Below, piece by piece: positions 1 to 56,983 of a DNA stretch of 56,983 bases; within the stretch, counting starts at the first letter, position 1, and each line of letters opens with the position of its first letter. Source of the stretch: Candidatus Aenigmatarchaeota archaeon. GTDB lineage: Archaea; Aenigmatarchaeota; Aenigmatarchaeia; QMZP01; JAFGSV01. Below the pieces are notes generated by a model. The model did no database searches and was not told the DNA's origin. It saw nothing but the letters and a program-made list of their open reading frames with translations. The translations under genes and the position numbers were made by a program. Where the stretch lies: positions 1 to 56,983 of the forward strand of contig JAGGXP010000018.1 in assembly GCA_021163005.1 (NCBI GenBank), read 5' to 3'.

Positions 1-149
1 GAATATGAGTTCGGACAGCGCAAACAGTTATCCGAAGCTCAGTAAGCCTTTTCTGGCCGAGGCATGAAAAAGCCTTAAGGGAAAATATGAGTTCGGACAG
101 CGCAAACAGTTATCCGAAGCTCAGTAAGCCTTTTCTGGCCGAGGCATGC
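1..149 (+). repeat. Tandem repeat with an 82-nt period, about 1.8 copies, cut by the window edge. Same family as 38847-39112 but in opposite orientation.
   Basis: atgagttcggacagcgcaaacag... starts at nt 5 and again at nt 87. The reverse complement recurs 3.2 times at 38847-39112. Confidence 0.9.
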
Positions 150-227
150 AGCGCGGTTAACATATCATTTTCAGGGGGAATCAGGAACACTTTAGAACAG
201 CGGGAACAGGGTTCCCTTGTCTCCGCT

Positions 228-412
228 GCTGCGGAAACTGCCGTAAAAAGGTTACTAAACAACATCCCGCGTAAACACCTTCATGTTTTTCGTTAAGCTT
301 TTGGCGCAAGCGGAAGCTGCCGTAAAAAGGTTACTAAACAACATCCCGCGTAAACACCTTCATGTTTTTCGTTAAGCTTTTGGCGCAAGCGGAAGCTGCC
401 GTAAAAAGGTTA
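228..412 (+). repeat. Tandem repeat with a 79-nt period, 2 full copies plus a partial one.
   Basis: ccgtaaaaaggttactaaacaacatcccgcg... starts at 241, 320 and 399. The array ends with an inverted copy of the ttttcgttaa segment. Confidence 0.9.
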
Positions 413-491
413 AGCGTTAACGAAAAGTCCGGCTCCGCCGGTATAAAGCGCTTCCCGGAATCATTTTAGAAAAAGTCCTCGCGGAACTGCT

Positions 492-929
492 TCAGGCATG
501 TTCCCTGCGGTTCAGCATCCCAGCTTCCCTGTACAGCTCTTCAGGGATGCTGTCGCAGAGCGGGAGGCTCGACTTGTTGCCGGAAACTTCCAGCAGTTCG
601 TAGACCTCTGGATTGACCTTTATCCTGAGCTTTCTGCCCTTGGATTCTACATAGTGCTTCATGCTCTCCAGCTCCTTTATAGCTGCGCTGTCAACGAAGT
701 GGGCATCGCTCAGGTCAATGTACACTTCCGCCGCCCCTGTTTCGTCCATGAATCTGATGGCTTCATTTTCAAAGGGCTCTGCAACAAATCTGTCATATCT
801 TTTCATATGTGGTACTAAAAGCGCCTTGTCGATATCGTGGTTGACATAAAAAAAGTCAGCTGTGCCGTTATGTATTATGTAGCTTCCCTCAGGCATCAGG
901 CGCATCCTCCCCTGAAAGTTTCTCGTCAT
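492..929 (-). CDS. STAS-domain protein (anti-sigma-factor-antagonist-like fold)
   Basis: The C-terminal half (VYIDLSDAHFVDSAAIKELESMKHYVESKGRKLRIKVNPEVYELLEVSG) has the typical SpoIIAA/STAS pattern. Confidence 0.55.
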   Translation of the reverse strand: MTRNFQGRMRLMPEGSYIIHNGTADFFYVNHDIDKALLVPHMKRYDRFVAEPFENEAIRFMDETGAAEVYIDLSDAHFVDSAAIKELESMKHYVESKGRKLRIKVNPEVYELLEVSGNKSSLPLCDSIPEELYREAGMLNRREHA

Positions 930-1130
930 CCATGAGACCCTGCCAGAACATGCTGCCGAGCTCGAAATATAGGTTCCACAGTTTTGAAGAGAAATCAGGC
1001 GGTGGCTGGTCGCTGCTGCTTGCCGCTTCCATCTATATAATTATAGCTGCAAACCCTTAAAAAAGGGTATGTTGTCTGTTTCCGGGTTTTCACAGCAGGG
1101 GCAAAATATAAAAGTCGCAGGGACATATCT

Positions 1131-1334
1131 ATGTATATTTCAGTGGTTTGTGGTTTAATGGCATGGAAGATTGATAATGAAAAATGCCTCAGGTGCGGAG
1201 CCTGCGTTTCGGTATGTCCGGAGCTTGCGCTCGAGCTCAAGGAGACGGGCATCGTTCACGATGCGAAGAAGTGCACGCTGTGCGGCATATGCGAGAAGGT
1301 GTGCCCTGTCAGGGCCATTGAGGTGAAGAAATGA
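1131..1334 (+). CDS. 2x[4Fe-4S] ferredoxin
   Basis: Two CxxCxxCxxxCP motifs (CLRCGACVSVCP, CTLCGICEKVCP). The start may be the internal Met at 1158. It overlaps the next gene by 4 nt (ATGA). Confidence 0.85.
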   Translation: MYISVVCGLMAWKIDNEKCLRCGACVSVCPELALELKETGIVHDAKKCTLCGICEKVCPVRAIEVKK

Positions 1335-2518
1335 TAAAGGACAGCTATGATGTTGTTGTTGCAGGGGCCGGGCCTGGCGGTTCAAGCGTCTCAAAGACGC
1401 TCGCTGAGCTTGGATTCTCTGTTCTTATGGTCGAAAAGCGGCAGGAGATAGGGGCGCCCAAGAGGTGCGGCGAAGGGCTGACAATGAATACCGTGGACAT
1501 CATAGGCGAAATACCGCAGGAGTGCATAAGGCAGAAGATTGACGGCGCGACGCTCTACGCACCCAACGGAAACCACGTGCTTGTCGACCTCGGAGCTGAG
1601 GGTGGTTATATCGTTGAGCGCAAGGCGTTCGACAAGTGGCTCGCTGTGAGGGCATCAAGGGCAGGCGCCACAGTAGTGGCGCACGCAGAAGTCACGGATG
1701 TCATAAAGGAGGGAAGCCAGGTGACAGGCGTCAGGATTCTCGTGGGAGGTGGCGAGGAGAAGACAGTCAGAGCAAAAGTGGTTGTCGCCGCTGACGGTGT
1801 CGAGTCCACTGTTTCAAGAAAGGCCGGGCTGAACACCACAAACAAGCTTGTTAATGTTGATTCGGGTTACCAGTACGAGATGTCGAACCTGAAGCTGGAA
1901 ACCAGCAAGAGGATAATATTGTACTTTGGCAATGACATAGCGCCGCGCGGCTATCTGTGGATATTCCCAAAGGGTCCTGACATAGCTAACGTGGGCATAG
2001 GCACTGCCATGTCCGAGAAGCCGGCCAAGTGGTATCTGGACAAGTTCATAAAGGATCATCCGGAGATATTCGGCCAGTCAAGCATAATCGAAGCGAACAG
2101 CGGCGGCATACCCGTTGGCGGGTTCCTTGAGAACATGGTGCTTGACGGATTCTTGGTTGTCGGGGACGCGGCCCATCAGGTAAACCCCATCCACGGCGGC
2201 GGCATGAAAGAGGCCACAATCGCCGGTGAAATGGCGGCAAAAGTCATAGCAAAGGCCATAGAGAAGGGCGATGTCAGCGCCTCGGTGCTTTCGGAATACA
2301 ACGAGATGTGGTGGAAGGAAAGGGGCAGCAAGCTGAAGAAGGTGGAGAAGCTGAGGGAAGTCGTCGAAAAGCTGTCGGACAGCGACTTCAACATGATATC
2401 GGAATCTCTCACGAGTGATGTGGCTATAGGCCTGACGCGCGGCGGCAAGATGTACTCGCTCGCCAAGATACTGATGAAGAACCCCAGGCTTGTCAAGCTC
2501 GCTAGGCACCTTATTTAA
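1331..2518 (+). CDS. Geranylgeranyl reductase family FAD-dependent oxidoreductase (digeranylgeranylglycerophospholipid reductase-like)
   Basis: N-terminal DVVVAGAGPGGSS dinucleotide-binding motif, then RCGEGL and GDAAHQVNPIHGGG motifs typical of archaeal GGR. Confidence 0.85.
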   Translation: MIKDSYDVVVAGAGPGGSSVSKTLAELGFSVLMVEKRQEIGAPKRCGEGLTMNTVDIIGEIPQECIRQKIDGATLYAPNGNHVLVDLGAEGGYIVERKAFDKWLAVRASRAGATVVAHAEVTDVIKEGSQVTGVRILVGGGEEKTVRAKVVVAADGVESTVSRKAGLNTTNKLVNVDSGYQYEMSNLKLETSKRIILYFGNDIAPRGYLWIFPKGPDIANVGIGTAMSEKPAKWYLDKFIKDHPEIFGQSSIIEANSGGIPVGGFLENMVLDGFLVVGDAAHQVNPIHGGGMKEATIAGEMAAKVIAKAIEKGDVSASVLSEYNEMWWKERGSKLKKVEKLREVVEKLSDSDFNMISESLTSDVAIGLTRGGKMYSLAKILMKNPRLVKLARHLI

Positions 2519-4079
2519 TTCTTGCGGCATATATCTGCTTATGATAAATCCATGGCTGCTCGTGGGCGGCACCGGCATGATGCTCGCCGCTCTTGTGCCC
2601 GCACTCTGGTGGCGCTACAAAAAGCTCGTTTCGTGGAGATTCTTCGCGGCAGGCGGCCTTGCATGGCTCGCTGCGATAGCTGTGAAGGCTGCGATGGACC
2701 TGTCTGTCACGCCGGTGCTCGTCAGCTGGCTTTCAGGCACCTACACGCTCATGGGCATAGCCATACTGAGCGGCGTCTATGTCGGAACCAGGACCGGGGT
2801 GCTGGAAACACTGTTCTCTTATGTTGCGGCAGTGAAGTCCGGCTTTGGGAAAATCAGCTTTGACGAGGCCGTTGCCTTCGGCATCGGCTTCGGGTGTGCG
2901 GAGGCGTTCCTTCTGGGCATGTCGTCCTTTCTCACTGTCTCTGTTTTCATGGCATTCCCGCAGATAGTGGGCGCTCTGGCTCCCGCGCAGAAAGCCGCTG
3001 TCATGCAGCAGCTGAGCGCGCCCACGTACATGGCGCTGTTCCCCATAGCTGAGAGGATATTCACCATACTGGTTCATGTATTCTGCGGCATACTTGTGGT
3101 AAACTATCTGAGAACCCGCAGGTTCAGGTATTTCATGCTGCCTGTCGCATGGAAGACGCTGCTTGACGGCATGTTGCCGCTCTTGCTGCTGGTCTTTGAT
3201 GTGTCATCACTGGACGGGCTCTTCTATATCGAATTGTTTGTCGCTGTGATGGGACTTTCGAGCGCTGTAGGCATCTTCTGGATTAAGGAGAGATATAATG
3301 AAAAGCCGGAAAAGGGGAGCGGGTATATGAGGACTGCGGCTTCTGTGTCTGTCTTCGTTCTGGTTGTCCTCGTTGTGGCGCTTGTGCTCGCCCAGCCGAA
3401 CGCGGGAACCATGTTCGAAAGGAGACCCGTGGATTTCGACAGCTTCAGCGGCACGTACAGCATCAACATAAACGGGAGCCGCGCGGGCACGAGCATGTTC
3501 GAATACGTGGGACCTGCGAGATACAGGGGCATGGAGACGTTCCTGATTCACGAAACAACAAACTTCTCCTCTCCTGAATACAGCATGGTCATAGAAGGGG
3601 ACCTTTACACAACTGTTGACGGAAGGCCTGTTTTCTACAACTCGACGCTGACGAGGGGCATTGACACGAGGCGTATATCATGCGAATTCGCCGGCGGCAT
3701 GGTGAACGAGACCATTGTCCAGAACAATGCAACCAAGACCTCCATCGTGCCGTACGACGACAACGGCTTCATAATAGCAAACAACATGATATCGCACTGG
3801 GCCCTGCTGTTCAGGTCTGTAAAATTCGGTGAGAAAAACAACTACATAGCTAGGCTTTACAGCCCGGACATGGAGACAGAGGTCACGCGCTCCTTTTCTG
3901 TCGCCGGTGCAGGGATGCTGAGAGTTCAGGGAGAAGTCTATGATGTCTACGTGTTCAGGGAGAGCACAGGGAATACGTATTATGTAACGCCGGAAGGTAT
4001 GCTGCTGAAAATATCAGGGCCGCTTGTGGAGATTATCATAAGCGACGGCCAGCCCGGGGAAGGCGGTATATTCAGGTAG
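2490..4079 (+). CDS. Multi-pass membrane protein with a C-terminal extracytoplasmic domain. The N-terminal part may be YhfC-like.
   Basis: About 7 hydrophobic helices in the first 290 aa, one more TM, then a soluble domain of about 230 aa. The start is uncertain: 2490 overlaps the GGR end and Met at 2541 is an alternative. Confidence 0.5.
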   Translation: MSSSLGTLFNSCGIYLLMINPWLLVGGTGMMLAALVPALWWRYKKLVSWRFFAAGGLAWLAAIAVKAAMDLSVTPVLVSWLSGTYTLMGIAILSGVYVGTRTGVLETLFSYVAAVKSGFGKISFDEAVAFGIGFGCAEAFLLGMSSFLTVSVFMAFPQIVGALAPAQKAAVMQQLSAPTYMALFPIAERIFTILVHVFCGILVVNYLRTRRFRYFMLPVAWKTLLDGMLPLLLLVFDVSSLDGLFYIELFVAVMGLSSAVGIFWIKERYNEKPEKGSGYMRTAASVSVFVLVVLVVALVLAQPNAGTMFERRPVDFDSFSGTYSININGSRAGTSMFEYVGPARYRGMETFLIHETTNFSSPEYSMVIEGDLYTTVDGRPVFYNSTLTRGIDTRRISCEFAGGMVNETIVQNNATKTSIVPYDDNGFIIANNMISHWALLFRSVKFGEKNNYIARLYSPDMETEVTRSFSVAGAGMLRVQGEVYDVYVFRESTGNTYYVTPEGMLLKISGPLVEIIISDGQPGEGGIFR

Positions 4080-4109
4080 CAATTTAAGGACGCATTGCAT
4101 GTATTTTCT

Positions 4110-4907
4110 ATGCAGTTCATAGAGGCTTTCGTGCTTGCAGTCGTGCAGGGACTCACTGAATGGCTTCCTGTCAGCAGCGAGGGTGTATCCTCGCTTGTCA
4201 TGATAAACTTCTTCGGAAGAAGCCTTAATGAGGCAATTTACCTTTCTGTGTGGCTTCATACAGGCACGCTGCTCGCAGCCACGCTCTATTTCAGGAAGGA
4301 CATGGCATGCATGCTCAGGAACCTGCCGGCGTACATAAGGAATCCGAACGACAAAGAGGACTATTCCGGGCTTACGAGGTTTTTGCTTGTGTCGACATTC
4401 ACGACAGCTGTGATAGCTGCCCCTCTTGTGGTCTTTTTCGTTGACGCACTGAACTTCTCCGGCGGCGCTGCAATGGCGTTCATAGGTGCCCTTTTGATAA
4501 TAACCGGGCTGCTCCAGATGCTGACGAAGGCCGGTTCGGTTGTCTCTGACAGTCCGAGGTTCTCCGACGCCCTGTTTTCAGGCGCCGCACAGGCATTCTC
4601 CGTCTTTCCGGGCCTCAGCAGGTCCGGCCTGACTGTGAGCGCACTCCTGCTGAGAAAGCACGACCCGGAATACGCACTGAAGCTGAGCTTCCTTATGAGC
4701 ATACCCGCAGTATTCGTGGCTGAGGTGGGGCTGGCCGCCACAGGCAGGATTTTCATATTCGACAGCTTTGCCCTGCTTGCTGTGCTGATTTCATTCGCTG
4801 TCGGGTTCCTGACACTGGGTTCCCTGCTTAGGATAGCCCAGAAAATAAACTTCGGATACTTCTGCATATTCCTCGGGGCACTCAGCCTTCTGGCGGTGCT
4901 CATATGA
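4110..4907 (+). CDS. uppP: Undecaprenyl/polyprenyl-diphosphate phosphatase (UppP/BacA family)
   Basis: QGLTEWLPVSSEG near the N-terminus and the PGLSRSG motif, with 7-8 TM segments. ATG at 4110 is preferred over the TTG at 4095 used by the track. Confidence 0.85.
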   Translation: MQFIEAFVLAVVQGLTEWLPVSSEGVSSLVMINFFGRSLNEAIYLSVWLHTGTLLAATLYFRKDMACMLRNLPAYIRNPNDKEDYSGLTRFLLVSTFTTAVIAAPLVVFFVDALNFSGGAAMAFIGALLIITGLLQMLTKAGSVVSDSPRFSDALFSGAAQAFSVFPGLSRSGLTVSALLLRKHDPEYALKLSFLMSIPAVFVAEVGLAATGRIFIFDSFALLAVLISFAVGFLTLGSLLRIAQKINFGYFCIFLGALSLLAVLI

Positions 4908-5493
4908 GCACGAATATTCTGAGGACAGATATTGACAGCCCTGCTATCAGCGGTATCGTGATGTTGTCTTCTATGCGCCTTCCCTTAAGGTAGTCAACGG
5001 ACTCGACGAACATGGCTATGTATGCCGCTATGAACGACTCTGTAAGGGAGACGAAGAACGTTCCGGCAAGAAAGGCCACGAAGAAGCCGGCAGTGCTGGC
5101 GTCAAGCACCTTCTCCCTGTTCAGCGGATGCATTATCCTGTTGAGCCGGGTTGCTATTATCGGCGACAGCGAGTCTCCCACAGCCAGTATGGTTATCGAC
5201 GCAAGGGCTATGTCCTCCGGGAAAAGCGCGGCAGCGAGTGTCATGCCGAAGAACATGAAGACTGCGCCGCGTCCGGGGAAACTCCCGTTTTCCTCGCCGC
5301 GTCCGAAAAAGCGTATGAGTGTGTCTATCACAGGCACTGGCTTCCGCTTCTGCGCAAGGGAAATGACGAACCCCGCTGCTGTTATGCCTGCAAGCACCCA
5401 TGCGTCTATGTAGCCGAAATAGAGGAGGAACACCACAGCTATCCCTGCTCCCAGATGGAACAGGTTCCTCTCAAGCCCGGTTTTCTGCCGCAT
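4900..5493 (-). CDS. Polyprenol/dolichol kinase-like membrane protein (CTP-dependent cytidylyltransferase superfamily)
   Basis: GDSLSPIIATR ... KVLDASTAGFFVAF pattern and 6 TM helices. The track ORF is trimmed to Met at 5493 because its upstream part overlaps the kaiC-like CDS. Confidence 0.5.
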   Translation of the reverse strand: MRQKTGLERNLFHLGAGIAVVFLLYFGYIDAWVLAGITAAGFVISLAQKRKPVPVIDTLIRFFGRGEENGSFPGRGAVFMFFGMTLAAALFPEDIALASITILAVGDSLSPIIATRLNRIMHPLNREKVLDASTAGFFVAFLAGTFFVSLTESFIAAYIAMFVESVDYLKGRRIEDNITIPLIAGLSISVLRIFVLI

Positions 5494-5530
5494 GCTAAAA
5501 ATATAAGCCCGCTTACTAAAAAGAATATTC

Positions 5531-6250
5531 ATGGACAGGATAAGCACAGGTGTGGACGGGCTTGACAGCAAGATGGAAGGCGGATTCTTTAAGGGGAGCA
5601 GCAACCTCATTGTAGGCAAGACGGGCACCGGAAAGACCATATTTGCGTCGTCTTTCATTTACAAAGGCGCCCTCGAAGGCGCACCCGGCGTCTACATAAC
5701 CACAGAGCAGCGCGAGGAAGATGTCAAGCAGGACATACAGGCGATGTTCGGCTGGGATATGTCAGCACTGGAGAAGAACAATCTCGTCAGGTTCGTCTCC
5801 ATAAAGCCGACGCTGCCGACCAAGAGCATAACACAGGATGACATGGCGAGGCTTGTGAAGTCCTATGTGTACACCATAACCGAGACCATAGAGGAGGCAG
5901 TGAAGGAAGTAAAGGCCAAAAGGGTTGTCATAGACTCTGTTTCGTTCATAGAGATGTTCATAAAGGACGAATATCTGGCAAGGGCTGCCCTGCTTCAGCT
6001 GGTCGAAACGCTGAAGGAGGCCGGCGTGACAGCTGTGTTCACCGGCATGGTTCCGGAGGAGGGAGAAGCGCTGTCAGGCGGCGGCATAATAGAATACATC
6101 GTCGATACAGTGATAAAGATGGAATTCGTTCCGGTTGCGGAAAACTTCAAGAGGACGCTGACCATAAGGAAGATGAGAAGAACCGACCACTCCACGCTGA
6201 TACACCCTGTTGACATAACGAAAAACGGCCTGAAGGTGATAGAACTGTGA
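5531..6250 (+). CDS. KaiC/RadA-like single-domain RecA-superfamily ATPase
   Basis: ISTGVDGLDSKMEGGF, then Walker A GKTGTGKT. Walker B is VVIDSVS. Confidence 0.8.
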   Translation: MDRISTGVDGLDSKMEGGFFKGSSNLIVGKTGTGKTIFASSFIYKGALEGAPGVYITTEQREEDVKQDIQAMFGWDMSALEKNNLVRFVSIKPTLPTKSITQDDMARLVKSYVYTITETIEEAVKEVKAKRVVIDSVSFIEMFIKDEYLARAALLQLVETLKEAGVTAVFTGMVPEEGEALSGGGIIEYIVDTVIKMEFVPVAENFKRTLTIRKMRRTDHSTLIHPVDITKNGLKVIEL

Positions 6251-6435
6251 GCCTTTTCAATTTGAGGCAGGAAGAGATAGAGGCCTACTGCGTCAGGTGC
6301 CGCAAAACTGTTCTCATGAAGAACATAGAGGATTATGAGATGAAGAACGGGAAAAAGGCCTGGAAGGGGACGTGCTCGGAATGCGGGGCGGTGCTGTTCA
6401 GGATAAAGCCCGCGCCGAGAGAGGGCATGTGGTAA
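6247..6435 (+). CDS. Small zinc-ribbon protein (DUF5679-like), copy 1
   Basis: AYCVRCRK...KNGKKAWKGTCSECGAVLFRI. The GTG start overlaps the kaiC-like stop, and TTG at 6262 is an alternative start. Confidence 0.6.
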   Translation: MSLFNLRQEEIEAYCVRCRKTVLMKNIEDYEMKNGKKAWKGTCSECGAVLFRIKPAPREGMW

Positions 6436-6520
6436 TTTGCCCTCTGAAAAACCCGAACGCCCTTTCATTTATATACCATGAAGTGAATATTCAACCACAT
6501 ACAAATTCGGAGGTTTTCAA

Positions 6521-6661
6521 ATGGTAGAAGCTTATTGTGTTAAGTGCAAGAAAAAAGTCGAAATCAAGAACCCTGAGGTAGTTACGCTGAAGAACGGAAA
6601 AAAGGCAACAAAAGGCGTTTGCCCGAACTGCGGCACCAAAGTCTTCAGAATTGGTGGCTAA
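6521..6661 (+). CDS. Small zinc-ribbon protein (DUF5679-like), copy 2. At 46 aa it is below the ORF-track cutoff.
   Basis: Hand translation gives MVEAYCVKCKKKVEIKNPEVVTLKNGKKATKGVCPNCGTKVFRIGG*. A GGAGG-like SD sits 7 nt upstream. It is paralogous to 6247-6435. Confidence 0.7.
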   Translation: MVEAYCVKCKKKVEIKNPEVVTLKNGKKATKGVCPNCGTKVFRIGG

Positions 6662-6671
6662 TCCGCTAAAT

Positions 6672-6705
6672 AGGGCACTTATGCCCTTTTATTTTTATTT
6701 TATTA
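6672..6705 (+). terminator. Hairpin plus oligo-T terminator
   Basis: agggca-ctta-tgccct stem-loop followed by ttttatttttattttatt. Confidence 0.6.
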
Positions 6706-6740
6706 CTGCTTTTTCTATTGTATTGTAGAAGGTGTTGAGT

Positions 6741-8468
6741 ATGCACTTGAGACAGCCTATAGTATCGATACTTGGACATGTGGATCACGGGAAGACCACG
6801 CTGCTCGACTACATAAGGGGCAGCGTTGTGGCTAAGGGAGAGGCAGGCCTCATAACGCAGCACATAGGAGCCAGCGAGGTGCCCATTGACTACATAAAGA
6901 AAATCTCGGGCCCATTGCTCGAAAAGATGAAAGTGGATGTGAAAATACCCGGGCTGCTGTTCATAGATACACCTGGCCATGAGGCGTTCACCACGCTGAG
7001 GAAAAGGGGCGGCGCTGTCGCTGACATCGGCGTCCTGATAATAGACATAAACGAGGGCATGCAGCCGCAGACAGAGGAATCCCTGCGATTCCTCAAGGAC
7101 TTCAGGACACCATTCGTGATAGCCCTGACGAAGATAGACAAGCTGACAGGATGGTTCCCCAACAAGGGCGAAAGCTTCCTTTCCACGTGGCAGGAGCAGC
7201 CGGAGAGGGTGAGGGACGAGTTTGAGAGCAAGTTCTACGGCATCGTCGGCCAAATCGCCTCGCACGGCTTTGAGGCAGACAGGTACGACCGCATAGAAGA
7301 CTTCACGAAGAAGATAGCCATAATACCGGTCAGCGGCGTGACAGGAGAGGGTGTGCCGGACCTGCTGATGCTGCTTACAGGACTCTCGCAAAGGTTCCTT
7401 GAGGACAGGCTCCACATAACGCTGGGCGAGGGCAAGGGCACGGTTCTCGAGGTCAAGGACTACAAGGGGCTCGGGACCACAATAGATGTCATACTCTACG
7501 ACGGCGAGATAAGCACAGGGGACTGGCTCGCCGTAGCTGCGGACACTATCATTGTGACGAAGGTGAGGGCGCTCCTGAAGCCGAATCCCATGAAGGAGAT
7601 ACGCGTCGAGAAGGCATTCCGGGCCGTGAGCAGGGTAACGGCAGCTTCGGGCATAAAGATAGCGGCTCCTGACCTTGGCGGGGTGATTTCCGGCTCACCG
7701 CTCAGGGCAGCATCAAGCATGGACATGCTCGAGCGGGCGAAGAGGGAGATAAAGGAAGAGGTCGCTGAGGTCGAGATAGACACAGACAACAGCGGCGTGA
7801 TGCTGAAGGCGGACACGCTGGGCTCGCTGGAAGCGCTCGTGAAGACGCTGAAGGACATGGAAGTCCCCATAAGGAAGGCGGAAATAGGCGACGTCACGAG
7901 GCAGGACGTCATGGAAATGAAAAGCATACCCAAGGCTCTTGTTTTCGCTTTCAATGTAAAGGTTCCTGAGGACATAAAGCTGCTGTCTGAGGACAACGGT
8001 GTCAAGATATTCAGCTCTGATGTCATATACAGGCTCCTTGAGGATTATGAGCAGTGGAAAAAGGATACCACGAAGAGAATGGAGGATGAGATGCTTTCAG
8101 GTGCCAGCCGCCCGGGAAGGATAAAGATAATGCCCGGTTATGTGTTCCGCCAGTCAAAGCCGGCCATAGTCGGCGTTGAGGTCACCAAGGGCATGGTAAA
8201 ATCCAACAGCAGGCTTGTCAGGGACGGAAAGGATATAGGCCATGTAAGGGAGCTCCAGAAGCAGGGAGAAAACGTGAGCTCTGCCGAAAGCGGCGACAAG
8301 GTTGCGGTTTCGATAGAAGGCGCCGTTGTTGGAAGGAACATAGAGGAAGGAGACGAGCTTGACGTGAAGCTCACCGGCCACGACCGCGAGATTCTGAAAA
8401 AGCTCAGGCACAGGCTGAGAGGCGATGAGCTTGAGCTTCTTGACGAGCAGAATAAACGAAACATTTAA
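6741..8468 (+). CDS. infB: Translation initiation factor aIF5B (IF-2 homolog)
   Basis: LRQPIVSILGHVDHGKTTLLD G-domain, DTPGHEAF, and full length typical of aIF5B. ATG at 6741 is preferred over GTG at 6732. Confidence 0.95.
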   Translation: MHLRQPIVSILGHVDHGKTTLLDYIRGSVVAKGEAGLITQHIGASEVPIDYIKKISGPLLEKMKVDVKIPGLLFIDTPGHEAFTTLRKRGGAVADIGVLIIDINEGMQPQTEESLRFLKDFRTPFVIALTKIDKLTGWFPNKGESFLSTWQEQPERVRDEFESKFYGIVGQIASHGFEADRYDRIEDFTKKIAIIPVSGVTGEGVPDLLMLLTGLSQRFLEDRLHITLGEGKGTVLEVKDYKGLGTTIDVILYDGEISTGDWLAVAADTIIVTKVRALLKPNPMKEIRVEKAFRAVSRVTAASGIKIAAPDLGGVISGSPLRAASSMDMLERAKREIKEEVAEVEIDTDNSGVMLKADTLGSLEALVKTLKDMEVPIRKAEIGDVTRQDVMEMKSIPKALVFAFNVKVPEDIKLLSEDNGVKIFSSDVIYRLLEDYEQWKKDTTKRMEDEMLSGASRPGRIKIMPGYVFRQSKPAIVGVEVTKGMVKSNSRLVRDGKDIGHVRELQKQGENVSSAESGDKVAVSIEGAVVGRNIEEGDELDVKLTGHDREILKKLRHRLRGDELELLDEQNKRNI

Positions 8469-8492
8469 GTTTGTTTTCCGATATGTATATGC

Positions 8493-9074
8493 ATGAGCAC
8501 GAAAAAGGCCGGTCCGGGCTTTAAGATAAAGGTTCAGAACATAGTTGCGTTCACTGTTCTCGGAAAGCCCATTTCCCTTGACGAGATGCTGCAGAAGGTT
8601 GATAACACGGAATGGCAGCCCGAGCAGTTTCCGGGGCTGGTGCTTAAGATAAACAACCCGAGGGCATCGGCTCTCATATTCTCCCAGGGAAAGGTCGTAT
8701 GCACGGGCACGAAGTCCCTCGAAGACCTCGAAAAGGCCATGAAGAAGATTGTCTCCGCCATCAGAAAGGCCGGCATATCCATGCCCAACAAGTACAGCAC
8801 AAAGGTCGAGAACATAGTTGCCTCGACCAAACTCGACGGCGAAATCAGCCTCGAGAACATAGCGCTGAAGCTGGAAAACAGCGAATACGAGCCTGAGCAG
8901 TTTCCGGGGCTGGTGTACAGGATAAGCGAGCCGAGGGTGGCATTCCTGCTCTTCAGGTCCGGCAGGGTGATATGCGCAGGCGCCCAGAATGAGGAAGACA
9001 TACACAGGGCCCTTGAAAGGCTGGTGGAAAACCTCGGGAAAGTCGGCATCAGGGTGAAGCCTGCGGACATCTGA
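8493..9074 (+). CDS. tbp: TATA-box binding protein (canonical)
   Basis: Two repeats, each with the E(P)EQFPGLV and LIFxxGKVVCTG / LLFRSGRVICAG motifs. Confidence 0.95.
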   Translation: MSTKKAGPGFKIKVQNIVAFTVLGKPISLDEMLQKVDNTEWQPEQFPGLVLKINNPRASALIFSQGKVVCTGTKSLEDLEKAMKKIVSAIRKAGISMPNKYSTKVENIVASTKLDGEISLENIALKLENSEYEPEQFPGLVYRISEPRVAFLLFRSGRVICAGAQNEEDIHRALERLVENLGKVGIRVKPADI

Positions 9075-9102
9075 TTTTTAACCGAGTGCGCTCATTCTAA
9101 AT

Positions 9103-9636
9103 ATGGACGAGGCATTTTGGGGTACAGTGACATCGCTCGGCGATCCCGTCATATGGTCGCTGATAGTAATAGTGCTCATTTTCGTGCATTTCCTGATGGA
9201 AAGGAAGGTGATAAGGTTCAGGAATTCCGATAAGTACAGGAGGGTGCTGAAGAACTTCCTGCTGCTTATAGTGCCTACCCTGTTCCTTGCGCTTCTCAGC
9301 TCAGAGGCACTCAAGATGTTCTTTCAGGTGCCGAGGCCGTGCATCCCGTGCCCGGCGGCCGGCTGCAATCCCTTCTGCCTGAGCTCGTATTCGTTTCCTT
9401 CGGGGCACAGCGCCACCATGACGAGCATAGCCACGGCGCTGTTCCTGTTGCTCAGGAAAAGAAAACGCTATCTTGTCATATTCGTGTTCCCGATTGCCAT
9501 CGGCCTCTCAAGGCTGGCGCTCGGCGTCCATACGGTCTTTGACGTCGCCGGCGGGTTCGCGCTCGGGCTCCTCGTCACTGTCCTGGTATGGAAGATGAGG
9601 AAAAGCATCTACAAGTGGGAAGACGAGGTGCTGTAG
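9103..9636 (+). CDS. PAP2-family lipid phosphatase
   Basis: PSGHS and SRLALGVHTVFDV acid-phosphatase motifs, with 5 TM helices. Confidence 0.85.
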   Translation: MDEAFWGTVTSLGDPVIWSLIVIVLIFVHFLMERKVIRFRNSDKYRRVLKNFLLLIVPTLFLALLSSEALKMFFQVPRPCIPCPAAGCNPFCLSSYSFPSGHSATMTSIATALFLLLRKRKRYLVIFVFPIAIGLSRLALGVHTVFDVAGGFALGLLVTVLVWKMRKSIYKWEDEVL

Positions 9637-9708
9637 AGGTCAAGTTGAAAGAGAAGGTTGCCAAAGATAAACTGATAAATTCACAAAAGCATATTTAATG
9701 GTGGACGA

Positions 9709-12700
9709 ATGAATCCGGATGTTAGGCATTTAATAGAAAAATTTGAAGAAATGCTCACGCTGAACGGGCGCAAAAGGGTTTTTGAGGACGGGCAGAAATT
9801 ATCAACTGATTTCATAAACCAAAAATCCGACCCAGAAGCATTCACGAAAGAATTTCTCATAGAGCCGGTATTCAGAAAATTTAACCTGTCAAAATTAACG
9901 GAAAAGCATTTCAGAGGTATTAAGCAAGATTTGAGAAAAGTTGACTATGTCTTGAAAAACCATAAAGGCGAATCATTTTTAGCTGAAGCAAAGCCTCTCA
10001 ATTCTGATTTATTTGACAAATCATCTGATGGCGCAGTAAATCAGATTAAAGGTTTGTTCAGATTGGCAGAAGTTCAGAGGGATTACGAATTCGGCATAGC
10101 CACAGACGGATTAAAATGGATTTTCATTGACAAAAACTCTAAGGTTGTTTTTCAGTACGACTTGAGAGATGAGTTGGACAAAATAAGAGAAATATTAGTA
10201 GGAAAGGAAGAAGTGTCGTCAGAACGGATTGAAGAAGAAATCAGCAAAAAATTTTATGTATGGTATAACGCACTTCTTCACGGAGGAAAATACAAAGACC
10301 ATGAAAACAAAACCGGAACAATTTCAACCAAAGATTGCTTGGTTGAAAATATTCTTTTTGTTTCAAAGCCCGAAGACAAGAAACAGATAGCACAAACAAT
10401 TATGGACAGGCTCATTTTCATAAAATTCCTGCAATCAAAAGAAATTGTCGGCTATGATATCCTTAAGTATCTATCAAGCTTGGAAGAAAATATCCTGAAC
10501 GAAAAAATGAAACAACTGTTTTTTTCCGTGCTGAATACGAAAGAAAGTGAAAGAGTTGACATTGACCCCAAATTCAAAGGAATTCCGTATCTGAACGGCA
10601 GTCTGTTCGTAAGGACTGATGCAGAAACGAGAAATCCTGATTATAAGATAAGGGCTTTCATACTGAAAAAAGTCATAAAATTCTTGGACTCTTTCAAGTT
10701 CGTTCATACAGAAGACGTGTCCAACAAAAAAATCTTAGACCCTGAGATTCTTGGCTATATCTTTGAAAGGGCCATGACAGCCACGGACAGAAAAGGGACA
10801 GGTGCTTATTACACACCAAAGACCATAACGACCTACATATCAAAAAATACAATTCATCCTGTCATTGTCAAGAAAGTGAACAAACTGCTGAAAGAAAAAG
10901 GTTATAAAGACTCCGAATTGCTTAAAGACATAGAAGAAGTTTACAGGTTAAGGGAATCCACATTAGGAGAGGTTTTCAGCAAAATTATTCTCAATCTGAG
11001 AGTATGCGACAACGCCTGCGGCTCTGGGGCCTTTTTGCTGGCAGCTGCCGATGTATTACTGAAGGTTTACCAGAGAATAAAAGAGGAATTGAGATTAAGA
11101 AATTCTGAAATATCAATGAGAAAACTGATTTTGCAGAATAACCTTTATGGCGTGGATATAAACCCGAACGCCATTGAAATAGCAAAGCTGAGATTATGGC
11201 TGTGGCTTGTAACCGCATACGAGCCTGACAAAGTTGAGCCTTTGCCAAACATAGATTATAACCTACGGGTAGGCAATAGCTTAATCGGTTATGTTGATAT
11301 TAGCAAATTCAAAGATCACAAACTAACACTTTTAGACTGGTATAGTGCTGAAAAATCATTGAATATTCTCCTGAAAAAAAGAGAAGACAAAATCAAAGAA
11401 TATAAAACAGCTGCCGGAGATAAGGCAAGGGAGCTTAAATCAGAAATTGATGATCTTGATAAAAAAATAAAAAAACTGCTTGATATAAATCTGTTCCAAG
11501 AAATTAGCAAGAAAACAAAAATAGACGAGGAAGAATTCAGAAAAATCAACCCGTTCCATTGGGGCTTTGAATTCTATGATATTTTCGATGGCGACGGAGA
11601 GACAGATGAAAAAGGATTTGATGCTATTATAGGAAATCCGCCTTACATAAGAATACAAAATCTTAAATTAGAATCTCCTGCACAAGTAGAGATATTCAAA
11701 AAAATATACAAAACGGCGTCTAAAGGAAATTATGATATTTACGTTTTGTTCGATGAACGATCATTAAAATTAGTAAATGATGTTGGAATATTGGGTTATA
11801 TTCAACCACATAAATTTTTCCAAGCAAATTATGGAGAGGCACTCAGAGGAATTATTTCACGAAATAAATACCTCAGGGAAATTGTAAACTTCATGGATCA
11901 ACAGGTCTTTGTTGGAGCTACAACATATACATGCTTGTTGTTCTTAAGCAAACAGGAACACGAAAACTTTAGGTACGCCCAAATTGATAGAGTAGTTAAT
12001 TTATCTAACCAGCTTGAACAAATTGAACTGAATAAGAAAACAAATATAAAAATCGAGATTATACCTAGCACTTTAGTTTCTAGCTCTCCCTGGTCATTTG
12101 GAGTTGGACAAGAAATATCGATTTTATCTAAACTCAAATCAATTGAAAGCAACCTTGATTCCGTAACTGAAAGGATATTTCAAGGTGTTAGAACAGGAAT
12201 AGATGATATTTTTGTTCTAGATATAAGAAAAATAAAGGGCAAAAAAATATTAGGATTTTCTAAAGCATTGAAGAAAGATGTTGAAGTCGAATTAGGCATT
12301 ACATTTCCATTGGTTAAAGGGGAACAAATGTTAAGGTATTCCATAGATGATGCTAAAAAGAGGATTATTGTGCCATATTATGTAGACGAAAAATATCATT
12401 TAATTAAAGAAAGTGAAATGAAATTAAAGTATCCTCTTTGTTGGGAATATTTGAAAGAAAATAAAGAAATTTTAGAGAAGAGAGAAAGGGGTAAAATTGC
12501 CAAAATTGGTTGGTGGGGGTTTAGTAGAACACAGAATATTGATATAATAAGGAGGCAAAAAATTCTTACTGCTGATTTAGCTAACCATAACTCATTCAGC
12601 CTTGATGAAACTGGTGAAATACATTTCACAAGTGGTTATGGAATAATACCAAAAAAAGACTATCCAATAAAATTACTTTTGACTATTCTGAATAGTAAAT

Positions 12701-12957
12701 TGCTAGAGTGGTATTTACGAAAGATATCAACCACATTTAGAGGAGGTTATTATTCTTGTGAATATAGATTTATCAAAAACTTGCCTATTATAGAAGCAAA
12801 TAAAATTGAGAACAATATTAAGAACAAGCTCATTTCTCTTTGCGAAAAGGCTTTAAATGGCGATAAGAAATCTGAAAGTGAAATAGATATGCTGATTTAC
12901 AGAATCTACGGAATAACTAACGAAGAACAAAAAATCATAGAGGAGAGTTTGAAGTAA
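9709..12957 (+). CDS. Single-chain Type IIG/IIL-like restriction-modification enzyme (N-terminal PD-(D/E)xK nuclease, gamma-class N6-adenine methyltransferase, C-terminal specificity region)
   Basis: VDYVL...LAEAKP (9940-9993) looks like D...ExK. SAM motif I is DNACGSGAF (11008-11031). Catalytic motif IV is GNPPY (11631-11645). A C-terminal region of about 400 aa follows. The gene is AT-rich. Confidence 0.8.
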   Translation: MNPDVRHLIEKFEEMLTLNGRKRVFEDGQKLSTDFINQKSDPEAFTKEFLIEPVFRKFNLSKLTEKHFRGIKQDLRKVDYVLKNHKGESFLAEAKPLNSDLFDKSSDGAVNQIKGLFRLAEVQRDYEFGIATDGLKWIFIDKNSKVVFQYDLRDELDKIREILVGKEEVSSERIEEEISKKFYVWYNALLHGGKYKDHENKTGTISTKDCLVENILFVSKPEDKKQIAQTIMDRLIFIKFLQSKEIVGYDILKYLSSLEENILNEKMKQLFFSVLNTKESERVDIDPKFKGIPYLNGSLFVRTDAETRNPDYKIRAFILKKVIKFLDSFKFVHTEDVSNKKILDPEILGYIFERAMTATDRKGTGAYYTPKTITTYISKNTIHPVIVKKVNKLLKEKGYKDSELLKDIEEVYRLRESTLGEVFSKIILNLRVCDNACGSGAFLLAAADVLLKVYQRIKEELRLRNSEISMRKLILQNNLYGVDINPNAIEIAKLRLWLWLVTAYEPDKVEPLPNIDYNLRVGNSLIGYVDISKFKDHKLTLLDWYSAEKSLNILLKKREDKIKEYKTAAGDKARELKSEIDDLDKKIKKLLDINLFQEISKKTKIDEEEFRKINPFHWGFEFYDIFDGDGETDEKGFDAIIGNPPYIRIQNLKLESPAQVEIFKKIYKTASKGNYDIYVLFDERSLKLVNDVGILGYIQPHKFFQANYGEALRGIISRNKYLREIVNFMDQQVFVGATTYTCLLFLSKQEHENFRYAQIDRVVNLSNQLEQIELNKKTNIKIEIIPSTLVSSSPWSFGVGQEISILSKLKSIESNLDSVTERIFQGVRTGIDDIFVLDIRKIKGKKILGFSKALKKDVEVELGITFPLVKGEQMLRYSIDDAKKRIIVPYYVDEKYHLIKESEMKLKYPLCWEYLKENKEILEKRERGKIAKIGWWGFSRTQNIDIIRRQKILTADLANHNSFSLDETGEIHFTSGYGIIPKKDYPIKLLLTILNSKLLEWYLRKISTTFRGGYYSCEYRFIKNLPIIEANKIENNIKNKLISLCEKALNGDKKSESEIDMLIYRIYGITNEEQKIIEESLK

Positions 12958-12966
12958 GGTGTTCAA

Positions 12967-14121
12967 ATGCCGAGAAAATCTATAAAGATTGACGTGAAGC
13001 CTGATGTTTTCAAATGGCTCAGGGTGAGTGCCGGCTGGAATATTGAGGAAGTAAGCAAAAGAATAAAAACGAGTCCTGAAACTGTGAAAGCCTTTGAAAC
13101 AGGAGATAAAACACCTACTTTTAGGCAGCTGAAAGAATTGTCCCGAAGCTTCAGAAGGCCCGTGGCGGCATTTCTGCTTCCGGAACCCAAGAAGGAAAAG
13201 GGAAAACCGAAGGATTACAGATTCATTCCAGGCAGGAGTGGAATATTTGATAAAAAAACTATACTTGTCTTAAGGGAAGCACGGAGCCTACAGGAAGCAG
13301 GAAAGGATTTATCCAGTAATATTGAATACGAAACTAAGGCGAAAGTTGAAAAGGTTGGGCTTTCAGCTGATCCTGAAAAAATAGCAAAAAAATACAGGGA
13401 AGTCTTCGGATTGACCGAAGAAAAACAAAAAAGATTCAAAAGGACCTATGACTTATTCAATTATCTGAGGGACATCCTTGAGGACATGAATATTCTTGTA
13501 TTTCAGTTTTCTATGCCAGTGGAAGATGCAAGAGGTTTTGTTTTGTCGGATGAATCCCCAGCTGTCATAGTTGTCAACACTATGGATACAATAGAGGCAA
13601 GATTATTTTCTTTGATGCACGAGTTTGCACATATACTGTTGGGGCAATCTGTGATAGATTTTCCAGACATCTCGTCGTCAGTCAGGAACAGCGTTGAAAA
13701 ATGGTGCAATGAGTTTGCAGCATCGGTGCTTCTTCCTAAAGAAATAGCGAGGGTATTATTTGAAGCAAATCGTGGTAATTTGATAGAGAGAACGAGGCTT
13801 AATTATTTGTCGAGAAAATACAAAGTCAGCAAAGCTATGCTTTTATTTAATATGATGAAGATGGGTTATATAACAAAAACTGAATACGAAAACAAACTCA
13901 GCATATATCATCCAAAAGAGGCAGAAGCAAAAAAGAAGGGTGGGAAAGCCGGTGGTGGAATTCCAGCGGATAAGAGGTGCATTTCAAAGGTCGGAACCAA
14001 ATTTGTTTCTCTTGTGGCTAACAATTACGACCATGGTTATATAACCTATACTGACGCCCTGAATTATCTTTCGATAAAATCCAAAAACTTTGACAAAGTG
14101 CTGGCAAAGGCGATGAAATGA
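12967..14121 (+). CDS. XRE-type HTH fused to an ImmA/IrrE-family zinc metallopeptidase
   Basis: N-terminal HTH (WNIEEVSKRIKTSPETVKAFETGDKTPTFRQL). HEFAH zinc motif at 13618-13632. Overlaps the next gene by 4 nt. Confidence 0.8.
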   Translation: MPRKSIKIDVKPDVFKWLRVSAGWNIEEVSKRIKTSPETVKAFETGDKTPTFRQLKELSRSFRRPVAAFLLPEPKKEKGKPKDYRFIPGRSGIFDKKTILVLREARSLQEAGKDLSSNIEYETKAKVEKVGLSADPEKIAKKYREVFGLTEEKQKRFKRTYDLFNYLRDILEDMNILVFQFSMPVEDARGFVLSDESPAVIVVNTMDTIEARLFSLMHEFAHILLGQSVIDFPDISSSVRNSVEKWCNEFAASVLLPKEIARVLFEANRGNLIERTRLNYLSRKYKVSKAMLLFNMMKMGYITKTEYENKLSIYHPKEAEAKKKGGKAGGGIPADKRCISKVGTKFVSLVANNYDHGYITYTDALNYLSIKSKNFDKVLAKAMK

Positions 14122-14612
14122 CTTCTAATTATTATGTTATTGATACATCATCATTGGTTGGGTTGAATAGACACAATCCAATTGACGTTTTTCCCGGTTT
14201 ATGGAAGAAACTGGAAGGATTGGTTAATAAAGAAAGGTTGGTTGCACCGCGAGAAGTGATGTATGAAATCCTTCAAAATGATGATCATCTATCCAAATGG
14301 GTAAAAAAACAGAAAAGGATGTTCAAAGATCCTACTCCAAGACAAATAGAACTTGTGAAAGAAATAGTAAGCAGATATCCCTCTTTGATAAATCTTGACA
14401 ACAAATACAGTGCAGACCCTTGGGTCATAGCATTGGCAAAAGAATTGGCGACAAATCCACAGACAACGGTATTTTATATAAAAAGAATTGTTGTATCAGA
14501 AGAGAAGCTGAGAGGAAATAAAATTAAAATCCCCCTAGTATGCAACAATTATCAAATAGAAAATATGGATATAGTAACGATGTTTAGAACTGAGGGTTGG
14601 AAGTTTGAATAA
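14118..14612 (+). CDS. DUF4411 PIN-like nuclease-fold protein
   Basis: YVIDTSSLV at the N-terminus, ...PREVMYEI..., SADPWVIALAKE. This is the typical DUF4411 pattern and the typical partner of ImmA/IrrE-HTH proteins. Confidence 0.7.
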   Translation: MTSNYYVIDTSSLVGLNRHNPIDVFPGLWKKLEGLVNKERLVAPREVMYEILQNDDHLSKWVKKQKRMFKDPTPRQIELVKEIVSRYPSLINLDNKYSADPWVIALAKELATNPQTTVFYIKRIVVSEEKLRGNKIKIPLVCNNYQIENMDIVTMFRTEGWKFE

Positions 14613-14672
14613 TTATGAATCATCTAGTCTCATAACGTTCGTAATTTTAGTGATGATCATGCTATTTGTTAA

Positions 14673-14996
14673 CTAAACATTGCTTGGATATGGAACTCCA
14701 CAAAGAAACGATGTTTTTGAAATTAACACTAACAACAACAGAACTATGACCACAACACGAATAAACCATGTACCTGTTATCGCAAACTCTGAATTTAAAT
14801 ATTCAGGAAGCAATTTCCAGAATAAAACAATAGAACCAAAAAAGATTACTACTCGAAATATAGAAGTTCCTTCACAGTCAGCATAAATATAAGGAATTTT
14901 CAAATCCCAAGCTGATGTAAACATGAGTCCGATTAGTAAACCTAAGAAAATACCTGTCAAAAATTCTTTATTTTGGGTTTTTTCTTGACCTTTCAT
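14673..14996 (-). CDS. Small membrane protein (3 predicted TM helices), unknown function
   Basis: Hydrophobic segments only and AT-rich like the island. Convergent with the three island genes. Confidence 0.45.
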   Translation of the reverse strand: MKGQEKTQNKEFLTGIFLGLLIGLMFTSAWDLKIPYIYADCEGTSIFRVVIFFGSIVLFWKLLPEYLNSEFAITGTWFIRVVVIVLLLLVLISKTSFLCGVPYPSNV

Positions 14997-15011
14997 TATA
15001 AGCCCTAATAT

Positions 15012-17753
15012 TTACCTGTACCTCAGGATGCCTGCGAGGCCGCCCATTTCGTAAAGCTGCTCGCCCTCGTGCGTATCGACCGAGACTATTTCGAGTTTCG
15101 TGCCCACGTTTTCCGCGAACTTGTCGAGGACCTCTATGCCGTCGGTTTCTTTTTCCACTTCCACGCTTCCGCCGCAGTCGCATTTCAGCTCTCTGATTTT
15201 GTCCTTTTTGACCATCTTCCTGATTTTCTTCCCGCAGGCGCTGCACTTCCCTTCGACTTCCACCAAGTCGAAGTCCTCGGAAACCAGCAGTATCTCAACA
15301 GAGCCGCTTTCGAGCGCCTTCAGCGTCTCATGTATGCCATATACAGCGAGGCCGTTGTCCTTTGAGAGTTCTGAGAAGAAGCGTTCCAGAAGCTTCCTCT
15401 CCCTTGTCACGGACGCCTCTGCCAGTATGTCCTCGGCTCTTGCAATCATCTCCTCGAGCCCCGGAACGCCTGTATAGGACGTGTCGATGACGCCTATTAC
15501 CTTTGACTTTATGTCAGTCGGGATGTGGTCGCTGTTGAAGAACATGTCCTTTATCGGCCCCGGGCCGCCTATGAGTATGCCTTTCATGTCCTTGGTCTCG
15601 CGGAAATATGAGGTAGCTATCTCCGCCGTCTTCTTGAGGTGGTCGTTCAGCAGTCCTTCCCTGACGCGCGCATAACGGGCCTGTGAATTGTGGACTATGA
15701 TGCCGTTCGCCATGAAGTTCCTGTATTTTGGCACTTCCATGTCGTAGAACTTCCCGTCAGGCCTGACCTTCTCTATCGACTTTATCCTTGCTGATATGAG
15801 CCCGGATTCAGCCATCGAGCGGAGGGACGAGAGAGCGGCGGCTGCCTTGGGAGAACTGCCGAGCTTCTTTTCTATGGTTTTCATGATGTTCCTGTGGAAA
15901 ACCGGATAGCTCATTCCCTTCCTGTCGAAAAAGAAATCCTGGACCTTCGGGAAATCATCAGTCGTGAGGCCCAGCTCGTGTATGAGTCTGAGCACGTGGC
16001 TTCCGAGGAACGGTATCTGGTCCGTGTAGGTGTTTCTGGAAGCTGTCTTCGTTATCTCTGAAAGGACTCCGGCCTTCTTCGCGGAAAGCAGTGGTATATG
16101 CTTTGAAAACCTCAGGAGGGACTCTCCGTCTGTTATGACGAGGGCGTATCTCATGTGCCGGGCGAAGCTTCCCCTCGCCGGCACGGCCTTCATAGAACTG
16201 ATGATGCCGAACCTCAGGAGGAGGAGCTGCAGCTTTGCTATTATATGGCGCTCCTTCATCGTTATCCCTGCCGAGCCGTTGCTTTTGGTTGCATAGCCTT
16301 CTGCATCCCATATGCCGCCTACGAAATGGGCTACAACGTCCGGCGGGGACATGGTTATGGACTCCGGTATGTCCCTCTCGCTGTTTTTGAATACCTCCGG
16401 GAAGCTCTTGCGCAGCATGTCGCACAGGTGCCTTGAATGGAGCCTTGTTTCATGGTAGTTTCTGCCGCCCCTCTTCCTGGGAGAAGCCCTGACACCGAAG
16501 AGCTTTTCGGAAATCCGGGAGTACTCCTCAGCGAGAGCGCGGTCTCCTTCGTTCAGCGTCAGCCGGTTTTTCTCTATGCCACCGTCGCCGATGAAATACC
16601 CAATGAATCTCGCCGCATCCCTTGTCAGCATATTTGGCCATTTTATCGCCGGAGCAGCATTTGCTACTCTGCTCATGGCGGAACGGGGGAGAGCATACGC
16701 GCCGAGAATCCTCTCGAGCAAATCGGAACCCGGTTCCCTTTCGCCCCTCTCGAACTTGGATATGAATGTCTGGGAAACGCCTGCCTTCTCCGCAACCTGC
16801 CTCTGCGTGAGCCCGAGGGACCTCCTCTTTCCCGCGAGAAATTTCCTGCCCTGCTCCGTGACCCTGTGAATCACGGGCGCTTCCGCTTCTATGCTCTGCA
16901 TGCTGCCACTGAAATCAAGCGACCTGAGGCAGAGCAGCCTCTCGCCTGCTGAAAGCTCGCCGGCAGCCTTCGTGCCGAACCCGTCGGGTGTGGGAACGAA
17001 GAATTTGTGCTCAGGTGTCACTGTTATGCTCATGGACGGGGCCTTGGTCGAGATTCTCAGCGCTTCATTGCTTTTTCTGACAAAATAATGGGCATGCCTG
17101 GCGGCGGCACGTGTCATCCTGCTGAAATCATATGAGACGAATTTCTCGCTGCCTATCTCGCTTACCTTTTTTATCCTTCCGTCCGAAAGCTGCATAAAAC
17201 TGTCTTCATGGACGCACCACCCGCCTTTCTTCGTCTTTCCGGGAACAAGGGACTCTATGTGCTTCAGCGACTCTATGCGCTTTCCCGCAAGAAGCCCTAT
17301 CTCAGAGTCAGACTTGTCGAGCACTATGAGGCCGTATATCTCCTTCTCCCTGACCATGTGCTTCAGCGGGTCGAGGACGAACGTCTGGTCGCACCTGTAA
17401 AGCCGCTGGTTGAGCTTCTCCGGCGGCTCTATTGCCCAGAGCTCTATGTCGCTGTCCCCTTCCTTTTCGGAAACGTTGCCGCAGAATATGGCGAGCCCGT
17501 TCGGCGGGGTAGACCTGTAAAGCTTGAGGTGCTGGGCGACCTTTTCGAGCGCCCCGAGCACATTCTTCCTGACCGTCTTCGACTTTATGTTAGCCGCTGT
17601 CCCCTGCTCCTGCGTAACCTGAGTGCCGACTATGTTGAGGTTGGCGCCTGCCGGCACGTATATGGTTATGAGCTCCGTATGCCTGCCGCGTATGGAGCCG
17701 AGCTTCTTTATCAGCCCCTTGAGCCTCTTCTGGGCTATGGTTTCCATGGCCAT
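15012..17753 (-). CDS. prf1: Peptide chain release factor aRF1, interrupted by an intein
   Basis: NIKS (TAANIKS) and YxCxxxF (YRCDQTF) are present. ...[10 protein letters not shown]|C...intein...HN|[10 protein letters not shown] aligns with GGQ|S of e/aRF1. The C-terminal domain has a CxxC...CxC zinc ribbon. The first ATG is at 17753; the track starts at GTG 17762. Confidence 0.9.
15687..17216 (-). mobile_element. Intein (510 aa) with a LAGLIDADG homing-endonuclease domain and an embedded XRE-type HTH
   Basis: Starts with CVHEDSF (Cys codon 17214-17216). Block B is TPEH. LAGLIDADG motifs are GYFIGDGG and GGIWDAEGY. The HTH is [24 protein letters not shown]. It ends with IIVHN (Asn codon 15687-15689) followed by Ser. 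Confidence 0.85.
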
Positions 17754-17808
17754 GTCAATCACGTGCTTAAAATTGAGACTGCGAATTTAAATGAGTCCGC
17801 AGAAATCG

Positions 17809-20007
17809 TCAGGCTTCTTCCTCTTCTTCCGGCTCGTCTTTTATGCCCTTGCGTTCCTTGATTTTCCTGATGACGTCGTTTTCCAGCTCCTTCGGGAGCG
17901 GCTCGTAGATGACATCTATCAGCCAGAAGAATCCCTGCCCGCCTGTGCCGGACTTGAGCGCGGAGTTGAAGCCGAACATCTCGGCGACCGGCAGCTTGGC
18001 CTTTATTACGGTCGTGCCTCTCTCTTCGTTCATCTCTATTATCTGGCCGCGCCTGTTCTGCACTTCCTTCATGGCGCCGCTCAGCTGGTCGCTCGGAACG
18101 TCTATCCTTATCATCTGCTTGGGCTCGAGTATGTAGGCCTTTGCCCCTACCATTGCCTTTCTGATGGCTGACCGCACAGCAGGTATGACCTGCGCCGGCC
18201 CCCTGTGTATGGCATCCTCGTGAAGCTTGGCGTCAACAATCATCACCTTTACGCCGCTAACGGGTTCCCTGGCAAGCGGTCCCTGGTCCATGGACTCTAT
18301 GAAAGCCTGCTTGAGCATCTCCATGACCTCCAGTATGGCGTTGACGCCGCGGGTGTTGTCTATGAACATGTTCCTGTTGTGTATGAGCTTGACCTTCTTT
18401 ATCTCGTCCCTGTCCATGCCGAGGGCAACAAGCTTGTCGATGAGCTCGAGGTCCTTCTTCTTTATCTCGAAGTCCGAAGGTATGTCCCCTGCCTTCATGG
18501 CAGCTATGACATTCTCGTTGAGTGGCTCGGCGATCATGTAGAACCTGTTGTGCCTGTTGGGCGACTTGCCCTCAATGGGCTCCGGCGTCCGTGTTTTGAT
18601 TGTCTCCTTGTAGATGACTATGGGCGGCGAAACGCTGACATCGAGCCCTGAATCTTTCAGAGGCCTCTCTATTTTTGCATCTATGTGGAGCTCCCCGAGT
18701 CCGGAAACGAGGTATTCGCCTGTATCCTCATTTATCTTGACCTTGAGCGTCGGGTCCTCCCTGCTGGTCTTTCTGAGGAATTCTATGAGCTTCGCGAGCT
18801 GCTTCGGCTGCTTCGGCTCTATGGCCTTTGTCACGACAGGCTCGAATATGTGCTTTATGCTCTCAAATGCAGGTATAGCGTAATCGGGCTCGGCAAGCGT
18901 CTCTCCGGAATAGGCGCTCTTGAGCCCGACGATGCCGACGATATTGCCTGCGACGACCTCGTCCATGGCTATCCTCTGGGCGCCCTTGTAAATGGAAACC
19001 TGCTGTATCTTTTCCTTCTTCTGGGAGCCGACGAGCAGCAGCTCCTGCCCGCTCCTTATCTTTCCTGAAAGTATCCTTACCGTGGCGACATAGCCTGCGT
19101 GCGGGTCAGGGTAAATCTTCGTGACTATGGCCGCTAGGTGGCCGTTCGGGTCGCAGTTCCTCATGCTCTCGGCCACAGGGCTCTCCTTCTCGCCGGGCCA
19201 TATCCTCTCTATCCTGTATTTCTGCGCGTCGAGCGGGTTTGGAAGGTGATTTATGGTCATGTCAAGCACTACCGCGTGGAGAGGTGTTTTCTCCGCGAGC
19301 TCCTTCTCCTGCCCGTTGTTCGTCATGTCTATTATGTCCTTGAAGCTTATGCCTGTTTCCTTCATTTTCGGTATGGATATTGCCCAGTTCCTGAGGGCGG
19401 AGCCGAAGGCAACGCTGCCGTCCAGCACATTGACAGTGTATTTTTCGCCGTATTCCTTCTCGGCGTATTTTTGTATGAGCATATTCACGTTGGTTATTAT
19501 CTTCTTGAAGCGCTCTTCCATCTGCTGCGGCGTGAGCTTGAGCTCCTTTATCATCCTGTCGACCTTATTGATGAAAAGAACGGGCTTGACCCTCTCCTTG
19601 AGAGCCTGCCTGAGAACAGTCTCGGTCTGTGGCATGACACCCTCGACCGCATCAGCCACGACGACTGCGCCGTCCACGGCACGCATAGCACGTGTGACAT
19701 CACCGCCGAAATCCACATGGCCCGGTGTGTCTATGAGGTTGATGAGATACTCCTGGCCGCCAACGGTGTGAACCATGCTGACATTGGCTGCGAAAATCGT
19801 GATGCCCCTCTCCTGCTCCTGGTCGACCGTGTCCATGAACAGCTGCGTACCTGCAAGGTCCTGGGATATCATGCCCGCGCCCGCGAGAAGATTGTCGGAA
19901 AGTGTGGTCTTCCCGTGGTCTATGTGAGCGACTATGCCTATGTTCCTTATGTGCTCCGGCTTTCGCATGAGCTCCTTGACGGTCTCTGTAAGATTGGCCT
20001 TTGCCAT
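17809..20007 (-). CDS. fusA: Elongation factor 2 (aEF-2)
   Basis: IRNIGIVAHIDHGKTTLSD, DTPGHVDF, and the HEDAIHRGPAQ diphthamide loop. ATG at 20007 lies 9 nt after the S7 stop. Confidence 0.95.
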   Translation of the reverse strand: MAKANLTETVKELMRKPEHIRNIGIVAHIDHGKTTLSDNLLAGAGMISQDLAGTQLFMDTVDQEQERGITIFAANVSMVHTVGGQEYLINLIDTPGHVDFGGDVTRAMRAVDGAVVVADAVEGVMPQTETVLRQALKERVKPVLFINKVDRMIKELKLTPQQMEERFKKIITNVNMLIQKYAEKEYGEKYTVNVLDGSVAFGSALRNWAISIPKMKETGISFKDIIDMTNNGQEKELAEKTPLHAVVLDMTINHLPNPLDAQKYRIERIWPGEKESPVAESMRNCDPNGHLAAIVTKIYPDPHAGYVATVRILSGKIRSGQELLLVGSQKKEKIQQVSIYKGAQRIAMDEVVAGNIVGIVGLKSAYSGETLAEPDYAIPAFESIKHIFEPVVTKAIEPKQPKQLAKLIEFLRKTSREDPTLKVKINEDTGEYLVSGLGELHIDAKIERPLKDSGLDVSVSPPIVIYKETIKTRTPEPIEGKSPNRHNRFYMIAEPLNENVIAAMKAGDIPSDFEIKKKDLELIDKLVALGMDRDEIKKVKLIHNRNMFIDNTRGVNAILEVMEMLKQAFIESMDQGPLAREPVSGVKVMIVDAKLHEDAIHRGPAQVIPAVRSAIRKAMVGAKAYILEPKQMIRIDVPSDQLSGAMKEVQNRRGQIIEMNEERGTTVIKAKLPVAEMFGFNSALKSGTGGQGFFWLIDVIYEPLPKELENDVIRKIKERKGIKDEPEEEEEA

Positions 20008-20015
20008 GAGAATCA

Positions 20016-20603
20016 CTACCTTGCTCCCTCTGCTTCCTTCTCTATCCTCGTCCTTTCCCTTATAGCCAGTGTCTTGGAATCATTGGAAGCTGCTGAAAGA
20101 AGCTCGCTGGCTATCACTTCACCAAGGCTCTTGTTCTTCTTGAACGAGCTGCTGTAGATGCCCTGTGTTAACAGCCTGAGCGCGAGGTCCACCCTTCTCT
20201 GCGGGGATGTTATCACGGCCTTTCGGGCGATTATGCCGCCGAGCTGGTAAGCTGTTATTTCCTCGTAAAGGGCGGCATTCTCTATAGCCTTCACGAGCGT
20301 CTGTACGGGGTTCTTCTTCGTCTTCTTCTCGATTATCTCGAACGCCTTTATGGTCTCGCTCATTATGGTCTGGTAATTGCCCGGGAACATTCCCGATGTG
20401 ACCTTGTGCCTCTTGCCCCTGTGCCCCGTGACCATGAGCTTGTTCATGAACCTCTCGACTATGTTCATCTGGTTCTTCCTGAAGTCGCCGCTTCTCCTGC
20501 CGAACGTCCTCGGCACGACTATGGGCTTCAGGTTTATGTACTTCATCAGGCCGGGATCTTCGACCGTTACTTCAGACATGTTCCACTTACCGAACAAAAG
20601 CAT
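20016..20603 (-). CDS. rps7: 30S ribosomal protein S7 (uS7)
   Basis: The translation matches the archaeal uS7 pattern (KWNMSEVTVEDPGL..., NIVERFMNKLM...), and the gene sits in S12-S7-EF2 order. Confidence 0.95.
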   Translation of the reverse strand: MLLFGKWNMSEVTVEDPGLMKYINLKPIVVPRTFGRRSGDFRKNQMNIVERFMNKLMVTGHRGKRHKVTSGMFPGNYQTIMSETIKAFEIIEKKTKKNPVQTLVKAIENAALYEEITAYQLGGIIARKAVITSPQRRVDLALRLLTQGIYSSSFKKNKSLGEVIASELLSAASNDSKTLAIRERTRIEKEAEGAR

Positions 20604-20612
20604 TCAACCACC

Positions 20613-21035
20613 TCACGCCGTCTTTGGCTTCTCCTTCTTTCCCTTGAGCAGCTCGTTGAGCGATGCGCCGTTGACGGCCACGACCTTGTACTTTATGCCA
20701 TGCATCGACCCGACCGCCGACTTCTGCGAGCCGCCGACGCCCACTATGGTGACTTCGTCGTGCTCGTCTATAAACTTGATGGCATTGGTTCCAGGAACGA
20801 ATGCCGTTACCTGCTGGCCGTTCTTGATGAGCTGCACCCTGACACACTTTATGATGCCGGAGTGCGGCTGCTTCTGCTCCACGCCCTTCTTCTTGAGGAC
20901 TATACCCCTGCCTATGGGCGCGCCCTTCAGTGCGTCATCCTTCCAGAGCTTCAGGAGCTTCTTCTTTCCGGCTTTCGGAGCCCACCTGAACTTCTTCCTC
21001 TTCTTCACAAGATTTCTCGCAGCGAATTCTCCCAT
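20613..21035 (-). CDS. rps12: 30S ribosomal protein S12 (uS12)
   Basis: [28 protein letters not shown]... is a typical uS12 sequence. Confidence 0.95.
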
Positions 21036-21440
21036 TTACTTCAGCCTCAGGTAATTTATTTTGAAGTGCCTGTTTAAAAATTCCTTCATGACCTTGATGT
21101 TCCTGCCGTTTCTTCCTATCACGACTGACCTGTCGCTTGCCGGTATGGTGACGTTGACGGAGTCATTCATGACATCTACGCTCTTCGCGCTCGGTATCAT
21201 GCTCTTCACCATTTCCTCGGGCTTTTCGGAAAACTCGAAGACCTTAACAGTCTTCCCGAGCACCCTGCTGACGTTCTTTATTATCGACCCGTTCCTGCCT
21301 ATGGCAATTCCGGATTTCCCGCTTTCGACCATGAAGTAGACGCAGTTGTCGTCCCGTATGCAGTCCTTTACATGGACCTTTGTCATCCTCTCGAATGTCC
21401 CTATGTCCCTTATGGTCTGCGTCTCAAGTTTTATTGTCAT
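21036..21440 (-). CDS. nusA: Archaeal NusA-like protein (two KH domains)
   Basis: Two IGRNG KH motifs (AIGRNGSIIKNV, VIGRNGRNIKVM). Lies in the conserved position upstream of S12. Confidence 0.9.
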   Translation of the reverse strand: MTIKLETQTIRDIGTFERMTKVHVKDCIRDDNCVYFMVESGKSGIAIGRNGSIIKNVSRVLGKTVKVFEFSEKPEEMVKSMIPSAKSVDVMNDSVNVTIPASDRSVVIGRNGRNIKVMKEFLNRHFKINYLRLK

Positions 21441-21441
21441 A

Positions 21442-21705
21442 TTACTTCTCTATTCCTAGTACTGTTATCTTAAAAGGTTTTCCGCACATCCTGCCCAGTT
21501 CCGCGGAATTTCCGCTGAATGCGTCAACACTTATGCCTGATATGCCGCTGTAATACCGGAGGTCTTTCACAGTCACTGATGGGCAATTCGATGCGTAGAA
21601 AACCGAGGACAACTTCCCTGTCTTCAGGAGCTTCATGACGGCATTGCTTCCTGTAACAATCTTGCCGTTCTTGACAGCATCTTTTATGACATCAACTGAT
21701 TCCAT
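21442..21705 (-). CDS. rpl30e: 50S ribosomal protein L30e (eL30)
   Basis: 87-aa product MESVDVIKDAVKNGKIVTGSNAVMKLLKTGK... The 197-aa track ORF is trimmed to this Met because its upstream part overlaps S8. Confidence 0.85.
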   Translation of the reverse strand: MESVDVIKDAVKNGKIVTGSNAVMKLLKTGKLSSVFYASNCPSVTVKDLRYYSGISGISVDAFSGNSAELGRMCGKPFKITVLGIEK

Positions 21706-21716
21706 CAAATCCCCTC

Positions 21717-22103
21717 TCAATAAACATAGCCCAGAAGCTTTCCGCCTATGCCCTTCTTTTTTGCTTCCTTGTGGGATATGACGCCGTTGGAAGTGCTCAC
21801 AAGGAGCAGGCCGAGAGATGCAGCAGGAAGGAACCTCTTTTCCCACCTTATGAAGTCCGTCTTTCCCACTGAAAAGCGCGGCTTTATGGAGCCGCAGTTG
21901 TTTATGCGTCCCAGAAGCTTTATCCTGAACTTCCCGCCGCTGTCGGCGCCGAGGTGCTCGAACTCGCCTATGTACTTCTCCTTCTGCATTATGAGAAGCA
22001 TGCTCTTTATCAGGTTCGAGGCAGGCACTGCGCACTCTGTCTTGCCTATGGCCTCTGCGTTCTTGAGAGCGGAAAACATGTCCGATAGCGTGTCGTGTCT
22101 CAT
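21717..22103 (-). CDS. rps8: 30S ribosomal protein S8 (uS8)
   Basis: MRHDTLSDMFSALKNAEAIGK... to ...GIGGKLLGYVY. Trimmed to Met at 22103. Confidence 0.95.
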   Translation of the reverse strand: MRHDTLSDMFSALKNAEAIGKTECAVPASNLIKSMLLIMQKEKYIGEFEHLGADSGGKFRIKLLGRINNCGSIKPRFSVGKTDFIRWEKRFLPAASLGLLLVSTSNGVISHKEAKKKGIGGKLLGYVY

Positions 22104-22108
22104 ACCAA

Positions 22109-22330
22109 TCAGCTGTATTTCCTGAAACCGAGTTTCTTGCCTTCCTCCCTGAAGCACTGCCTGCAGTATGCGAGTCCGTATTTGGTTATGACTCCCTCGG
22201 TCCTGCCGCATCTCCTGCAGGGGGTGGCACTCCTGCCGGACTTCCTGTCCTTCGGCTTGTTGTGCTTCAGAAATTTGGCTAACTTGACAGGCTTGCCGGT
22301 TATCTGCTTTTTGGCGTTTTCGAAACTCAT
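22109..22330 (-). CDS. rps14: 30S ribosomal protein S14 (uS14, zinc type)
   Basis: [25 protein letters not shown] motif. Confidence 0.9.
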
Positions 22331-22357
22331 AGTAATCAGTGAAACCTCCTATTTAAA

Positions 22358-22864
22358 TTATGATACCTCTGCCCCGAATTCCTTTTTCACCCATTCAATG
22401 GCTTCCTCGGGCTTTATTATATGCTCCTTGCCCACGGGCCTGTTGTCATAACTCCTCTTCCTGACCCTGTACCCCCTTCTCTCGAGTGTCACGGCCACAT
22501 CGAAGCCCATTATGCCTATGTCGGGGTCGTAGTTGACTCCGGGTATGTTTATGTACTCCTCTATGCCAAAGGAAAAGTTCCCGTTGCTGTCGAACTGTGA
22601 TTTTTTCAGCCTGCCTTCATTTGCCTTTATCAGCTTTTCGAGAAGCTCCCTTGCCTCGCGTCCTCTCAGCGTCGTCATCACGCCTATCTCCCTTCCCTTT
22701 GCGACGCCGAATGTGTTCCTCTTGCGGGACCTTGTTTTTACGACATGCCTGCCGCTTATGGTCTCCAGAAGCTTTTGGGCCTTCTCGAGTTCAGGTCCCG
22801 GAGCGCCGGTGCTCATGTTAAGCGTCACTTTCTCTATCCTTATCTCCTTCATGGGATTGCTCAC
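22358..22864 (-). CDS. rpl5: 50S ribosomal protein L5 (uL5)
   Basis: MKEIRIEKVTLNMSTG... is typical of uL5, and the gene order fits. Confidence 0.95.
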   Translation of the reverse strand: MSNPMKEIRIEKVTLNMSTGAPGPELEKAQKLLETISGRHVVKTRSRKRNTFGVAKGREIGVMTTLRGREARELLEKLIKANEGRLKKSQFDSNGNFSFGIEEYINIPGVNYDPDIGIMGFDVAVTLERRGYRVRKRSYDNRPVGKEHIIKPEEAIEWVKKEFGAEVS

Positions 22865-23541
22865 TTTACCTCACCGACAATTACATAATCCTTAAGTGTG
22901 TCTATTTCACCATCAGCTGTCTCCAGCAGAATTCTTGCCTTCTCAAGCATGGTCTTCCTCTCGTCTATGGACTTTATCTTTCCCTTTATGCCGGAGTTCT
23001 TCCCTGCGAATATAGTTGCCGTCGCGCCTTCCCTGAGCGGGAAATGCTGCACTATCTTCTGGCCGGGAATCTCTATCAGCAGCGAATCTCCGGGCCTGTA
23101 CTTGCTTCCCTTGGAAACTATGAGCGTTCTGCCGTCGTGCAGCCCGAGCTGCAGCCTGCCTCCTTTGATGGCGGTCTTTGTCTTTATTGAACAAAGCTTT
23201 GATTTTGCATTCTTCGTTTCCTTCAGAACCAGCCCGTTTTTTTCCGGCAGTAAAGTGTAATGCTTCTTTATTTCGGGGAATGAAACCACATCCATGATAC
23301 CGACCGGATGCCTGTCGTCCTTCACTTTCTTTCCGTCGACGAGCACCTTTCCTGAGGAAACTATCCTTCCTGATTCATCTGAATTCTCAGCAAGGTTCAG
23401 CACATCCCTTAATATTACCCTGAGGGCTATGCTCGAATATTTCCCGTGCGGCCCGGGCAGAGGGGTAACCACGAACTTCCTCTCCTTCCTCCCAAGTGGC
23501 CAGAATTTCGGCATCATGTATCTCTTCATATGCATAATCAT
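22861..23541 (-). CDS. rps4e: 30S ribosomal protein S4e (eS4)
   Basis: KRYMMPKFWPL..., HPVGIMDVVS, and position between L24 and L5. Confidence 0.95.
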   Translation of the reverse strand: MIMHMKRYMMPKFWPLGRKERKFVVTPLPGPHGKYSSIALRVILRDVLNLAENSDESGRIVSSGKVLVDGKKVKDDRHPVGIMDVVSFPEIKKHYTLLPEKNGLVLKETKNAKSKLCSIKTKTAIKGGRLQLGLHDGRTLIVSKGSKYRPGDSLLIEIPGQKIVQHFPLREGATATIFAGKNSGIKGKIKSIDERKTMLEKARILLETADGEIDTLKDYVIVGEVK

Positions 23542-23957
23542 TCACCCTTCTCCTTTTTTGCAGCGGGTCTCTTCTTCGGAGACCTCTCGAGGACAGCCTG
23601 CCTTCTCTTGTCTTCCATGCTGAGCTTCACTATCTGCACATTCGAAGGCGTTATGGGCTTGCCTACCTCCGAGCCGTCGACCTTCTTGGACTTTATACCC
23701 TCGAGGTATATCTTGCCTTTCTCTATGCTCACCCTTTCTACTGTTCCTTTCTTGCCCTTCAGGCTTCCGCGCATTATCACGACGTCGTCGCCCTTCCTTA
23801 TCACCATGGACCTCCTGCCGTATCGCTCCCTAAGAGCAGGGGAAAGCCCTGCTGACAGGAACTTCCTCTTCACATGCAGCGGGGCATTGTGCAGGTACTT
23901 TCTCTGCTTTCGCGGCTGCCTGCTCGAAATCCAGCTTGATGACCATTCATTTTTCAT
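23538..23957 (-). CDS. rpl24: 50S ribosomal protein L24 (uL24)
   Basis: KGDDVVIMRGSLKGKKGTVERV KOW motif. Confidence 0.95.
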   Translation of the reverse strand: MKNEWSSSWISSRQPRKQRKYLHNAPLHVKRKFLSAGLSPALRERYGRRSMVIRKGDDVVIMRGSLKGKKGTVERVSIEKGKIYLEGIKSKKVDGSEVGKPITPSNVQIVKLSMEDKRRQAVLERSPKKRPAAKKEKGE

Positions 23958-23966
23958 TTAAACACC

Positions 23967-24365
23967 TTAAACAACTATGCTTGCTATCTTGCCGACTGTC
24001 TTGAACCTCTCAATAACTTCCCTTGCCACCGGACCTTTTATCATTGACGCTGTAGGGTCGAATTTATCATTCATGAGCGCCCCGGCGTTGTCCTCGAACT
24101 GCACCCACATGCCGTTGGATCTCTTGTATGCCTTTCTCTGCCTTATTATGACGGTCCTGAAAACCTGATGGCGAACCTTTTCATTGCCGTTCTTCACCCT
24201 GCACACCACAACATCCGCTATGCCTGCTGTCGGCTTTGCTCTTCGCTTGCCTTTGAAACCCAGAACTGATATGACCTCGAGAAGGTTGGCACCGCTGTTG
24301 TCGGCGCATTTCAGAACAGTCCCCGGCTGTATGGTCTTTGTATTGCTTGATGATATGGCTTTCAT
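23967..24365 (-). CDS. rpl14: 50S ribosomal protein L14 (uL14)
   Basis: LKCADNSGA...IKGPVARE... is typical of uL14. Confidence 0.95.
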   Translation of the reverse strand: MKAISSSNTKTIQPGTVLKCADNSGANLLEVISVLGFKGKRRAKPTAGIADVVVCRVKNGNEKVRHQVFRTVIIRQRKAYKRSNGMWVQFEDNAGALMNDKFDPTASMIKGPVAREVIERFKTVGKIASIVV

Positions 24366-24695
24366 CTATTCACCTTTTGTTTTTGAGACCACTACAAAGC
24401 TTTTCGTTTTTGAAATAGGCCTGCACTCGGCAATGAGAACCCTGTCGCCCCGCCTTGCGTTCATGCATGGCGGGTTGTGGACGCTCAGTCTCGTCCTTCT
24501 CCTTTCATAACCCTGGTACTTTGGAATCATATGAGCGTATTTTCGTTCAACAATAACAGTCAGGGCTGACTTTGAAGAAACCACCTTTCCCTCTATAACC
24601 TTGCCTCTGACAGGGAGCTTTCCATGCCATGGACAGTTCACATCCTCGCATGCCTCCTTGGGGGCATCCACGCCGAGTCCTATGCTGCTTTTCAT
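24366..24695 (-). CDS. rps17: 30S ribosomal protein S17 (uS17)
   Basis: CPWHGKLPVRGKVIEGKVVS...IAECRPISKTK. Confidence 0.95.
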   Translation of the reverse strand: MKSSIGLGVDAPKEACEDVNCPWHGKLPVRGKVIEGKVVSSKSALTVIVERKYAHMIPKYQGYERRRTRLSVHNPPCMNARRGDRVLIAECRPISKTKSFVVVSKTKGE

Positions 24696-24849
24696 TTAAC
24701 CACTTAACTGTTAATGCAATGATTCTTGAATTTATAGATTAAATATCTTTTAATACTTTCGCTCTCTTTTATTGTTTTGCTGCACCCAGCGCCGCTGACA
24801 TCATTTCCACGAATGCGAGTGAGGCGAAGTGTGCCTATTCTGCACTATA

Positions 24850-24890
24850 AGAAACATATAAATATATAAATGTTTTATAATATAGAGTCC
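24850..24890 (+). promoter_or_regulatory. AT-rich TATA-like region upstream of tuf, within the divergent intergenic region shared with the S17 operon
   Basis: catataaatatataaatgttttataatata lies about 70 nt upstream of the tuf ATG. A GGAGG SD sits at 24943-24947. Confidence 0.35.
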
Positions 24891-24954
24891 ACAGGGCCGC
24901 ATTCTGTGCGGTTCTATGGAAGATAATCAAAGATGGAATTTAGGAGGAGATAAA

Positions 24955-26226
24955 ATGGCAGAAAAGCCGCATTTGAACATAATAACAGAAGGTCACGTAG
25001 ACCACGGAAAGTCGACATTGTTAGGCAGGCTTCTATTCGATTCCGGTTCACTTCCGGAGCAGGAACTGAGGAAACTCAAGGACCTTGCGAAGGAACTGAA
25101 GAAGGAAACATTCGAGTTTGCTTTCGTGATGGACAAGCTCAAGGAGGAGAGAGAAAGGGGAGTCACCATAGACCTCATGTACAAGCCCATCATAACAGAC
25201 AAATACTACTACACAGCAATCGACTGCCCGGGCCACAGGGATTTCGTCAAGAACATGATAACCGGCGCAAGCCAGGCAGACGCGGCAATCCTTGTTGTTT
25301 CATGCAAGGACGGCGTGCAGGAGCAGACAAAAGAACACCTGTACCTTTCAAAGGTCCTTGGAATCAACCAGATGATTGTGGCAGTCAACAAGATGGACGA
25401 AGTCAACTACGACCAGGGCAAGTTCAACGAGGTCAAGGAACAGGTCACCAAACTTCTCACCTCAATAGGCTACAAGGTTGACCAGATACCGTTTGTTCCG
25501 GTTTCTGCATACGTTGGAGACAACGTGGTAAAGAAATCGACGAACATGCCATGGTATTCGGGTGAGCCTCTTCTGAAAATCATGGACAGCACGATACAGG
25601 TTCCTGAAAAGCCCATAAACAAGCCGCTCAGGCTTCCTGTTCAGGACGTCTACTCAATCACCGGCGTGGGGCTCGTTCCCGTCGGCAGGGTAGAGACAGG
25701 CGTTCTCAAGGCAGGCCAGAAGATTGTCATAGAACCTTCGGGCACAGTTGCCGAAGTGAAGTCCATGGAAATGCACCACAAGCCTCTTGAGAAGGCAGAG
25801 CCTGGCGACAACATAGGTTTCAACCTCAAGGGCGTGTCCAAGAAAGACGTCAGGAAAGGCGATGTCGTCGGCGATCCCGCAAACCCACCGACAGTAGCAA
25901 AGGAGTTCACGGCACAGATAATCGTGCTTCAGCACCCGACTGTCATAACCAAGGGTTACACACCTGTTTTCCACATCCACACAGCGCACGTTGCAGGCAG
26001 AATCACTGAAATAGTGAAGAAGCTTGATCCGAAGACGGGCGCAGAGATAACGGAAAACAAGGAGACGCTGAAGACGGGCGACGCAGCAGTCGTGAAGGTC
26101 CAGCCGCTCCAGCCCGTGGCAATAGAGAAGCAGGCCGATTTCCCTGAACTCGCGAAGTTCGCCATCAGGGACATGGGCAAGACAGTGGCCGCAGGCATAT
26201 GCACCGACGTCGTAAAGGCAAAGTAG
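24955..26226 (+). CDS. tuf: Elongation factor 1-alpha (aEF-1alpha)
   Basis: [22 protein letters not shown], and C-terminal [12 protein letters not shown]. The start is set at the ATG preceded by GGAGG. Confidence 0.95.
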
Positions 26227-26238
26227 ATTTCATAGAAG

Positions 26239-26274
26239 TGGGCGAAAGCCCAACTTTCTTTTTCTTTTAATTTT
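26239..26274 (+). terminator. Hairpin plus T-rich terminator after tuf
   Basis: tgggc-gaaa-gccca stem-loop followed by ctttctttttcttttaatttt. Confidence 0.55.
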
Positions 26275-26298
26275 GACAAAGGGCTACGGCCTTAGAGC

Positions 26299-26943
26299 TC
26301 AAATGATGGAATTCACATGGAATTTCCTGACATCCACACCAAGTCCGCTGAAGACTGATAAGACTCTCTTTGAGCTATGAATCGGTATCATAAGGCAGTT
26401 GCTTCCGAGTTTTATTGTCCCCGTTCCCCCAATAGCTCCCTCATATCGCCTGTTGTTCATGTTATAGCCGTAAAGCTTTTTGCTCAGAAGAACACGCTTT
26501 GTCTCCGGCTTTACTTTCTCCCACGAGATGATGACAAACGACTGCCTTCCTTTGGCAGCACCGGCATACTTGCCGTAAAGTACTATTCCGTCAGATATCA
26601 TGGAAGGTTTCAGGTTGTCCCATTTTTCGAGACTGCCTGTGATGCAGTTTATCTCGTTTTCAATTCCCTGCATTTTCCAGACTTTCCTGAAAACCAGACT
26701 TTCGTAAAATAATCTGACTGCATTTAAGACCGCCTTTTCTGTGTTTTTCTGGACCAGGTCTTTTTTTGATGGCACGTTTATGAATATGTCGATATCGCTT
26801 TTTTTGCCGGCATCATCTCTTGCAGCAGAACCGAAAAGTATTATGGTTTCAATCTCATTTAGCGCATCTTCGTCCAGACTGTCAAAAAGAAAAGAAACGA
26901 AGCTTTGCGAGTAAGCGATAAATGCTTTATTCACAATCAACAC
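26299..26943 (-). CDS. Nucleotidyltransferase-domain protein (minimal NTase / MNT-like) with an uncharacterised C-terminal extension
   Basis: LFGSAARDDAGKKSDIDIFI is a GSxxR-D...DxD pol-beta NTase signature. Confidence 0.7.
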   Translation of the reverse strand: MLIVNKAFIAYSQSFVSFLFDSLDEDALNEIETIILFGSAARDDAGKKSDIDIFINVPSKKDLVQKNTEKAVLNAVRLFYESLVFRKVWKMQGIENEINCITGSLEKWDNLKPSMISDGIVLYGKYAGAAKGRQSFVIISWEKVKPETKRVLLSKKLYGYNMNNRRYEGAIGGTGTIKLGSNCLMIPIHSSKRVLSVFSGLGVDVRKFHVNSII

Positions 26944-27322
26944 CCATTGATTTGAATATGGCTTTTATCCTGTTGAATGTCTGCATGAAATCCTCCATGA
27001 GCTTTTCAGTCTGCGGCTTTCCGTAACAGAGCAGATTTCTCTTTCTCTCGAGGTCTGCCATCAGCTTCAGGAGCTTCTTCTTATTTTCAAATTCCGGTAA
27101 TTTGCCAGTGGCTTTCCTTGCAGAACTGAACAAGTCATGCTTGATGCTGGCTCCAGGATATATCAGTCCCTTCTGGTGGAGGTATATCTCCAGCATGTCG
27201 GCCGCGGCTACGGAGCAGTGGAATCCTATTGTCCTCTGTCTTTCGGTCATGCCCCTATGTATGGAGTCTCTTATCTCTTCAAGACTCTCCTTCAGTGCTC
27301 TTTTGTGAGATTCTATGTTCAT
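26927..27322 (-). CDS. Small helical protein, a possible HEPN-like partner of the NTase
   Basis: Overlaps the NTase gene by 17 nt. All-helical by eye, with no clean Rx4-6H motif. Trimmed to Met at 27322 because the upstream track residues come from the operator repeats. Confidence 0.35.
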   Translation of the reverse strand: MNIESHKRALKESLEEIRDSIHRGMTERQRTIGFHCSVAAADMLEIYLHQKGLIYPGASIKHDLFSSARKATGKLPEFENKKKLLKLMADLERKRNLLCYGKPQTEKLMEDFMQTFNRIKAIFKSMGVDCE

Positions 27323-27407
27323 GGATACACCTGTATAAATATTTTGATACACTTGTATATAAATGTTATGGTACAGTTGTATCAATTAATTGATACGTTT
27401 GTATCAA
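27323..27407 (-). promoter_or_regulatory. Operator/promoter region with repeated GATAC...GTATC palindromes
   Basis: Direct repeats gatacacctgtataaat and gatacacttgtatataaat. An 18-bp perfect palindrome gtatcaattaattgatac lies at 27379-27396. It overlaps the inverted repeat ttgatac-gttt-gtatcaa at 27390-27407. Confidence 0.6.
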
Positions 27408-27439
27408 TAGCATCATATGCTTTTTGTTTTTACCAAATG

Positions 27440-27655
27440 GTCGCGGCCTTGCACCCTTTTCCGCAGGCAGGCGCTCAAAAGCGCGCTCCGGAAAGTAAGG
27501 CTGCCGCCAATATAAGGCGCTTCCAACACCAAGCTCCCGGAAAGTCCGGCTGCCGCCAGTCTAAAAAGAAGGAAGCGCCGAGGGCAGGCACCCTTTTCCA
27601 CATGTATACGTGGAAAAGCGCGCTCCGGAAAGTAAGCTAACGCAAAAGAAGGAAG
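27440..27655. repeat. Mosaic repeat block immediately 3' of tRNA-Ser
   Basis: It contains a segment of about 100 nt that is near-identical to the reverse complement of 39292-39385. It also contains a duplicated 25-nt copy of the tRNA-Ser 3' end (27564-27588, matching 27644-27668). The module ggaaagtaaggctgccgcc recurs. Confidence 0.85.
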
Positions 27656-27959
27656 CGCCGAGGGCAGGATTTCCAGCTCTCTGAACCGCAGGGAACGTGC
27701 CTGAAGACGGCTTTGCTCATCCTGCGTTAGCCGTCATCTTGCGTTTCTGTTCAAGCCTGCTTTGTGCATTCTGCGTATGTAGGCTGTATGCTTGCTGTCC
27801 CTTGTTGTCCACTGCCGTTAGCCCTCTTAAGCGGGGAATAATGCTTTAAGGGGGCGTATAAGCGTAAGCTATCGTGGCCCCCTTGAGCCTTTGAACCTGC
27901 ACGTCCGAAGACACCCGTTTTCGAGACGGGCGCGTTAAACCGGGTTCCGCCACCTCGGC
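27656..27959 (-). tRNA. tRNA-Ser (anticodon CGA), class II, interrupted in the T-loop by a 220-nt insert/intron
   Basis: Acceptor GCCGAGG/CCTCGGC plus discriminator G. D-arm GCG-GAACCCGGTTTAA-CGC. Anticodon arm CCCGT-CTCGAAA-ACGGG. Variable arm GTC-TTCG-GAC. T-arm GCAGG-TTCAAA[27670-27889]T-CCTGC. TATA ttatataa lies 29-36 nt upstream. Confidence 0.75.
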
Positions 27960-27984
27960 TTTGTGGTATTCTATATCGTATTAA

Positions 27985-27998
27985 CTGTTATATAAGTA
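27985..27998 (-). promoter_or_regulatory. TATA box for tRNA-Ser
   Basis: ttatataa at 27988-27995, about 30 nt upstream of the tRNA 5' end (27959). Confidence 0.55.
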
Positions 27999-28077
27999 AT
28001 TTATTAACCACTCAAATATTAACTGTTCGGCGGCAGCGCAAGGTTTTAAATACTTGAACTATTCTTAAGACTTTACT

Positions 28078-30159
28078 ATGGCCTACACGCTGATAGTCAC
28101 CGAGAAACCGTCCGCAGCCAAAAGAATAGCCACTTCCCTCTCAGACGGGGAGGTCGAAAAGAAGGGAAGGCGGGGAACTCCTTATTACAAAATAACGCGC
28201 GGCGGAAAGGAGATGATAGTTGCGCCTGCTGTCGGGCATCTGTTTGTGCTTGACGAAAAGAACGGCGGGGCAAGATGGCAGTATCCGGTGTTCTCCGTGG
28301 AATGGCGGCCCACCTACACGAGAAAAGGCAACGAGTGGGCCAAGAAATACTTTGACAGCATGAAAAAGGTCGCGGAAGGCGCTGACGAATTCATATCGGC
28401 GTGCGACTATGATGTCGAGGGTTCTGTGATAGCGTTCAACATCATCAGGTATATTGCAGGAGCTGAAGACGGCAAGAGAATGAAATTCTCCACGCTTACC
28501 ACACCGGACCTTGTAAAGGCGTATGAGAACATGTCTCCGCATCTGGACTTCCCGCAGATAGAGGCGGGACTCACAAGGCACCAGCTCGACTGGTACTTCG
28601 GCGTTAACATGTCAAGGGCGCTTACGCTTTCGCTCGAGAAGAACGGAGGCTTCAGGACGCTTTCAACGGGAAGGGTTCAGGGCCCGACTCTTGCGCTGCT
28701 GCTGAAAAGGGAGGATGAAATAGCAGATTTCGTTTCAAAGCCGTACTGGGAGGTAGAGCTCAGGGGAGAAGTTGAAAAGGGGAAGGTAACAGCTTATCAT
28801 GTCAACGGAAAGTTCTGGGAAAAGCAAAAGGCCAAAACTGTAACCGACAAATGCAAAGGCGTGGACGGGAAGATAGTAAAAATCGAAAGGAAGCAGCAGC
28901 AGTTTTATCCGCCTGTGCCATTTGACCTCACAACACTCCAGAGGGAAAGCTACGGACTGTTCGGTTTCTCGCCAAAAATGACGCTTGAAGTTGCGCAGTC
29001 GCTTTACGAGCAGGCCTCAATAAGCTATCCGAGAACGAGCAGCCAGAAGCTCCCGCCAACAATAGGGTACAGGACCATACTGAAGAAGCTTGCATCGAAC
29101 ATTGAATACGGCGAGATGTGCAGCAGGATTCTGAAGAAGGAAAAGTTGTGGCCTGTGCAGGGGAAAAAGGAAGACCCGGCACATCCGGCCATATTCCCGA
29201 CCGGTGCAAAGCCGAAGAAACTCAACGGCTACCAGAAAAAGCTGTACGATCTCATAGTCAAGAGATTCATTTCTGCTTTTGCAGAGCCGACAGTCAGGGA
29301 GTCCGTTAAGGCGGTGATTGACGTAAACGGTGAACGTTTCGCCGCGAATGGCGTCGTCACAGTTAAGCCGGGATGGACAGAATTCTATGCACCGTACACA
29401 AGGATAAAAGAAGTCGTTCTTCCCGCCATGTCTGAAGGCGAACAAGTTGATGTCAAAAGCGTTAACATGCACGAAAAGGAGACACAGCCGCCGAGCAGGT
29501 ACAGCCAGGCGTCCATTCTCAAGGCAATGGAAGACCTCGGTCTCGGCACCAAGGCGACACGCGCCAACATACTGGACACGCTTTATGAAAGAGGCTACAT
29601 CAAGGACAGATCGATAACAGTCACAGAGCTTGGAAGGGCTGTCGTGAGGGCGCTTGAGAAGCACTGCCCTGAAATAGTGTCAGTTGACCTCACCCGCAGG
29701 TTTGAAGAGGACATGGAAAAAGTCAGGGAAGGCAGGAAACAGCGCAAAGAGATAATCTCGGATGCTGAAAAAGAGCTCACAAAGATACTGGAAAAGTTCA
29801 AGGCAGAGGAACAGGAGATAGGAAAGGAAATAAAGACAGCAGTGGAGCAGTATGAAAAGGAGAAGAACAAGATAGGCACCTGTCCGAAATGCGGAAAGGG
29901 CGACATGATGATTATCTATTCCCAGAGAACGGGAAAGCGCTTTGCGGGCTGCAACAACTATCCCGAGTGCAGGAATTCATACCCGCTTCCGCAAAAGGGT
30001 TCCATCTCGGTTGTTCCGCAGAAATGCCGCTGCGGGCTGAATCTCGTGGAAATAAAGGCAAAGGGCAGGCGGCCGTGGAAGCTCTGTGTGGAGCACGGGT
30101 TCGATTACAAGAAAGAATCCTTCAGGAAAGCCGGCGAAAAGCAGGAAAAATCAGAATAG
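28078..30159 (+). CDS. topA: DNA topoisomerase IA (TopA/Topo III-like)
   Basis: N-terminal Toprim (LIVTEKPSAAKRIA, DYDVEGS), active-site region SISYPRTSS, and C-terminal CxxC zinc ribbons. Confidence 0.9.
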   Translation: MAYTLIVTEKPSAAKRIATSLSDGEVEKKGRRGTPYYKITRGGKEMIVAPAVGHLFVLDEKNGGARWQYPVFSVEWRPTYTRKGNEWAKKYFDSMKKVAEGADEFISACDYDVEGSVIAFNIIRYIAGAEDGKRMKFSTLTTPDLVKAYENMSPHLDFPQIEAGLTRHQLDWYFGVNMSRALTLSLEKNGGFRTLSTGRVQGPTLALLLKREDEIADFVSKPYWEVELRGEVEKGKVTAYHVNGKFWEKQKAKTVTDKCKGVDGKIVKIERKQQQFYPPVPFDLTTLQRESYGLFGFSPKMTLEVAQSLYEQASISYPRTSSQKLPPTIGYRTILKKLASNIEYGEMCSRILKKEKLWPVQGKKEDPAHPAIFPTGAKPKKLNGYQKKLYDLIVKRFISAFAEPTVRESVKAVIDVNGERFAANGVVTVKPGWTEFYAPYTRIKEVVLPAMSEGEQVDVKSVNMHEKETQPPSRYSQASILKAMEDLGLGTKATRANILDTLYERGYIKDRSITVTELGRAVVRALEKHCPEIVSVDLTRRFEEDMEKVREGRKQRKEIISDAEKELTKILEKFKAEEQEIGKEIKTAVEQYEKEKNKIGTCPKCGKGDMMIIYSQRTGKRFAGCNNYPECRNSYPLPQKGSISVVPQKCRCGLNLVEIKAKGRRPWKLCVEHGFDYKKESFRKAGEKQEKSE

Positions 30160-30834
30160 TCTGAAGCCGCTTGCAGGCTTTATGCCGTCATTCACTATTT
30201 CGAATTTCACGGAACGGCCTTCGGGGAGCCATCTGTGCTTTATGATTGTGGCTGTCCTCTCGGACATCCTCCCTGTCCTTTCAAGGAATACAACGGCCTT
30301 TGCCCAGTATTTGACAGCATCGCCGCCCACTATTTCGTTTTTGTCAGTGTCCCAGTTCTTGTATGTATGGGATGTCACTATGATAGGTATGTCCTTCTCC
30401 CTTGCTATGTTCGAGAGTATTGACATCTGCCTGCTGAGTTCCCTGTTGGCCTCAAGAGCCTCCTTGTCCGGGTCTGCGTATTCGAGCCTGTAAAGCGCGG
30501 CGGCCGAATCCACGATTATCATGCCGGCGTCTTTGCCCTTCAGCTCCTTGATGAGCTTTCCCTGCTCCCTGAAGTCCCTCGGCTCGAGCATGGTTATGCT
30601 TTCCATCAGCTTCCCGGCGTCAGGCGCTATCTGGGAAAACCTCTGGAAGGAGAAGCCGCCCTCGGTGTCCATGTAGATGACGCGGCCGCCGTTCCTCAGA
30701 ACTTCAAGCGAGGAGAGCATGCAGAGGTTTGTCTTTCCTGTGCCGGGAGCGCCGAAGAAGTTTGTGAGCGCTCCGTGCTCTATGCCCTCGAGAAGCGATT
30801 CAAGAGGCTGGGGAACCCTGAGCTTTTTTGCCAT
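30151..30834 (-). CDS. radB: RadB-type RecA-family recombinase paralog
   Basis: Walker A GAPGTGKTN, 227 aa with no N-terminal HhH domain, and Walker B MIIVDSAA. Confidence 0.8.
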   Translation of the reverse strand: MAKKLRVPQPLESLLEGIEHGALTNFFGAPGTGKTNLCMLSSLEVLRNGGRVIYMDTEGGFSFQRFSQIAPDAGKLMESITMLEPRDFREQGKLIKELKGKDAGMIIVDSAAALYRLEYADPDKEALEANRELSRQMSILSNIAREKDIPIIVTSHTYKNWDTDKNEIVGGDAVKYWAKAVVFLERTGRMSERTATIIKHRWLPEGRSVKFEIVNDGIKPASGFRLF

Positions 30835-30867
30835 GATAATAATTTACTGAATATTTTTTAAACAAAA

Positions 30868-32361
30868 TCACAGGATGTCTGAAGATTTTATCTTTCCTCC
30901 TGTGAGATTCAGGATTAATCTGTCAGCACGCCATACATCCAGTGGTATATGCCTGAGCATCCTGACTGCCGCATCTTGTCCCTTTCCGGCATAAATGAGT
31001 CCTGCAAGCATGCCGGCAAATGTCCCTGTAAGCACCTCACCAAGCTGCTCCTCTATGTCAGTCTTGGTAGATTTTATGACCGGACCGTGATGGTGCAGAT
31101 ACATATTCACATAGCGTATGTCATATCCCATTATGTCTATTATCGAGTTCCAGACAGTCTCCAGGCAGAATCCTCCGGGAACATTTGAGCCGCAGTATTG
31201 ACTGGTTTTCATTCCGGACATTTCCAGCAGCTCTCTGGTAAGGCTGAGTTTTTCCAGAAGGAACTGTGGATTGAAAGCAACCTCTCCGCTGAGCGGATAA
31301 AGATTGTGCTCTGATCCCAGCGCCCGTGAATAGAAGTCCTTCACCATCTTTGTCACAATTCCGAATCTCAGGTCAAAACTCTTCTTAAGCTGTGGTATTC
31401 TCATGTATGAAGCCTTGAAAAAGGTCTTTTTCGCCTTCGCGAGACCGTTTTCCTGTGCATGCCCAATTATTGATTTTATGAAGTTCCTGACAAAGAACTC
31501 TATGTCTATGTCAACAGGGGTGTCAGGCATTATCCTCGAGAGGGCAGGCATATTGTCTGAATCAAGTATGATGCAGAAATCGTGGCCTTCTGCAAAGGCA
31601 TACTTGACTGCGGACTCTATTGCTTCTCCCTTTCCTGCACCATTCTGCCTTATTATAGTGCAGTCTATCTTATTTCCCGTGCTTTCGAGGCTTCTCAGAA
31701 CATCTGATGGCTCGTGCCTGACGGAGTAGCCGTCTGTTATTATTATCTCTTCCAGCAGTCCTGCCTTCCTGACATTTCCCACCAGCTGTATATTCCTTCT
31801 GAGATTTGATTCGTTGTATGTAGGCATTATTACAGCAAGTGATATGCCGTTATCCGAAAGGTATTTTCTCCATTTGCTGTCATGGGAATACAACCCCTCT
31901 TGTATCTTCTTCAGGTCTTTGATTATGGCTTCCCTGTCTCTGCTGAAAAACTTTCTTATACTTTCTTCAGTGACAGCGCCGTGGAAATTCGGCGCAGGCC
32001 GCGCATTCGAAAGAACTGTATCGACGAATCTGCTCATCTTTGTCCCGAGGAAGTTTTCCGCCACATCTTCTTTCACGGATATGTTAATCTCTTCTCCGTT
32101 CATGAAAGTGTAAACTGCATTTTTTCTGCCGGTCCTTCTCCTTTTTTTAATTTCCCCTATTTTTTTGCGGCATACTGCCTTGTAGCTTTCATAGTCATAG
32201 AAATCAACAGGTATGATGTCTATGTATCGCCTGATAGCTCCCGACATGTAAGACCTGCCTTGGGCTGTTTTTTCACTGAGGTCCATTACGAGGAAGATAT
32301 TCCCGTCCTTCTCGGCGGTACCAAGAATTACATGTCTCCCTGTGGGAAAGCGGCCTGCCAT
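30868..32361 (-). CDS. GT-A fold (family 2-like) glycosyltransferase with an N-terminal extension of about 170 aa of unknown function
   Basis: LAVIMPTYNES ... ILDSDN (DxD) signature in the central region. Confidence 0.5.
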   Translation of the reverse strand: MAGRFPTGRHVILGTAEKDGNIFLVMDLSEKTAQGRSYMSGAIRRYIDIIPVDFYDYESYKAVCRKKIGEIKKRRRTGRKNAVYTFMNGEEINISVKEDVAENFLGTKMSRFVDTVLSNARPAPNFHGAVTEESIRKFFSRDREAIIKDLKKIQEGLYSHDSKWRKYLSDNGISLAVIMPTYNESNLRRNIQLVGNVRKAGLLEEIIITDGYSVRHEPSDVLRSLESTGNKIDCTIIRQNGAGKGEAIESAVKYAFAEGHDFCIILDSDNMPALSRIMPDTPVDIDIEFFVRNFIKSIIGHAQENGLAKAKKTFFKASYMRIPQLKKSFDLRFGIVTKMVKDFYSRALGSEHNLYPLSGEVAFNPQFLLEKLSLTRELLEMSGMKTSQYCGSNVPGGFCLETVWNSIIDIMGYDIRYVNMYLHHHGPVIKSTKTDIEEQLGEVLTGTFAGMLAGLIYAGKGQDAAVRMLRHIPLDVWRADRLILNLTGGKIKSSDIL

Positions 32362-32427
32362 AACATAAATAAGACAGGCTTATTCTTATCTTTTATTAGG
32401 AACGCCTGCCAAAACTAAATCAGGGCT

Positions 32428-33579
32428 ATGGTTGTTAAAACAGTCACGATGGTCGGCAATGAGGTTGTCTCCATACCTCCGGCCGGCTGGGGGGCAGTGG
32501 AGAAATGGATAGTCGAGGTTGTCTCAAGGCTCAGCGCTGAATATCATTTCAAGATAATATCGCTGCCTGCCAAGGAAAGGATGAGCATCCCGAACACGGA
32601 ATTCGTATACCTTTCACCAATGACCCTCTTTTTCAAAGAACTGGCAAGATTTGAAGGAAACTATATCAGAAAGTATCTGAAAACAGCGCCTGTAAGAAGC
32701 TGTCTTAACAGGAGGCACATGACATCATGGTCTTACGTGCATTACCTGAAAAAGGAAATTGAACGGCATGAGACCGACCTCTTTCATTTCCACCAGAGGC
32801 CGGAATACCTCGTTTATACGAAACCGAGGAAGCCCGTCATAATGCATCTGCATAACCGTGTGGAAGGCCTTACCAAAAGCTATCCCCTCTTTCCCGAGTT
32901 TTTCAGGGGGATTGAGATGGCTGACATGGTCGTGACTGTGTCGAAAGACCTGTACAGATATTACCTGAAAAAGGGTGTTGAGAAAAGCAAGCTTGAACTG
33001 CTGTACAACGGGGTTGATGTAAAGAAGTATGTGCCCAGGAAAAAGCCTTCCGGCATAAGGTTGCTTTTTGTTGGAAATTTCATTCCCAGAAAGGGAATCA
33101 TCTACCTAATCAGGGCATTCAGGGAAATCAAAAAACAGGTTCCTGAAGCTGAACTCCACATCGTGGGGAGAAGAAACGAGAAGAGTGAATATGTACAGGA
33201 GGCCAGAAAAGAGAGCATAGAAGGCATAAGCTTCGTGGATGTCGTAAACGAAAGAGACCTAATCCGGCATTTTCAGGAGTCTACCATGCTCGTTCATCCT
33301 GCAGTATACGAGGCCTTCGGGATGACGCTTGTTGAGTCCATGGCCTGCGGAACCCCGGTCATAGCATCAGAGGTCGGAGGGATACCGGAGGTTATCGGCG
33401 ATTCAGGCATACTCATAAAACCCAAGAGCCCGGAGGCGATAACAAAGGCCGTTCTTGACCTTCTGGACAACAGAAAGAAGTATGAGAGCCTCAGGAAGAA
33501 AGGGCGGGCAAGGGTAGAGAAACACTTCTCATGGGAAGCCGTTTCGAGCAGGCTGTCGTCACTGTATTCCAAGTTCTAG
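32428..33579 (+). CDS. GT-B glycosyltransferase (family 4/1)
   Basis: EAFGMTLVESMACGTPVIASEVGGIPEVI motif. Confidence 0.85.
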   Translation: MVVKTVTMVGNEVVSIPPAGWGAVEKWIVEVVSRLSAEYHFKIISLPAKERMSIPNTEFVYLSPMTLFFKELARFEGNYIRKYLKTAPVRSCLNRRHMTSWSYVHYLKKEIERHETDLFHFHQRPEYLVYTKPRKPVIMHLHNRVEGLTKSYPLFPEFFRGIEMADMVVTVSKDLYRYYLKKGVEKSKLELLYNGVDVKKYVPRKKPSGIRLLFVGNFIPRKGIIYLIRAFREIKKQVPEAELHIVGRRNEKSEYVQEARKESIEGISFVDVVNERDLIRHFQESTMLVHPAVYEAFGMTLVESMACGTPVIASEVGGIPEVIGDSGILIKPKSPEAITKAVLDLLDNRKKYESLRKKGRARVEKHFSWEAVSSRLSSLYSKF

Positions 33580-34673
33580 GCTACTTTCCTGTAGACTTTG
33601 AGAGTTTCCCTTGCTATGTTGTCCCAGGAATAAAGCTTTGCAAGCTTTAATGCATTTGATGATATCTTATCCCTCAGCTTATCGTCAAGAAGCAGTTTTT
33701 TCATAGCGCGCGCAAGATCTTTGGAATCCCCTGATTTCACCACAACTGCGTTCTTCCAGTTGTCGACTATCTCCGAGGCGCCGCTCCTGGTGGTAGTTAT
33801 AACAGCCTTGCCGCTTGCCATGCCTTCAAGGACCGTTATGCCGAACGGTTCGTAAACAGACGGAAGGGCTACTATGGAGGCCTCAGAATAGAGCTTTACA
33901 AGCTCGTTCTCCTTCAGCCTTCCGCGAATCGTCACATGGTTCTTCAGGCCAAGCTCGGATATCATTTTCATTATGAACTCTCTGTATTCATTGTTACCGG
34001 TTCCGCATAAAAGAAGCTTTTGCGGAATGTCGTCCTTTATCATTGAGTATGCCTCCACAAGGAAGTGGACACCCTTCATCTGGTCCAGCCTTCCAAGGAA
34101 AAATATGTAGTTCTTATCGGGACCTGTTCTGAACTTATCATACTCTATGCCGTTATAGATAATGTCTATCTTCTTTCTGTCAAGCCCGTAGAGTTCGACA
34201 AGCTCGTTTTTTATGTGCCGGCTCACAGCTATGTACCTATCCGCGGAATAAATAGATTTTTCAAGCTCTTTCTTCTCTCTGACAAAACTTCCGGTAAGCT
34301 TCTTTTTTCCGAGTATAGAGGAATGTATCGTCATGACCAGCGGCACGCCGAACTCCTCCTTTATCCTTCTTCCGCCGTCAATAGTTACCCAGTCATGCGC
34401 ATGCACGACGTCCGCAGGGAATTCCCTGAACTTTTCAGGCAGGATTTTGTTGTATTTTATCACCTTGTCAAGCTTGTAGCTCTTGGTGACGTATTTCCTG
34501 GCATCCTTTATAGCCACATCTATAAGATTCAATCCAGGCACTTTCATTTTGAAGGGAAGGAAAACTTCGAGGTCGCAGATATCTTTCAGTCCATCAGAAA
34601 GATGCCTGAGATGGGTTCCCAGACCGCCAAGATTAAGAGGATAGAATTCATATGCAAGTATCGCAACTTTCAT
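33576..34673 (-). CDS. GT-B glycosyltransferase (family 4/1)
   Basis: EPFGITVLEGMASGKAVITTTRSGASEIV motif. Confidence 0.85.
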   Translation of the reverse strand: MKVAILAYEFYPLNLGGLGTHLRHLSDGLKDICDLEVFLPFKMKVPGLNLIDVAIKDARKYVTKSYKLDKVIKYNKILPEKFREFPADVVHAHDWVTIDGGRRIKEEFGVPLVMTIHSSILGKKKLTGSFVREKKELEKSIYSADRYIAVSRHIKNELVELYGLDRKKIDIIYNGIEYDKFRTGPDKNYIFFLGRLDQMKGVHFLVEAYSMIKDDIPQKLLLCGTGNNEYREFIMKMISELGLKNHVTIRGRLKENELVKLYSEASIVALPSVYEPFGITVLEGMASGKAVITTTRSGASEIVDNWKNAVVVKSGDSKDLARAMKKLLLDDKLRDKISSNALKLAKLYSWDNIARETLKVYRKVA

Positions 34674-34765
34674 TGATTAATTTATCGTGATGTAACATAA
34701 AAATATTTTATAGATGTGCAACTGTTTTATGAGGAAGTTCTGAGAATTATTAAACAGGAAGGAAT

Positions 34766-35797
34766 ATGAAGTTCAAAATTGCCCAGCTCGCCGCCCCTCT
34801 GCTATCCACCCCGCCAAAAGGATACGGCGGAACGGAAAGGGTGGTGAGCATGCTCACCGAGGAGCTTGTGAGGCGCGGGCACCAAGTCACTCTCTACGCA
34901 ACAAGAGATTCCCGTACCAGGGCGGACTTGAAGTTTCTCTACAGGAAGGCAGTGGGCATAAACAACTACAAGCCCATAATAATGCTCACGCAGGCCGCTA
35001 GGGCATTCGACGACGCCGACGATTTCGACGTGATACACAACCATGAGGCCGAGTACGGCATAACGCTTTCAAGATTCGTCAGGACACCTGTGCTGACAAC
35101 GCTGCACAATGATTACCTAAATCCGCGGAGAAGAAAGATGGAATTCGGATTCTTCAAGGATTCCTGCTATTACGCATTCATCAGCAGGAACCAGCACCAG
35201 AGGCTCAGGGGACTGAAATACGGCGGCGTGGTCTACAACGCCACTGACACAGCTCGATACAGGCTCAAGGAGGAGAAGAAGGATTACTTCCTATTCCTCG
35301 GGAATGTCTACAGGCACAAGGGTCCTCACATAGCCATAAGGGTAGCAAAGAGGCTCGGGACAAAGATTTACATAACAGGTAAATACGACAAGGGCAAGCA
35401 GGAAAAGTGGTTCGAGAAATACATAAGGCCCCAGATAGACGGGAAAAGAATCATCTTCCACGGCATACTGAGCTTCAGAAAGAAGCTCGAGCTGTACCAG
35501 AATGCCAAGGCGCTTCTGTTCCCGATACAGTGGGAAGAGCCGTTCGGTCTTGTCATGATAGAGGCCATGGCATGCGGCACGCCCGTTGTGGCTTACAACA
35601 GGGGTTCGGTTCCTGAAATAGTGAAGCACGGAGAAACGGGCTTCATAGCAAACACATATGATGAGTTTCTGAAGTACTCGAAAAGGGTGGACGAGATAGA
35701 ACCCAAAGCATGCAGGCGCTGGGTCGAGAAGAAATTCAGCATCAGGGCCATGACAGACGGCTATGAAAAAGTCTATAAGAAGATAATCAAAGGATAG
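34766..35797 (+). CDS. GT-B glycosyltransferase (family 4/1)
   Basis: EPFGLVMIEAMACGTPVVAYNRGSVPEIV motif. Confidence 0.85.
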   Translation: MKFKIAQLAAPLLSTPPKGYGGTERVVSMLTEELVRRGHQVTLYATRDSRTRADLKFLYRKAVGINNYKPIIMLTQAARAFDDADDFDVIHNHEAEYGITLSRFVRTPVLTTLHNDYLNPRRRKMEFGFFKDSCYYAFISRNQHQRLRGLKYGGVVYNATDTARYRLKEEKKDYFLFLGNVYRHKGPHIAIRVAKRLGTKIYITGKYDKGKQEKWFEKYIRPQIDGKRIIFHGILSFRKKLELYQNAKALLFPIQWEEPFGLVMIEAMACGTPVVAYNRGSVPEIVKHGETGFIANTYDEFLKYSKRVDEIEPKACRRWVEKKFSIRAMTDGYEKVYKKIIKG

Positions 35798-35804
35798 GGC
35801 AGGC

Positions 35805-36989
35805 TTATTTCATCGCCTTCCTGTACACTTTCTCTGTCTCCCTGCCGCCGGCCTTCACAGAGAAGTGCTCGATGGCACGCTCTCTGCCTCTCCTGCCCCT
35901 CTTTTTCAGCCAGCAGTCGTCTGTTATCCTGTCGAGAACCGCGTCGGCTATGGCCTTTGCCGAGTGCGGCTCGACTATCTCTCCGACTTCCCTGTTTACT
36001 ATCTCGGGTATGCCTCCCATCCTTGTCGCTATCACGGGTGTTCTTGATGCGAGCGCCTCAACGGAAACCAGGCCGAATGGCTCGTGCCAGATGGACGGCG
36101 TTACGAACAGGTCTGCTGTGCTGTACAGCTTTATGAGGTCCTTCCTGCTGACCCAGCCGAGAATTCTCGTGTTCTTCAGCCTGTAGCGCTTTATGAGACG
36201 CTCAAGTTCCTGCTGGTAAGGGCCCTGTCCCGTGAGCAGTGTGACTATATCCGGATTTTCCTTTTCATAGATTCTTGCGGCCCCGATGAGATGCTGGAAT
36301 CCCTTCTCCTCAGCGAAGAATCCTGAGGAAAAAACCATTCTCTTTCCCCTGCACCTGTATCTCCTCCTGAGCGCTTCCTTAATCCTGTTGCTTACAGGTT
36401 TGAAGACATCGGTGTCGACGCCGGGGTATATTACCTTTATCTTGTTCTTGGAAATGCCGAAATCTCTGACAAGCCCGGCTTTTGTGAACTTGCTGTTGGC
36501 TATGACCTTCTCGGACTCCTGAAGCCCCATGATCGCTATCTCCTTGTTTCTTGTGCTTTCAAGGGATGAGAGCATGCCTGTTCCATGGGCTGTGACCACG
36601 TAAGGCACGTGGTTTATTCTCTTTGCAATATATGCCGAGAACGGCAGGATGCTTACATGGTTGGCATGCGCTATGTCAATTCCTGTCCTCTCATTGACCT
36701 TGACCTCCCATTCCGCAAACCGCCTTATGAGGCTGAAGAGCTGTGAATCCGGGATGGATGATATCTTGACATTTCTCTTCACGTCTGCCCTGCCCTGATA
36801 AACAGGTATCTGGAAGGGGAAATGCACCCATTTCACGTCGATGCCCCTGAGCAGCTTCAGATTGGAACGCATGCCCTCGACGACCGTTATCCTGTGCCTC
36901 TTCGCCTTGAAGTATGTCAGAAGCGACTGCATGTAGCGCCCTGAGCCCCTTCCTGCCATCCTGTGCAGATAAAGATAACATATGTTCAT
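35805..36989 (-). CDS. GT-B glycosyltransferase (family 4/1)
   Basis: EPFGLVSVEALASRTPVIATRMGGIPEIV motif. Confidence 0.85.
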   Translation of the reverse strand: MNICYLYLHRMAGRGSGRYMQSLLTYFKAKRHRITVVEGMRSNLKLLRGIDVKWVHFPFQIPVYQGRADVKRNVKISSIPDSQLFSLIRRFAEWEVKVNERTGIDIAHANHVSILPFSAYIAKRINHVPYVVTAHGTGMLSSLESTRNKEIAIMGLQESEKVIANSKFTKAGLVRDFGISKNKIKVIYPGVDTDVFKPVSNRIKEALRRRYRCRGKRMVFSSGFFAEEKGFQHLIGAARIYEKENPDIVTLLTGQGPYQQELERLIKRYRLKNTRILGWVSRKDLIKLYSTADLFVTPSIWHEPFGLVSVEALASRTPVIATRMGGIPEIVNREVGEIVEPHSAKAIADAVLDRITDDCWLKKRGRRGRERAIEHFSVKAGGRETEKVYRKAMK

Positions 36990-37098
36990 ATTGGCACCCT
37001 GACAACATTCTAATAGAAAGCTTACTTAAAAATAAATTCACATAAAGTGCGTCAAAAGACGAGTTTGAAACATTGACAATTGGCACCAAGCAGGCATT

Positions 37099-37707
37099 TC
37101 AGGCATTAGGTATGCCTATGCCTTCGACCACTATCTTTCCTGAGTTGGCCTCGTTCATCCCCTTTTTGACATCATGGAATGTGACTGTCATGTCAGGTCT
37201 CACTGAAATGCCCATGACCTTTCCTGTGTCCGCGTCAAGCCCGGAAGGGCAGTCTATGGAAACCCGGAAGCAGTCAAGGCTGTTGAACAGCTTTATTGCA
37301 TCAGCGAACTCCGGCCGGACAGCGCCGCTGAGCCCTGTGCCCAGCATGGCGTCGACCGCTATGTCGGCACCGGTCCCTGCCGGATCCTCTGTTGTCTTTA
37401 TCCCCGGGCAGAGCTCTCTGATTATCCTGTAATTTTTTTCTGCCAGCGGGCTCATGTTCTTTGTTCCCGCAGGAAAAAACAGGGATATTTCTGCCCCTTT
37501 CATGAATGCGTGCCTGGCAAACACGAGCCCGTCTCCTGCGTTGTTGCCATTCCCGCAGAAGACTATTACCTTTTTTCCTGCCAGGTCAAAGAAGCCGTGG
37601 ACAGCAAGCGTGGCCCCGTAGCCGGCGTTCTCCATCATCATGGATTCATCCATGCCTGCCTTTGCTGCCTTTGCCTCAGCTTTCTTCATCTCAGAAACCG
37701 AAATCAT
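37099..37707 (-). CDS. nnrE: NAD(P)H-hydrate epimerase (YjeF N-terminal domain only)
   Basis: MENAGYG..., VIVFCGNGNNAGDG, and DAMLGTGL motifs. Confidence 0.8.
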   Translation of the reverse strand: MISVSEMKKAEAKAAKAGMDESMMMENAGYGATLAVHGFFDLAGKKVIVFCGNGNNAGDGLVFARHAFMKGAEISLFFPAGTKNMSPLAEKNYRIIRELCPGIKTTEDPAGTGADIAVDAMLGTGLSGAVRPEFADAIKLFNSLDCFRVSIDCPSGLDADTGKVMGISVRPDMTVTFHDVKKGMNEANSGKIVVEGIGIPNA

Positions 37708-37708
37708 T

Positions 37709-38272
37709 TCAATCCTCCACGAAGTCCGCCTTTATGCCGGCGCCGTCAAGCTTGTTTTTGAGCTCCCTGACAGCGGCCTGTATGTTCTTTATGCTGTCAG
37801 AGCCTGTGCATATTATCTTTCCTTCCGGGAGTATCAGAAAGTCAGCATTGTGCTCTTCGTCCATGTAGACAACACCCTCTATGCCGCCTGAAGCCTTTTC
37901 TGCTCCCTCAAGTGCCTGAGAAACGGCATCAAGGTCGAACGGTTTGTCCATCCTGAAAGCAGCCACTATCCTCTCGATGTCTATCTCAGGTTCGCTGTCG
38001 ATGGAGACACCCACACTTCTCAGCTTTTCGAGAACAACGCCTATGGCTTTTCTGGCGTCCTGTATGCTCTTAGGGCCTGTGCAGACTATCCTTCCCGAGG
38101 GGAATATGAGTGCTGTGGCCTTCGGCTCCCTTACCCTGTAAACGACACCCTGCGACTCCTCGCTCTCGTATTCGGTGTTTTCTTCTGAGGTCACGAGCTT
38201 CTCGATGGGAATTGCTGTCATGAGATTGGCGACAGCTGTCACATCCTCTATCCTGACCGGAAGAACGCCCAT
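37709..38272 (-). CDS. Divergent TBP-like protein (second TBP paralog)
   Basis: Two TBP repeats are recognisable (ALIFPSGRIVCTGPKS and FLILPEGKIICTGSDS). The EQFPGL motifs are replaced by EESQGV and GGIEGV. Confidence 0.7.
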   Translation of the reverse strand: MGVLPVRIEDVTAVANLMTAIPIEKLVTSEENTEYESEESQGVVYRVREPKATALIFPSGRIVCTGPKSIQDARKAIGVVLEKLRSVGVSIDSEPEIDIERIVAAFRMDKPFDLDAVSQALEGAEKASGGIEGVVYMDEEHNADFLILPEGKIICTGSDSIKNIQAAVRELKNKLDGAGIKADFVED

Positions 38273-38311
38273 AATACCAGCTTTTATTTTTTAGTTTAAT
38301 AGAATATTAAT

Positions 38312-38647
38312 ATGGTTAAGAAAAAGCTTTACATCTATTCGAATGTCATCGGCCTGCTTGTGGGATTAATATTCTGCTTTGCGACGTACGGACCCATAGG
38401 GTTGGCAATAGGACTCATATCTCAGGTGGTATTCGGCATCACGCTTCTGCTCGGCTTCATACCCGTGATAGGGGTGATAATCTACGCATGGCTCGCATGG
38501 TTCAACTACATGCCGTGGGTTGTTTCTGTATTCGGGGTGGAATGGGCATGGTCCATAACAGCCCTTTTCCTCTTCAACCTGATTATCTCGATAGGCTGCA
38601 CCGTCCAGGCAATAATAAGGATATTCACTGTGTACTGGCGTTTTTAA
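38312..38647 (+). CDS. Small membrane protein (3-4 TM), unknown function
   Basis: Almost entirely hydrophobic translation. Confidence 0.5.
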   Translation: MVKKKLYIYSNVIGLLVGLIFCFATYGPIGLAIGLISQVVFGITLLLGFIPVIGVIIYAWLAWFNYMPWVVSVFGVEWAWSITALFLFNLIISIGCTVQAIIRIFTVYWRF

Positions 38648-38846
38648 TCAATAGGTGGGTTGAATTGCCTAAAGACGACTTTGTCCACACTGCGCATGTC
38701 GTCGGTGTGCGTTTCTGTTTGGAGTGTCCGACTATGCACTATAATGATGATGCAGCGGTGTGCGTTCCTGTTCGAACAGTGCGATTGTGCTATGTTTACT
38801 ATGAATTAGTTTCTGCATGTTTCTGTTTTAACCGCGCCTTGCGTGT

Positions 38847-39112
38847 CTCGGCCAGAAAAGGCTTACTGAGCTGTGCATGACAGTGTGAACCGTGCGCACT
38901 CATATTTTCCCTTAAGGCTTTTTCATGCCTCGGCCAGAAAAGGCTTACTGAGCTTCGGATAACTGTTTGCGCTGTCCGAACTCATCTTTTCCCTTAAGGA
39001 TTTTTCATGCCTCGGCCAGAAAAGGCTTACTGAGCTTCGGATAACTGTTTGCGCTGTCCGAACTCATATTTTCCCTTAAGGCTTTTTCATGCCTCGGCCA
39101 GAAAAGGCTTAA
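38847..39112 (-). repeat. Tandem repeat with an 82-nt period, 3.2 copies, abutting the 3' end of tRNA-Leu
   Basis: Units start at 38847 (degenerate), 38929, 39011 and 39093 (partial). It is the reverse complement of the array at 1-149. Each unit has a 9-bp hairpin (gagttcgga...tccgaagctc) and a 20-codon micro-ORF. Confidence 0.9.
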
Positions 39113-39570
39113 TGCGGGGGGCAGGATTCTCTGCAGCCCTTTGACATTTCCCGCTTCCGGAGGGAGTCGCACTTTCCATGGGCACACTTTTCCGCTTTTT
39201 GCTGCCAGCGCACTTTCCATGGGCGCATGTTCTTGGAAGCGCATTAACTATTCGCGGAAGCATGGCTTCGTTGTATTTCCATCCGTTCTGGCGGCAGCCT
39301 TACTTTCCGGGAGCTTGGTGTTGGAAGCGCCTTATATTGGCGGCAGCCTTACTTTCCGGGGCGCGCTTTTGAGCGCCTGCATGCTCAAAAGTTCTGGCGG
39401 CAGCCTTACTTTCCGGGGCGCGCTTTTGAGCGCCTGCATGCTCAAAAGGGTGCATTCGAACCTGCGAAGGCACTAAGCCACTAGGCCCTGAACCTAGCCC
39501 CTTAGACCGTTCCCGAGCCCTGCGCGTTTTCGGGTGCGCTTCTCCAAAAGGGCTTCTCGGGTACCCCCGC
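39113..39570 (-). tRNA. tRNA-Leu (anticodon CAG), class II, with a 44-nt D-loop intron and a 328-nt T-loop insert/intron
   Basis: Acceptor GCGGGGG/CCCCCGC plus discriminator A. D-arm CCC-GAGAA[intron]CGGTCTAA-GGG. Anticodon arm CTAGG-TTCAGGG-CCTAG (CAG at 39488-39490). Variable arm GGC-TTAGT-GCC. T-arm GCAGG-TTCGAAT[39126-39453]CCTGC. Confidence 0.75.
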
Positions 39571-39595
39571 ATGTATAGCTATATTATGCGCCGCG

Positions 39596-39607
39596 GTTTT
39601 TAAAAAT
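39596..39607 (-). promoter_or_regulatory. TATA-like box for tRNA-Leu
   Basis: tttttaaaaa lies about 27-37 nt upstream of the tRNA 5' end at 39570. Confidence 0.45.
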
Positions 39608-39621
39608 AGGAGCATCGAGGT

Positions 39622-40740
39622 TTATTCGTATCTGATAGCTTCTATTGGATTAAGCCGCGATGCCTGCCTTGCAGGCGCCATGCCAGCCAAAGCTCCTATG
39701 GCCATAAGAAATGCCGTGGATTCCAGCGCCAGGGAAGGCGTTATCACAGCAGTGAACGAGCCTCCGAGGAAGCCGTTGATGAACTGCACGACAACTACTG
39801 AAAGCACAAGCCCCGCCACCGAGCCGGCGAATGTTATGGCCAGGGATTCGGCCATTATTTCAATCAGTATGTGGCGGTTGGTGGCGCCCACAGCCTTCAT
39901 GACGCCTATCTCCCTTCTCCTCTCGCGGACAGCCATGAACATGACGTTCATTATCACTATACCCGCTATAAACGAAGCTATGGAGCCCATGGCGAATGTC
40001 ATGGCACTCATCTGGTCTGTCAGTTGCTCTGCGAATTTCCGGACATCCTCATCAGTGCCTGCCTTTATCTCTTCTGAATCCCCGTATTCATCATTTATGA
40101 AATCAGCGATGCTTCTCGCCTCGGACACGTCTTCGGGCTTTATTATGACCATCGTCACTTCACCGTCCATCCCGAGGACATCCTGCGCCTTGGCGAGGGT
40201 TGTAATGACACTGTCGTCATCTTCAGTGCCCATCTCCTCGTATATGCCGACAACCTCGAAACTTCTCCCGCCTATTTTCAGGGAATCCCCGACACCGGCA
40301 TCGAGCCTTTCGGCTGCCTTGTAGCCGAGCACCACCTCGTCGGCGCCCTCTTCCGGCGTCCTGCCCTCATCGAGCTCTACTGAGAAGCCGGAAAACATGT
40401 CAACCTTGCTGAAGTCTATGCCCCCGAACCAGCCCACTTCCGGAGTCGTTCCCATGACGAAGCCGCTGATGTCTTCAATGCCGGGTATGTCCGCGAGTTC
40501 GTCTATGACATTCTCGTCCACTTTGCTGTACATTATGCCTTCGAAGCTTATGTCTTGCTTTATCACGGTTATAAGGCCTGAGCTGTAGGCCAGCTGCTGG
40601 TCCACGAATATCTTTATGCCCTCACTGAACGACCCGAGGCTGACAATGAGCAGGATGCCTATGGCAACGCCTGTTATGGTGAGACCTGTCCTGAGCTTGT
40701 GCCTCATGAGTTCGCCGAGAAGCATGTCATACATCATCAT
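39622..40740 (-). CDS. ABC transporter permease, FtsX/MacB-type
   Basis: N-terminal TM, a large extracytoplasmic domain, and a C-terminal 3-TM FtsX module (REIGVMKAVGAT). Confidence 0.8.
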   Translation of the reverse strand: MMMYDMLLGELMRHKLRTGLTITGVAIGILLIVSLGSFSEGIKIFVDQQLAYSSGLITVIKQDISFEGIMYSKVDENVIDELADIPGIEDISGFVMGTTPEVGWFGGIDFSKVDMFSGFSVELDEGRTPEEGADEVVLGYKAAERLDAGVGDSLKIGGRSFEVVGIYEEMGTEDDDSVITTLAKAQDVLGMDGEVTMVIIKPEDVSEARSIADFINDEYGDSEEIKAGTDEDVRKFAEQLTDQMSAMTFAMGSIASFIAGIVIMNVMFMAVRERRREIGVMKAVGATNRHILIEIMAESLAITFAGSVAGLVLSVVVVQFINGFLGGSFTAVITPSLALESTAFLMAIGALAGMAPARQASRLNPIEAIRYE

Positions 40741-40744
40741 ATCA

Positions 40745-41860
40745 TCAGCTCCTTATGGCTTCAATCGGGTCCGTCCTGCTGGCCTTCCATGCAGGGTACA
40801 ACGCAGACACAATTGACAGCATTATGCCGTACAGGAAGGCGCCTGCAGCCAGAGCCGGCGTTACGGCGGCTATCTGCATGCCCGCAAGAAGTGTGTTGTT
40901 GACAACACCCACAAGCATGTATCCTATCAGAAGCCCGGCTATGCCGCTCACTATTGACATGATCAGGGACTCCTGGAGTATCTGCATCATTATCACGTGC
41001 GTGGACGCCCCCACAGCCTTCATTATGCCGAGCTGGCGTTTCCGCTCGGCTATACTGCTTATCATGGTTATTATGATGCCGACGGCGGCGACAAGTGAGG
41101 TTATCACGCCTATGCCTATTGTTATTAATCCTATTGTGCCCACGATATTGCCTGCCCTTGCCAGCATGTCCTCGGTAGTCATGGCATCATAATCCTCGTA
41201 TTCGTCCCTTATCTGCTCCTTTATGGCATCGGCCTGGGTTATGTCCCCCGGCTTTATCAGCACCACGGTGGCCTTGCCTTCCATGTCCAGCAGGTCCTGT
41301 GCAAGCCTGTAGGGCAGCGCTATCATCATGTTCAGGCCCCTCATCTCTCCGGCATCTATGATGCCTACCACCGTGAGCTTCCTGTTCTCTATCTTCAATT
41401 CGTCCCCTACATTCAGGTTCCGGGCCTCTGCAAAGTCCTTGCCTACAACAACACTGTCGGTGTCATCATCGAAGAACCATCCTCCTTCCTTGAAATCCAC
41501 GTCGGCCATCTGCATGAAGCCCCTGTCCTTCTCCTCAATGCCTATGAGGGGCACTGAACCCAGATAGTTCGTTCTTATGATGGGAACCGCGTCATCGACG
41601 CCGTTCATGGCTTTGAAGTCGTCCACGATGTCCTCGTCGAATGCCGGTATCATAGGGGCGCCGAGTCCTGCTGTTATCTTCTTGGTTACTATTATCTTGT
41701 CCGCTCCCATCTGCCTGAGCGTATCCTTCACCATGGCGTCCATGCCGGCTGATATGGAGCCCAGTGAAACAATGGCTGCTATGGCTATCACTATGCCCAG
41801 AGATGTAAGAAATGTCCTCAGCTTGTGCTCTGTGAGCTCTTTGGCAGAGAGGTCGAGCAT
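40745..41860 (-). CDS. ABC transporter permease, FtsX/MacB-type (paralog)
   Basis: Same architecture as the neighbouring permease (RQLGIMKAVGAS). Confidence 0.8.
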   Translation of the reverse strand: MLDLSAKELTEHKLRTFLTSLGIVIAIAAIVSLGSISAGMDAMVKDTLRQMGADKIIVTKKITAGLGAPMIPAFDEDIVDDFKAMNGVDDAVPIIRTNYLGSVPLIGIEEKDRGFMQMADVDFKEGGWFFDDDTDSVVVGKDFAEARNLNVGDELKIENRKLTVVGIIDAGEMRGLNMMIALPYRLAQDLLDMEGKATVVLIKPGDITQADAIKEQIRDEYEDYDAMTTEDMLARAGNIVGTIGLITIGIGVITSLVAAVGIIITMISSIAERKRQLGIMKAVGASTHVIMMQILQESLIMSIVSGIAGLLIGYMLVGVVNNTLLAGMQIAAVTPALAAGAFLYGIMLSIVSALYPAWKASRTDPIEAIRS

Positions 41861-41861
41861 G

Positions 41862-42578
41862 CTATCTCCTCCTCTTTCTGGAAGCCTTCCGTTCTTCCCT
41901 CTCCACCTTTCCGTCCTTTATGTAAATCCTCCTGTCCGCCCTTTGTGCAAGGCCGAGATGGTGAGTCACAACCACTATGGTTTTTCCCATCTTTCTGTTC
42001 AGGCTTTCGAGAAGCTCCACAATCTCCTGACCGGATTTCGTGTCGAGGTTGCCTGTGGGCTCGTCCGCAAGAATAATATCAGGGTCATTTATCAGAGATC
42101 TTGCTATCGCCACCCTCTGCTGCTGTCCCCCGGAAAGCTGGTTGGGTTTGTGTCCCATCCTGTCGGTGAGTCCCACCTTTTTCAGCAGCTCCCTGGCCCT
42201 GCGTACGGCTTCCCCCCTGCCCACGCCGGCAAAACGCATAGGCAGTGCCACATTTTCCACAGCAGTGAGAGTGTTCACGAGGTTGTATGCCTGGAAGACG
42301 AACCCGAGCTTCTCCCTTCTGACAACTGCAAGCTCATTATCCTTCATCTTCGAGACATCGATGCCCTCTATGAAGACCCTGCCTTTTGTCGGGCTGTCGA
42401 GGCATCCCATTATGTGCATGAGCGTGCTCTTTCCGGAGCCGCTCGGGCCTATTATCGCTACGTATTCGCCGTTCTCTATTTCAATATCTATGCCGCAGAG
42501 CGCATTTGTCACGACATCCTCGCCCATGCGGTACTGCTTGGTTATCTTCTCAAGTTTAAAGACTGCCCTTTTTGCCAT
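41862..42578 (-). CDS. ABC transporter ATP-binding protein (MacB/LolD-like)
   Basis: Walker [10 protein letters not shown], signature LSGGQQQR, and Walker B ILADEPT. Trimmed to the ATG at 42578. Confidence 0.9.
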
Positions 42579-42597
42579 AAAATCACCGGAAGGAGAC

Positions 42598-43770
42598 TCA
42601 TTTCCTTCTGAGCTTTTTCCTGAGTCTCCAGATGTAATAGCCTTCTGCAGCTGCCAGCACAAGAAGCCCGTACACTGCCAGAGGAGAAACCCCTGATTCG
42701 CTGCTAGTGTTGGGCTTTTCGATGTACACGTCGAGACTCTTCGTGTGGAGCATGTTACTCTCGTCGTAGTAGCTGATGTTCAGGATGCCTGCGCCTGCTT
42801 CGTAGTCGGCGAACCTCACCGCCTTGTATTTGCCGGCCTTTATCTCGCTGACGACAGACACGCCCCTGTTCTCCCCGTTCTGCACGAGGGCTATCTTTAT
42901 GCCTTTCGCGGACGCCGTTCCTATGTTGTTCATCTCCACCTTGAATTCGTTCCTCTCAATCTCGCTGTTGAGAACCTCGAGTATGGGCCTGCCTTCTATC
43001 GGGAGGCCTACGTCGTACTGAACAGAGCCGTCTTCGCCGCTCTCAGTGGTGTATTCTATGTCAAGGGATGACATGTAGGTCTTGTACTCGGCGTCGTTGT
43101 CCACCCTGAGCGTGAACTCAGCTGTCTTCTCCTCACCGGGTCCGAAGTCTCCTATGTAATAGAAGCCGCCGGACAGCGCCGGGAATATAAGCTTCTCACC
43201 TGTCACTGCGTCAGCTTCTGCGTCAAGGCTTGCCTGCGCATGCGACGCCTTTCCAGAACCCTCGTTAAGCAGAGTTACACTTACCCTGACCTCATCTCCA
43301 GGCTGTACCCTTGAAGGCTCGGTTGTTATGTCCTTTATGACTATTTTGGGCGTCCCCTGGACAACTATGGGCATATTCTTGGTGATATATGAGTCCGGGT
43401 TATTCGGCGGATAATACCTGAATTCCAGGTCGTATGTCGATGATACAGCACTTTCCGATACCTTGAACTTGTAGGTCTCTGTCACGCTCTTGAGCGCATC
43501 TATCCTTGCAAACGTCTTCACGGAATCCTCTCCGGGAAGCAGCGTGAACGGCTCGCTTGGCACCACCTCAAGGGTTATGCTGCCCGATGTGCTGCCGTTG
43601 TTCTGGAAGGCCACCTCGACATTCACTATGCCGCCGGGTTCCACAGGGTAAGGGGTCTGCTTGTTGAGCACGAGCGCCACCTCTGACGATGACTGAGCCG
43701 CAGCCAGTGAAGACTGCATCAGTGCGCCGATGACCAGCACAGCAAACACAATCGCTGTTGAGTTTTTCAT
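42598..43770 (-). CDS. Secreted surface protein with Ig-like (CARDB/COG1361-like) repeats and a C-terminal TM anchor
   Basis: Signal peptide [27 protein letters not shown] after a GGAGG SD. C-terminal hydrophobic helix followed by RLRKKLRRK. Confidence 0.55.
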
Positions 43771-43798
43771 AATATATACCTCCATTCTTAAGATAACA

Positions 43799-44290
43799 TC
43801 ACTTCAGACCTGCCTTCTTTTCGGCCTCTTTGAGCATATCCGGAATCTTCTCCACAAAGGACTCCATGACAAGCATCATCCTGTAATGCCTCTGCATTAT
43901 CTCCACTTCCTCATTCGTGCATCCGGAGCTTTTGCAGCGCTTTATTATATCGGGGAGCCTTGCCTTAAATGTTGCCATCATGCCCATCACATTTTTCATG
44001 TTCTGCTGCATCATCTTCATCATGTCCTTCTCCATGTACAGGAAAACCTTCCTCGAGCCGGGCTTTCTGATTCTTTTCACCATTCCCATGTTTGTAAGCA
44101 TCCTCGCGGATGTGCTGACAGCGGAGAGACTGTACCCCGTCCTTCCCGCAAGCTCGTCAAGCGATACTTCGCGCGGTTCTGCCATCAGTATGCCGCGTAT
44201 CTTCGATGATACGGCACCCAGTCCCATACTCCTGCCTGTTTCCGCAATGAGCTCTATGTATTCATCCTTCGCTGTCATGGACATAAACAT
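43799..44290 (-). CDS. Winged-helix transcription regulator (GbsR/MarR-like, COG1510-type)
   Basis: LDELAGRTGYSLSAVSTSARMLTNMGMVKRIRKPGSRKVF is a wHTH pattern. First gene of the ABC operon. Confidence 0.55.
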   Translation of the reverse strand: MFMSMTAKDEYIELIAETGRSMGLGAVSSKIRGILMAEPREVSLDELAGRTGYSLSAVSTSARMLTNMGMVKRIRKPGSRKVFLYMEKDMMKMMQQNMKNVMGMMATFKARLPDIIKRCKSSGCTNEEVEIMQRHYRMMLVMESFVEKIPDMLKEAEKKAGLK

Positions 44291-44445
44291 CAACTTTCAC
44301 AAATTTCTGAAAGTTATGTATAATAAATACATTTGGTATATAAATGTTTGCCGGCAGGAAAGAACCTTTAAAAATTTATAAGTATTTAAGTAGGCATATA
44401 TTTAAGTCAAAACATTCATTAACAGTAAGATTATCAAGTGGTTTA

Positions 44446-44970
44446 ATGGGTAAAAGTGATAAGAAAGAGGATGCAGGGGCAAAGTCAGAGGCAAAGCCGC
44501 GGAAGGTGCCCGAAGAATCCAGGAAGAAGCGCATAAGCATAGTCAGGATAGGAGGCAGGGACCTCGACAGCTCCATGAAACTCATCAGTGCCATCACAAT
44601 GGTGCGCGGGGTAAGCTACACACTCGCCAACGCCATATCAAAGATTTCAGGTCTTGGTGAAAAGGACGTCGGCGAACTTTCAGAGGACGAGATAAAGAAG
44701 CTCGAGGACATGATGCAGAACCCCGCCAAATACGGCGTGCCGGAGTGGATGCTCAACAGGAGGGCCGACCCGGAGCACGGGGCCAACGCCCACAACGTGT
44801 CCGCCCAGCTGGAACTGAGGCATAAAATGGATATAAACGAGCTCAAGAAGGGCAAGTCGTACAGAGGCATAAGGCACATAACCCACCTTCCCGTGAGGGG
44901 TCAAAGGACAAGGAGTTCCTTCAGGAAATCCACAGCCGTGGGTGTCAGCAGGTCCAAAGCCAAGAAGTGA
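44446..44970 (+). CDS. rps13: 30S ribosomal protein S13 (uS13) with a Lys-rich N-terminal extension
   Basis: IVRIGGRDLDSSMKL..., YRGIRHITHLPVRGQRTR. Start set at the ATG at 44446. Confidence 0.9.
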   Translation: MGKSDKKEDAGAKSEAKPRKVPEESRKKRISIVRIGGRDLDSSMKLISAITMVRGVSYTLANAISKISGLGEKDVGELSEDEIKKLEDMMQNPAKYGVPEWMLNRRADPEHGANAHNVSAQLELRHKMDINELKKGKSYRGIRHITHLPVRGQRTRSSFRKSTAVGVSRSKAKK

Positions 44971-44975
44971 TTTTT

Positions 44976-45449
44976 ATGAGAAGTCTTTCAAAACGATTCA
45001 AGAAGCCGAGGATGTCCTGGGATTCCGACGATATAAAGGAAAGAAAGGACATCATGAAGACGTACGGACTCAGAAGGCGCAAGGAGATACTCGTCGCACA
45101 GGAGATTCTCAGGAACTACAGGAGAAGGGCGAGGGAACTCATCGCAGAACAGGATGAGGAGAAGGTCAAGCCGCTGATAGACAAGCTGGTAAAGCTCGGC
45201 CTGCTCCAGAAGGGGCAGGGGCTTGACGACGTCCTCGCGCTGACTGTGAACAACATACTCGACCGCAGACTTCAGACCATAGTATGGAGGAAGGGATTCG
45301 CAAGGACGCCGCTCCATTCAAGGCAGTGCATAACACATGGCCACGTCAGGATAGGCAAGAGGAAGACCATATCGCCTTCATACATAGTGCCTGTGAACGA
45401 TGAGGTGAAGATAAAGGTCGAAGCACTGGAAAGGGGTGGTAATGAATGA
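44976..45449 (+). CDS. rps4: 30S ribosomal protein S4 (uS4)
   Basis: YGLRRRKEI..., LDRRLQTIV..., [12 protein letters not shown] at 44976. Confidence 0.9.
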
Positions 45450-45838
45450 GCAAGGAAGCGAAATGGGGCATAGCGCACATATACTCAAGCGAAAACAACA
45501 CCATTATTCATATTACTGACATAACGGGCTCTGAGACCATATCGAGGGTTTCGGGCGGCATGGCGACCGACAGGGACAAGGACAAAGGCAAGGCGTTCCC
45601 TGCGATGAGGGCAGCCAGGAGAGCCGGAGAGGAGACACTTGAGAAGGGCATAACCGGCGTCCATCTGAGAATCAGGGCTCCGGGCGGGCACAAGAAGAAG
45701 ATACCCGGAGAAGGCGCCCAGCCGGCGATACGCGGCCTCATCAGGGCCGGTCTCAGGATAGGTTCCATAAAGGACGTCACGCCTGTTCCGCATGACACTA
45801 CGAGGAAGCCGGGCGGAAGGCGCGGGCGCAGAATGTAA
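45446..45838 (+). CDS. rps11: 30S ribosomal protein S11 (uS11)
   Basis: [19 protein letters not shown]... and ...[22 protein letters not shown]. Confidence 0.95.
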
Positions 45839-45861
45839 GCCCCAGTATATGGTGATATAAT

Positions 45862-46842
45862 ATGGCAAAGGGACACAAACCGGTTGCAGGAAGCAGGGCA
45901 TTCTGGCCGAGAAAGAGGGCAAAGAGGATTTATCCCACTGCAAAGAAGAGAACCCTGTCCGGAGAAAAGATTGTCCCGCTTGCATTTGCAGGATACAAAG
46001 CCGGGATGACGCAGATAAGCTTCACAGAGACGCGAAAGGATTCTGCCAGAAGCGGACATGACGTCGTCGAGGCAGCCACTGTCATAGACTGCCCGCCCCT
46101 CAATGTCGTCGGCATAAAGCTCTACAGGGAAGTCAACGGGAGGCTTGTCAATGAGGGCGCCGTCTGGGCCGAGAATCTTGCAAAGGATCTTCAGAGGAAG
46201 CTCGATGTTCCCAAGAAGCCGCACATGAAGAAGGAAATGATAGGCAAGAAGCTCGACCAGCTGAAAGAGGTCAGGATAATAGTCAGCACAATGCCGAGGG
46301 AGAGCGGATTTTTCAAGAAGACCCCGGAAATATTCGAGATACCTGTTTCAGGTGATGTCGAGAAGCAGTGGGCTTATGCCCTTGAAAAGCTCGGCAAGGA
46401 GATAAGGTTTTCAGATGTTTTCGCGCCCGGAGAGAAAATAGACGTCAGGGCAGTTACAAAGGGAAAGGGATTCGCAGGTGTTGTCAAGAGGTTCGGCGTC
46501 ACGATAAGGGGCAGGAAGCACGGCGGAAAGAGAAGGCACATAGGCAATATCGGTTCAGTCGGTCACGGAAGGGTGCTTCCGGGAGCCATCGCCATGGCGG
46601 GGCAGCTCGGATTCCAGACAAGGACCGAATACAACAAAAAGGTCCTTAAGATAGGCGAGGACGGTTTTGAGCCCAAAGGCGGCTTCCTCCACTACGGAAG
46701 GGTGCCCAAGGACTACGCCTTTGTGGAAGGTTCTTTGCCCGGTCCGAAGAAGAGGCTTGTCATGATGATGAAGGCTTCAAGGCACAGCGGTCCTCTCAAC
46801 CCGGTCGAGATAAACCACATTTCACTCGAAAGCCAGCAGTAA
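45862..46842 (+). CDS. rpl3: 50S ribosomal protein L3 (uL3)
   Basis: GSRAFWPRKRA..., KGKGFAGVVKRFG..., and the expected size. Confidence 0.95.
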   Translation: MAKGHKPVAGSRAFWPRKRAKRIYPTAKKRTLSGEKIVPLAFAGYKAGMTQISFTETRKDSARSGHDVVEAATVIDCPPLNVVGIKLYREVNGRLVNEGAVWAENLAKDLQRKLDVPKKPHMKKEMIGKKLDQLKEVRIIVSTMPRESGFFKKTPEIFEIPVSGDVEKQWAYALEKLGKEIRFSDVFAPGEKIDVRAVTKGKGFAGVVKRFGVTIRGRKHGGKRRHIGNIGSVGHGRVLPGAIAMAGQLGFQTRTEYNKKVLKIGEDGFEPKGGFLHYGRVPKDYAFVEGSLPGPKKRLVMMMKASRHSGPLNPVEINHISLESQQ

Positions 46843-46851
46843 GCGCTGATT

Positions 46852-47442
46852 CTATTCGTGCTCCCAGCCGAAGAGTTCTACAAGGAAGATGGCAATCGGG
46901 AAGAATGCCACAAGCAGTATGAATGCCAGGATGGCTATTATTATGTTAGCCGTCGGCAGGTTCGAGCCCACGAGGAATGCTATGCCGATGTAAACCGCTA
47001 TGCTGAACGCGAACACGAGCGTCGCCAAAAGGTTTGCTGTCACGGCAAGGATGCCCGTCAGAGACAGGAGGGCCGTGAGGATTATTATCACAAGGACTAT
47101 AAGGAACATGACCCATGCCTCCATGCCCGTGATAAGGAAGAACGCAATCACAACAAGCGCGATTACCAGCGCCATGGATACGGGATTCGAAAGCAGAGAT
47201 ACTGCCGATGAACTCCCGGCGCTAATAAAAACCTTTCCGGACAGAGCGAAAAACAGTAGAAAAATGAGGATTATCATGCCCGTGCTTCCGGCCGGTATAA
47301 GCTCTGCGAATGGATATCCCTTCAGCGCCGCGAAGATTACCCATATGAGCGACAGGAATATCAGAATCACAAGCGCCACGATGACGAGATGCCACTTGCT
47401 TCCATGAAAGGTCTCGTCGTATGTCTTCCACGAATGGGTCAT
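46852..47442 (-). CDS. Polytopic membrane protein, unknown function, antisense insert between L3 and L4
   Basis: 6-7 hydrophobic helices. No recognisable motif. Confidence 0.5.
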   Translation of the reverse strand: MTHSWKTYDETFHGSKWHLVIVALVILIFLSLIWVIFAALKGYPFAELIPAGSTGMIILIFLLFFALSGKVFISAGSSSAVSLLSNPVSMALVIALVVIAFFLITGMEAWVMFLIVLVIIILTALLSLTGILAVTANLLATLVFAFSIAVYIGIAFLVGSNLPTANIIIAILAFILLVAFFPIAIFLVELFGWEHE

Positions 47443-47494
47443 AATAAATAATTGGACAGACAGATTAAAAAGCGCTCAGTTTTAATTTCTTGCT

Positions 47495-48379
47495 GTGAAA
47501 ATATCCTCAGGTGGTTTTTTGCCGGAGGCCTACAAACCTGACAAAAGCACAATGGACATCGTCTTCTTCTTTTCAGGAGGCGCGAGCAGCATGCACGCGG
47601 TTCTCGAAAGCCCGGAGCACGGCAGGATTTACAGGGTCGCGGGAGCCGTTACCAACAGGCCGGAAAGGGAGGCTGCCCGTGGATGGGATACTGCAAGGCA
47701 GCACGGCATAGAGCCGCTGTATGTCAGTCCCGGGAAGTTCAGCACAAGAGAGGATTTCTATTCATATGTTGCGGACGCTGTAGACGAAATGAGGCCGGAT
47801 GTCATAGGCCTTTCCGGGTTCCTCAGGAAGTATTCCATCATATCCGAGCCGTTCCTCGGCAGGTACAGGAACAGGATATTCAACGTCCATCCCGCGGATC
47901 TCGCCATCGTGTATTACCCGGAACGCAGGAAGCCCATAGAACTGGGGAGGGACGGCATAGAAAAGACGAAAAAGCACCTTGGGAAAATGGAATGGAGGCA
48001 TGCAAGGAGGTTTATTGACTCTGGTTTCGAGAGGCTTTACAGCGGGGACGATGCCGTCACGATGGCCGTGCTTTTCGGCGAGAACGAGCTCCGTTCGACC
48101 GTGCATGTTGTTGAGGAAAAGGTGGACGGAGGGAAGATACTTGTCAGGTCGCAGCCAAAGGAAGTCGACGCAGCGTATGTTGAAAGGATGCTTTCGAGGA
48201 ATGCATACAGCAGGATAGCGCATTATGCGTCATGCCTGCAGGATGAAATGAAGCGCGACTGCGACGGCCCTGCTTTCATAAAGAGCCTTGAACTAAAGGC
48301 AGCTGGCCGGCTGGATATCAAAGACAATTTCGTCACGCTCGACGGCGAGCCGCTTCCATACGGCGGATACCTGATGTAA
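47495..48379 (+). CDS. Formyltransferase-fold protein, PurN (GAR transformylase)-like with an internal insertion
   Basis: NVHPADL (N/H of the PurN NxHPSLLP motif), VHVVEEKVDGGKIL, and C-terminal LDGEPLPYGGY resembling the PurN C-terminus. The start is uncertain: GTG 47495 or ATG 47552. Confidence 0.6.
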   Translation: MKISSGGFLPEAYKPDKSTMDIVFFFSGGASSMHAVLESPEHGRIYRVAGAVTNRPEREAARGWDTARQHGIEPLYVSPGKFSTREDFYSYVADAVDEMRPDVIGLSGFLRKYSIISEPFLGRYRNRIFNVHPADLAIVYYPERRKPIELGRDGIEKTKKHLGKMEWRHARRFIDSGFERLYSGDDAVTMAVLFGENELRSTVHVVEEKVDGGKILVRSQPKEVDAAYVERMLSRNAYSRIAHYASCLQDEMKRDCDGPAFIKSLELKAAGRLDIKDNFVTLDGEPLPYGGYLM

Positions 48380-48441
48380 ATGCGCCAATTCTCAAAAAGC
48401 TTTTAAATATCAATGCCACGATATAATTTCAAGTGATTTCA

Positions 48442-49239
48442 ATGAAAGCGCCGGTTTATGACATCAGCGGAGCGAAAAAGGGCGAAATGACGCTCGGGAA
48501 GGCATTCTCGAGTCCAGTCAGGAGCGACGTGATAAAGAAGGCAGTGCTGGCCGAGCAGGCCGCACAGAGGCAGCCATACGGCTCTGACCCACTCGCCGGA
48601 CAGAGAACATCGGCCGACTACAGAGGAAGGCGTGGCATCAGGGGCAGCATGATGAACCGCGAGATGTCCAGGATGAAAAGGATAACAGGCGGGGGCTTCC
48701 TTCGCTGGAGGGCGAGGGCAATAGCAGGCGTCGTGAAGGGGCGCAGGGCCCACCCGCCCAAGACAGAGAAGAACTGGGAGCTCAAGATAAACAAGAAGGA
48801 AAGGATTCTTGCTCTCCTTTCCGCGGTTTCTGCGACACGGAAGAAGGAACTCGTAGAACAGCGGGGACACAGAATAGAGGGAGTCAAGCACATCCCGCTC
48901 ATAGTAGATGACAAGCTTCAGGAACTTAAGAAAAACAAGGATGTTTACAGCCTGCTGAAGGCACTAGGACTTGGGAAGGAGCTGGAGCGCTGCTCTGAAA
49001 CCAAGACGAGGTCCGGCATCGGCAAGTTCAGGGGCAGGAGAAAAATAAAGAAAAAGGGCCCGCTAATAGTTGTTGCAGAGGACAAGGGAATATCAAAGGC
49101 AGCCGGCAACATCCCCGGCGTCGAGGTTGCAACCCCGTCAACACTCAGGGTGAGCATGCTTGCACCGGGAACTGCACCGGGAAGGCTCACACTATGGACA
49201 AAGTCCGCTGCAGAGGCAGTGGAGAAGCTCGCAGCTTAA
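48442..49239 (+). CDS. rpl4: 50S ribosomal protein L4 (uL4)
   Basis: MKAPVYDISG..., QPYGSDPLAGQRTSA..., GRRG. Confidence 0.9.
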   Translation: MKAPVYDISGAKKGEMTLGKAFSSPVRSDVIKKAVLAEQAAQRQPYGSDPLAGQRTSADYRGRRGIRGSMMNREMSRMKRITGGGFLRWRARAIAGVVKGRRAHPPKTEKNWELKINKKERILALLSAVSATRKKELVEQRGHRIEGVKHIPLIVDDKLQELKKNKDVYSLLKALGLGKELERCSETKTRSGIGKFRGRRKIKKKGPLIVVAEDKGISKAAGNIPGVEVATPSTLRVSMLAPGTAPGRLTLWTKSAAEAVEKLAA

Positions 49240-49263
49240 ATTTCTTTCTGTTAAAATCATTTT

Positions 49264-50295
49264 ATGCTCGTTAAATCAGATCTCTATTTCAAAAACAGGG
49301 GATACGGGGTATCAGACATAAGGTCTATATACAGCGATTTCATAGACCTCAGCGATAAGTACGGGCTTACGAACGAGGACGTATTCGATGCCATAATGGA
49401 CGCCTCATACAAAGACATAGGCATCATCATACCGGAATTCGTAAAAAAGAGGCGCAGGAATTCCCAGCCGAGGCCATACTTCTGGGACAGGACGCAGACC
49501 AAGACCATGAACGGAAAGGTTGTTCCGCTGGACACCGCGACCAGATTCATGAAATTCGGACCCGCTATAGACCTGACGCGTGCGTCCACCACGCAGAAAG
49601 AGATACTCGAATACGAGCTGACGCCGAGAAAGGCGTTCAGGGACCTTGACGAAAGCAAAAACAAAAGGCGCCTGAAAAACGGGGCTTTCCGCGGCATAGG
49701 CTGGTGGGACCCGAAGCGAAAGAAGCACAAGCTCCTGCCGTTCGAGGTTCCGGTAGAGGGTGAAGAGTTCTACAAACGCTTTGCTGACGAGATGGTATTC
49801 AAAAACCTGCGCTCCGACGCTCTGATAGAGGTGCCTTCCATAAGCCGCTACATGAAGAAGGACTACACTGTCATAATGCGCGTGCTTCCCGTGACAGAAG
49901 GCAAGTACTACCATGAATGGCTCATGACCGATGTTATTGACGGCTGCGAGGGAAGGTTTTTCAGCAGCGGAAGCGGCAAGAAATATGAAAACGGTGAATT
50001 CATAGACATATACAAGTATGCGAGCCCGGAGGACGCCTACTGCAGGCACAGCTGGGGGGCGCTGCTTGCTGCTGAAGAGAAAAGCCGCATCAAGCCGGGT
50101 GCATTGACTTTCAGGGTCTCTTATCCGCGGACAAAAGAGGAATACAGGGAATCGTGGAAGACCTTAAACCTGAAAACCATAGTGAGGCTGCACAACGGGC
50201 GCGAGAGAAGGCCGAACAAGACCGAAGCGAGAATACAGCTCGGCAGGAACATGGGTTTTCTCGGCGCTGATGGCTCCTTCGACCTGTCAGAGTGA
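49264..50295 (+). CDS. Hypothetical basic protein (343 aa) inserted between L4 and L23
   Basis: Long ORF on the same strand as the operon. No antisense competitor looks coding. No motif recognised. Confidence 0.6.
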   Translation: MLVKSDLYFKNRGYGVSDIRSIYSDFIDLSDKYGLTNEDVFDAIMDASYKDIGIIIPEFVKKRRRNSQPRPYFWDRTQTKTMNGKVVPLDTATRFMKFGPAIDLTRASTTQKEILEYELTPRKAFRDLDESKNKRRLKNGAFRGIGWWDPKRKKHKLLPFEVPVEGEEFYKRFADEMVFKNLRSDALIEVPSISRYMKKDYTVIMRVLPVTEGKYYHEWLMTDVIDGCEGRFFSSGSGKKYENGEFIDIYKYASPEDAYCRHSWGALLAAEEKSRIKPGALTFRVSYPRTKEEYRESWKTLNLKTIVRLHNGRERRPNKTEARIQLGRNMGFLGADGSFDLSE

Positions 50296-50416
50296 CAGTA
50301 AACAGAAAAGCGCAAAGTCCGATGTTTCACCAAACCGGCAGAGAAAACAACCGAAACATATAAATACCTTTTTCTATAATGATAAGGAATAACGCTACAG
50401 TTTAACAGGTAACAAT

Positions 50417-50797
50417 ATGGCAAAAAAGGTGCCCCAAGAAGAGAAGAAGGGTGCCGTAAAAGCCGCTAAGAAAGAGACAAAGGCAGACAAAACGGCTTCT
50501 ACGGCGAAAGCTGCTACTCATAAGAAGGCGGCGGGCATGGACCCGTGGAAAGTTCTCGTTTACCCGCATCTTGCGGAAAAGAGCATGAACATGGTGGAGT
50601 TCGAGAACAAGCTCACTTTCATAGTCAGAAGGACGGCGACCAAGAAGGAGATAAAGGACGCCATAGAAAGCCTCTTCGGTGTGAAGGTCGTAAGGGTCCA
50701 GACAGAGACCATGAGGTCCGGCGCCAAGAAGGCGTATGCGAAGCTGAGCGACGACACGCCGGCCAGTGAGATAGCGTCGAGACTCGGCATGGTTTAA
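50417..50797 (+). CDS. rpl23: 50S ribosomal protein L23 (uL23) with a Lys/Ala-rich N-terminal extension
   Basis: LVYPHLAEKSMNMVEFENKLTFIVRRTATKKEIKDAIESLFGVKV. Confidence 0.9.
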   Translation: MAKKVPQEEKKGAVKAAKKETKADKTASTAKAATHKKAAGMDPWKVLVYPHLAEKSMNMVEFENKLTFIVRRTATKKEIKDAIESLFGVKVVRVQTETMRSGAKKAYAKLSDDTPASEIASRLGMV

Positions 50798-50815
50798 TCT
50801 TTATGAGGATTTTCA

Positions 50816-51487
50816 ATGGGCAAGAGAATAATACAGCAGAGAAGGGGACGGGGAACTTCCACCTACAGGACGAGGAATGCCAATTTCAGGTACAGGCTCG
50901 AATTCCGCAGGTCTCCCGGCATCGTGAAGGACATAGTCCAGGACCCGGGCAGGATAGTGCCCGTCGCTGTTGTCCAGTATGAAGACGGTGCAACAGGCTA
51001 CATACCTGCAAGGGAAGGTCTCGCGGTTAACGAAAGCGTCCAGGATGTCGTGCTGCCGCTGTCCCAGATACCCGAGTCAAAGCCCATATTCGCCATAGAG
51101 AGCGCGCCCAATTCAGGTCCAGTGTTCTGCAGATCAGGCGGCTCATCTGCTTTCATAGTTTCAAAGGACGAAAAAAACTGCGTTGTTCAGTTCCCGAGCA
51201 AGAAGAAGAAGACATTCAGCCTCAGCTGCAGGGCCATTCTTGGTGTTCCGGCAGGCGCAGGGCGCGGCGACAAGCCATGGGTGAAGGCAGGCAACAAATG
51301 GAAGGCCATGCACAAGAGGGGCAGGCTTTACCCGCTGACATCCGCTAATGCCATGAATGCTGTTGACCATCCGTTCGGAGGCGCATACAGCGGCGTCAAC
51401 AAGCCGAAGACGGCTCCGAGAAATGCGCCGCCAGGCAGAAAGGTCGGCACCATAGCGTCCAAGAGGACAGGGAGGAAGAAAAGGTAA
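50816..51487 (+). CDS. rpl2: 50S ribosomal protein L2 (uL2)
   Basis: [13 protein letters not shown]... and NAVDHPFGG. Confidence 0.95.
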
Positions 51488-51513
51488 TTTATATTACCGG
51501 AGGATTGTTTATT

Positions 51514-51894
51514 ATGGCAAAATTCACATTCAAGGGGAAAACGCCCGAAGAGCTCGAAAAGATGAGCATAGAGGAGTTCAGCCAGCTCATAAAGAGCCGG
51601 GCAAGGAGGTCTCTCAAGAGGGGACTGCCGCCTTCCCAGAAGAAGCTTCTGCAGGACATAAGGAAGAATCCGGGTGCATTCCACAAGACGCACAGCAGGG
51701 AGATGGTCATAATACCGGAAATGCTCGGCAGAAAGATAGGCGTCTACAACGGCAAGGAGTTCGTCGCCATTGAAATAAGGGAGCACATGCTCGGCCACAG
51801 GCTCGGAGAGTTCGCGCCGACGAGGAAGCAGGTCAAGCACTCGGCGCCTGGATTCGGAGCCACCAAGTCGTCCAAGTTCGTGCCGCTCAAGTAA
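51514..51894 (+). CDS. rps19: 30S ribosomal protein S19 (uS19)
   Basis: [11 protein letters not shown]..., [13 protein letters not shown]..., LGEFAPTRK. Confidence 0.95.
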
Positions 51895-51897
51895 GTG

Positions 51898-52287
51898 ATG
51901 AATATGTTAAATTACGTCCTCAACCCGCTGAAGAAGAAGTCTGTCAAGGTTTACGGCAGGGGGCTCAACATATCCGGCAAGGACAGCAGGATACTGTGCA
52001 AGGAAATAACGGGGAGGAGCCTTCCAAAAGCCAAGGCGTTCCTTCAGAGGCTCGTCGACGGCACGGAGAACATCGGAGGCAAGTACTACACGAAGGCTGC
52101 GGGTGAGATACACGGCCTGCTTAAATCAGCTGAGAACAACGCTGAGACAAAGGGACTTGATGCCGAAAGATTGATAGTTCACGCATCCGCCCACAAGGGA
52201 TACAGGTTCATGAGACCAAGAAGGTTCAAGATGAGGAGGCAGCAGAGGAAGGTTACCAACATACAATTGGTGCTTCAGCTGAAATGA
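51898..52287 (+). CDS. rpl22: 50S ribosomal protein L22 (uL22)
   Basis: Position between S19 and S3. LNISGKDSRILCKEITGRSL..., AHKGYRFMRPRR. Confidence 0.9.
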   Translation: MNMLNYVLNPLKKKSVKVYGRGLNISGKDSRILCKEITGRSLPKAKAFLQRLVDGTENIGGKYYTKAAGEIHGLLKSAENNAETKGLDAERLIVHASAHKGYRFMRPRRFKMRRQQRKVTNIQLVLQLK

Positions 52288-53141
52288 TGATTATGGCTCT
52301 CAACAAGTATTTCGTCAAGCAGGGGATAAAGGAGGTTTCGATAGATAACTTCATACGCCAGAACTTCCCTTCCACGGACTACTCGGACATCGAGCTTCAG
52401 AGGACACCGCTGGGCATAAAGATCGTCATAAACACACACAAGCCTGGCAGGGTCATAGGCAGGAGCGGCAGTACCATCAACAGGATGGGAGAGCTTCTCA
52501 AGAAGAAATTCGATCTTGACAACCCCCAGCTCGATGTCAAGTCCATAGCTAATCCCAATCTCGATTCAAAGACAGTAGCCAAGCAGATAAAGACAGCTCT
52601 TGAAAGGGGATACAACTACAAGAAGATAGGCAATGTTTCACTCAAGAAGGTCATGGACGCCGGTGCAATAGGCGTCGAGATAGTGATAAGCGGAAAGCTC
52701 GGCGGCAGCAAAGGCCGTGTCGGCAAGTTCATAGGCGGATACATAAAGCACTGCGGAAACACTGCCGAAGAGCTTGTTGACTACGGATTCGAAGAGGCAA
52801 ACACAAAGCCAGGAAAGATAGGCATAAAGGTCAAGATAATGAAGGAGCTGCAGGACATAACAGGCGAAAAGGTGACGAAGATAATCAGGCGCAGCGCTCC
52901 TGAGAAAAAGTCTTCCGAGGGCTATGACACAGTTGATGCCGAAGGCAGCCTTGACTTTGATTATTCCGAAGATGAGCCGCCAACAGACGAGGCGGAAGAA
53001 AAGCCGGAAAAGGTAGAAGCTGAATCTGAACCGAAACAGGAAGTTCAGCAGAGAACAGAAGGGACGGAGAAAGACAAAGCTGCCGGTAAGAAACCGAAGG
53101 CCGGCGATAAAAAGATTAAAAAAGAGGAAGCTAAAGAATAA
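52284..53141 (+). CDS. rps3: 30S ribosomal protein S3 (uS3) with an acidic/Lys-rich C-terminal tail
   Basis: KH-domain GRVIGRSGSTINRMGELL, with GKLGGSKGR. Confidence 0.95.
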   Translation: MMIMALNKYFVKQGIKEVSIDNFIRQNFPSTDYSDIELQRTPLGIKIVINTHKPGRVIGRSGSTINRMGELLKKKFDLDNPQLDVKSIANPNLDSKTVAKQIKTALERGYNYKKIGNVSLKKVMDAGAIGVEIVISGKLGGSKGRVGKFIGGYIKHCGNTAEELVDYGFEEANTKPGKIGIKVKIMKELQDITGEKVTKIIRRSAPEKKSSEGYDTVDAEGSLDFDYSEDEPPTDEAEEKPEKVEAESEPKQEVQQRTEGTEKDKAAGKKPKAGDKKIKKEEAKE

Positions 53142-53154
53142 AGGTGTCTGTCAG

Positions 53155-53355
53155 ATGGCTGTACTAAAGAAACGTGACGCGAGAAAGATGAAAGCCGAAG
53201 AGCTCGACTCCAGGGTAAGCGAACTGAGGCTCGAGGTTGCGAAGGAAAAAGCGAACATAGCCATAGGAGCTCCTGTTTCTTCTCCGGGAAAGATGAGGGA
53301 TATGAAAAGGACCATTGCCCGGATTTTAACAATAAAAAAGGAAAAGGGTGCATGA
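53155..53355 (+). CDS. rpl29: 50S ribosomal protein L29 (uL29)
   Basis: 66 aa, KAEELDSRVSELRLEV..., and the expected position. Confidence 0.9.
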   Translation: MAVLKKRDARKMKAEELDSRVSELRLEVAKEKANIAIGAPVSSPGKMRDMKRTIARILTIKKEKGA

Positions 53356-53663
53356 GCGAAAGCGGTATCTGTCCAAAGTGCGGTCTGCCAAAGGATCTCT
53401 GTATCTGCGAGACCATGGCCCGTGAAGAAGAAAAGATAAGGGTCTCGGTGGCTGAGAGGCGCTTCAAGAAGAAGTCAACCATCATCGAAGGCATAAGCAG
53501 CGACGTTGACATCAAGAACGTTCTGAAAGAGCTGAAGACAAAGCTCGCATGCGGCGGCACATTCAAAAACAAAACCATAGAGCTGCAGGGCGACCATCTG
53601 AAAAAGGTCAAGGACATTCTTGTCAAACTGGGCTTCCAGCAGGAAAAGATAGAGATATCCTGA
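53352..53663 (+). CDS. sui1: Translation initiation factor aIF1 (SUI1)
   Basis: CPKCGLPKDLCIC zinc knuckle plus the SUI1 core (LKTKLACGGTFKNKTIELQGDH). Confidence 0.9.
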   Translation: MSESGICPKCGLPKDLCICETMAREEEKIRVSVAERRFKKKSTIIEGISSDVDIKNVLKELKTKLACGGTFKNKTIELQGDHLKKVKDILVKLGFQQEKIEIS

Positions 53664-53691
53664 TTTAAGCAGGCATCACGAATAATTTCAT

Positions 53692-53964
53692 ATGAGAACA
53701 GCTTCAAACATAGCCAGACACGAGCTCATAGGCCTTGATACAGTTGCGATTTCTCCGGACGGCAGGGAGACGGAAGGCAGGGTAATAGACGAGACCCGCA
53801 ATATGCTCGTTATTGAGGCAGAAAGCAGCGAAAAGCGCATACCCAAGGAACACACGGTTTTCAGGTTTTTCCTGCCTGAAACGAAGGAATGGGTACGTGT
53901 AGAGGGCCGTGTGCTCATAGCACGTCCCGAGGACAGAATAAAGAAGCGCCTGGAAAAGTGGTAG
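53692..53964 (+). CDS. rnp1: RNase P protein component 1 (Rpp29/Pop4)
   Basis: HELIGLDTVAISPDGRETEGRVIDETRNMLVIE is a typical Rpp29 Sm-like core. Conserved position after L29/SUI1. Confidence 0.85.
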   Translation: MRTASNIARHELIGLDTVAISPDGRETEGRVIDETRNMLVIEAESSEKRIPKEHTVFRFFLPETKEWVRVEGRVLIARPEDRIKKRLEKW

Positions 53965-55335
53965 TCAAAGCTTCTTTTTGAACAGCACGTAGATGTATCC
54001 TGTTTCTGTTTTTCTCACTTCCACAAGAATCAGTCCCTTGCTGAATTCGATGTTTTCGTAGCTGGTCATCAGCGTCTTCCCGCTCTTGTCGTGAACCCTG
54101 TACCATGAGACGTGCATGCCTGCGTCTTCCACCACCTTGAACCTCTTCAGCGTGCATTCTATAGGCACGGTCTCGCCGACGTATTTGGCCAGCATAGATA
54201 TCTTAACAGGCTTTGGTTTTTCTCCTGCAGGGGGCTTCTCTTTCACCACAACCTTCTTCAGCTCTTCCTTCTTTGCGTACTGGCTGAGCGATTCCTTGAT
54301 TTTTCTGAGCTCTTCTTTCATCTCCATCGTGCCCTTCGAAAACTCCCTTTCCTCCTTTTCACTGATCTCTTTCAGCATGCTTTCCAAACGCTTCTCGAGT
54401 TCGTCAATCTTCTTAATCTGCATTTCACTCTTACGCTTTTTGGCATCTTCATGCTTCGCCCGGTCGTGTGCCACTGCCTTCAACACAAGGATTATCAGAA
54501 GTGCAACAACGATTACGACGCTTAATATCACTATCCAGACGAGTGTTGTCATCGGCCCGAGTATGTTCTTCCTGAAGGCGCACCATTCATCTTCCGCAAC
54601 CTCGAATGTGCTGCCTGCAACTGCTGTCTTGTTTTCCCCGTAGGTTATCTCAGCATAAAGCCTGTAGGTGCCTTCCTGAACAGACTTTGGCAGGGCAACC
54701 CTTATGATGTATTCTGTCACGTTGAGGACAGCGCGCGTGTCTCTGGTTTCCGAGACCAGCTTGTTGTTGCTGTCAACCACCCAGTATGTCAGATATGCGT
54801 CTATGAGTTCCAGCTTGCCGAAATTCACAAGCCTTATGTTCGCCTCAACTTCGTCACCCATGCAGACGCTCTTGGAGCTTTCCGGAATCTCGAGGAAGAT
54901 GTCGAACAAAGGCTCGAACGGTCCCCTGAATTCACAGGCCCGTCTCTGTACGGGCATCTCCTCTGTTCCGTTGCATGTGCCCCTGTTCATGCACAGCCTT
55001 TCCTGGATGCCTGAAGGCGGGCATTCGTAGGGGAACCAGTTCGTGCAGGTCCAGTTGTAGTAGCATGACGGTCCTGTGATAGAAGGACCCCCGCCACCTC
55101 CTGAAGGCCCGGGTGTTTCCGGCGGCGTTTCTTCCGTTTCTTCCCAGCCGAGCCATCCTATGTTTCCCGTGTATCCGGACAGACTGCTGAGCAGCGTCCC
55201 GGGCTCATATGCCAGAGTGAACCTGCCTGCGTAGATTACTCCGTCAGGCTCTCCGCCCGCAATGCCGGTGTGATATGAGCCGACTTCATACGTTCCCGGT
55301 ACTATTCCATACGCTGAAACCAACGGCAGTGACAT
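53965..55335 (-). CDS. Single-pass membrane protein: Cys-rich extracellular domain, TM, cytoplasmic coiled coil and a small C-terminal beta domain
   Basis: TM helix TTLVWIVILSVVIVVALLIILVL, then a charged heptad-like stretch (KRKSEMQIKKIDELEKRLESMLKEISEKEE). The reading frame stays open upstream of the ATG and encodes a better signal-peptide-like sequence (LRHWIFVCLATL). Confidence 0.5.
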   Translation of the reverse strand: MSLPLVSAYGIVPGTYEVGSYHTGIAGGEPDGVIYAGRFTLAYEPGTLLSSLSGYTGNIGWLGWEETEETPPETPGPSGGGGGPSITGPSCYYNWTCTNWFPYECPPSGIQERLCMNRGTCNGTEEMPVQRRACEFRGPFEPLFDIFLEIPESSKSVCMGDEVEANIRLVNFGKLELIDAYLTYWVVDSNNKLVSETRDTRAVLNVTEYIIRVALPKSVQEGTYRLYAEITYGENKTAVAGSTFEVAEDEWCAFRKNILGPMTTLVWIVILSVVIVVALLIILVLKAVAHDRAKHEDAKKRKSEMQIKKIDELEKRLESMLKEISEKEEREFSKGTMEMKEELRKIKESLSQYAKKEELKKVVVKEKPPAGEKPKPVKISMLAKYVGETVPIECTLKRFKVVEDAGMHVSWYRVHDKSGKTLMTSYENIEFSKGLILVEVRKTETGYIYVLFKKKL

Positions 55336-55367
55336 GAGAGTTGCCAGGCAGACAAAAATCCAGTGCC

Positions 55368-56983
55368 TCAGATTATCACCCAGTCTGTGGAATTGTAATA
55401 GTAAAGATGATGATCGCTTGAGTTCATGAACAGCCAGCCTTCCTCAGGATTGGCAGGGGCGGAGCCGGGTTTCAGTTTGAGCGCCTCACCTATGCTGACG
55501 CTTGCCGCTGACACATTGCCTGACACATTGAGGTTCCCTGCAAAGAAGTTGTTTCCGGTGCCTGAGACTGAAAGAGTGCCGCCTATTAGGACATTCCTTC
55601 CTATAACAGCACCACTTCCCACATAGAGTTCATTAGCAATTCGCACGTTTCTTGATACTTGTATACTTTCTGTTTTAAGATTTCCTGTTTCTATTGCAGG
55701 TGTTTCAATGGCCGAAATCTCTATAATTGAGATTGCATCGTCATCATGTGCACTGACGTAAATGTATTTACCTGAACCGAAAATGTTGAATATACCGTCT
55801 ATCATATTTGCTGTACCATTACGTGTGTCATCAAATATGACACCAACTTCCACAAGGTCTTCGGGGTCGGATATATCTATCACGGAAATTGAATTATCAT
55901 AAAACGACCCAACATAAACATAATTTCCTGCGACATAAATGCCTCTTGCACCGTCAAGTCCTGTTGCATCACCGCCTAGGCTATCGTCCTGTATATAGCT
56001 CACTTGTACAGGATTTGAGGCATTTGAAATGTCTATAACACTGAGGCTGTCTTCAAGTCTGCTTGTTATATAAGCGTATCTCCCGGAAACATACACGTTC
56101 TGAGGTGCTTTAATGGCCGTTACATCTCCACCGACACTGTCATCTGTAATATATCCGACTTCTGTCGGGTTCGTCGGATCAGATATATCAAGAATAGTCA
56201 TCGAGTCGTTGTTTACGGAATTTAACACATAGGCATACCTTCCATTGACAAATATATCACCCACACCCTCAAGGACTGTAGCACTTCCTCCTACGCTGTC
56301 ATCACGAATGAGACCTATCTCTTCCGGGTTGGATGGATCTGAGATATCAATTACAGAGAATGCAGGATCATCGTTACCACCCACATAAGCGTATCTTCCA
56401 GAGACATAGACAGACGCTGCTCCATCTAATCCCTGTGCAGAACCTCCCTGATTATCATCAGTTATGTAACCCATTTCTGTGATGTTGGAAGGATCACTTA
56501 TATCGAATATTGAAAGTGAATCATTAATGTTTGCCACCACATAGGCGTATTTTCCGGCGACAAAGACACTCCTAGCACCGTCAAGCGCACTCGCATCACC
56601 ACCCTGTGTGCTGTCTCTTATAGCACCTATGAATGTGATATTATCACTATTTGAAACATCAAATATCGAAAGCGTGTCCTCTTCATGACTCACTATGTAG
56701 AGATAATTGTTTTGAACTACAATATCTCTAGGAGCGTCAATGTAATTAGCATTTCCTCCTTGACTATCATCCTGAATATACCCAACTTCCTTCAGATATC
56801 CCGCCTTCTGCAGGAAGCTCCCGCTTTCCAGCGTCAGCTTCTCCTCGGGTGCCGACGTGCCTATGCCAACATTCCCTTCGCTGTCCACAAAAACATCCCT
56901 CTGGCTCACATACGCGTTCCCGACCTCTTCCCTCTGCTGGTACAGTGCCTTAACTTCATCAGCAGACAGGGCCCTGTTGTACA
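55368..56983 (-). CDS. Surface protein, 5'-truncated by the window: end of a LamG/ConA-like domain followed by about seven LVIVD beta-propeller repeats
   Basis: The frame is open to nt 56983 (…YNRALSADEVKALYQQ…, a typical LamG-domain end). Repeats of about 44 aa of the type GGxAxxLDGAxxVxVxGxYAYVxxxxxDSLSIxDISDPSNPxExG. Visibly lower GC. Confidence 0.7.
   Translation of the reverse strand, partial: YNRALSADEVKALYQQREEVGNAYVSQRDVFVDSEGNVGIGTSAPEEKLTLESGSFLQKAGYLKEVGYIQDDSQGGNANYIDAPRDIVVQNNYLYIVSHEEDTLSIFDVSNSDNITFIGAIRDSTQGGDASALDGARSVFVAGKYAYVVANINDSLSIFDISDPSNITEMGYITDDNQGGSAQGLDGAASVYVSGRYAYVGGNDDPAFSVIDISDPSNPEEIGLIRDDSVGGSATVLEGVGDIFVNGRYAYVLNSVNNDSMTILDISDPTNPTEVGYITDDSVGGDVTAIKAPQNVYVSGRYAYITSRLEDSLSVIDISNASNPVQVSYIQDDSLGGDATGLDGARGIYVAGNYVYVGSFYDNSISVIDISDPEDLVEVGVIFDDTRNGTANMIDGIFNIFGSGKYIYVSAHDDDAISIIEISAIETPAIETGNLKTESIQVSRNVRIANELYVGSGAVIGRNVLIGGTLSVSGTGNNFFAGNLNVSGNVSAASVSIGEALKLKPGSAPANPEEGWLFMNSSDHHLYYYNSTDWVII

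Follow-up and report, generated by a model that had tools for sequence, protein, structure and literature searches.

A horizontally acquired defence island is the best explanation (probability about 0.8) for the AT-rich segment found in the window, the 56,983-nt stretch of Aenigmatarchaeota DNA analysed here. Its core cassette, inherited as one unit, comprises a Type IIG restriction-modification (R-M) enzyme and a toxin-antitoxin (TA) pair of the VapBC52/RosmerTA type, designated XRE-M78 and DUF4411. The parts are known, while the placement of the pair inside restriction operons looks undescribed. Coordinates are listed in Table 1.

Table 1. Features of the island and its flanks in the window
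Feature	Position	Strand	Description
PAP2 gene	end at 9636		left flank
AT-rich inserted island	9637..15011	.	from PAP2 stop codon to aRF1 stop codon; 5375 nt
Conserved three-gene mobile unit	9685..14612	+	IIG, XRE-M78, DUF4411; common to other contigs
Type IIG R-M enzyme	9709..12957	+	1082 aa; predicted nuclease, gamma-class N6-adenine methyltransferase and specificity domain in a single chain
Nuclease domain	9709..10278	+	N-terminal PD-(D/E)xK domain, aa 1-190; D79, E93, K95
Target-recognition domain	11977..12828	+	hypervariable, aa 757-1040; TaqI_C match (aa 908-1027) inside
IIG/XRE-M78 junction	12958..12966	+	9 nt; GGTG Shine-Dalgarno sequence
Antitoxin XRE-M78	12967..14121	+	384 aa, VapB52-like/RmrA-like; XRE-type HTH, IrrE/ImmA (M78) zinc peptidase, C-terminal domain
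Toxin DUF4411	14118..14612	+	164 aa, PIN-like nuclease, VapC52-like; predicted tRNase
Orphan ORF	14673..14996	-	107 aa; three hydrophobic segments; island cargo outside the conserved unit
aRF1 gene	stop at 15012		right flank

Composition and Origin of the Island

The G+C content of the island is 35.1%, versus 50.9% for the remaining window sequence (z = -8.3), and other 5.4-kb segments never fall below 46.9% (mean 50.7, sd 1.9). The sharp drop between PAP2 and the aRF1 stop codon, described in the first-pass annotation, is thus borne out by computation, with steep transitions at both edges. At the left edge, the G+C fraction of 60-nt segments changes from 0.67-0.72 to 0.33-0.37 within about 100 nt of the PAP2 stop codon; at the right edge it rises from 0.35 to 0.53-0.60 over 30-60 nt at the aRF1 stop codon. 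The GC3 values of the four island genes (0.34, 0.40, 0.31, and 0.24) likewise deviate from those of the flanking genes IF5B, TBP, PAP2, and aRF1 (0.70-0.76).

The synteny IF5B-TBP-PAP2-aRF1 is conserved, with 65-79% identity, in the closest relative, an Aenigmatarchaeota MAG (L001). The island is missing there, and the stop codons of PAP2 and aRF1 are 9 nt apart, representing an empty site. Foreign composition and this empty site support the earlier designation of the segment as an accessory island. This ~51% G+C Aenigmatarchaeota (DPANN) genome probably acquired it horizontally, at the point where the 3' ends of PAP2 and aRF1 converge; one relative and the composition are the basis for reading the indel as an insertion. 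The donor was probably a low-G+C DPANN-type organism; cassettes found in two other contexts (L081/L082 and L164/L165) share the composition of their own contigs, 30-32% G+C. No flanking repeats, and no att repeats, integrase, or tRNA gene that would account for its insertion, were found at the island, nor was any Rfam match.

The Three-Gene Cassette

The plus-strand genes had been read as an operon-like block with a 9-nt gap followed by a 4-nt ATGA overlap. This geometry is correct, and the gene order, the gap, and the overlap all recur in the two other contexts. The homology detected by blastn (76-80%) extends from 12-24 nt 5' of the IIG start codon to the DUF4411 stop codon, and the only unaligned stretch within the unit is the specificity-domain region (11646-12897). 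Identity to these two cassettes is 75-84% for residues 1-756 of IIG, 78% for XRE-M78, and 77-81% for DUF4411. The window, L081, and L164 share exactly the same junction sequence, TAAGGTGTTCAAATG, between IIG and XRE-M78. Judged from these sequence comparisons, the three genes are inherited as one unit. Co-transcription is suggested by the 9-nt gap, which holds a conserved Shine-Dalgarno sequence, and by the 4-nt overlap.

Type IIG Enzyme

The Type IIG assignment made at first reading is upheld by family matches, invariant nuclease and methylase motifs, and a DrdV-like nuclease fold. The protein matches the Pfam families Eco57I (7e-43), N6_Mtase, MmeI_Mtase, and TaqI_C, and the PADLOC model REase_MTase_IIG (6e-96). 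Residues D79/E93/K95, the motif D434-x-ACGSGAF, and NPPY (643-646) are invariant across 31 homologues. The whole-chain model (pLDDT 82.9) resembles CamA, M.BseCI, PglX, BpuSI, MmeI, and DrdV. For the nuclease domain (pLDDT 91.6), the top Foldseek match is the DrdV nuclease (E 6e-6; TM 0.55 to isolated chain 7lvv_D), followed by an HsdR nuclease fragment (3h1t) and then by Cas4, RecU, Exo5, and Hjc.

Like the MmeI/Eco57I/DrdV-type IIG (IIL) enzymes, this protein comprises a PD-(D/E)xK nuclease, an NPPY gamma-class methyltransferase, and a TaqI_C-type specificity domain in one chain, but it shares 10-19% sequence identity with solved IIG enzymes and, unlike them, is followed by a TA pair. The target-recognition domain is 18-24% identical between cassette copies, versus 67-84% for residues 1-756, and its columns in the alignment of IIG homologues lack a consensus. 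The alignments indicate that the specificity domain is swapped between copies; specificity of the MmeI/Eco57I/DrdV-type enzymes is likewise altered through domain swapping.

XRE-M78/DUF4411 Pair

The antitoxin matches Pfam HTH_3 (residues 16-66) and Peptidase_M78 (residues 172-295), 13 RmrA models of PADLOC at E <= 1e-6 (best 1e-20), and the PADLOC capP model (5e-13). Its alignment with PDB 9vzy_A covers the entire length (E 2.6e-21, 24.5% identity). The toxin has a full-length DUF4411 match in Pfam (6e-29), its profile matches the PDB toxins 9vzy_D and 9vzz_A (6e-15), and none of the PADLOC RmrT models recognized it. Residues H218-E-x-x-H222, E244, and D83-Y84-R85 are invariant across 52 XRE-M78 homologues. 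The invariant acidic residues of DUF4411 include D9 and D100, and D9 aligns with the residue changed in the VapC52 D6A catalytic mutant. These matches and conserved catalytic residues agree with the earlier assignment of an XRE-ImmA/IrrE protein and a DUF4411 nuclease.

On sequence evidence, the pair is homologous to Mycobacterium tuberculosis VapBC52 (Rv2514c/Rv2515c; PDB 9VZY and 9VZZ; Singh et al., NAR 2026, PMC13273310). In that system the toxin is a tRNase, released when single-stranded DNA (ssDNA) triggers self-cleavage of the antitoxin (PMC13273310), which provides experimental backing, in a homologue, for the protease-gated nuclease proposed at first reading. Both pairs consist of a DUF4411 PIN-fold toxin and an antitoxin of about 390 residues in which an HTH at the N terminus is followed by an IrrE-type HEXXH peptidase and then by a C-terminal domain. 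They share the gene order, antitoxin before toxin, along with the zinc ligands and an aromatic-Arg linker motif, which reads Y-R in the window and F-R in VapB52. VapBC52 is, however, a stand-alone chromosomal TA system, whereas the pair in the window lies 3' of a Type IIG gene in an archaeal (DPANN) host. The position of the VapB52 "cysteine switch," C229, is occupied by an invariant Ile in the XRE-M78 subfamily, so the mechanism of activation may differ from that of VapB52.

The RosmerTA system (RmrT/RmrA; Millman et al., 2022; Ernits et al., 2023, PMC10440598) also has an antitoxin with zinc peptidase (ImmA/M78) and HTH domains. This antitoxin pairs with interchangeable toxins, and association of its node with PIN-like toxins has been noted in the literature. 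None of the validated Rosmer toxins is a PIN nuclease like DUF4411; they depolarise membranes or have an unknown function. CapH/CapP of CBASS, which VapB52 structurally parallels (PMC13273310), likewise combines an IrrE-family peptidase with an HTH protein, and its DNA-activated cleavage of the HTH partner turns on the defence effector. There, however, substrate and protease are separate and the outcome is transcriptional de-repression of CBASS, whereas in the window both functions reside in one chain that would release a bound toxin.

Linkage to Restriction-Modification Operons

XRE-M78 is located directly 5' of DUF4411 at every locus with upstream DNA. In related metagenome contigs, an R-M or restriction gene belongs to a tight same-strand run with the pair at 22 of 37 loci informative upstream and at 20 of 30 informative on both sides. 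The partners are Type IIG, Type I, and Type III systems, an Eco57I-like methylase with HKD-SNF2, and GmrSD. The same queries matched 0 of 80 housekeeping loci (1.15 Mb), a crude control that covers housekeeping neighbourhoods and not other defence genes, so that the enrichment could reflect general defence-island clustering and operon packing in small genomes. Antitoxin clades partly follow R-M type, suggesting a long-lived association, which the locus comparisons indicate was also re-formed repeatedly. Linkage thus extends beyond Type IIG: the pair also occurs inside Type I, Type III, and methylase plus HKD-helicase operons. Since bacterial plasmids carry the pair by itself, and it is missing next to two close homologues of IIG (L166 and L169), neither module needs the other.

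Plain co-localisation, by which two independent defence systems adjoin and their clustering in tight DPANN genomes gives operon-like spacing without functional meaning, appears unlikely. The housekeeping-only control leaves room for it, and defence genes do occur near related loci: GmrSD (L081, L140, L169), SIR2 (L105), and HEPN (L167, L169). Roughly a third of the informative loci lack any recognised R-M neighbour; among the genes adjoining the pair are those for an S-layer protein, radical SAM enzymes, and a phage tail protein. This explanation is opposed by the identical junction DNA, the about equal divergence of the three genes (77-81%), the gaps between the pair and R-M genes, mostly -35 to +33 nt, and the repeated location of the pair between subunits of multi-gene R-M operons.

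Selfish stabilisation is doubtful but less so. The TA pair would then be a hitch-hiking addiction module that keeps the cassette by post-segregational killing, with no signalling between restriction and toxin. Consistently, the pair is autonomous on bacterial plasmids and shifts between R-M types even inside one shallow clade; pairs ~72-75% identical to that of the window adjoin IIG genes, a Type III Res (L084), and an unknown gene (L083). TA systems have been suggested to cluster with and stabilise defence systems (Matelska et al., PMC5499597), and an island without integrase fits a small selfish cassette. Addiction alone, however, does not account for why the pair favours R-M operons above other cargo, or why it was inserted between genes for a methylase and a nuclease-helicase (L113, L147, L125, L134). 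The phage resistance conferred by VapBC52 and its response to ssDNA also indicate a sensing role (PMC13273310).

Proposed Mechanism

If the defence cassette functions as its homologues suggest, the IIG enzyme would methylate its own recognition site in host DNA and cut incoming unmodified DNA. By homology with VapBC52, XRE-M78 would bind and block the PIN-like tRNase DUF4411. A DNA signal, which is ssDNA for VapB52, may switch on the antitoxin's own zinc peptidase, and cleavage of the conserved D-Y-R linker would free the toxin. DUF4411 could then cut tRNAs and stop translation, leading to abortive infection or dormancy. In our preferred coupling model, put forward tentatively, restriction itself supplies the trigger for the protease, as DNA breaks or ssDNA, which would explain the linkage of the pair to any R-M type.

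A controller role of the antitoxin is improbable. Its XRE HTH would act as a C protein-like repressor or timer of restriction, de-repressed by self-cleavage, with DUF4411 being secondary. The N-terminal domain of VapB52 is structurally nearest to the R-M controller C.Csp231I (RMSD 0.96 Å; PMC13273310), and the pair is directly 5' of HsdR, Type III Res, HKD-SNF2, or GmrSD at 13 of 47 non-redundant loci informative downstream. The demonstrated job of this domain in VapB52 is, however, toxin binding (PMC13273310). Timing control is unnecessary for a nuclease and methylase fused in one chain, as encoded 5' of the pair both in the window and in its closest relatives. These relatives have a further small gene, RHH-like and 5' of IIG, that is a better controller candidate; it is absent from the window.

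The proposed two-layer immunity is plausible, and it is an instance of the published immunity-suicide coupling hypothesis (Makarova et al., 2012, PMC3506569; Anantharaman et al., 2013, PMC3710099), in which an RNase is the proposed second line of defence behind a restriction system that has been engaged or overcome. Its novelty had been overstated, since R-M with an embedded toxin was hypothesised in those works and the HTH-peptidase/DUF4411 pair was described bioinformatically in 2009 (PMC2701414) and 2017 (PMC5499597). PrrC/EcoprrI likewise has a latent tRNA-targeting RNase inside an R-M operon (PMC3506569, PMC3710099). PrrC, however, is an ABC-ATPase/HEPN anticodon nuclease silenced by a Type Ic enzyme and triggered by a phage anti-restriction peptide, whereas the PIN-like DUF4411 has a dedicated antitoxin and sensor protease, and its R-M partners include Type IIG, I, III, and HKD-helicase systems. 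Matelska et al. (2017, PMC5499597) observed PIN-like toxins with Type I systems alone.

Small Membrane Protein-Like ORF

The fourth island gene, with three Kyte-Doolittle peaks and a GC3 of 0.24, had been counted as part of the cassette. It has no homologue in the other cassette copies, and DNA homology ends at the DUF4411 stop codon, which places it outside the unit. Pfam and PADLOC searches gave no family match, and no homologue was found in 5.8 billion proteins; one weak relative (E 4e-6), in an unrelated context, was detected among 1.84 billion representatives. The ORF is convergent to the three-gene block, as earlier described, but not to aRF1, being on the same strand 15 nt 3' of the aRF1 stop codon. 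Its length was reached in 9 of 2000 shuffles, making the stop-free run improbable by chance.

Composition and boundaries of the island

The island between the stop codons of the PAP2 and aRF1 genes (5375 nt) has a G+C content of 35.1%, versus 50.9% for the remaining part of the window (z = -8.3), and in the sliding profile every other 5.4-kb stretch of the window has at least 46.9% G+C. The AT-rich block between core genes, recognized by eye in the first-pass annotation, was thus borne out, and its edges are sharp. The GC3 values of its four genes are 0.34, 0.40, 0.31, and 0.24, versus 0.70-0.76 for the genes outside (IF5B, TBP, PAP2, and aRF1). The gene geometry of the plus-strand block proved exact: the first two genes are separated by 9 nt, and the second and third overlap by 4 nt (ATGA). 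The small membrane protein gene is convergent with this block, as described earlier, but it shares the strand of aRF1, lying 15 nt past the aRF1 stop codon. The coordinates of all features are listed in the table.

The flanks of the island are archaeal. A query of the genome collection with PAP2 returned no relatives, and the query with TBP yielded a single one near enough for analysis of synteny, the Candidatus Aenigmatarchaeota MAG L001, whose TBP is the top match (79% identical). The order IF5B-TBP-PAP2-aRF1 is retained in this genome, with protein identities of 77, 79, 65, and 69%, respectively, the ends of PAP2 and aRF1 are separated by 9 nt, and all 5.4 kb, including the membrane ORF, are missing from this closest available relative. 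The deviant composition of the locus and its presence in one genome but not the other, at a site that is otherwise conserved, are features of a horizontally acquired island. The same genes with host-like composition in relatives, an outcome that had been set against the island hypothesis, are the opposite of what was found, and the foreign codon composition together with the empty site in L001 argues for insertion in the lineage of the window rather than deletion in L001. No direct or inverted border repeats, tRNA gene or Rfam match flank the island as a signature of integration, and Pfam revealed no recombinase gene among its four ORFs.

Coordinates of the features discussed in the text
Feature	Locus	Position (strand)	Remark
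G+C dip	window	6200-6800	G+C 0.42-0.46, smaller than the island; just upstream of IF5B
Island	window	9637-15011	PAP2 stop to aRF1 stop
Leader	window	9637-9708	72 nt
Three-gene cassette	window	9685-14612 (+)	4.9 kb
Type IIG enzyme	window	9709-12957 (+)	1082 aa
Gap, genes 1/2	window	12958-12966	9 nt
XRE-M78 antitoxin	window	12967-14121 (+)	384 aa
Overlap, genes 2/3	window	14118-14121	ATGA
DUF4411 toxin	window	14118-14612 (+)	164 aa
3-TM ORF	window	14673-14996 (-)	107 aa
aRF1	window	15012-17762 (-)	
aRF1 intein	window	~15687-17216	510 aa (aa 183-692)
aRF1 extein junction window	window	~17217-17231 / 15672-15686	KKGGW|SQARYARV
aRF1 without intein	L001	~11159-12376	
RHH-like ORF	L081	510-665	~50 aa
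RHH-like ORF	L167	4853-5008	~50 aa
RHH-like ORF	L164	4671-4820	~50 aa
Bro-N domain gene	L166	8199-9062	in place of the toxin-antitoxin pair
Bro-N domain gene	L123	2289-3164	between methylase and toxin-antitoxin pair
Methylase + HKD-SNF2 system	L147	2180-10684	also in L113, L125, L134, L142, L086, L135
Pair with tail tape-measure-like gene	L150	2672-6210	
DUF4411 homologue	MT837327.1	1071-1520	37% identity; unannotated 'Bacteriophage sp.' record
3-TM weak relative	L171	813-1163	also in L170, L172

The type IIG restriction-modification enzyme

The first gene of the cassette encodes a protein with Eco57I (7e-43), N6_Mtase, MmeI_Mtase, and TaqI_C domains (Pfam), which is matched by the PADLOC Type IIG models with E-values down to 6e-96. 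An N-terminal PD-(D/E)xK nuclease and a methyltransferase with the motifs of the gamma-class N6-adenine enzymes are combined in one polypeptide: the nuclease motif D79...E93-x-K95, the AdoMet-binding motif I D434-x-A-C-G-S-G-A-F, and the catalytic NPPY (N643-P-P-Y646) are invariant among 31 homologues. The target-recognition domain, with the TaqI_C match at aa 908-1027, is located in the same chain and is hypervariable among copies, and no separate methylase or S gene was found in the island or, by tblastn, elsewhere in the window.

For the full-length AlphaFold model (pLDDT 82.9), the fold matches are CamA and M.BseCI, followed by PglX and then by the Type IIG/IIL enzymes BpuSI, MmeI, and DrdV. 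Because the whole-chain fold search was swamped by the methylase module, the nuclease domain was modelled alone; the top match of the aa 1-190 model (pLDDT 91.6) is the nuclease domain of DrdV (E 6e-6), with an HsdR nuclease fragment and then the PD-(D/E)xK nucleases Cas4, RecU, and Hjc ranked lower. Domain assignments, invariant motifs and fold matches support the initial description of a self-contained nuclease-methylase, predicted to act as a site-specific methylase and as a nuclease cutting at a fixed distance.

The toxin-antitoxin pair

The assignment of the next two genes to an XRE-ImmA/IrrE protease and a PIN-like DUF4411 protein also holds. The antitoxin comprises HTH_3 and Peptidase_M78 domains (Pfam), matches the NCBIfam spr1629 repressor/antitoxin model under the cutoff of that model, and is matched by 13 PADLOC RmrA models at E <= 1e-6 (best 1.3e-20). 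The toxin is a full-length DUF4411 protein (PF14367, 6e-29), in which D9, D100, and further acidic residues are invariant among 38 sequences. Both proteins match the two chains of one solved complex, VapBC52 of Mycobacterium tuberculosis (PDB 9VZY). The alignment of the antitoxin with 9vzy_A runs from end to end (aa 11-378, E 2.6e-21, 24.5% identity), and the match of the toxin profile to 9vzy_D (6e-15) places D9 opposite the catalytic Asp.

In this complex, the toxin VapC52 has a PIN fold and acts as a tRNase; VapB52 holds it through the N-terminal HTH domain and blocks the active site with the C-terminal domain (PMC13273310). Single-stranded DNA activates the IrrE-type peptidase of VapB52, which leads to cleavage at an "FR" motif and release of the toxin, and the system confers resistance to mycobacteriophage D29 (PMC13273310). 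The pair in the window has the same organization, a PIN-fold DUF4411 toxin with acidic residues preceded directly by the gene of a three-part antitoxin composed of an N-terminal HTH, a HEXXH zinc peptidase, and a C-terminal domain, and it shares with VapBC52 the fold, zinc site, and cleavage linker. The zinc peptidase residues H218, E219, and H222 (H218-E-x-x-H222) and the third ligand E244 are invariant in 52 subfamily members, as is D83-Y84-R85. This triplet corresponds to D-F-R of VapB52, with a conservative replacement of the aromatic residue, and occupies the place of the self-cleavage motif, where the N-terminal domain meets the middle one. The two systems are, however, just 24.5% identical in the antitoxin and differ in a regulatory feature, the cysteine switch: C229 of VapB52, a loop residue that covers the zinc site while the peptidase is inactive (PMC13273310), corresponds to Ile (I230) in every one of the 52 members. 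Neutralization, ssDNA-triggered self-cleavage and tRNA cleavage, demonstrated for the M. tuberculosis homologue only, are predicted for the pair in the window by homology.

Fused HTH-COG2856/DUF955 proteins were recognized as partners of PIN or DUF4411 toxins in bioinformatic studies of 2009 (PMC2701414) and 2017 (PMC5499597), and the pair belongs to the RosmerTA sphere. Its antitoxin is of the RmrA type, but the toxin matches no PADLOC RmrT model, its sole match being a marginal one to PDC-S70 (E 0.005), and for this reason the pair is not called a complete known system by PADLOC.

Inheritance of the cassette as a unit

The same arrangement, with the Type IIG gene, 9-nt gap, XRE-M78 gene, 4-nt overlap, and DUF4411 gene, occurs in two further independent contexts: L081/L082, a pair of almost identical contigs, each from a different JGI sample, and L164/L165, which carry the closest Type IIG homologue overall. 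All three cassettes have the same IIG/XRE-M78 junction, TAAGGTGTTCAAATG, which includes a GGTG Shine-Dalgarno sequence. At the DNA level, homology with the window sets in 12-24 nt ahead of the IIG start codon and extends as far as the DUF4411 stop codon. Protein identity between the cassettes is even (75-84% for IIG aa 1-756, 78% for XRE-M78, and 77-81% for DUF4411), with the exception of IIG aa 757-1040 (18-24%). Such a pattern would be expected if the cassette is passed on intact apart from exchanges of its specificity domain, and the three plus-strand genes, proposed earlier to form a unit, are one in the evolutionary sense. The cassettes of L081/L082 and L164/L165 have a G+C content of 30-32%, the same as their own surroundings, which suggests a low-G+C donor lineage.

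A conserved ORF of ~50 aa, with weak Pfam matches to RepB-RCR_reg, RHH_5, and CcdA, is located directly upstream of or overlaps the IIG start in relatives of the cassette, and this RHH-like protein is a possible controller. The gene is lacking in the window, where the leader keeps at most a degraded trace; a gene remnant there is unproven, the leader showing only a patchy match (TGATAAATTCA) and a conserved Shine-Dalgarno/ATG region. A C-protein-like controller role for the pair itself, whose antitoxin has an HTH_3 domain, seems improbable. Two other close IIG homologues (L166 and L169) have no such pair next to them. Genes with a Bro-N domain follow IIG/Eco57I-like genes in two loci.

The pair in other restriction-modification operons

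A metagenome scan with the DUF4411 alignment yielded 80 loci, the neighbours of which were processed by gene calling, clustering, and Pfam/PADLOC annotation, with counts made on non-redundant loci. Wherever upstream DNA is available, the gene directly preceding DUF4411 is XRE-M78, and the pair forms part of closely packed runs of genes on one strand, most gaps measuring -35 to +33 nt. Its partners include Type IIG enzymes of lineages just 26-31% identical to that of the window, Type I hsdM-hsdS-hsdR operons with the pair after or before hsdR, Type III mod-res operons, GmrSD and SIR2 genes, and a two-gene system of an Eco57I-like methylase (~1230 aa) and an HKD(PLD)+SNF2 helicase-nuclease (~1060 aa; PADLOC 'HKD+Snf2', DrmD-like), in which the pair is inserted after the two genes or, often, between them.

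An R-M or similar defence neighbour was present in 22 of the 37 loci informative upstream and in 20 of the 30 informative on both sides; the same R-M queries matched none of 80 housekeeping loci (1.15 Mb), a crude control. In the antitoxin tree some clades follow one R-M architecture, and one shallow clade mixes several architectures with non-R-M neighbours. Plain packing of defence genes into islands is considered unlikely as the explanation.

Matches in annotated bacterial replicons were confined to seven plasmid hits and one unannotated phage record; no R-M linkage was found there, the pair standing alone in the three plasmid loci examined. Its solitary occurrence on bacterial plasmids and the varied R-M partners elsewhere indicate that the pair is an autonomous module, habitually captured in R-M operons of any type in these small genomes. 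That it serves as an addiction module is a possibility to be taken seriously, although less likely than not. A phage tail tape-measure-like gene adjoins the pair in one locus (L150), and a DUF4411 homologue is present in the phage record; viruses may thus also carry the pair.

Possible coupling of restriction and toxin release

The cassette may be co-transcribed, possibly via read-through from PAP2; no oligo-T run is present in the 72 nt between PAP2 and the IIG gene. The Type IIG enzyme would restrict unmodified DNA, and the antitoxin would restrain the tRNase until a DNA-derived signal sets off self-cleavage. The preferred coupling, itself less likely than not, is that restriction products serve as this signal, which would account for the linkage of the pair to any R-M type. 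Extended to DPANN-type genomes, the VapBC52-like pair would be a general restriction-triggered second layer of defence, in which DNA ends or ssDNA arising as a linked enzyme of any type (IIG, I, III or HKD-helicase) cuts invading DNA would activate the peptidase of the antitoxin and make it cut itself, freeing the DUF4411 tRNase to shut down translation; we give this reading a probability of roughly one in four.

The general idea that toxins embedded in R-M operons provide a second defence layer dates from 2012-2013, with PrrC/EcoprrI as the model (PMC3506569, PMC3710099). As in EcoprrI, an RNase gene lies within an R-M operon in the window and in the 20 of 30 informative related loci. PrrC is, however, an ABC-ATPase with a HEPN nuclease that is silenced by the R-M complex and has no antitoxin of its own, whereas the toxin here is a PIN-like DUF4411 protein without ATPase or HEPN domains (Pfam), with its own antitoxin upstream. 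The signal for PrrC is inhibition of the restriction enzyme, while under restriction-triggered release it would be the restriction product. The 2012 hypothesis held that toxin-bearing R-M loci usually lack antitoxins (PMC3506569). PIN-like toxins were reported with Type I systems only, and none with R-M systems lacking a specificity subunit (Matelska et al., 2017; PMC5499597); contrary to this, the cassette joins a PIN-like toxin to such a system.

Each of the three modules falls into a known family. The three-gene cassette itself, the systematic embedding of a VapBC52-like pair in Type IIG, I, III, and HKD-helicase operons of DPANN-type genomes, and an embedded toxin carrying its own sensor-antitoxin appear undescribed in the literature searched. 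The coupling of R-M with suicide or dormancy, proposed in 2012, has few mechanistically understood examples besides PrrC/EcoprrI. The cassette joins a self-contained restriction enzyme to a toxin-antitoxin module whose homologue senses ssDNA and releases a tRNase, and it adds DPANN archaea to the range of the VapBC52/RosmerTA-like family. With the pair found in at least four R-M architectures, it offers a small, genetically tractable system for the question of a restriction-product trigger. If release is triggered by restriction, R-M and toxin-antitoxin systems would be linked mechanistically, with restriction engagement turned directly into translation shutdown; otherwise, the locus simply provides a clean case of a defence island gained recently and of specificity-domain swapping.

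The membrane protein and the aRF1 intein

The 107-aa ORF encodes three hydrophobic segments, has GC3 below GC1, and is of a length reached by just 9 of 2000 shuffles; it is probably a real gene. No family match was found in Pfam, PADLOC or NCBIfam and no homologue among 5.8 billion proteins, nor do the other cassette copies contain an equivalent gene, and it was rejected as a component of the system. Thus, the inclusion of this protein in the arrangement by the first-pass annotation was not upheld, and the ORF is an orphan cargo of the island. A search of 1.84 billion representatives gave one weak relative, whose context is unrelated and possibly viral: contigs L170-L172 (1.0-1.2 kb, ~39% G+C), where the protein encoded next to it has a terminase-like GDDYADAL motif at its end, which hints at a viral origin of the ORF.

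The adjacent aRF1 contains an intein with splicing, two LAGLIDADG, and HTH_3 domains, which has a host-like G+C content (0.54) and is lacking in L001. GGQ is the universal motif of release factors. The NIKS motif of aRF1 is present, and the GGQ motif reads GGW followed by S-Q, with the intein inserted exactly at the GGW site. The intein-free aRF1 of L001 likewise has GGW and S-Q, and the canonical KGGQSAARF is found in the more distant archaeon L024.

Follow-up and report, generated by a model that had tools for sequence, protein, structure and literature searches.

A predicted class-1 intein with a nested LAGLIDADG endonuclease and a Cro/C1-type helix-turn-helix domain in the catalytic loop of an archaeal release factor aRF1

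Accessory DNA-binding domains are an established concept in inteins, and some of them modulate DNA cleavage (PMC8966425). The closest described relatives of the element reported here are the archaeal class-1 inteins TliVMA and PhoVMA (PDB accession numbers 7QSS, 7QSU and 7QST), in which a nested LAGLIDADG endonuclease is followed by an accessory domain that precedes HINT-C (PMC8966425). In TliVMA this domain resembles an HTH and changes how DNA is cleaved, and an unstructured loop of 28–32 residues links HINT-N to the endonuclease in these proteins (PMC8966425). Both reside in V-ATPase subunit A, at the P-loop site VMA-b. The archaeal homing-endonuclease inteins PI-PfuI (1DQ3) and PI-TkoII (2CW7) likewise carry extra DNA-contacting domains, which adopt other folds (PMC8966425). 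The hosts of these two are ribonucleotide reductase or DNA polymerase, and neither intein has a Pfam-recognisable Cro/C1 HTH. The DNA-recognition region (DRR) of the eukaryotic PI-SceI (1VDE, 1LWS) sets the precedent for a HINT-associated DNA-binding region on the N-terminal side that extends the homing site (PMC8966425). It interrupts the HINT fold itself and does not belong to the HTH_3 family. With respect to host proteins, the survey by Novikova et al. assigns core translation factors to an intein-poor class and mentions no release factor as an intein host (PMC4760082).

The contig analyzed here (hereafter the window, 56,983 nucleotides from a Candidatus Aenigmatarchaeota archaeon) encodes an aRF1 whose catalytic loop is very probably interrupted by an intein of the canonical class-1 type, within which a LAGLIDADG homing endonuclease is nested (Table 1). 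The first-pass annotation had described an aRF1 ORF of 916 residues with a 510-residue element, and the same lengths were obtained with the GTG start. The gene call on record (P0002, 100% identical) begins three codons downstream at the ATG at position 17753, which is likely the true start and yields 913 residues. The exteins match canonical aRF1/eRF1 proteins (4AF1, 3AGK, 1DT9 and 5LZU) over the full length and all three domains, and as in those systems the gene is present in a single copy beside Pelota. They differ from the canonical proteins in the loop sequence, GGW rather than GGQ, and in the gene being split by an intein at that loop. The aRF1 model TIGR03676 scores 424.3 bits (cut-off 234.7) in two stretches that flank the insert. 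This full-length equivalog match places the protein in the aRF1 class together with the NIKS (residues 58–61) and YxCxxxF (Tyr122, Cys124 and Phe128) motifs of the N-extein, the latter three residues being invariant among 120 homologues. A four-cysteine insertion lies inside domain 3 of the C-extein, and in a Foldseek search the exteins of the AF2 precursor model matched aRF1 4af1.

The genome of this small DPANN archaeon is a metagenome-type assembly of 945 kb in 43 contigs, 91% complete, in which the single-copy aRF1 is the sole class-I release factor gene. One aRF1 and one Pelota per genome were found in 41 of 41 relatives, and the single copy leaves the orthology in no doubt. The possibility that the GGW protein is a paralogue beside a GGQ factor was rejected: apart from Pelota (C29), the genome yielded just a fragment with a Zn ribbon (C4). 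Many of these essential genes are wrongly named "helix-turn-helix domain-containing protein" in public annotation, several of them at NCBI, and some members carry the JGI automatic annotation 'eRF1/intein/homing endonuclease'.

Table 1 Features of the intein-containing aRF1 gene; positions refer to the window and residues to the 916-residue precursor.
Feature	Position	Strand	Residues	Details
aRF1 precursor ORF	15012..17762	-	1-916	916 aa from GTG at 17762; stop codon 15012-15014
N-extein	17217..17762	-	1-182	aRF1 domain 1 and start of domain 2; ends ...PGKTKKGGW
Catalytic-loop codons	17217..17225	-		GGC GGG TGG (Gly-Gly-Trp); Trp is the intein -1 residue
Complete intein	15687..17216	-	183-692	1530 nt, 510 aa; from sequence, profile and homologue alignment
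HINT N-terminal part	16860..17216	-	183-301	Block A (Cys1), block B T249-P-E-H252; predicted beta strands 189-301, pLDDT ~95
Cro/C1 (XRE-type) HTH_3	16665..16856	-	303-366 (intein 121-184)	Inserted between HINT-N and endonuclease; AF2 helices 303-315, 320-327, 331-338, 346-355, 360-366
LAGLIDADG homing-endonuclease domain	16044..16622	-	381-573	LAGLIDADG_3 in two stretches; Foldseek
LAGLIDADG motif 1	16575..16613	-	384-396	13 residues; putative catalytic Asp393 (intein D211)
LAGLIDADG motif 2	16293..16331	-	478-490	13 residues; putative catalytic Glu488 (intein E306)
Helical accessory domain	15810..16004	-	587-651	Between endonuclease and HINT-C; AF2 helices 587-596, 608-611, 619-634, 638-651
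HINT C-terminal part	15687..15800	-	655-692	Block F (D674, F683), block G (VHN)
C-extein	15012..15686	-	693-916	Ser+1, then QARYARVRE; remainder of aRF1 domain 2, and domain 3

The intein begins with Cys1 (Cys183, codon TGC at 17216–17214) directly after the loop codons and ends with His-Asn (CAC AAT, up to 15687), which the TCA codon of the +1 serine follows at 15686–15684. The first-pass annotation had placed an intein at 15687–17216, between the residue aligned with the Gln of GGQ and the next Ser, with an initial Cys, a TPEH block B and a terminal VHN followed by Ser. All of these were found, TPEH at residues 249–252, and the boundaries agree to the base. Cys183, His252, Asp674, His691, Asn692 and the +1 residue Ser693 are invariant among the 120 homologues, and the junction GGx/C...HN/S (slashes mark the splice points) occurs in 121 of 121 proteins. 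Cys1, the TxxH of block B, the Asp of block F, the His-Asn end, Ser+1 and the HINT fold are those of a class-1 intein. The Pfam model Intein_splicing scores 63.1 bits (cut-off 35.8), TIGR01445 intein_Nterm 25.1 to 29.2 bits (cut-off 24.5) and TIGR01443 intein_Cterm 24.3 to 25.6 bits (cut-off 15.6). Family matches were judged against curated cut-offs, which every model listed here exceeds, and the matches lie far beyond chance. The alignment to intein families and aRF1 orthologues that had been proposed as a check of the annotation shows the splicing blocks to be present, with both Intein_splicing and TIGR03676 above their cut-offs.

Empty sites are available within the same genus. In genomes G001, G004–G006, G008 and G009, the intein-less alleles differ at the junction by synonymous DNA changes alone; they specify the same junction peptide and read through 24 residues as contiguous ligated exteins, as predicted for the ligated junction with 12 residues on either side. 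The intein-less proteins nearest to the predicted spliced product are 78% identical to it. Shifted splice boundaries that would regenerate GGQ, with the intein running from the Trp to the Ser and Gln at +1, were rejected because Gln is incapable of serving as the +1 nucleophile, the product would be two residues short, and the empty alleles read GGWSQ.

The AF2 prediction was made on the whole unchanged precursor with an alignment of full-length homologues. The model has a pLDDT of 92.6 and distinct HINT, HTH, endonuclease and accessory modules, in the predicted order HINT-N, five-helix Cro/C1 HTH, LAGLIDADG endonuclease, helical accessory domain and HINT-C. Foldseek matched the endonuclease region to 7qss, 2cw7, 1dq3, 7qst and PI-SceI, and the matches to solved inteins have a probability of 1.00. 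The best fold is TliVMA 7qss, with an E value of 2.5e-24 and a TM score of 0.73 on the target; the TliVMA and PhoVMA inteins are also the best sequence matches (E 1e-16). PI-PfuI 1dq3 and PI-TkoII 2cw7 align with E values of ~3e-18 and TM scores of 0.57–0.62 on the target, and the PI-SceI match is weaker (TM ~0.47). LAGLIDADG_3 scores 78.2 bits (cut-off 22.5) in two stretches. The two LAGLIDADG motifs reported by the first-pass annotation were located at residues 384–396 and 478–490, each with its presumed catalytic acid (Asp393 and Glu488). The motif 1 Asp is kept in 116 of the 120 homologues and the motif 2 Glu or Asp in 117; with the pair intact in 116, the endonuclease appears to be under selection.

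The domain between HINT-N and the endonuclease is identified as a Cro/C1 HTH_3 by its profile score (47.6 bits, cut-off 23), its five modelled helices and the recognition-helix residues Gln320, Gln331, Ser335 and Glu338. These four residues, Gly305 and Arg313 are 93–100% conserved in the 87 HTH-bearing homologues, and the sequence matches include the XRE/immunity repressors 8bny and 6jq1. Averaged over columns, conservation is 52.9% for the HTH compared with 54.3% for the endonuclease, and both come close to the HINT domain in this respect; together with the signature residues, this suggests that the HTH too is under selection. The first-pass annotation had pointed to an XRE-like HTH upstream of the endonuclease and considered it unusual. 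The segment that it named is present in the protein, and the domain is genuine by its profile score, but it is not unusual: it occurs in 87 of 120 homologues (33 are without it), and related inteins hosted by dCMP deaminase, FttA and a PHP phosphoesterase have it too, which shows that it is not peculiar to the aRF1 intein. Capture from the neighbouring HTH-ImmA gene (12967–14121) was rejected, the two showing no specific similarity (E 0.42). TliVMA and PhoVMA differ in having the linking loop where the aRF1 intein has this five-helix domain. To our knowledge, the position is a mere loop in all solved archaeal inteins. The helical accessory domain occupies the position of the TliVMA and PhoVMA ACDs (PMC8966425); its length is variable, and it is doubled in many of the HTH-less homologues. 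The aRF1 intein thus has a modular architecture with two accessory domains, and its forms with an HTH, those that lack the HTH but have a doubled accessory domain, and the mini-inteins constitute a natural series for studies of how accessory domains determine homing-site specificity.

In DPANN metagenomes, at least 394 protein clusters have an intein at the same aRF1 site, in independent assemblies and on contigs of up to 829 kb. The first-pass annotation was aware of no such site among the classical intein alleles. This holds in so far as the literature searched describes neither an intein in aRF1/eRF1 nor a GGW loop; yet the allele is common. The intein is of an ordinary kind, at a site that is widespread but undescribed in that literature, and it adds a core translation factor to the known alleles. 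Its distribution is patchy: of the 151 species genomes examined in the phylum, about 23 contain it, scattered over 9 families, and it is present in 7 of the order's 41 genomes, among them 2 of the 10 that belong to the genus. In P0061, P0073, G034 and the f16 genomes, the same site holds mini-inteins of 134–141 residues. P0001, P0003 and P0004 group together by their exteins (SH-aLRT 100) but not by their inteins; at an equal extein identity of 74.9%, intein identity is 61% in one comparison and 43% in the other. The AU test rejects co-descent with p=0.00035, a value that is optimistic because the clade was chosen after the pairwise identities had been seen, and intein trees built on fast-evolving sequence are error-prone, with P0001 and P0003 deviant in composition. 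From the sporadic distribution and the conflict between the trees, we infer horizontal spread by homing.

After translation, the HINT domain would excise the 510 residues: an N-S acyl shift at Cys1 would be followed by transesterification to Ser+1, Asn510 would then cyclise, and an O-N shift would complete the reaction, yielding an aRF1 of 403–406 residues with the loop made contiguous. The unspliced precursor could not act as a release factor because the intein of ~57 kDa occupies the tip that is needed at the peptidyl-transferase centre. The excised intein would cut intein-less aRF1 alleles at GGW/S and be copied into them by repair. By analogy with the PI-SceI DRR and the accessory domains of TliVMA and PI-TkoII, the most likely function of the Cro/C1 HTH and of the helical accessory domain is to extend DNA recognition or to modulate it. 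Beyer et al. reported that specificity fell, and did not rise, when the accessory domain of TliVMA was deleted or grafted (PMC8966425), and the direction of the HTH effect is therefore not predictable. Sequence, profile and predicted-fold evidence support the original reading of a true intein at the GGQ position with a LAGLIDADG endonuclease and an XRE-type HTH.

An intein that is fixed and immobile would still have to splice because its host gene is essential and single-copy, and its endonuclease and HTH might be relics, the patchiness being due to repeated loss alone. Under the homing-cycle model, an intein is expected to degenerate once it is fixed (PMC8966425), endonuclease-less mini-inteins do occur at this site, and the divergence of the intein is high, with 61% identity to its closest relative compared with 75% for the exteins. 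Nonetheless, we consider a fixed, immobile intein unlikely. This intein and nearly all of its homologues retain both catalytic acids, the endonuclease and HTH are conserved near the HINT level, presence and absence vary within one genus, and joint descent of intein and exteins is rejected by the intein tree. A reading of these data as assembly chimera, pseudogene or non-splicing domain fusion has hardly any probability left. It could draw on the metagenome-type assembly in 43 contigs and on the inconsistent automatic names of the homologues, several of which NCBI lists as helix-turn-helix proteins. Against these stand a frame unbroken over 916 codons, the same architecture in independent assemblies, the invariance of every splicing residue, the absence of any other aRF1 from a 91%-complete genome and a precursor model that folds confidently.

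A host role is conceivable in two forms: conditional splicing could gate the active release factor, or the excised HTH-endonuclease could serve as an XRE-type regulator resembling WhiA. The insertion at the catalytic tip would necessarily leave the precursor inactive, this is the sole intein in the 945-kb assembly, and the Cro/C1 HTH is of a type found in repressors. The nuclease residues of WhiA are degenerate, whereas those of the aRF1 intein are retained. WhiA combines a LAGLIDADG fold with an HTH, as here, and was domesticated as a regulator (PMC3240954, PMC11701221). It is not an intein, however, but a bacterial transcription factor that stands on its own and whose HTH is C-terminal and of a different type. 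Most genomes of the genus and of the order lack the aRF1 intein, 33 of 120 family members dispense with the HTH, and no redox-trap cysteine pair or similar feature of conditional splicing was identified in the sequence. We therefore regard a host role as very improbable and favour a spliced, mobile intein.

The second peculiarity of the locus is the loop itself, which reads Gly-Gly-Trp. Canonical class-I factors have a Gly-Gly-Gln loop, deemed "universal". GGW occurs in 115 of the 118 nearest intein-less homologues and in 29 of 30 intein-less loci at the order level, so it is no side effect of the intein; at the level of the sequences, the agreement of intein-less and intein-bearing alleles proves that the Trp is real. 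An Mtq2-like methyltransferase is present in 56 of 60 GGQ genomes, as opposed to no convincing case in 42 GGW genomes. This near-perfect association is an argument that the GGW lineage has genuinely lost the Gln as a functional residue. In the host genome, the search for Mtq2 gave as best TIGR00537 match a KsgA/Dim1-type methylase (26 bits), and the matches near the cut-off in the GGW genomes G016, G026 and G039 lack NPPY or are parts of ~380-residue proteins and were not accepted as Mtq2.

The spliced G-G-W-S-Q fits the G-G-x-S-Q loops described for the Vms1-like families aVLRF-1 and acVLRF-1 (Burroughs and Aravind 2019, PMC6514570), and Pfam acVLRF1 matches weakly over the start of the C-extein. 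The gene here differs from the VLRF1 families in being an aRF1 orthologue. A catalytic Gln shifted in the manner of VLRF1 is no general answer because 23 of the 118 close GGW homologues read GGWSA, without a Gln at +2. The spliced GGW protein is probably a fully working release factor without a catalytic Gln, and its lineage is a natural variant in which the role of the GGQ glutamine becomes testable.

Inteins at GGQ/S sites and those at GGW/S or GGM/S sites form separate clades, even where Q-type and W-type hosts occur in one order, and on account of this separation the homing endonucleases appear to discriminate the codon of the catalytic residue. It is a speculative thought, to which we give very little credence, that the intein and the host loop co-evolved and that loss of the Gln (CAR to TGG, at the cut and insertion point) was at least partly favoured as an escape from homing. 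If it were true, a selfish element would have helped to drive a lineage to a Gln-less release factor, with Mtq2 then dispensable. Some inteins at the same site sit in GGM or GGF loops.

The aRF1 reading frame of the window begins at a GTG codon; the identical protein on record (P0002) starts at an ATG three codons downstream and has 913 aa. On the coding strand, the codons GGC GGG TGG (Gly-Gly-Trp) at 17225-17217 are followed by TGC (Cys) at 17216-17214, and the last codons of the insert, CAC AAT (His-Asn), end at 15687 with TCA (Ser) next. The Cys codon after GGW and the His-Asn that precedes Ser bound the insert and thereby define the intein span. Matches over the curated cut-offs were obtained for Pfam Intein_splicing, HTH_3 and LAGLIDADG_3 (two stretches) and for NCBIfam intein_Nterm and intein_Cterm, and the aRF1 equivalog TIGR03676 scored 424 bits (cut-off 234.7) in two stretches flanking the insert. 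The first-pass annotation, which had read a 510-aa insert at 15687-17216 directly behind a GGW loop, is exact in its coordinates and in its reading of the loop. The insert is a canonical class-1 homing-endonuclease intein.

Features of the aRF1 intein locus and of the neighbouring low-GC island (residues in precursor numbering, from the AlphaFold2 model)
Feature	Position	Strand	Remarks
aRF1 precursor ORF	15012..17762	-	916 aa from GTG start
Intein	15687-17216	-	1530 nt / 510 aa
aRF1 N-terminal part	residues 1-182		
HINT-N strands	residues 183-301		
Five-helix bundle	residues 303-366		Pfam HTH_3
LAGLIDADG domain	residues 381-573		
Helical module	residues 587-651		
HINT-C	residues 655-692		
Remainder of aRF1	residues 693-916		
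Island gene			1082-aa Eco57I/MmeI-type restriction-modification fusion, TaqI_C specificity domain
Island gene			384-aa HTH_3 + IrrE/ImmA (Peptidase_M78) protein
Island gene			DUF4411 protein; 4-nt overlap with the HTH_3 + IrrE/ImmA gene
Island gene			107-aa hydrophobic ORF

A search with the whole precursor (E<=0.001) matched at least 394 proteins, and the junctions were checked in the query and the 120 matches listed. All 121 have the arrangement GGx/C...H-N/S...R[FY] (slashes mark the intein boundaries), and Cys1, the block-B His, the block-F Asp, the terminal His-Asn and Ser+1 are invariant in the alignment of 120. With the predicted spliced product as query, intein-less aRF1s up to 78% identical were found, whose sequence runs contiguous and uninterrupted across the junction. 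Six intein-less alleles from the same genus encode an identical 24-residue junction peptide and differ from the window's flanks only by synonymous DNA changes. Experiments aside, such a match to empty alleles is the classical way to prove where an intein begins and ends. We infer self-splicing, DNA cleavage and a role for the HTH.

The AlphaFold2 model of the precursor, computed from an alignment of 120 full-length homologues, has a mean pLDDT of 92.6, and confidence falls only at the two junction loops. The closest Foldseek neighbours of the intein are the TliVMA intein (7QSS, E 2.5e-24), PI-TkoII (2CW7), PI-PfuI (1DQ3) and PhoVMA (7QST), with PI-SceI as an additional match, and the exteins match aRF1 (4AF1) and eRF1. 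As described by Beyer et al. 2022 (PMC8966425), these solved inteins comprise HINT, the endonuclease and an accessory domain (ACD) between the endonuclease and HINT-C, and an unstructured 28-32-residue loop connects their HINT-N with the endonuclease. The aRF1 intein resembles them in carrying its helical module at the ACD position, whereas a Cro/C1 HTH, which by sequence search matches XRE and immunity repressors (8BNY, 6JQ1), stands in place of their loop. It therefore has two accessory modules, an architectural variant and no new kind of element.

The HTH segment (60-65 residues) is present in 87 of the 120 aRF1 inteins and absent in 33. Many of the latter have an accessory-domain region of doubled length, the C-side region often spanning 120-134 residues in HTH-less inteins versus 50-70 otherwise. 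P0018, a homologue without the N-side HTH, nevertheless has an HTH_3 match in the precomputed Pfam list, pointing to an HTH on the opposite side of the endonuclease. The accessory modules of aRF1 inteins appear to trade places. Among the 87 HTH-bearing inteins the HTH_3 signature residues G305, R313, Q320, Q331, S335 and E338 are 93-100% conserved, and the domain overall is as conserved as the endonuclease. With the intein alone as query, an exhaustive search without profiles also retrieved full-length (1-510) relatives in host proteins other than aRF1. Eight relatives were scanned against Pfam; two are aRF1s with two inteins, no HTH was found in the RadA inteins among them, and HTH-bearing inteins occur in dCMP deaminase (P0320), FttA/aCPSF1 (P0345) and a PHP-type phosphoesterase (P0285). 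The HTH is therefore an accessory that recurs and is shuffled within this group of inteins. The first-pass annotation was right that an additional XRE-type HTH is present; it is not peculiar to the aRF1 intein. Derivation from the neighbouring ImmA-type gene was rejected, the two HTH sequences being unrelated.

Each of 41 sampled genomes of the order encodes exactly one aRF1 and one Pelota. The intein occurs in seven of them, across three families, and in 2/10 genomes of the window's own genus. A split aRF1 frame was seen in about 23 of 151 species genomes of the phylum (9 families), ranging from mini-inteins (frames of ~540-570 aa) to full size (frames of ~920-936 aa). The catalytic acids D393 and E488 of the LAGLIDADG motifs are intact in the window's intein and in 116 of 120 homologues. 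In the extein tree the window's protein (P0001), P0003 (genome G003) and P0004 (genome G012) form a clade (SH-aLRT 100); in the intein tree P0001 and P0003 join P0005 and P0006 instead, and P0004 falls outside that group. When the extein clade is imposed on the intein data, the log-likelihood drops by 65 units (AU p=0.00035, a somewhat flattering value because the clade was picked after pairwise identities were known). Two proteins with equal extein identity to the window's protein (74.9%) have inteins 60.8% and 42.9% identical to its own. The tree conflict, patchy spread and mini-inteins together would reflect the usual homing cycle, in which an intein invades, degenerates and is lost.

The host loop split by the intein is the more surprising biology. 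Among the 118 nearest intein-less homologues GGW is found in 115 (92 GGWSQ, 23 GGWSA) and GGQ in three, and 29 of 30 intein-less loci of the order have GGW. At position -1, the intein-bearing proteins among the matches listed have Q (72 proteins), W (28), M (20) or F (1). Judged from these distributions, GGW is a lineage trait and was not caused by the intein. A search of the window's own genome for a second release factor found none. The spliced loop, G-G-W-S-Q, fits the GGxSQ pattern reported for Vms1-like factors (Burroughs and Aravind, PMC6514570); Gln at +2 is not required, since GGWSA forms exist.

Mtq2, the Gln N5-methyltransferase acting on GGQ, was traced with NCBIfam TIGR00537. Only three sampled genomes of the order have GGQ (G021, G030 and G124), and within the order they alone yield a full-length Mtq2-like match (132.7, 80.2 and 79.2 bits), with an NPPY motif read in those of G030 and G021. 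Across 151 genomes of the phylum (TIGR00537 at E<=1e-15), a match was present in 56 of 60 with the pattern PGKxxxGGQ versus 3 of 42 with PGKxxxGGW. The two of these three that were inspected lack NPPY or belong to a much longer protein, and the third has a similar frame length; no convincing Mtq2-like methyltransferase was found by TIGR00537 among the 42 GGW-pattern genomes. Families f13 and f16, presumably with Met/Phe loop forms, show neither pattern, and 1/39 has a match, a weak one (62 bits). The same contrast turns up at three or more separate places in the sample, in which relatives are not independent.

In the intein tree all 14 sampled Q-site inteins form one clade (SH-aLRT 100), opposite the inteins of W and M sites. 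Four members of the Q-site clade, one of them in G021 from the window's own order, have exteins that branch on the Aenigmatarchaeota side of the main split in the extein tree, where they fall among W-type exteins (moderate support, SH-aLRT 86). It appears from this that the endonucleases tell apart the codons present at the insertion site. Present-day intein frequencies are alike in Q, W and M lineages (151 species genomes); that replacement of Gln was once an escape from homing is an unlikely possibility and is not supported.

Full-text searches found no paper on an intein in aRF1/eRF1 or on a release factor with GGW, and the main intein survey names no release factor and says that inteins are few in core translation proteins (PMC4760082). 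The sequences are public, and some bear the JGI label 'eRF1/intein/homing endonuclease'. The suspicion in the first-pass annotation of an unfamiliar allele agrees with these searches; the allele is not rare. The aRF1 intein, with its additional Cro/C1 HTH module, occupies an insertion site that is common in DPANN archaea but unpublished. NCBI automatic names for many of these essential genes are taken from the intein's domains and mislabel them as 'helix-turn-helix domain-containing protein' or 'LAGLIDADG family homing endonuclease'.

P0252 (1187 aa) and P0255 (1452 aa) are aRF1s with two inteins, the second inside the stop-codon-recognition motif YxCxxxF (...TYLYM/C...VHN/CDDHYH...), so that the motif's own Cys serves as +1 nucleophile. 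Inteins therefore target aRF1 at both of its functional tips. In the 945-kb assembly the aRF1 intein is the sole intein and sole HINT match. Two further LAGLIDADG_3 matches outside inteins (contig C19, 33965-34207, and contig C42, 8133-8318), in 225- and 302-aa frames, may represent homing endonucleases that are free-standing or encoded in introns.

Directly downstream of aRF1, window positions 9709-14996 form a low-GC island (~0.35 vs ~0.51 elsewhere), which looks like an acquired defence island beside the S7-EF2-aRF1 gene row. Domain 3 of aRF1 carries a four-Cys insertion, CSACGKK...CDCGG (residues ~845-865, window 15100-15230, minus strand), which resembles a zinc ribbon. The weak third 'aRF1' match in the same genome comes from a free-standing ribbon of similar kind on contig C4.

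Follow-up and report, generated by a model that had tools for sequence, protein, structure and literature searches.

The Gly-Gly-Gln (GGQ) tripeptide is the textbook motif of all class-I release factors across life's three domains. Two unrelated folds acquired it by convergence, and dedicated enzymes methylate it. Published papers call the motif 'universally conserved' and treat it as invariant, with its Gln N5-methylated in all domains (PMC2613156, PMC6144793). The Gln methyltransferase Mtq2 is likewise placed in all archaea by published papers. A 'packing role' has been assigned to the side chain of the Gln, and methylation improves this packing (PMC5799190). Mutating the Gln of human eRF1 leaves some activity, as indicated by the title of Seit-Nebi 2000 (cited in PMC2613156). 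In archaea, aRF1 is brought to the ribosome by the GTPase aEF-1alpha (PMC3467058). A related loop, GGxSQ, characterizes aVLRF1 and acVLRF1, two families which belong to the same fold superfamily (PMC6514570).

Here, we analyze an aRF1 gene located in a 56,983-nucleotide stretch of DNA (the window; contig JAGGXP010000018.1, assembly GCA_021163005.1) from a Candidatus Aenigmatarchaeota archaeon. An original prediction, made from the letters alone, had reported that the catalytic motif of this gene reads Gly-Gly-Trp (GGW) at an intein junction. Based on our analysis, GGW is real, clade-wide, independent of the intein and carried by orthologues of GGQ genes. No report of a natural GGW release factor was found in the literature searched on release factors, GGQ, aRF1, DPANN and Aenigmarchaeota.

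Results and Discussion

An intact aRF1 gene with Trp at the catalytic position

Positions 17225..17205 of the minus strand read GGC GGG TGG TGC GTC CAT GAA, encoding G180, G181, W182, C183, V184, H185 and E186 of the precursor ORF (Table 1). Both glycines of the tripeptide are kept while the catalytic Gln is absent and replaced by Trp, whose codon lies at 17217-17219 as originally predicted. Standard splicing from C183 to N692, with S693 as the +1 residue, would yield a mature factor reading GGW-S, again in agreement with the prediction. The spliced product of 406 aa aligns without gaps to KGGQ-SAQRFARLR of the aRF1 structure 4af1, with W facing the Q of GGQ (phmmer against PDB, E 1e-77).

Pfam analysis of the precursor identified eRF1_1, a split eRF1_2, eRF1_3, Intein_splicing (192-692), HTH_3 and LAGLIDADG_3. 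The three eRF1 models each exceed the Pfam cut-off and give the three-domain (N, M, C) architecture, with the remainder of eRF1_2, eRF1_3 and a C-terminal GILRYR residing in the C-extein. Both stop-codon recognition motifs, NIKS (aa 58-61) and YRCDQTF (aa 122-128), are present, and N55, I56, K57, Y119, C121 and F125 are invariant in the homologue alignment. The GILRY motif at the C-terminus represents the interface with the class-II factor aEF1alpha, binding of which is predicted. With NIKS, YxCxxxF and GILRY all intact, pseudogene decay is excluded, in agreement with the original prediction.

An AlphaFold model of P0003, an intein-free orthologue with 75% identity, had a pLDDT of 86. Foldseek matched this model to aRF1 and eRF1 structures with E-values between 2e-42 and 1e-28 (4af1: E 2e-42, 5lzt: TM 0.82), whereas the match to Pelota was far weaker (E ~1e-16). 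Weak overlapping matches of the acVLRF1 and baeRF_family10 Pfam models were observed on the M domain, with acVLRF1 reaching only 30 bits, beneath the eRF1_2 match. In a neighbor-joining tree, the GGW gene is nested among aRF1s.

Reassignment of the TGG codon was considered and rejected since the TGG-encoded Trp residues examined in the neighboring aEF-2 (2/2) match Trp of P. horikoshii aEF-2 (5h7j). All three stop codons are used in the window (TGA 25, TAA 22, TAG 10). No sign of stop-codon reassignment was seen in the lineage, as the three stops all end ORFs and the standard code gives a coding density of 0.90. Rfam and tRNA searches of the window returned no matches.

Table 1. Coordinates of the aRF1 gene, its parts and neighboring translation genes in the window
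Feature	Position	Strand	Basis
aRF1 precursor ORF, 916 aa, GTG start, TAA stop (N-extein, intein, C-extein)	15012..17762	-	
N-extein, aa 1-182, terminating in GGW	17217..17762	-	Pfam eRF1_1 residues 17-137
GTAAN-NIKS decoding motif in N-extein	17580-17603	-	
YRCDQTF decoding motif in N-extein	17379-17399	-	
GGC GGG TGG, Gly-Gly-Trp opposite catalytic GGQ	17217..17225	-	sequence, alignment to 4af1
Class-1 intein, 510 aa, C183...H691-N692, directly after W	15687..17216	-	Intein_splicing, motifs, homologous inteins
Intein block B TPEH, aa 249-252	17007-17018	-	
XRE-type helix-turn-helix (HTH_3) inside intein, residues 312-358	16689..16829	-	Pfam E 3e-12
LAGLIDADG homing-endonuclease module, two stretches	16095..16607	-	Pfam LAGLIDADG_3 E 2e-21
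First LAGLIDADG motif, aa 386-395	16578-16607	-	
Second LAGLIDADG motif, aa 480-489	16296-16325	-	
C-extein, aa 693-916, beginning S693-Q694	15015..15686	-	
Q694 codon (Gln at +2 from W)	15681-15683	-	
CxxC...CxC insertion in eRF1_3 of C-extein	15174-15245	-	four Cys invariant in homologue alignment
aEF-2, directly upstream of aRF1	17809..20016	-	
Ribosomal protein S7	20016..20603	-	
aEF-1alpha	24916..26226	+	Pfam GTP_EFTU, D2, D3, eEF1A_C

Distribution of GGW

Among the 120 closest homologues, which are 56-78% identical and stem mostly from Aenigmatarchaeota MAGs, GGW is encoded by 116, and 114 of these 116 have no intein. Among 283 aRF1 sequences, W was found in 128, of which 120 are intein-free database sequences. 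The intein-free genes read an uninterrupted GGN GGN TGG TCN/AGY. The codon is TGG in 10/10 independent intein-free loci, in contrast to the two Gly codons before it, which vary synonymously between GGA, GGC, GGG and GGT. The presence of the same Trp in more than 100 intein-free relatives indicates a lineage-wide change of the translation-termination machinery, for which neither the intein nor an error in sequencing is responsible.

The neighbor-joining tree contains a single large Aenigmatarchaeota clade of 125 tips, 120 of which carry W. A GGQ clade of 12 tips, labelled Aenigmarchaeota, is sister to it, and related lineages carry GGF, GGM or GGA instead. Three GGQ sequences are nested inside the GGW clade, which, judged from neighbor-joining only, would need either reversion via an Arg or stop codon or repeated Q-to-W changes.

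The intein

The intein carries block A (CVHEDS), block B (TPEH), block G (IVHN) and the +1 Ser S693. C183, the TxxH of block B, H691-N692 and the S693 nucleophile assign it to class 1 (Pfam Intein_splicing E 1e-16), and both LAGLIDADG motifs are present with acidic residues. Protein splicing and homing activity are predicted from these intact motifs and the essential host gene. Inteins at the same aRF1 site elsewhere show full-length homology at 28-42% identity. Among related same-site inteins, the host residue at -1 is Q (44 cases), W, M, F or S. A paper describing an aRF1 intein was not found in the literature searched.

We consider the intein to be, in all probability, an independent homing element unconnected to GGW. 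In many archaeal aRF1 genes, members of this intein family are inserted directly behind the third codon of the GGQ tripeptide, and here the element would have landed in a gene already reading GGW. Ordinary splicing, with C183 and S693 as nucleophiles, would then release the GGW factor.

Gene neighborhood, copy number and Mtq2

The closed genome CP070804.1 (742 kb, GCA_020343635.1, aRF1 UCD03260.1) has the gene order S12-S7-aEF2-aRF1(GGW)-PAP2-TBP in common with the window. A further closed genome of the GGW clade is represented by the 1,051,577-bp contig that encodes UCD07506.1. The GGQ gene P0052 shares an upstream divergent KaiC-like ATPase gene with the GGW genes P0047 and P0048, and a convergent Nop5 gene downstream with P0047. 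The occurrence of a nested GGQ gene in the same neighborhood as GGW genes identifies GGQ and GGW forms as orthologues rather than paralogues. When the spliced protein was searched with phmmer against all six-frame ORFs of the window, only the gene itself was matched and no second eRF1-family ORF was found. Further, no assembly with two aRF1 loci was present among the best 80 aRF1 loci from GTDB genomes, a set which included seven GGW genomes and left out CP070804.1. The GGW aRF1 is probably the only copy in the genome.

In case of the GGW factor, there is no Gln at the tripeptide position to be N5-methylated. In the GGQ sister clade, an Mtq2 gene is located at a distance of 7 kb from aRF1. No close Mtq2 homologue on GGW-clade contigs, which include two closed genomes and were recognized by their lengths, was found among the best 120 of 4270 matches to a clade-tuned profile, a range that a divergent Mtq2 would escape, nor among the best 120 matches of a second search. 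The Mtq2-like protein P0377 was considered as a contig-mate of the GGW aRF1 P0004, as both have a longest contig of 16198 bp, and rejected, as the contig of P0377 is without aRF1. Mtq2 may have been lost in the GGW clade.

Alternative explanations

The rarity of the motif, and nothing else, could raise the suspicion of a gene in decay or of an error made in sequencing or assembly. We give this explanation practically no credence, given that independent assemblies from NCBI, JGI, ENA and Logan, more than 120 in number, contain the identical TGG and that the 916-codon ORF, the remaining motifs and both intein splice junctions are all intact. In this respect, as for GGW-S and the intact gene, the original prediction stands, while its framing of GGW as an intein-junction phenomenon is not supported by the more than 110 intein-free orthologues that encode GGW directly. 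It had suggested that the -1 residue was selected for splicing or that unconventional junction chemistry regenerates GGQ, and Trp does directly precede the intein Cys. However, the comparison of intein-bearing with intein-free orthologues that it had proposed revealed GGW without intein in 114 of the 120 nearest homologues. GGW in the DNA of these orthologues rules out both selection for splicing and a junction that restores GGQ, and the range of -1 residues at related same-site inteins, with Q in 44 cases and also M, F and S, likewise argues against a benefit to the intein. An alternative splice boundary using Q694 was rejected, since every boundary that would yield GGQ deletes two residues relative to all homologues. 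An intein-related origin of the Trp is thus extremely improbable.

Two further explanations concern the function of the protein. Paralogues of aRF1 exist in some archaea, and GGQ-type aRF1s occur in MAGs labelled Aenigmarchaeota. The GGW protein could hence be a non-hydrolysing stop-codon-binding paralogue, Pelota-like or regulatory, while a canonical GGQ aRF1 encoded elsewhere releases the peptide, a view also favored by GGQ being held indispensable and universal in e/aRF1 (PMC2613156). We nevertheless regard it as quite improbable. GGW and GGQ genes are positional orthologues at the same locus in sister lineages, the GGW gene holds the S12-S7-aEF2-aRF1 position in both the window and the closed 742-kb genome, and NIKS, YxCxxxF and GILRY are kept at 56-78% identity over the clade. 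The GGQ sequences of Aenigmatarchaeota come from different assemblies and group apart as a sister clade, no assembly occurs twice among the best 80 loci and no contig of the three nested GGQ genes equals that of any GGW gene in length. Small DPANN genomes of about 0.7-1 Mb also speak against a second copy. Both the second, intein-free aRF1 and the Pelota-like role raised by the original prediction are therefore disfavored. Alternatively, the catalytic Gln may have moved, with the Gln at +2 (Q694) taking over its role in a VLRF1-type register and Trp serving as spacer or anchor. After splicing, GGWSQ fits the GGxSQ loop used by aVLRF1 and acVLRF1 of the same superfamily (PMC6514570), and the spacing from GG to R[YF] is unchanged between GGW and GGQ proteins. 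Gln at +2 is found in 103/128 W-types compared with 19/135 Q-types, and in nearly all of the separately placed F (4/4), M (4/5) and A (1/1) types, although these counts are not phylogenetically independent. The three nested GGQ sequences carry Ala at +2 instead, resulting in an either/or pattern. In contrast, 24/128 GGW proteins (22 GGWSANR, 2 GGWSASR) are without Gln at +2, and a relocated Gln can therefore not be essential. In the AlphaFold model of P0003, the +2 residue starts a long helix (H181-208) and is not at the loop tip. We thus see a relocated Gln as a possible but rather unlikely explanation.

Proposed function and significance

Taken together, the native GGW aRF1 of a large Aenigmatarchaeota (DPANN) clade is probably a working omnipotent class-I release factor to which the intein is irrelevant. 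The intact decoding motifs, aEF1alpha-binding C-terminus and two glycines, together with the use of all three stop codons, suggest at the sequence level that it serves as the working omnipotent factor of the organism and is catalytically active. Hydrolysis would depend on the backbone geometry of the two glycines and on the main-chain NH contributed by the third residue. The residue at the third position could pack without methylation, and the Gln two residues downstream (GGxSQ) may supply an amide. A hydrophobic side chain would then replace the packing of N5-methyl-glutamine in the peptidyl-transferase center, possibly aided by the shifted Gln. Such side-chain roles are what we infer for the chemistry of GGW. 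Whether this DPANN clade indeed ends every protein with a Trp-for-Gln factor, with Phe or Met in smaller relatives, and has discarded Mtq2, we consider an evenly balanced proposition. If true, it would demonstrate in nature and at genome scale that peptide release in vivo can do without the side chain of the Gln, and GGW might be accompanied by compensating changes in the active site of the 23S rRNA.

A GGW clade whose aRF1 is apparently the sole copy, with GGF and GGM in neighboring lineages, constitutes a natural experiment. It addresses the in vivo contribution of the Gln side chain and its methylation, the ability of a hydrophobic residue or a register-shifted Gln to stand in for the GGQ Gln, and the co-evolution of the ribosomal active site with GGW. 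It also bears on annotation and translation models in DPANN archaea, and engineers would gain a variant loop already validated in nature. As regards inteins, a single family accepts any of Q, W, M, F and S at -1 of one insertion site.

Comparison with known systems

Compared with canonical aRF1 and eRF1 (PDB 4af1, 3agk, 1dt9), the GGW factor shares the three-domain architecture and fold, NIKS, YxCxxxF, GILRY, the spacing to the R[YF]xR helix and the genomic position beside aEF-2. It differs in carrying Trp in place of the universally conserved N5-methylated Gln (PMC2613156, PMC6144793) and usually a Gln two residues later. VLRF1/Vms1-type factors of the aeRF1 superfamily (Burroughs and Aravind 2019, PMC6514570) have the same M-domain fold and a GGxSQ motif which GGWSQ fits. 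However, the protein described here is a full aRF1, with an N domain for stop-codon decoding, which the VLRF1 architecture does not have, and a C domain for aEF1alpha binding. It is 56-60% identical to GGQ aRF1s and neither by descent nor by architecture a VLRF1. Pelota/Dom34 similarly has eRF1 M and C domains and no GGQ glutamine, but is without NIKS and YxCxxxF and has a truncated GGQ arm (PMC2613156), whereas the GGW protein retains both motifs and a full-length loop.

The inteins at the GGQ|S site of aRF1 in other archaea share the insertion point, the Ser at +1, the block C[VIL]HED and the LAGLIDADG module with the intein described here, the difference being Trp instead of Gln at the host -1 position. 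For engineered substitutions of the Gln in RF1, RF2 and eRF1, the same position is replaced, and Gln mutants are reported to keep residual activity in that literature, in which no data on a Trp substitution at this Gln were found. Those are laboratory mutants, whereas the substitution described here is fixed across a natural clade.

Results

Direct reading of the DNA placed the sequence GGC GGG TGG TGC GTC CAT GAA, and thus a Gly-Gly-Trp (GGW) tripeptide, inside a single ORF in which Pfam recognizes eRF1_1, an interrupted eRF1_2, eRF1_3, an intein splicing domain (residues 192-692), HTH_3 and LAGLIDADG_3 (see table). The spliced aRF1 has 406 aa and aligns over its whole length with the aRF1 of Halobacterium (PDB 4af1, E 1e-77), the 21 residues around the motif lying opposite the GGQ segment of 4af1 with W on the Q and no gap. 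TGG is read as Trp in this genome: in the adjoining aEF-2, the two Trp residues checked each match a Trp of the P. horikoshii aEF-2 structure. The original prediction of GGW in place of GGQ at the intein junction is confirmed by this reading and alignment, as is its statement that the other functional motifs are intact (NIKS, YxCxxxF and GILRY are all present). The C domain (eRF1 domain 3) additionally carries a four-cysteine insertion, CxxC...CxC, that is invariant in a 20-sequence aRF1 alignment (C327, C330, C348 and C351 of P0003, an intein-free orthologue) and is probably a zinc ribbon; haloarchaeal 4af1 has a comparable segment.

Features of the window, with coordinates
Feature	Position	Strand	Remarks
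aRF1 ORF containing the GGW site	15012-17762	-	916 codons
GGW junction	17225-17205	-	direct sequence reading
Trp codon TGG	17217-17219	-	direct sequence reading
Intein	C183 to N692		510 aa; Ser693 at +1
HTH_3, XRE-type	16689-16829	-	E 3e-12
CxxC...CxC insertion	15174-15245	-	aRF1 C domain
Low-GC island	9709-14612	+	GC 0.35; flanks 0.50-0.55
Eco57I/MmeI-like type IIG restriction-modification enzyme	in low-GC island		1082 aa
HTH_3 + Peptidase_M78 (IrrE/ImmA-like) protein	in low-GC island		384 aa
DUF4411 protein	in low-GC island		164 aa
Ribosomal-protein run L3 ... L4 ... L23-L2-S19-L22-S3	46852-50295		broken three times
Interruption: ORF without Pfam match	46852-47442	opposite	196 aa
Interruption: Formyl_trans_N protein	47495-48379
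Interruption: ORF without Pfam match, between L4 and L23	49264-50295		343 aa
TATA-binding protein	8493-9074	+	Pfam TBP E 1e-56
TATA-binding protein	37709-38272	-	Pfam TBP E 6e-35

The spliced protein was searched against 5.8 billion proteins and the best 120 matches were examined (56-78% identity, 400-410 aa, mostly MAG proteins labelled Aenigmarchaeota or Aenigmatarchaeota). GGW was found in 116 of them, 114 of which lack an intein while the other two (P0054 and P0103) hold a mini-intein at this position; GGQ stands in three, and one is a fragment without the region. The motif had been tied to the intein junction, but it is present in relatives with and without the intein, so it belongs to the gene. 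The intein is incidental to it; the observation was real but its cause was assigned wrongly. All ten independent intein-free loci use TGG whereas the two preceding Gly codons vary (GGA, GGC, GGG, GGT), which is a mark of selection on Trp and not of error, and bears out the view that a sequencing error is unlikely.

The sample was widened by a HMMER search with P0001 against 1.84 billion cluster representatives, giving 283 aRF1 sequences including that of the window. The third tripeptide residue is W in 128 (7 with intein), Q in 135 (44 with intein at the same site), M in 6, F in 4, E in 2, A in 1 and S in 1, and is not readable in 6 fragments. In a neighbour-joining tree of 202 near-full-length sequences with motif columns masked, the window's clade comprises 125 tips, namely 120 W, three Q (P0052, P0090, P0110) and two fragments. 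Its sister, the P0126/P0270 cluster, is a GGQ clade of 12 tips that NCBI likewise labels Aenigmarchaeota, and W, F, M, A and E are scattered elsewhere as single tips or small groups. Among the loci listed from GTDB species genomes, a sample and not a census, GGW occurs in at least seven MAGs that are Aenigmatarchaeota or unclassified (L009-L015). Other Aenigmatarchaeota, 45-50% identical, have GGQ; at least two unclassified archaea (L024, L066) have GGM, and a Nanoarchaeia MAG (L059, 535-kb contig) has GGF. In most aRF1s with F, M, E, A or S for the Gln (these three loci and P0144/P0282, P0124, P0128, P0223, P0247, P0261, P0215), SQ follows. The E variants, placed among haloarchaeal- or methanogen-looking sequences, could be paralogues.

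The intein has C1, a TPEH block B, HN at its end and a Ser at +1, as well as two LAGLIDADG motifs that contain acidic residues, and since both sets of motifs are intact it looks competent for splicing as well as for homing. Compared by BLASTP with 58 inteins cut out of this site in other aRF1s, it showed full-length homology, with 42% identity to the intein of P0121, itself a GGW host. Identity to the inteins of hosts with Q at -1, the host residue just before the intein, is 28-33%; inteins of hosts with S, M or F at -1 are also homologous. These are one intein family across archaea, located at the boundary after the third tripeptide residue, and the -1 residue is that of the host. The intein is missing from the closest relatives of this aRF1 (78% identity), a patchy presence as expected of a homing element. 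The HTH_3, presumably an extra DNA-binding module, follows the splicing region at the N terminus of the intein and precedes the LAGLIDADG endonuclease. Two other homologues, P0221 (1187 aa) and P0234 (1452 aa), exceed by far the length that a single intein would explain, match by HMMER in three stretches and probably hold two or more inteins inserted at separate sites.

The GGW gene lies downstream of S12-S7-aEF2, with PAP2 and TBP following, in both the window and CP070804.1, a closed genome of 742,425 bp (aRF1 UCD03260.1). In another sub-clade, a KaiC-like ATPase gene is transcribed divergently upstream of the GGW genes P0047 and P0048, and a Nop5 gene lies convergently downstream of P0047; P0052, a GGQ gene nested inside the GGW clade, has both neighbours. 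Given these shared neighbours, GGQ and GGW are two alternatives found at one locus in sister lineages. A distant second aRF1 copy elsewhere in a GGW genome might instead carry out release. The window uses all three stop codons (TGA 25, TAA 22, TAG 10; coding density 90%), so an omnipotent release factor is needed. The motif changes at the locus itself between sister lineages, the window holds no second eRF1-family ORF, and no assembly is represented twice among the best 80 aRF1 loci listed in the genome scan. We consider a second copy very improbable and favour replacement within the orthologous gene.

PAP2 and aRF1 are neighbours in CP070804.1 and are separated in the window by the low-GC island, which thus appears to have been inserted as a defence or mobile island. 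The two TATA-binding-protein paralogues lie less than 30 kb apart.

In the sister clade with GGQ, aRF1 shares its contigs with a HemK2/MTQ2 glutamine methyltransferase gene, which is situated about 7 kb upstream (3183-3785 and 10001-11200 of locus L004; also L005). Its Mtq2-type catalytic motif is NTPY rather than the usual NPPY. Mtq2 was sought by single-sequence search and then with a clade-tuned profile, which gave 4270 matches, the best 120 (at least 235 bits) being listed; as a positive control, sister-clade contigs of 33866 and 34904 bp carry both aRF1 and Mtq2 matches. Neither the best 120 profile matches nor the single-sequence matches listed include one on the large GGW-clade contigs (742425, 1051577, 664793, 464277, 420166, 348528, 323075, 297114 bp and others), and among those 120 the GGQ-clade enzymes are followed directly by those of Methanobacteria. 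This suggests that the GGW clade has lost Mtq2, an enzyme published as present in all archaea (PMC6144793).

Discussion

In the orthologous release factor of many Aenigmatarchaeota, the 'invariant' catalytic Gln has been replaced throughout a clade and under selection, and the F and M replacements in nearby lineages are parallel to this change. W, F and M are all hydrophobic. The residues after W are SQAR (86), SQQR (16), SANR (22) or SASR (2), and Gln at +2 is found in 103 of 128 W-types versus 19 of 135 Q-types, in 4/4 F-types, 4/5 M-types and the single A-type; all three GGQ sequences nested within the GGW clade have Ala. This Gln is not essential, as 24 GGW proteins lack it, and in the AlphaFold model of P0003 (75% identical, pLDDT 86) the equivalent residue already begins the long helix after the loop. 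The replacement is correlated with Gln at +2, and the glutamine methyltransferase may have been lost in GGW lineages.

GGQ has been called universally conserved in e/aRF1 (PMC2613156), and our literature search, whose coverage was incomplete so that an earlier mention is possible, found no description of a GGW release factor or an aRF1 intein. Clade-wide loss of this residue should be of high interest to the translation field. Foldseek matched the protein to 4af1 (E 2e-42) and to eRF1 in 5lzt (TM 0.82), against about E 1e-16 for Pelota. An identity as Pelota was ruled out, since the decoding motifs are present and the GGQ arm is complete. VLRF1-type release factors, members of the same superfamily, have GGxSQ in this loop (PMC6514570); although the loop fits, VLRF1 was likewise ruled out by the full decoding N domain and the predicted aEF1alpha-binding C domain, which are those of aRF1. 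Its fold, motifs, synteny and phylogeny all identify the protein as an aRF1, one in which a single defining feature, the Gln of GGQ, is absent.

Follow-up and report, generated by a model that had tools for sequence, protein, structure and literature searches.

Can a tRNA gene that carries 220 additional nucleotides in its T-loop still give rise to a tRNA, or has a repeat element put it out of use? The question is raised by a tRNA-Ser(CGA) gene in a 56,983-nt stretch of DNA (the window) from an archaeon of the Aenigmatarchaeota, which also encodes aEF-1alpha, aEF-2, TBP, RadB and aRF1. Judging from the sequence, we consider it probable that the insert is a genuine archaeal BHB intron at position 59/60, which would be removed by the splicing endonuclease and a ligase and belong to a repeat-like family.

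Anatomy and alleles of the interrupted tRNA-Ser(CGA) gene

The gene lies on the minus strand and consists of two exons (27959-27890 and 27669-27656), which join to a perfect 84-nt class II tRNA, while neither ARAGORN nor Rfam reported any tRNA in the unspliced 57-kb window. The 5′ exon (27890..27959) covers tRNA positions 1-59 and comprises the 5′ acceptor strand GCCGAGG, the D-arm, an anticodon stem (CCCGU/ACGGG) with the loop CUCGAAA (anticodon CGA), a long variable arm, the 5′ strand of the T-stem (GCAGG, 27900-27896) and the T-loop residues U54-A59 (UUCAAA, 27895-27890). The 3′ exon (27656..27669) supplies U60, the T-stem strand CCUGC, the acceptor strand CCUCGGC and the discriminator G73; CCA is not encoded. 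A preliminary description of this DNA had placed the tRNA-Ser(CGA) elements on the minus strand with the T-arm split by 220 nt, and our reading of the sequence agrees. It had further proposed that the 3′ piece completes both the T-stem and the acceptor stem of a tRNA of about 84 nt, and had named ARAGORN as a check. Run on the joined exons, the program indeed returned tRNA-Ser(cga) with a length of 84-85 nt, in which the acceptor stem has 7 bp and the T-stem 5 bp. Across the junction, the T-arm and 3′ end read GCAGGTTCAAATCCTGCCCTCGGCG, and the same stretch runs uninterrupted in the syntenic gene of four related genomes (L009, L010, L012 and L013), while two others (L011 and L014) show a single substitution each; by sequence comparison, this match is far above chance. 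The 5′ exon shares 83-89% identity with tRNA-Ser(CGA) of relatives. A TATA-like box, TTATATAA (27988..27995, minus strand), is located 29-36 nt upstream of the 5′ end and may act as the promoter of the gene; a block TATATAAC(A/T)GTTAA, read from the sequence, is repeated upstream of the tRNA-Ser gene in relatives. The 3′ trailer CTTCCTTCTTTT (27644..27655, minus strand) includes a T-run that is likely a terminator, and similar T-runs are present in relatives.

The T-loop insert was absent from all seven related Aenigmatarchaeota genomes that were compared (L009, L010, L011, L012, L013, L014 and L016; topoisomerase 68-77% identical). In six of them tRNA-Ser(CGA) is intronless, including L016, where ARAGORN detected an uninterrupted gene, and L012 contains a canonical 24-nt intron alone. 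A metagenome scan with the topoisomerase yielded two loci, one of which was L015. Two other populations, whose adjacent gene is 0.34% diverged, share the Ser exons and the intron ends with the window, with an intron of 496 or 495 nt. Since the insert occupies the same site in three independent assemblies (window, L015 and L021), it does not represent an assembly artefact. In L021, the 3′ end of a Ser-type intron was also found fused to the 3′ exon of another tRNA, and the tRNA adjoining ArgRS is devoid of a T-loop intron in L022 and L033. Alignment of the alleles matched the window intron to positions 1-185 and ~462-496 of the 496-nt allele (L015, L021). The strains are only ~0.3% diverged, so that conservation of exons and BHB among them is uninformative, and compensatory changes were not found in their BHB helices.

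These data bear on the alternative offered by the preliminary description, namely that a repeat element inactivated the gene. According to this explanation, tRNA-Ser(CGA) would be a pseudogene, a different tRNA would decode UCG, and the ends would resemble a BHB by chance. Loss of the gene might be tolerated; tRNA-Ser(UGA) could in principle cover UCG. The absence of the insert from all related species examined indicates a recent event, and a length that varies among near-identical strains is what unconstrained DNA would exhibit. Against inactivation stand the Ser exons, which carry no damaging substitution, and the ends of the intron, which remained constant while the interior changed by 276 nt between the window and the 496-nt allele.

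The predicted splice motif and the interior of the probable intron

Scanning of the 304-nt precursor for the hBHBh′ motif, as defined in PMC4090602, yielded one strict motif in total, and this motif excises exactly 220 nt at 59/60. The junctions can be written as 5-bp T-stem, AA^U, UUCA-UGGA, AA^G and GCUC-GAGC (^ marks cuts and junctions), that is, a 4-bp central helix without mismatch, outer helices of 5 and 4 bp and two 3-nt bulges. In the 5′ half (27885..27895, minus strand), U54 U55 C56 A57 (27895-27892) represent the central-helix strand, followed by the bulge A58 A59^G (27891-27889, cut after 27890) and the outer-helix strand GCUC (27888-27885). In the 3′ half (27669..27679, minus strand), the outer-helix strand GAGC (27679-27676) and the central-helix strand UGGA (27675-27672) precede the bulge A A^U60 (27671-27669, cut after 27670). 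The preliminary description had considered an archaeal-type intron in the T-loop, known from positions 56/57-59/60, and the strict motif would place both cuts exactly at 59/60. The pairing it had drawn for the insert ends, in which a UUC/GAA mini-helix lies inside a 6x6 loop, has to be replaced by a canonical 3-4-3 BHB with the helix UUCA/UGGA. When the insert was shuffled, a strict motif at 59/60 arose in 61 of 400,000 sequences (~1.5 in 10,000; 1.5e-4), a frequency that speaks against fortuitous BHB-like ends in a dead gene. The AAA/AAU repeats that flank the insert do not qualify as a target-site duplication; they are the BHB bulges.

We infer a course of transcription, cleavage, ligation and circularisation of the Ser precursor as follows. 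A single precursor of ~300 nt would be transcribed from the upstream TATA-like box, and its T-stem, the 4-bp helix U54-A57/UGGA and the intron-intron helix GCUC/GAGC would present the two 3-nt bulges. EndA (tRNA-splicing endonuclease) would then cut after A59 and before U60, and an RtcB-type ligase would join the exons to the 84-nt tRNA-Ser(CGA), with the predicted junction GGUUCAAA^UCCUGC. The 220-nt intron would be released, probably as a circle with the predicted junction ...GCUGGAA^GGCUCAAG.... Pfam searches of essentially all ORFs revealed no gene for EndA or RtcB in the 57-kb window. The tRNA-Val(GAC) gene of the same population harbors a strict canonical BHB intron, which implies that the BHB splicing pathway is needed.

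The intron (27670..27889, minus strand) is built of repeat modules. Its length had been noted as unusual in the preliminary description, and with 220-496 nt in the different alleles it indeed lies far above the 'less than 100 nt' given for archaeal tRNA introns in a review (PMC4033280). The notion that the insert is structured did not survive the fold check: the z-score of the Ser intron was –1.7, and strains that are nearly identical differ in its length (220-496 nt). The precursors scored –2.2 (Ser) and –0.1 (Leu; see below), and the z-scores do not support a conserved or stable fold of the intron. With the BHB and the acceptor, anticodon and T-stems imposed as constraints, the Ser precursor folded with –102.6 kcal/mol, 5.3 kcal/mol above the unconstrained minimum of –107.9 kcal/mol, in which the BHB was not seen. 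The interior would have no conserved function.

A gap of this size between the two pieces is large for an intron, and might instead point to a split gene of the kind known from Nanoarchaeum, with two separate transcripts that are joined in trans, or to an insert whose presence is due to a functional RNA that it hosts, for example a C/D-box guide. Introns with C/D-box RNAs are known from archaeal tRNA-Trp (PMC4090602), and the 496-nt allele, but no other, contains one UGAUG and one CUGA ~100 nt apart. Contrary to what a split gene would suggest, both pieces lie in collinear order on the same strand, and the insert, inspected by eye, is G+C-rich over its final ~75 nt and has no TATA-like box there. 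The hosted RNA is opposed by the absence of a strict C box (RUGAUGA) and of a long open reading frame from the Ser intron, and the weak C/D-like pair falls into the segment that is deleted from the window allele; we therefore rejected a C/D-box sRNA. Rfam yielded nothing at the locus at the gathering threshold, and even in permissive searches (E <= 10 for the window, E <= 1 for five related loci) no family matched any intron, which also rules out a group I intron or a known sRNA. Both a split gene and a hosted RNA appear highly improbable, and we return to the BHB intron.

Related putative introns and dispersed repeat modules

If the Ser insert is an intron, similar inserts might be found in other tRNA genes. 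The preliminary description had mentioned a tRNA-Leu insert of the same architecture, and this held true: the tRNA-Leu(CAG) gene of the window (39113..39570, minus strand; exons 39570-39555, 39510-39455 and 39126-39113) contains a T-loop intron of 328 nt at 59/60 (39454-39127) as well as a 44-nt D-loop intron (39554-39511) with the motif CCGA(GA^A)GCCC...GGGC UCGG(GA^A). The BHB of the T-loop intron is relaxed, with the central helix UUCG/AGAG bearing one mismatch and both bulges reading AA^U. After removal of both introns, the gene corresponds to an 86-nt tRNA-Leu(cag) in ARAGORN. Inserts at 59/60 were also present in tRNA-Leu(UAG) of L017 (109 nt, BHB geometry approximate) and tRNA-Val(CAC) of L018 (152 nt), which belong to the same species or close strains. 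Ser, Leu(CAG) and Val(CAC) have in common the 5′ bulge A58 A59 plus N and the 3′ bulge A A^U60, while the T-loop BHBs of the Leu and Val genes are relaxed by one mismatch or an offset outer helix. Leu(CAG), Leu(UAG) and Val(CAC) each became an ARAGORN-valid tRNA once the introns were removed. D-loop introns occur in the Leu genes as well and, like the canonical Val(GAC) intron, point to a dependence of the species on BHB splicing. A permissive scan of the window for further split T-arms yielded noise beyond the Ser and Leu genes. That the genes of two Leu isoacceptors and of tRNA-Val(CAC) show the same site and geometry is difficult to reconcile with inactivation, as so many dead tRNAs would be unlikely in a small DPANN genome.

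Sequence comparison revealed that these introns share building blocks. The T-loop introns of Leu(CAG) and Val(CAC) share 82% identity over their initial 44 nt, and the hairpin CCCUUUUC...GAAAAG occurs in the canonical Val(GAC) intron, too. Judged from their sequences, the intron interiors are mosaics of tandemly duplicating hairpin modules rather than conserved structures. Modules of the same type also reside in tRNA trailers and intergenic DNA. Directly downstream of the tRNA-Ser trailer, an 80-nt segment (27564..27643, minus strand) that is missing from the L015 allele combines 55 nt that repeat, in inverted orientation, the intron 5′ module GCACCCUUUU-hairpin-AAAAGCGCGC..CCGGAA (27643-27589, minus strand) with an exact 25-nt duplicate of the tRNA-Ser 3′ end plus trailer (27588-27564, minus strand). 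The copy of the 3′ exon within this duplicate (27588-27576) was dismissed as an alternative splice acceptor: it lacks a BHB, and G replaces U60. The adjoining composite module (27450..27563, minus strand) is inverted and 94% identical over 104 nt with part of the Leu(CAG) T-loop intron. A tandem array of 3.2 units of 82 nt (38847..39111, minus strand) begins 2 nt past the tRNA-Leu 3′ end (39113), and its unit shares 72-77% identity with the T-loop intron of L017 tRNA-Leu(UAG). Two more copies of the unit are located at the window edge (1..160, plus strand), followed by intergenic modules of the long Ser-intron allele (175..515, plus strand), where window positions 175-240 match L015 intron positions 341-407 with 82% and positions 490-515 match 460-485 with 96% identity.

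The exact duplicate could be taken as a duplicated att core, left behind by a decayed tyrosine-recombinase element that had integrated at the T-loop or 3′ end. T-arms of tRNA genes are classical integration targets. Integration at these sites is discussed in PMC4090602, and the repeated tRNA 3′ end with its trailer, 80 nt downstream, would fit this idea. Integration would, however, regenerate an uninterrupted tRNA at one junction, whereas here the 5′ part lies at least 220 nt from every 3′ copy. Moreover, the 25-nt duplicate flanks just a 55-nt repeat unit and is absent from L015, where the intron is still there. Pfam searches of essentially all ORFs detected no integrase, transposase, reverse transcriptase or other mobile-element gene in the window. 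Three scans of 2.9 million viral contigs (IMG/VR) with intron and module patterns produced no meaningful match: two were empty and one gave 10 chance matches, all without tRNA context. We thus regard an integration scar as very unlikely. A MITE- or IS-type element was rejected too, as the ends of the Ser intron share just the 4 bp GCUC/GAGC and no transposase is encoded in the window. Despite this failed assignment, the dispersed copies demonstrate that the repeat-like behaviour is real.

The inactivation proposed in the preliminary description has therefore to be judged in two parts. The insert does consist of dispersed repeat modules, which are also present in intergenic DNA, but the gene is not thereby dead, and on balance a pseudogene seems unlikely. 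As regards the BHB intron, similar introns were found in non-orthologous tRNA genes and were absent from the orthologues of relatives, the pattern by which recent gain is recognised. The Ser intron probably belongs to a family of hairpin-module repeats, which in this species would recently have colonised the T-loops of several tRNA genes, a canonical intron and trailers of tRNA genes, and such introns would grow and shrink by tandem duplication and recombination. It is quite possible, though slightly less likely than not, that they represent mobile, repeat-like BHB introns of a new kind, in which short hairpin modules home to the palindromic tRNA T-arm. If so, the modules would persist thanks to the splicing endonuclease of the host, which cuts them out of the RNA, tandem duplication would expand them to hundreds of nt, and arrays would be seeded in trailers and intergenic DNA. 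Intron gain would then have been caught in progress in one Aenigmatarchaeota species, with a concrete cause for the 'missing tRNAs' that have been reported for DPANN genomes.

Comparison with known BHB introns

Should the precursors be spliced, the size range of archaeal tRNA introns would be stretched several-fold, and the BHB machinery would tolerate T-loop interiors of 100-500 nt. ARAGORN and Rfam missed all of these interrupted tRNA genes in the 57-kb window and the related loci; tRNA complements of DPANN and completeness estimates can therefore be understated. At the tRNA-Ser and tRNA-Leu loci, all short-read contigs that were recovered are broken by the repeats, which probably also give rise to chimeras; this bears on binning and synteny work.

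Inserts of hundreds of nt that are removable by the same endonuclease are represented by the BHB introns in 16S and 23S rRNA of Thermoproteales, which often encode homing endonucleases. Here, by contrast, tRNA T-loops are the sites, and the Ser intron, the sole one checked, lacks a long ORF. A long BHB intron (about 100 nt) whose interior has an identity of its own is also known from tRNA-Trp of Haloferax and other Euryarchaeota (PMC4090602), but it occupies the canonical position 37/38 and has conserved C/D boxes, whereas neither boxes nor a conserved interior were found here. Position 59/60 is a known archaeal tRNA intron site (PMC4090602), used in tRNA-Cys(GCA) and tRNA-Pro(GGG) of ARMAN-2 (PMC3239211) and in many Thermoproteales tRNAs (PMC4090602). 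The logic of these introns is the same, with the T-stem as outer helix, residues 54-57 paired with the intron 3′ end and two 3-nt bulges. ARMAN-2 is likewise a DPANN archaeon, although of the Micrarchaeota instead of the Aenigmatarchaeota, and its 59/60 intron was cleaved in vitro (PMC3239211). That intron measures 13 nt, in contrast to 109-496 nt here, where the introns are composed of tandemly duplicating modules, are length-polymorphic within the species and have modules outside introns as well. EndA variants of DPANN have been linked to more tRNA gene disruption, and disrupted tRNA genes that escaped identification have been explicitly suspected in this group (PMC5829648). A further analogy is offered by the transposing introns of Thermoproteales (Fujishima et al. 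2010, via PMC4090602), where related introns in different tRNA genes and positions likewise imply recent gain. The introns described here differ from them by their phylum, their much greater length and the module arrays in trailers and intergenic DNA, and by presence/absence and length polymorphism between strains in place of fixed species differences. This strain-level variation and the modules shared between introns, trailers and intergenic DNA provide material for studying BHB-intron gain.

Anatomy of the tRNA-Ser(CGA) gene and its T-loop insert

On the minus strand, the acceptor strand and D-arm GCCGAGG-UG-GCGG...CGC could be read from position 27959, followed by the anticodon arm CCCGU-CUCGAAA-ACGGG with anticodon CGA and the long variable arm of a tRNA-Ser, GUCUUCGGAC. 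The 5′ exon ends in GCAGG-UUCAAA with its last base at 27890. After a 220-nt insert (27889-27670), the 3′ exon U-CCUGC-CCUCGGC-G (27669-27656) completes the gene and runs into a T-rich trailer. No tRNA was called in the unspliced 57-kb window by ARAGORN, nor by Rfam at the gathering threshold or at E ≤ 10. When the two pieces were joined, ARAGORN returned a class II tRNA-Ser(cga) of 84–85 nt in textbook form; the preliminary description of this sequence was correct to the base.

That description had drawn the insert ends as a 6x6 loop with a UUC/GAA mini-helix. A better register gives the standard archaeal bulge-helix-bulge (BHB) motif, in which each strand reads, 5′ to 3′, outer helix, 4-nt central strand, 3-nt bulge and outer helix. 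The T-stem GCAGG/CCUGC forms the outer helix H1 (27900-27896/27668-27664), U54 U55 C56 A57 pair with UGGA in the central helix (27895-27892/27675-27672; one G-U pair), and GCUC/GAGC forms the outer helix H3 (27888-27885/27679-27676). The bulges are A58 A59|G on the 5′ side (27891-27889) and A A|U60 on the 3′ side (27671-27669). Cleavage was placed after the second bulge nucleotide, which we take to be the position given by endonuclease–RNA structures, and the predicted cuts therefore fall after 27890 and after 27670, exactly at 59/60. The definition of the BHB motif was confirmed in PMC4090602.

A strict-motif scan of the whole 304-nt precursor returned this site and no other. Among 400,000 shuffles of the insert, a strict motif arose here 61 times (1.5e-4) with an H3 of at least 4 bp and 200 times (5e-4) with an H3 of at least 3 bp. 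When the BHB and the acceptor, anticodon and T-stems were imposed as constraints, the fold reached –102.6 kcal/mol versus an unconstrained minimum of –107.9 kcal/mol, a cost of 5.3 kcal/mol. Enzymes of the alpha4 and alpha2 types require a strict 3-4-3 motif (PMC3239211); as the Ser motif is strict, it should be acceptable even to an endonuclease of narrow specificity. No splicing endonuclease gene was found within the window. At the level of sequence, the intron interpretation was borne out with a corrected helix model, and the insert is probably removed by the BHB-intron mechanism. The earlier suggestion that the insert is structured was dropped: its interior is not unusually stable (z = –1.7). 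A search of the interior yielded no long ORF, no strict C/D boxes and no match to an Rfam family, and there is no sign of a constrained function.

Long T-loop inserts in other tRNA genes

The parallel drawn earlier with tRNA-Leu held. The tRNA-Leu(CAG) gene (39570-39113, minus strand) carries a 328-nt insert at 59/60 with BHB-type junctions (5′ GCAGG-UUCG-AA|U-GCACCC..., 3′ ...GGGCUGC-AGAG-AA|U-CCUGC) and one mismatch in the central helix. A second intron of 44 nt lies in its D-loop between symmetric GA|A bulges, and removal of both introns gave an 86-nt tRNA-Leu(cag) in ARAGORN. Two further cases came from contigs, reached via the TBP gene, that belong to this species or to close strains. On one contig (L017), tRNA-Leu(UAG) has a 109-nt insert at 59/60 with a perfect central helix, UUCG/CGGA, as well as a D-region intron; on another (L018), tRNA-Val(CAC) has a 152-nt insert at 59/60 with the outer helix GCACC/GGUGC and one U-U mismatch in the central helix UUCG/CGUG. 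Both gave valid tRNAs after removal of the insert. Unspliced, neither was called by ARAGORN, and the sole Rfam match at these two loci was sub-threshold and partial, to the Val 5′ exon. The fifth tRNA, Val(GAC), lies upstream of ArgRS (L022 133-264; L033 1479-1610, the latter from the same population) and has an intact T-loop. Its 59-nt intron is canonical with a strict BHB (UUGA/UCAA, GACCC/GGGUC); the gene was detected by Rfam (50.5 bits, on L022) and missed by ARAGORN (on L033).

The T-loop introns all end in ...NNNN-AA before U60. An alternative raised in the preliminary description was a tRNA gene inactivated by a repeat element. It was right in that the insert is repeat DNA, yet it would make tRNA-Ser(CGA) a single damaged pseudogene, and the main argument against this is that four of the five distinct tRNA genes from this species or close strains bear long T-loop inserts of common geometry. 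Likewise at odds with a pseudogene, the species would clearly depend on BHB splicing. The evidence favours a working tRNA-Ser(CGA) gene whose transcript is predicted to be spliced.

Genomic setting, length variation and repeat modules

The window holds archaeal housekeeping genes: aEF-1alpha, aEF-2, aIF2/IF5B, two TBPs, aRF1, RadB, topoisomerase I, L7Ae, RNase P p29 and many ribosomal proteins. The gene for aRF1, a peptide chain release factor (15012-17762, minus strand), is split by an intein with LAGLIDADG homing-endonuclease and HTH domains. An interruption of the ribosomal-protein cluster (44344-53141) at 46852-50295 holds a formyltransferase-like gene (47495-48379) together with two ORFs (46852-47442, 49264-50295) that have no Pfam match. 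A low-G+C region at 9709-14612 (about 35% versus 49% for the window), likely a horizontally acquired defence island, encodes a 1082-aa type IIG restriction-modification enzyme (Eco57I/MmeI-like), an IrrE/M78 peptidase-HTH protein and a DUF4411 protein. At 26299-27385 (minus strand), a 131-aa ORF and a nucleotidyltransferase (NTP_transf_2; domain tested for the NTase only) look like a HEPN/MNT-type toxin–antitoxin pair; ahead of it stands a 24-nt x2 repeat (27334-27382) in which TGATAC/GTATCA palindromes abound.

The topoisomerase gene starts 119 nt from tRNA-Ser; its closest named homologues all belong to Candidatus Aenigmatarchaeota (DPANN), with the nearest other species 77% identical. In seven relatives (six genome-derived, one metagenomic), tRNA-Ser(CGA) adjoins this gene, and in six of them it is uninterrupted; the other (L012) has as its sole intron a canonical one of 24 nt at 37/38. 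The T-arm and 3′ end GCAGGTTCAAATCCTGCCCTCGGCG of four relatives (L009, L010, L012, L013) equal those of the in-silico spliced window gene, and two more (L011, L014) show one substitution each. Since the syntenic genes lack the T-loop insert, the insert is a gain specific to this lineage, in a gene that is conserved in other respects.

Two other populations (L015, L021), with 7 of 2,082 nt different in the topoisomerase gene and 0 of 70 in the 5′ exon, carry Ser introns of 496 and 495 nt with the same ends. The window's 220 nt correspond to positions 1–185 plus about 462–496 of the long form. A direct repeat of 48 nt (138–185 and 416–461; 92% identical) contains the breakpoint, so that the difference is a recombinational deletion or duplication. 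The long form contains further internal duplications (23–68 and 235–280).

The Ser intron interior is a mosaic of modules that also occur elsewhere. Long-allele positions 341–407 and 460–485 recur at window 175-240 and 490-515, and 185–241 resembles 38775-38666, upstream of a TBP gene. The 26-nt module at 490-515 extends into the 3′ end of a STAS-domain ORF (492-929, minus strand), covering its final codons and stop. Two TBP paralogues occur within 30 kb (8493-9074, plus; 37709-38272, minus), and it is the second that has intron-type modules (38666-38775) upstream. The Leu(CAG) and Val(CAC) introns have a common first module, U-GCACC-CUUUU-hairpin-AAAAG-CGCGCCCCGGAA (82% identical over 44 nt), with paired changes in the hairpin arms (GAGC/GCUC versus CCGC/GUGG); inverted copies of the module (27643-27589, 27499-27451) follow closely downstream of tRNA-Ser. 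The Leu(UAG) intron is made up of roughly 1.3 copies of an 82-nt unit, which forms 3.2 tandem copies at 38847-39111, starting 2 nt past the tRNA-Leu(CAG) 3′ end, and returns at the left edge of the window. In the left-edge repeat region, 231-412 is taken up by a tandem repeat of 79 nt in 2.3 copies. A CCCUUUUC...GAAAAG hairpin, found in the canonical Val(GAC) intron and the Val(CAC) trailer, is a module common with the T-loop introns.

An 80-nt segment of the window allele (27564-27643) is missing from the L015 allele. In this segment, the intron 5′ module is present as an inverted copy of 55 nt, behind which the tRNA-Ser 3′ end and trailer are duplicated exactly over 25 nt. Such a layout suggests that a module was inserted with duplication of a 25-bp target, or that recombination was unequal. 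Short-read contigs of the species break off to either side of the tRNA-Ser locus; at tRNA-Leu they end (L019, L020) or run into a different tRNA gene (L017, L018). All four short-read contigs with the topoisomerase gene (L001-L004) end at the same base, 27968, which is 9 nt upstream of the tRNA 5′ end and outside the repeat-rich intron.

Apparent recent spread within the species and comparison with known introns

In the L021 population (ENA ERZ27248172 k141_278726, 3300-3900), what comes after the Ser 5′ exon and the intron of 495 nt is AUCCUGC-CGGGCCC-A and then ArgRS; downstream of the intron stands not the Ser 3′ exon but one belonging to another tRNA (AUCCUGCCGGGCCCA). In L022 and L033, the ArgRS-adjacent tRNA has no T-loop intron. 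The two exon contexts have only 9 nt in common, and a contig assembled with k = 141, as its name suggests, cannot jump through exon sequence; it follows that the 3′ end of the Ser-type intron is joined to the other exon within the reads themselves. Either a second near-identical intron copy resides in the T-loop of the other tRNA or the junction is a true recombinant. This junction and the lack of the Ser intron in every relative at ≤ 77% protein identity point to introns having been gained and spread inside the species. The window yielded no transposase, integrase or reverse transcriptase, and three module patterns gave no meaningful match to viral contigs.

The kind of element and its mechanism are already known. 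Position 59/60 is among the non-canonical intron sites that have been listed (PMC4090602), and in ARMAN-2 (DPANN) a 13-nt intron at 59/60 is cut in vitro by the organism's own endonuclease (PMC3239211). In DPANN, an extra loop in the endonuclease accompanies increased tRNA gene disruption, and incomplete tRNA sets in new DPANN genomes have been read as a hint of undetected disrupted genes (PMC5829648). What appears new is the size of the introns, their construction from repeat modules with copies outside introns, the polymorphism of length and presence at strain level, and the T-loop concentration across several tRNAs in a single species of Aenigmatarchaeota; full-text searches of open-access papers and bioRxiv turned up no description of introns of this sort. 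Whereas archaeal tRNA introns are "less than 100 nt" according to a review (PMC4033280), the T-loop introns described here measure 109–496 nt. Their apparent spread within the species resembles the intron transposition inferred for Thermoproteales (PMC4090602).
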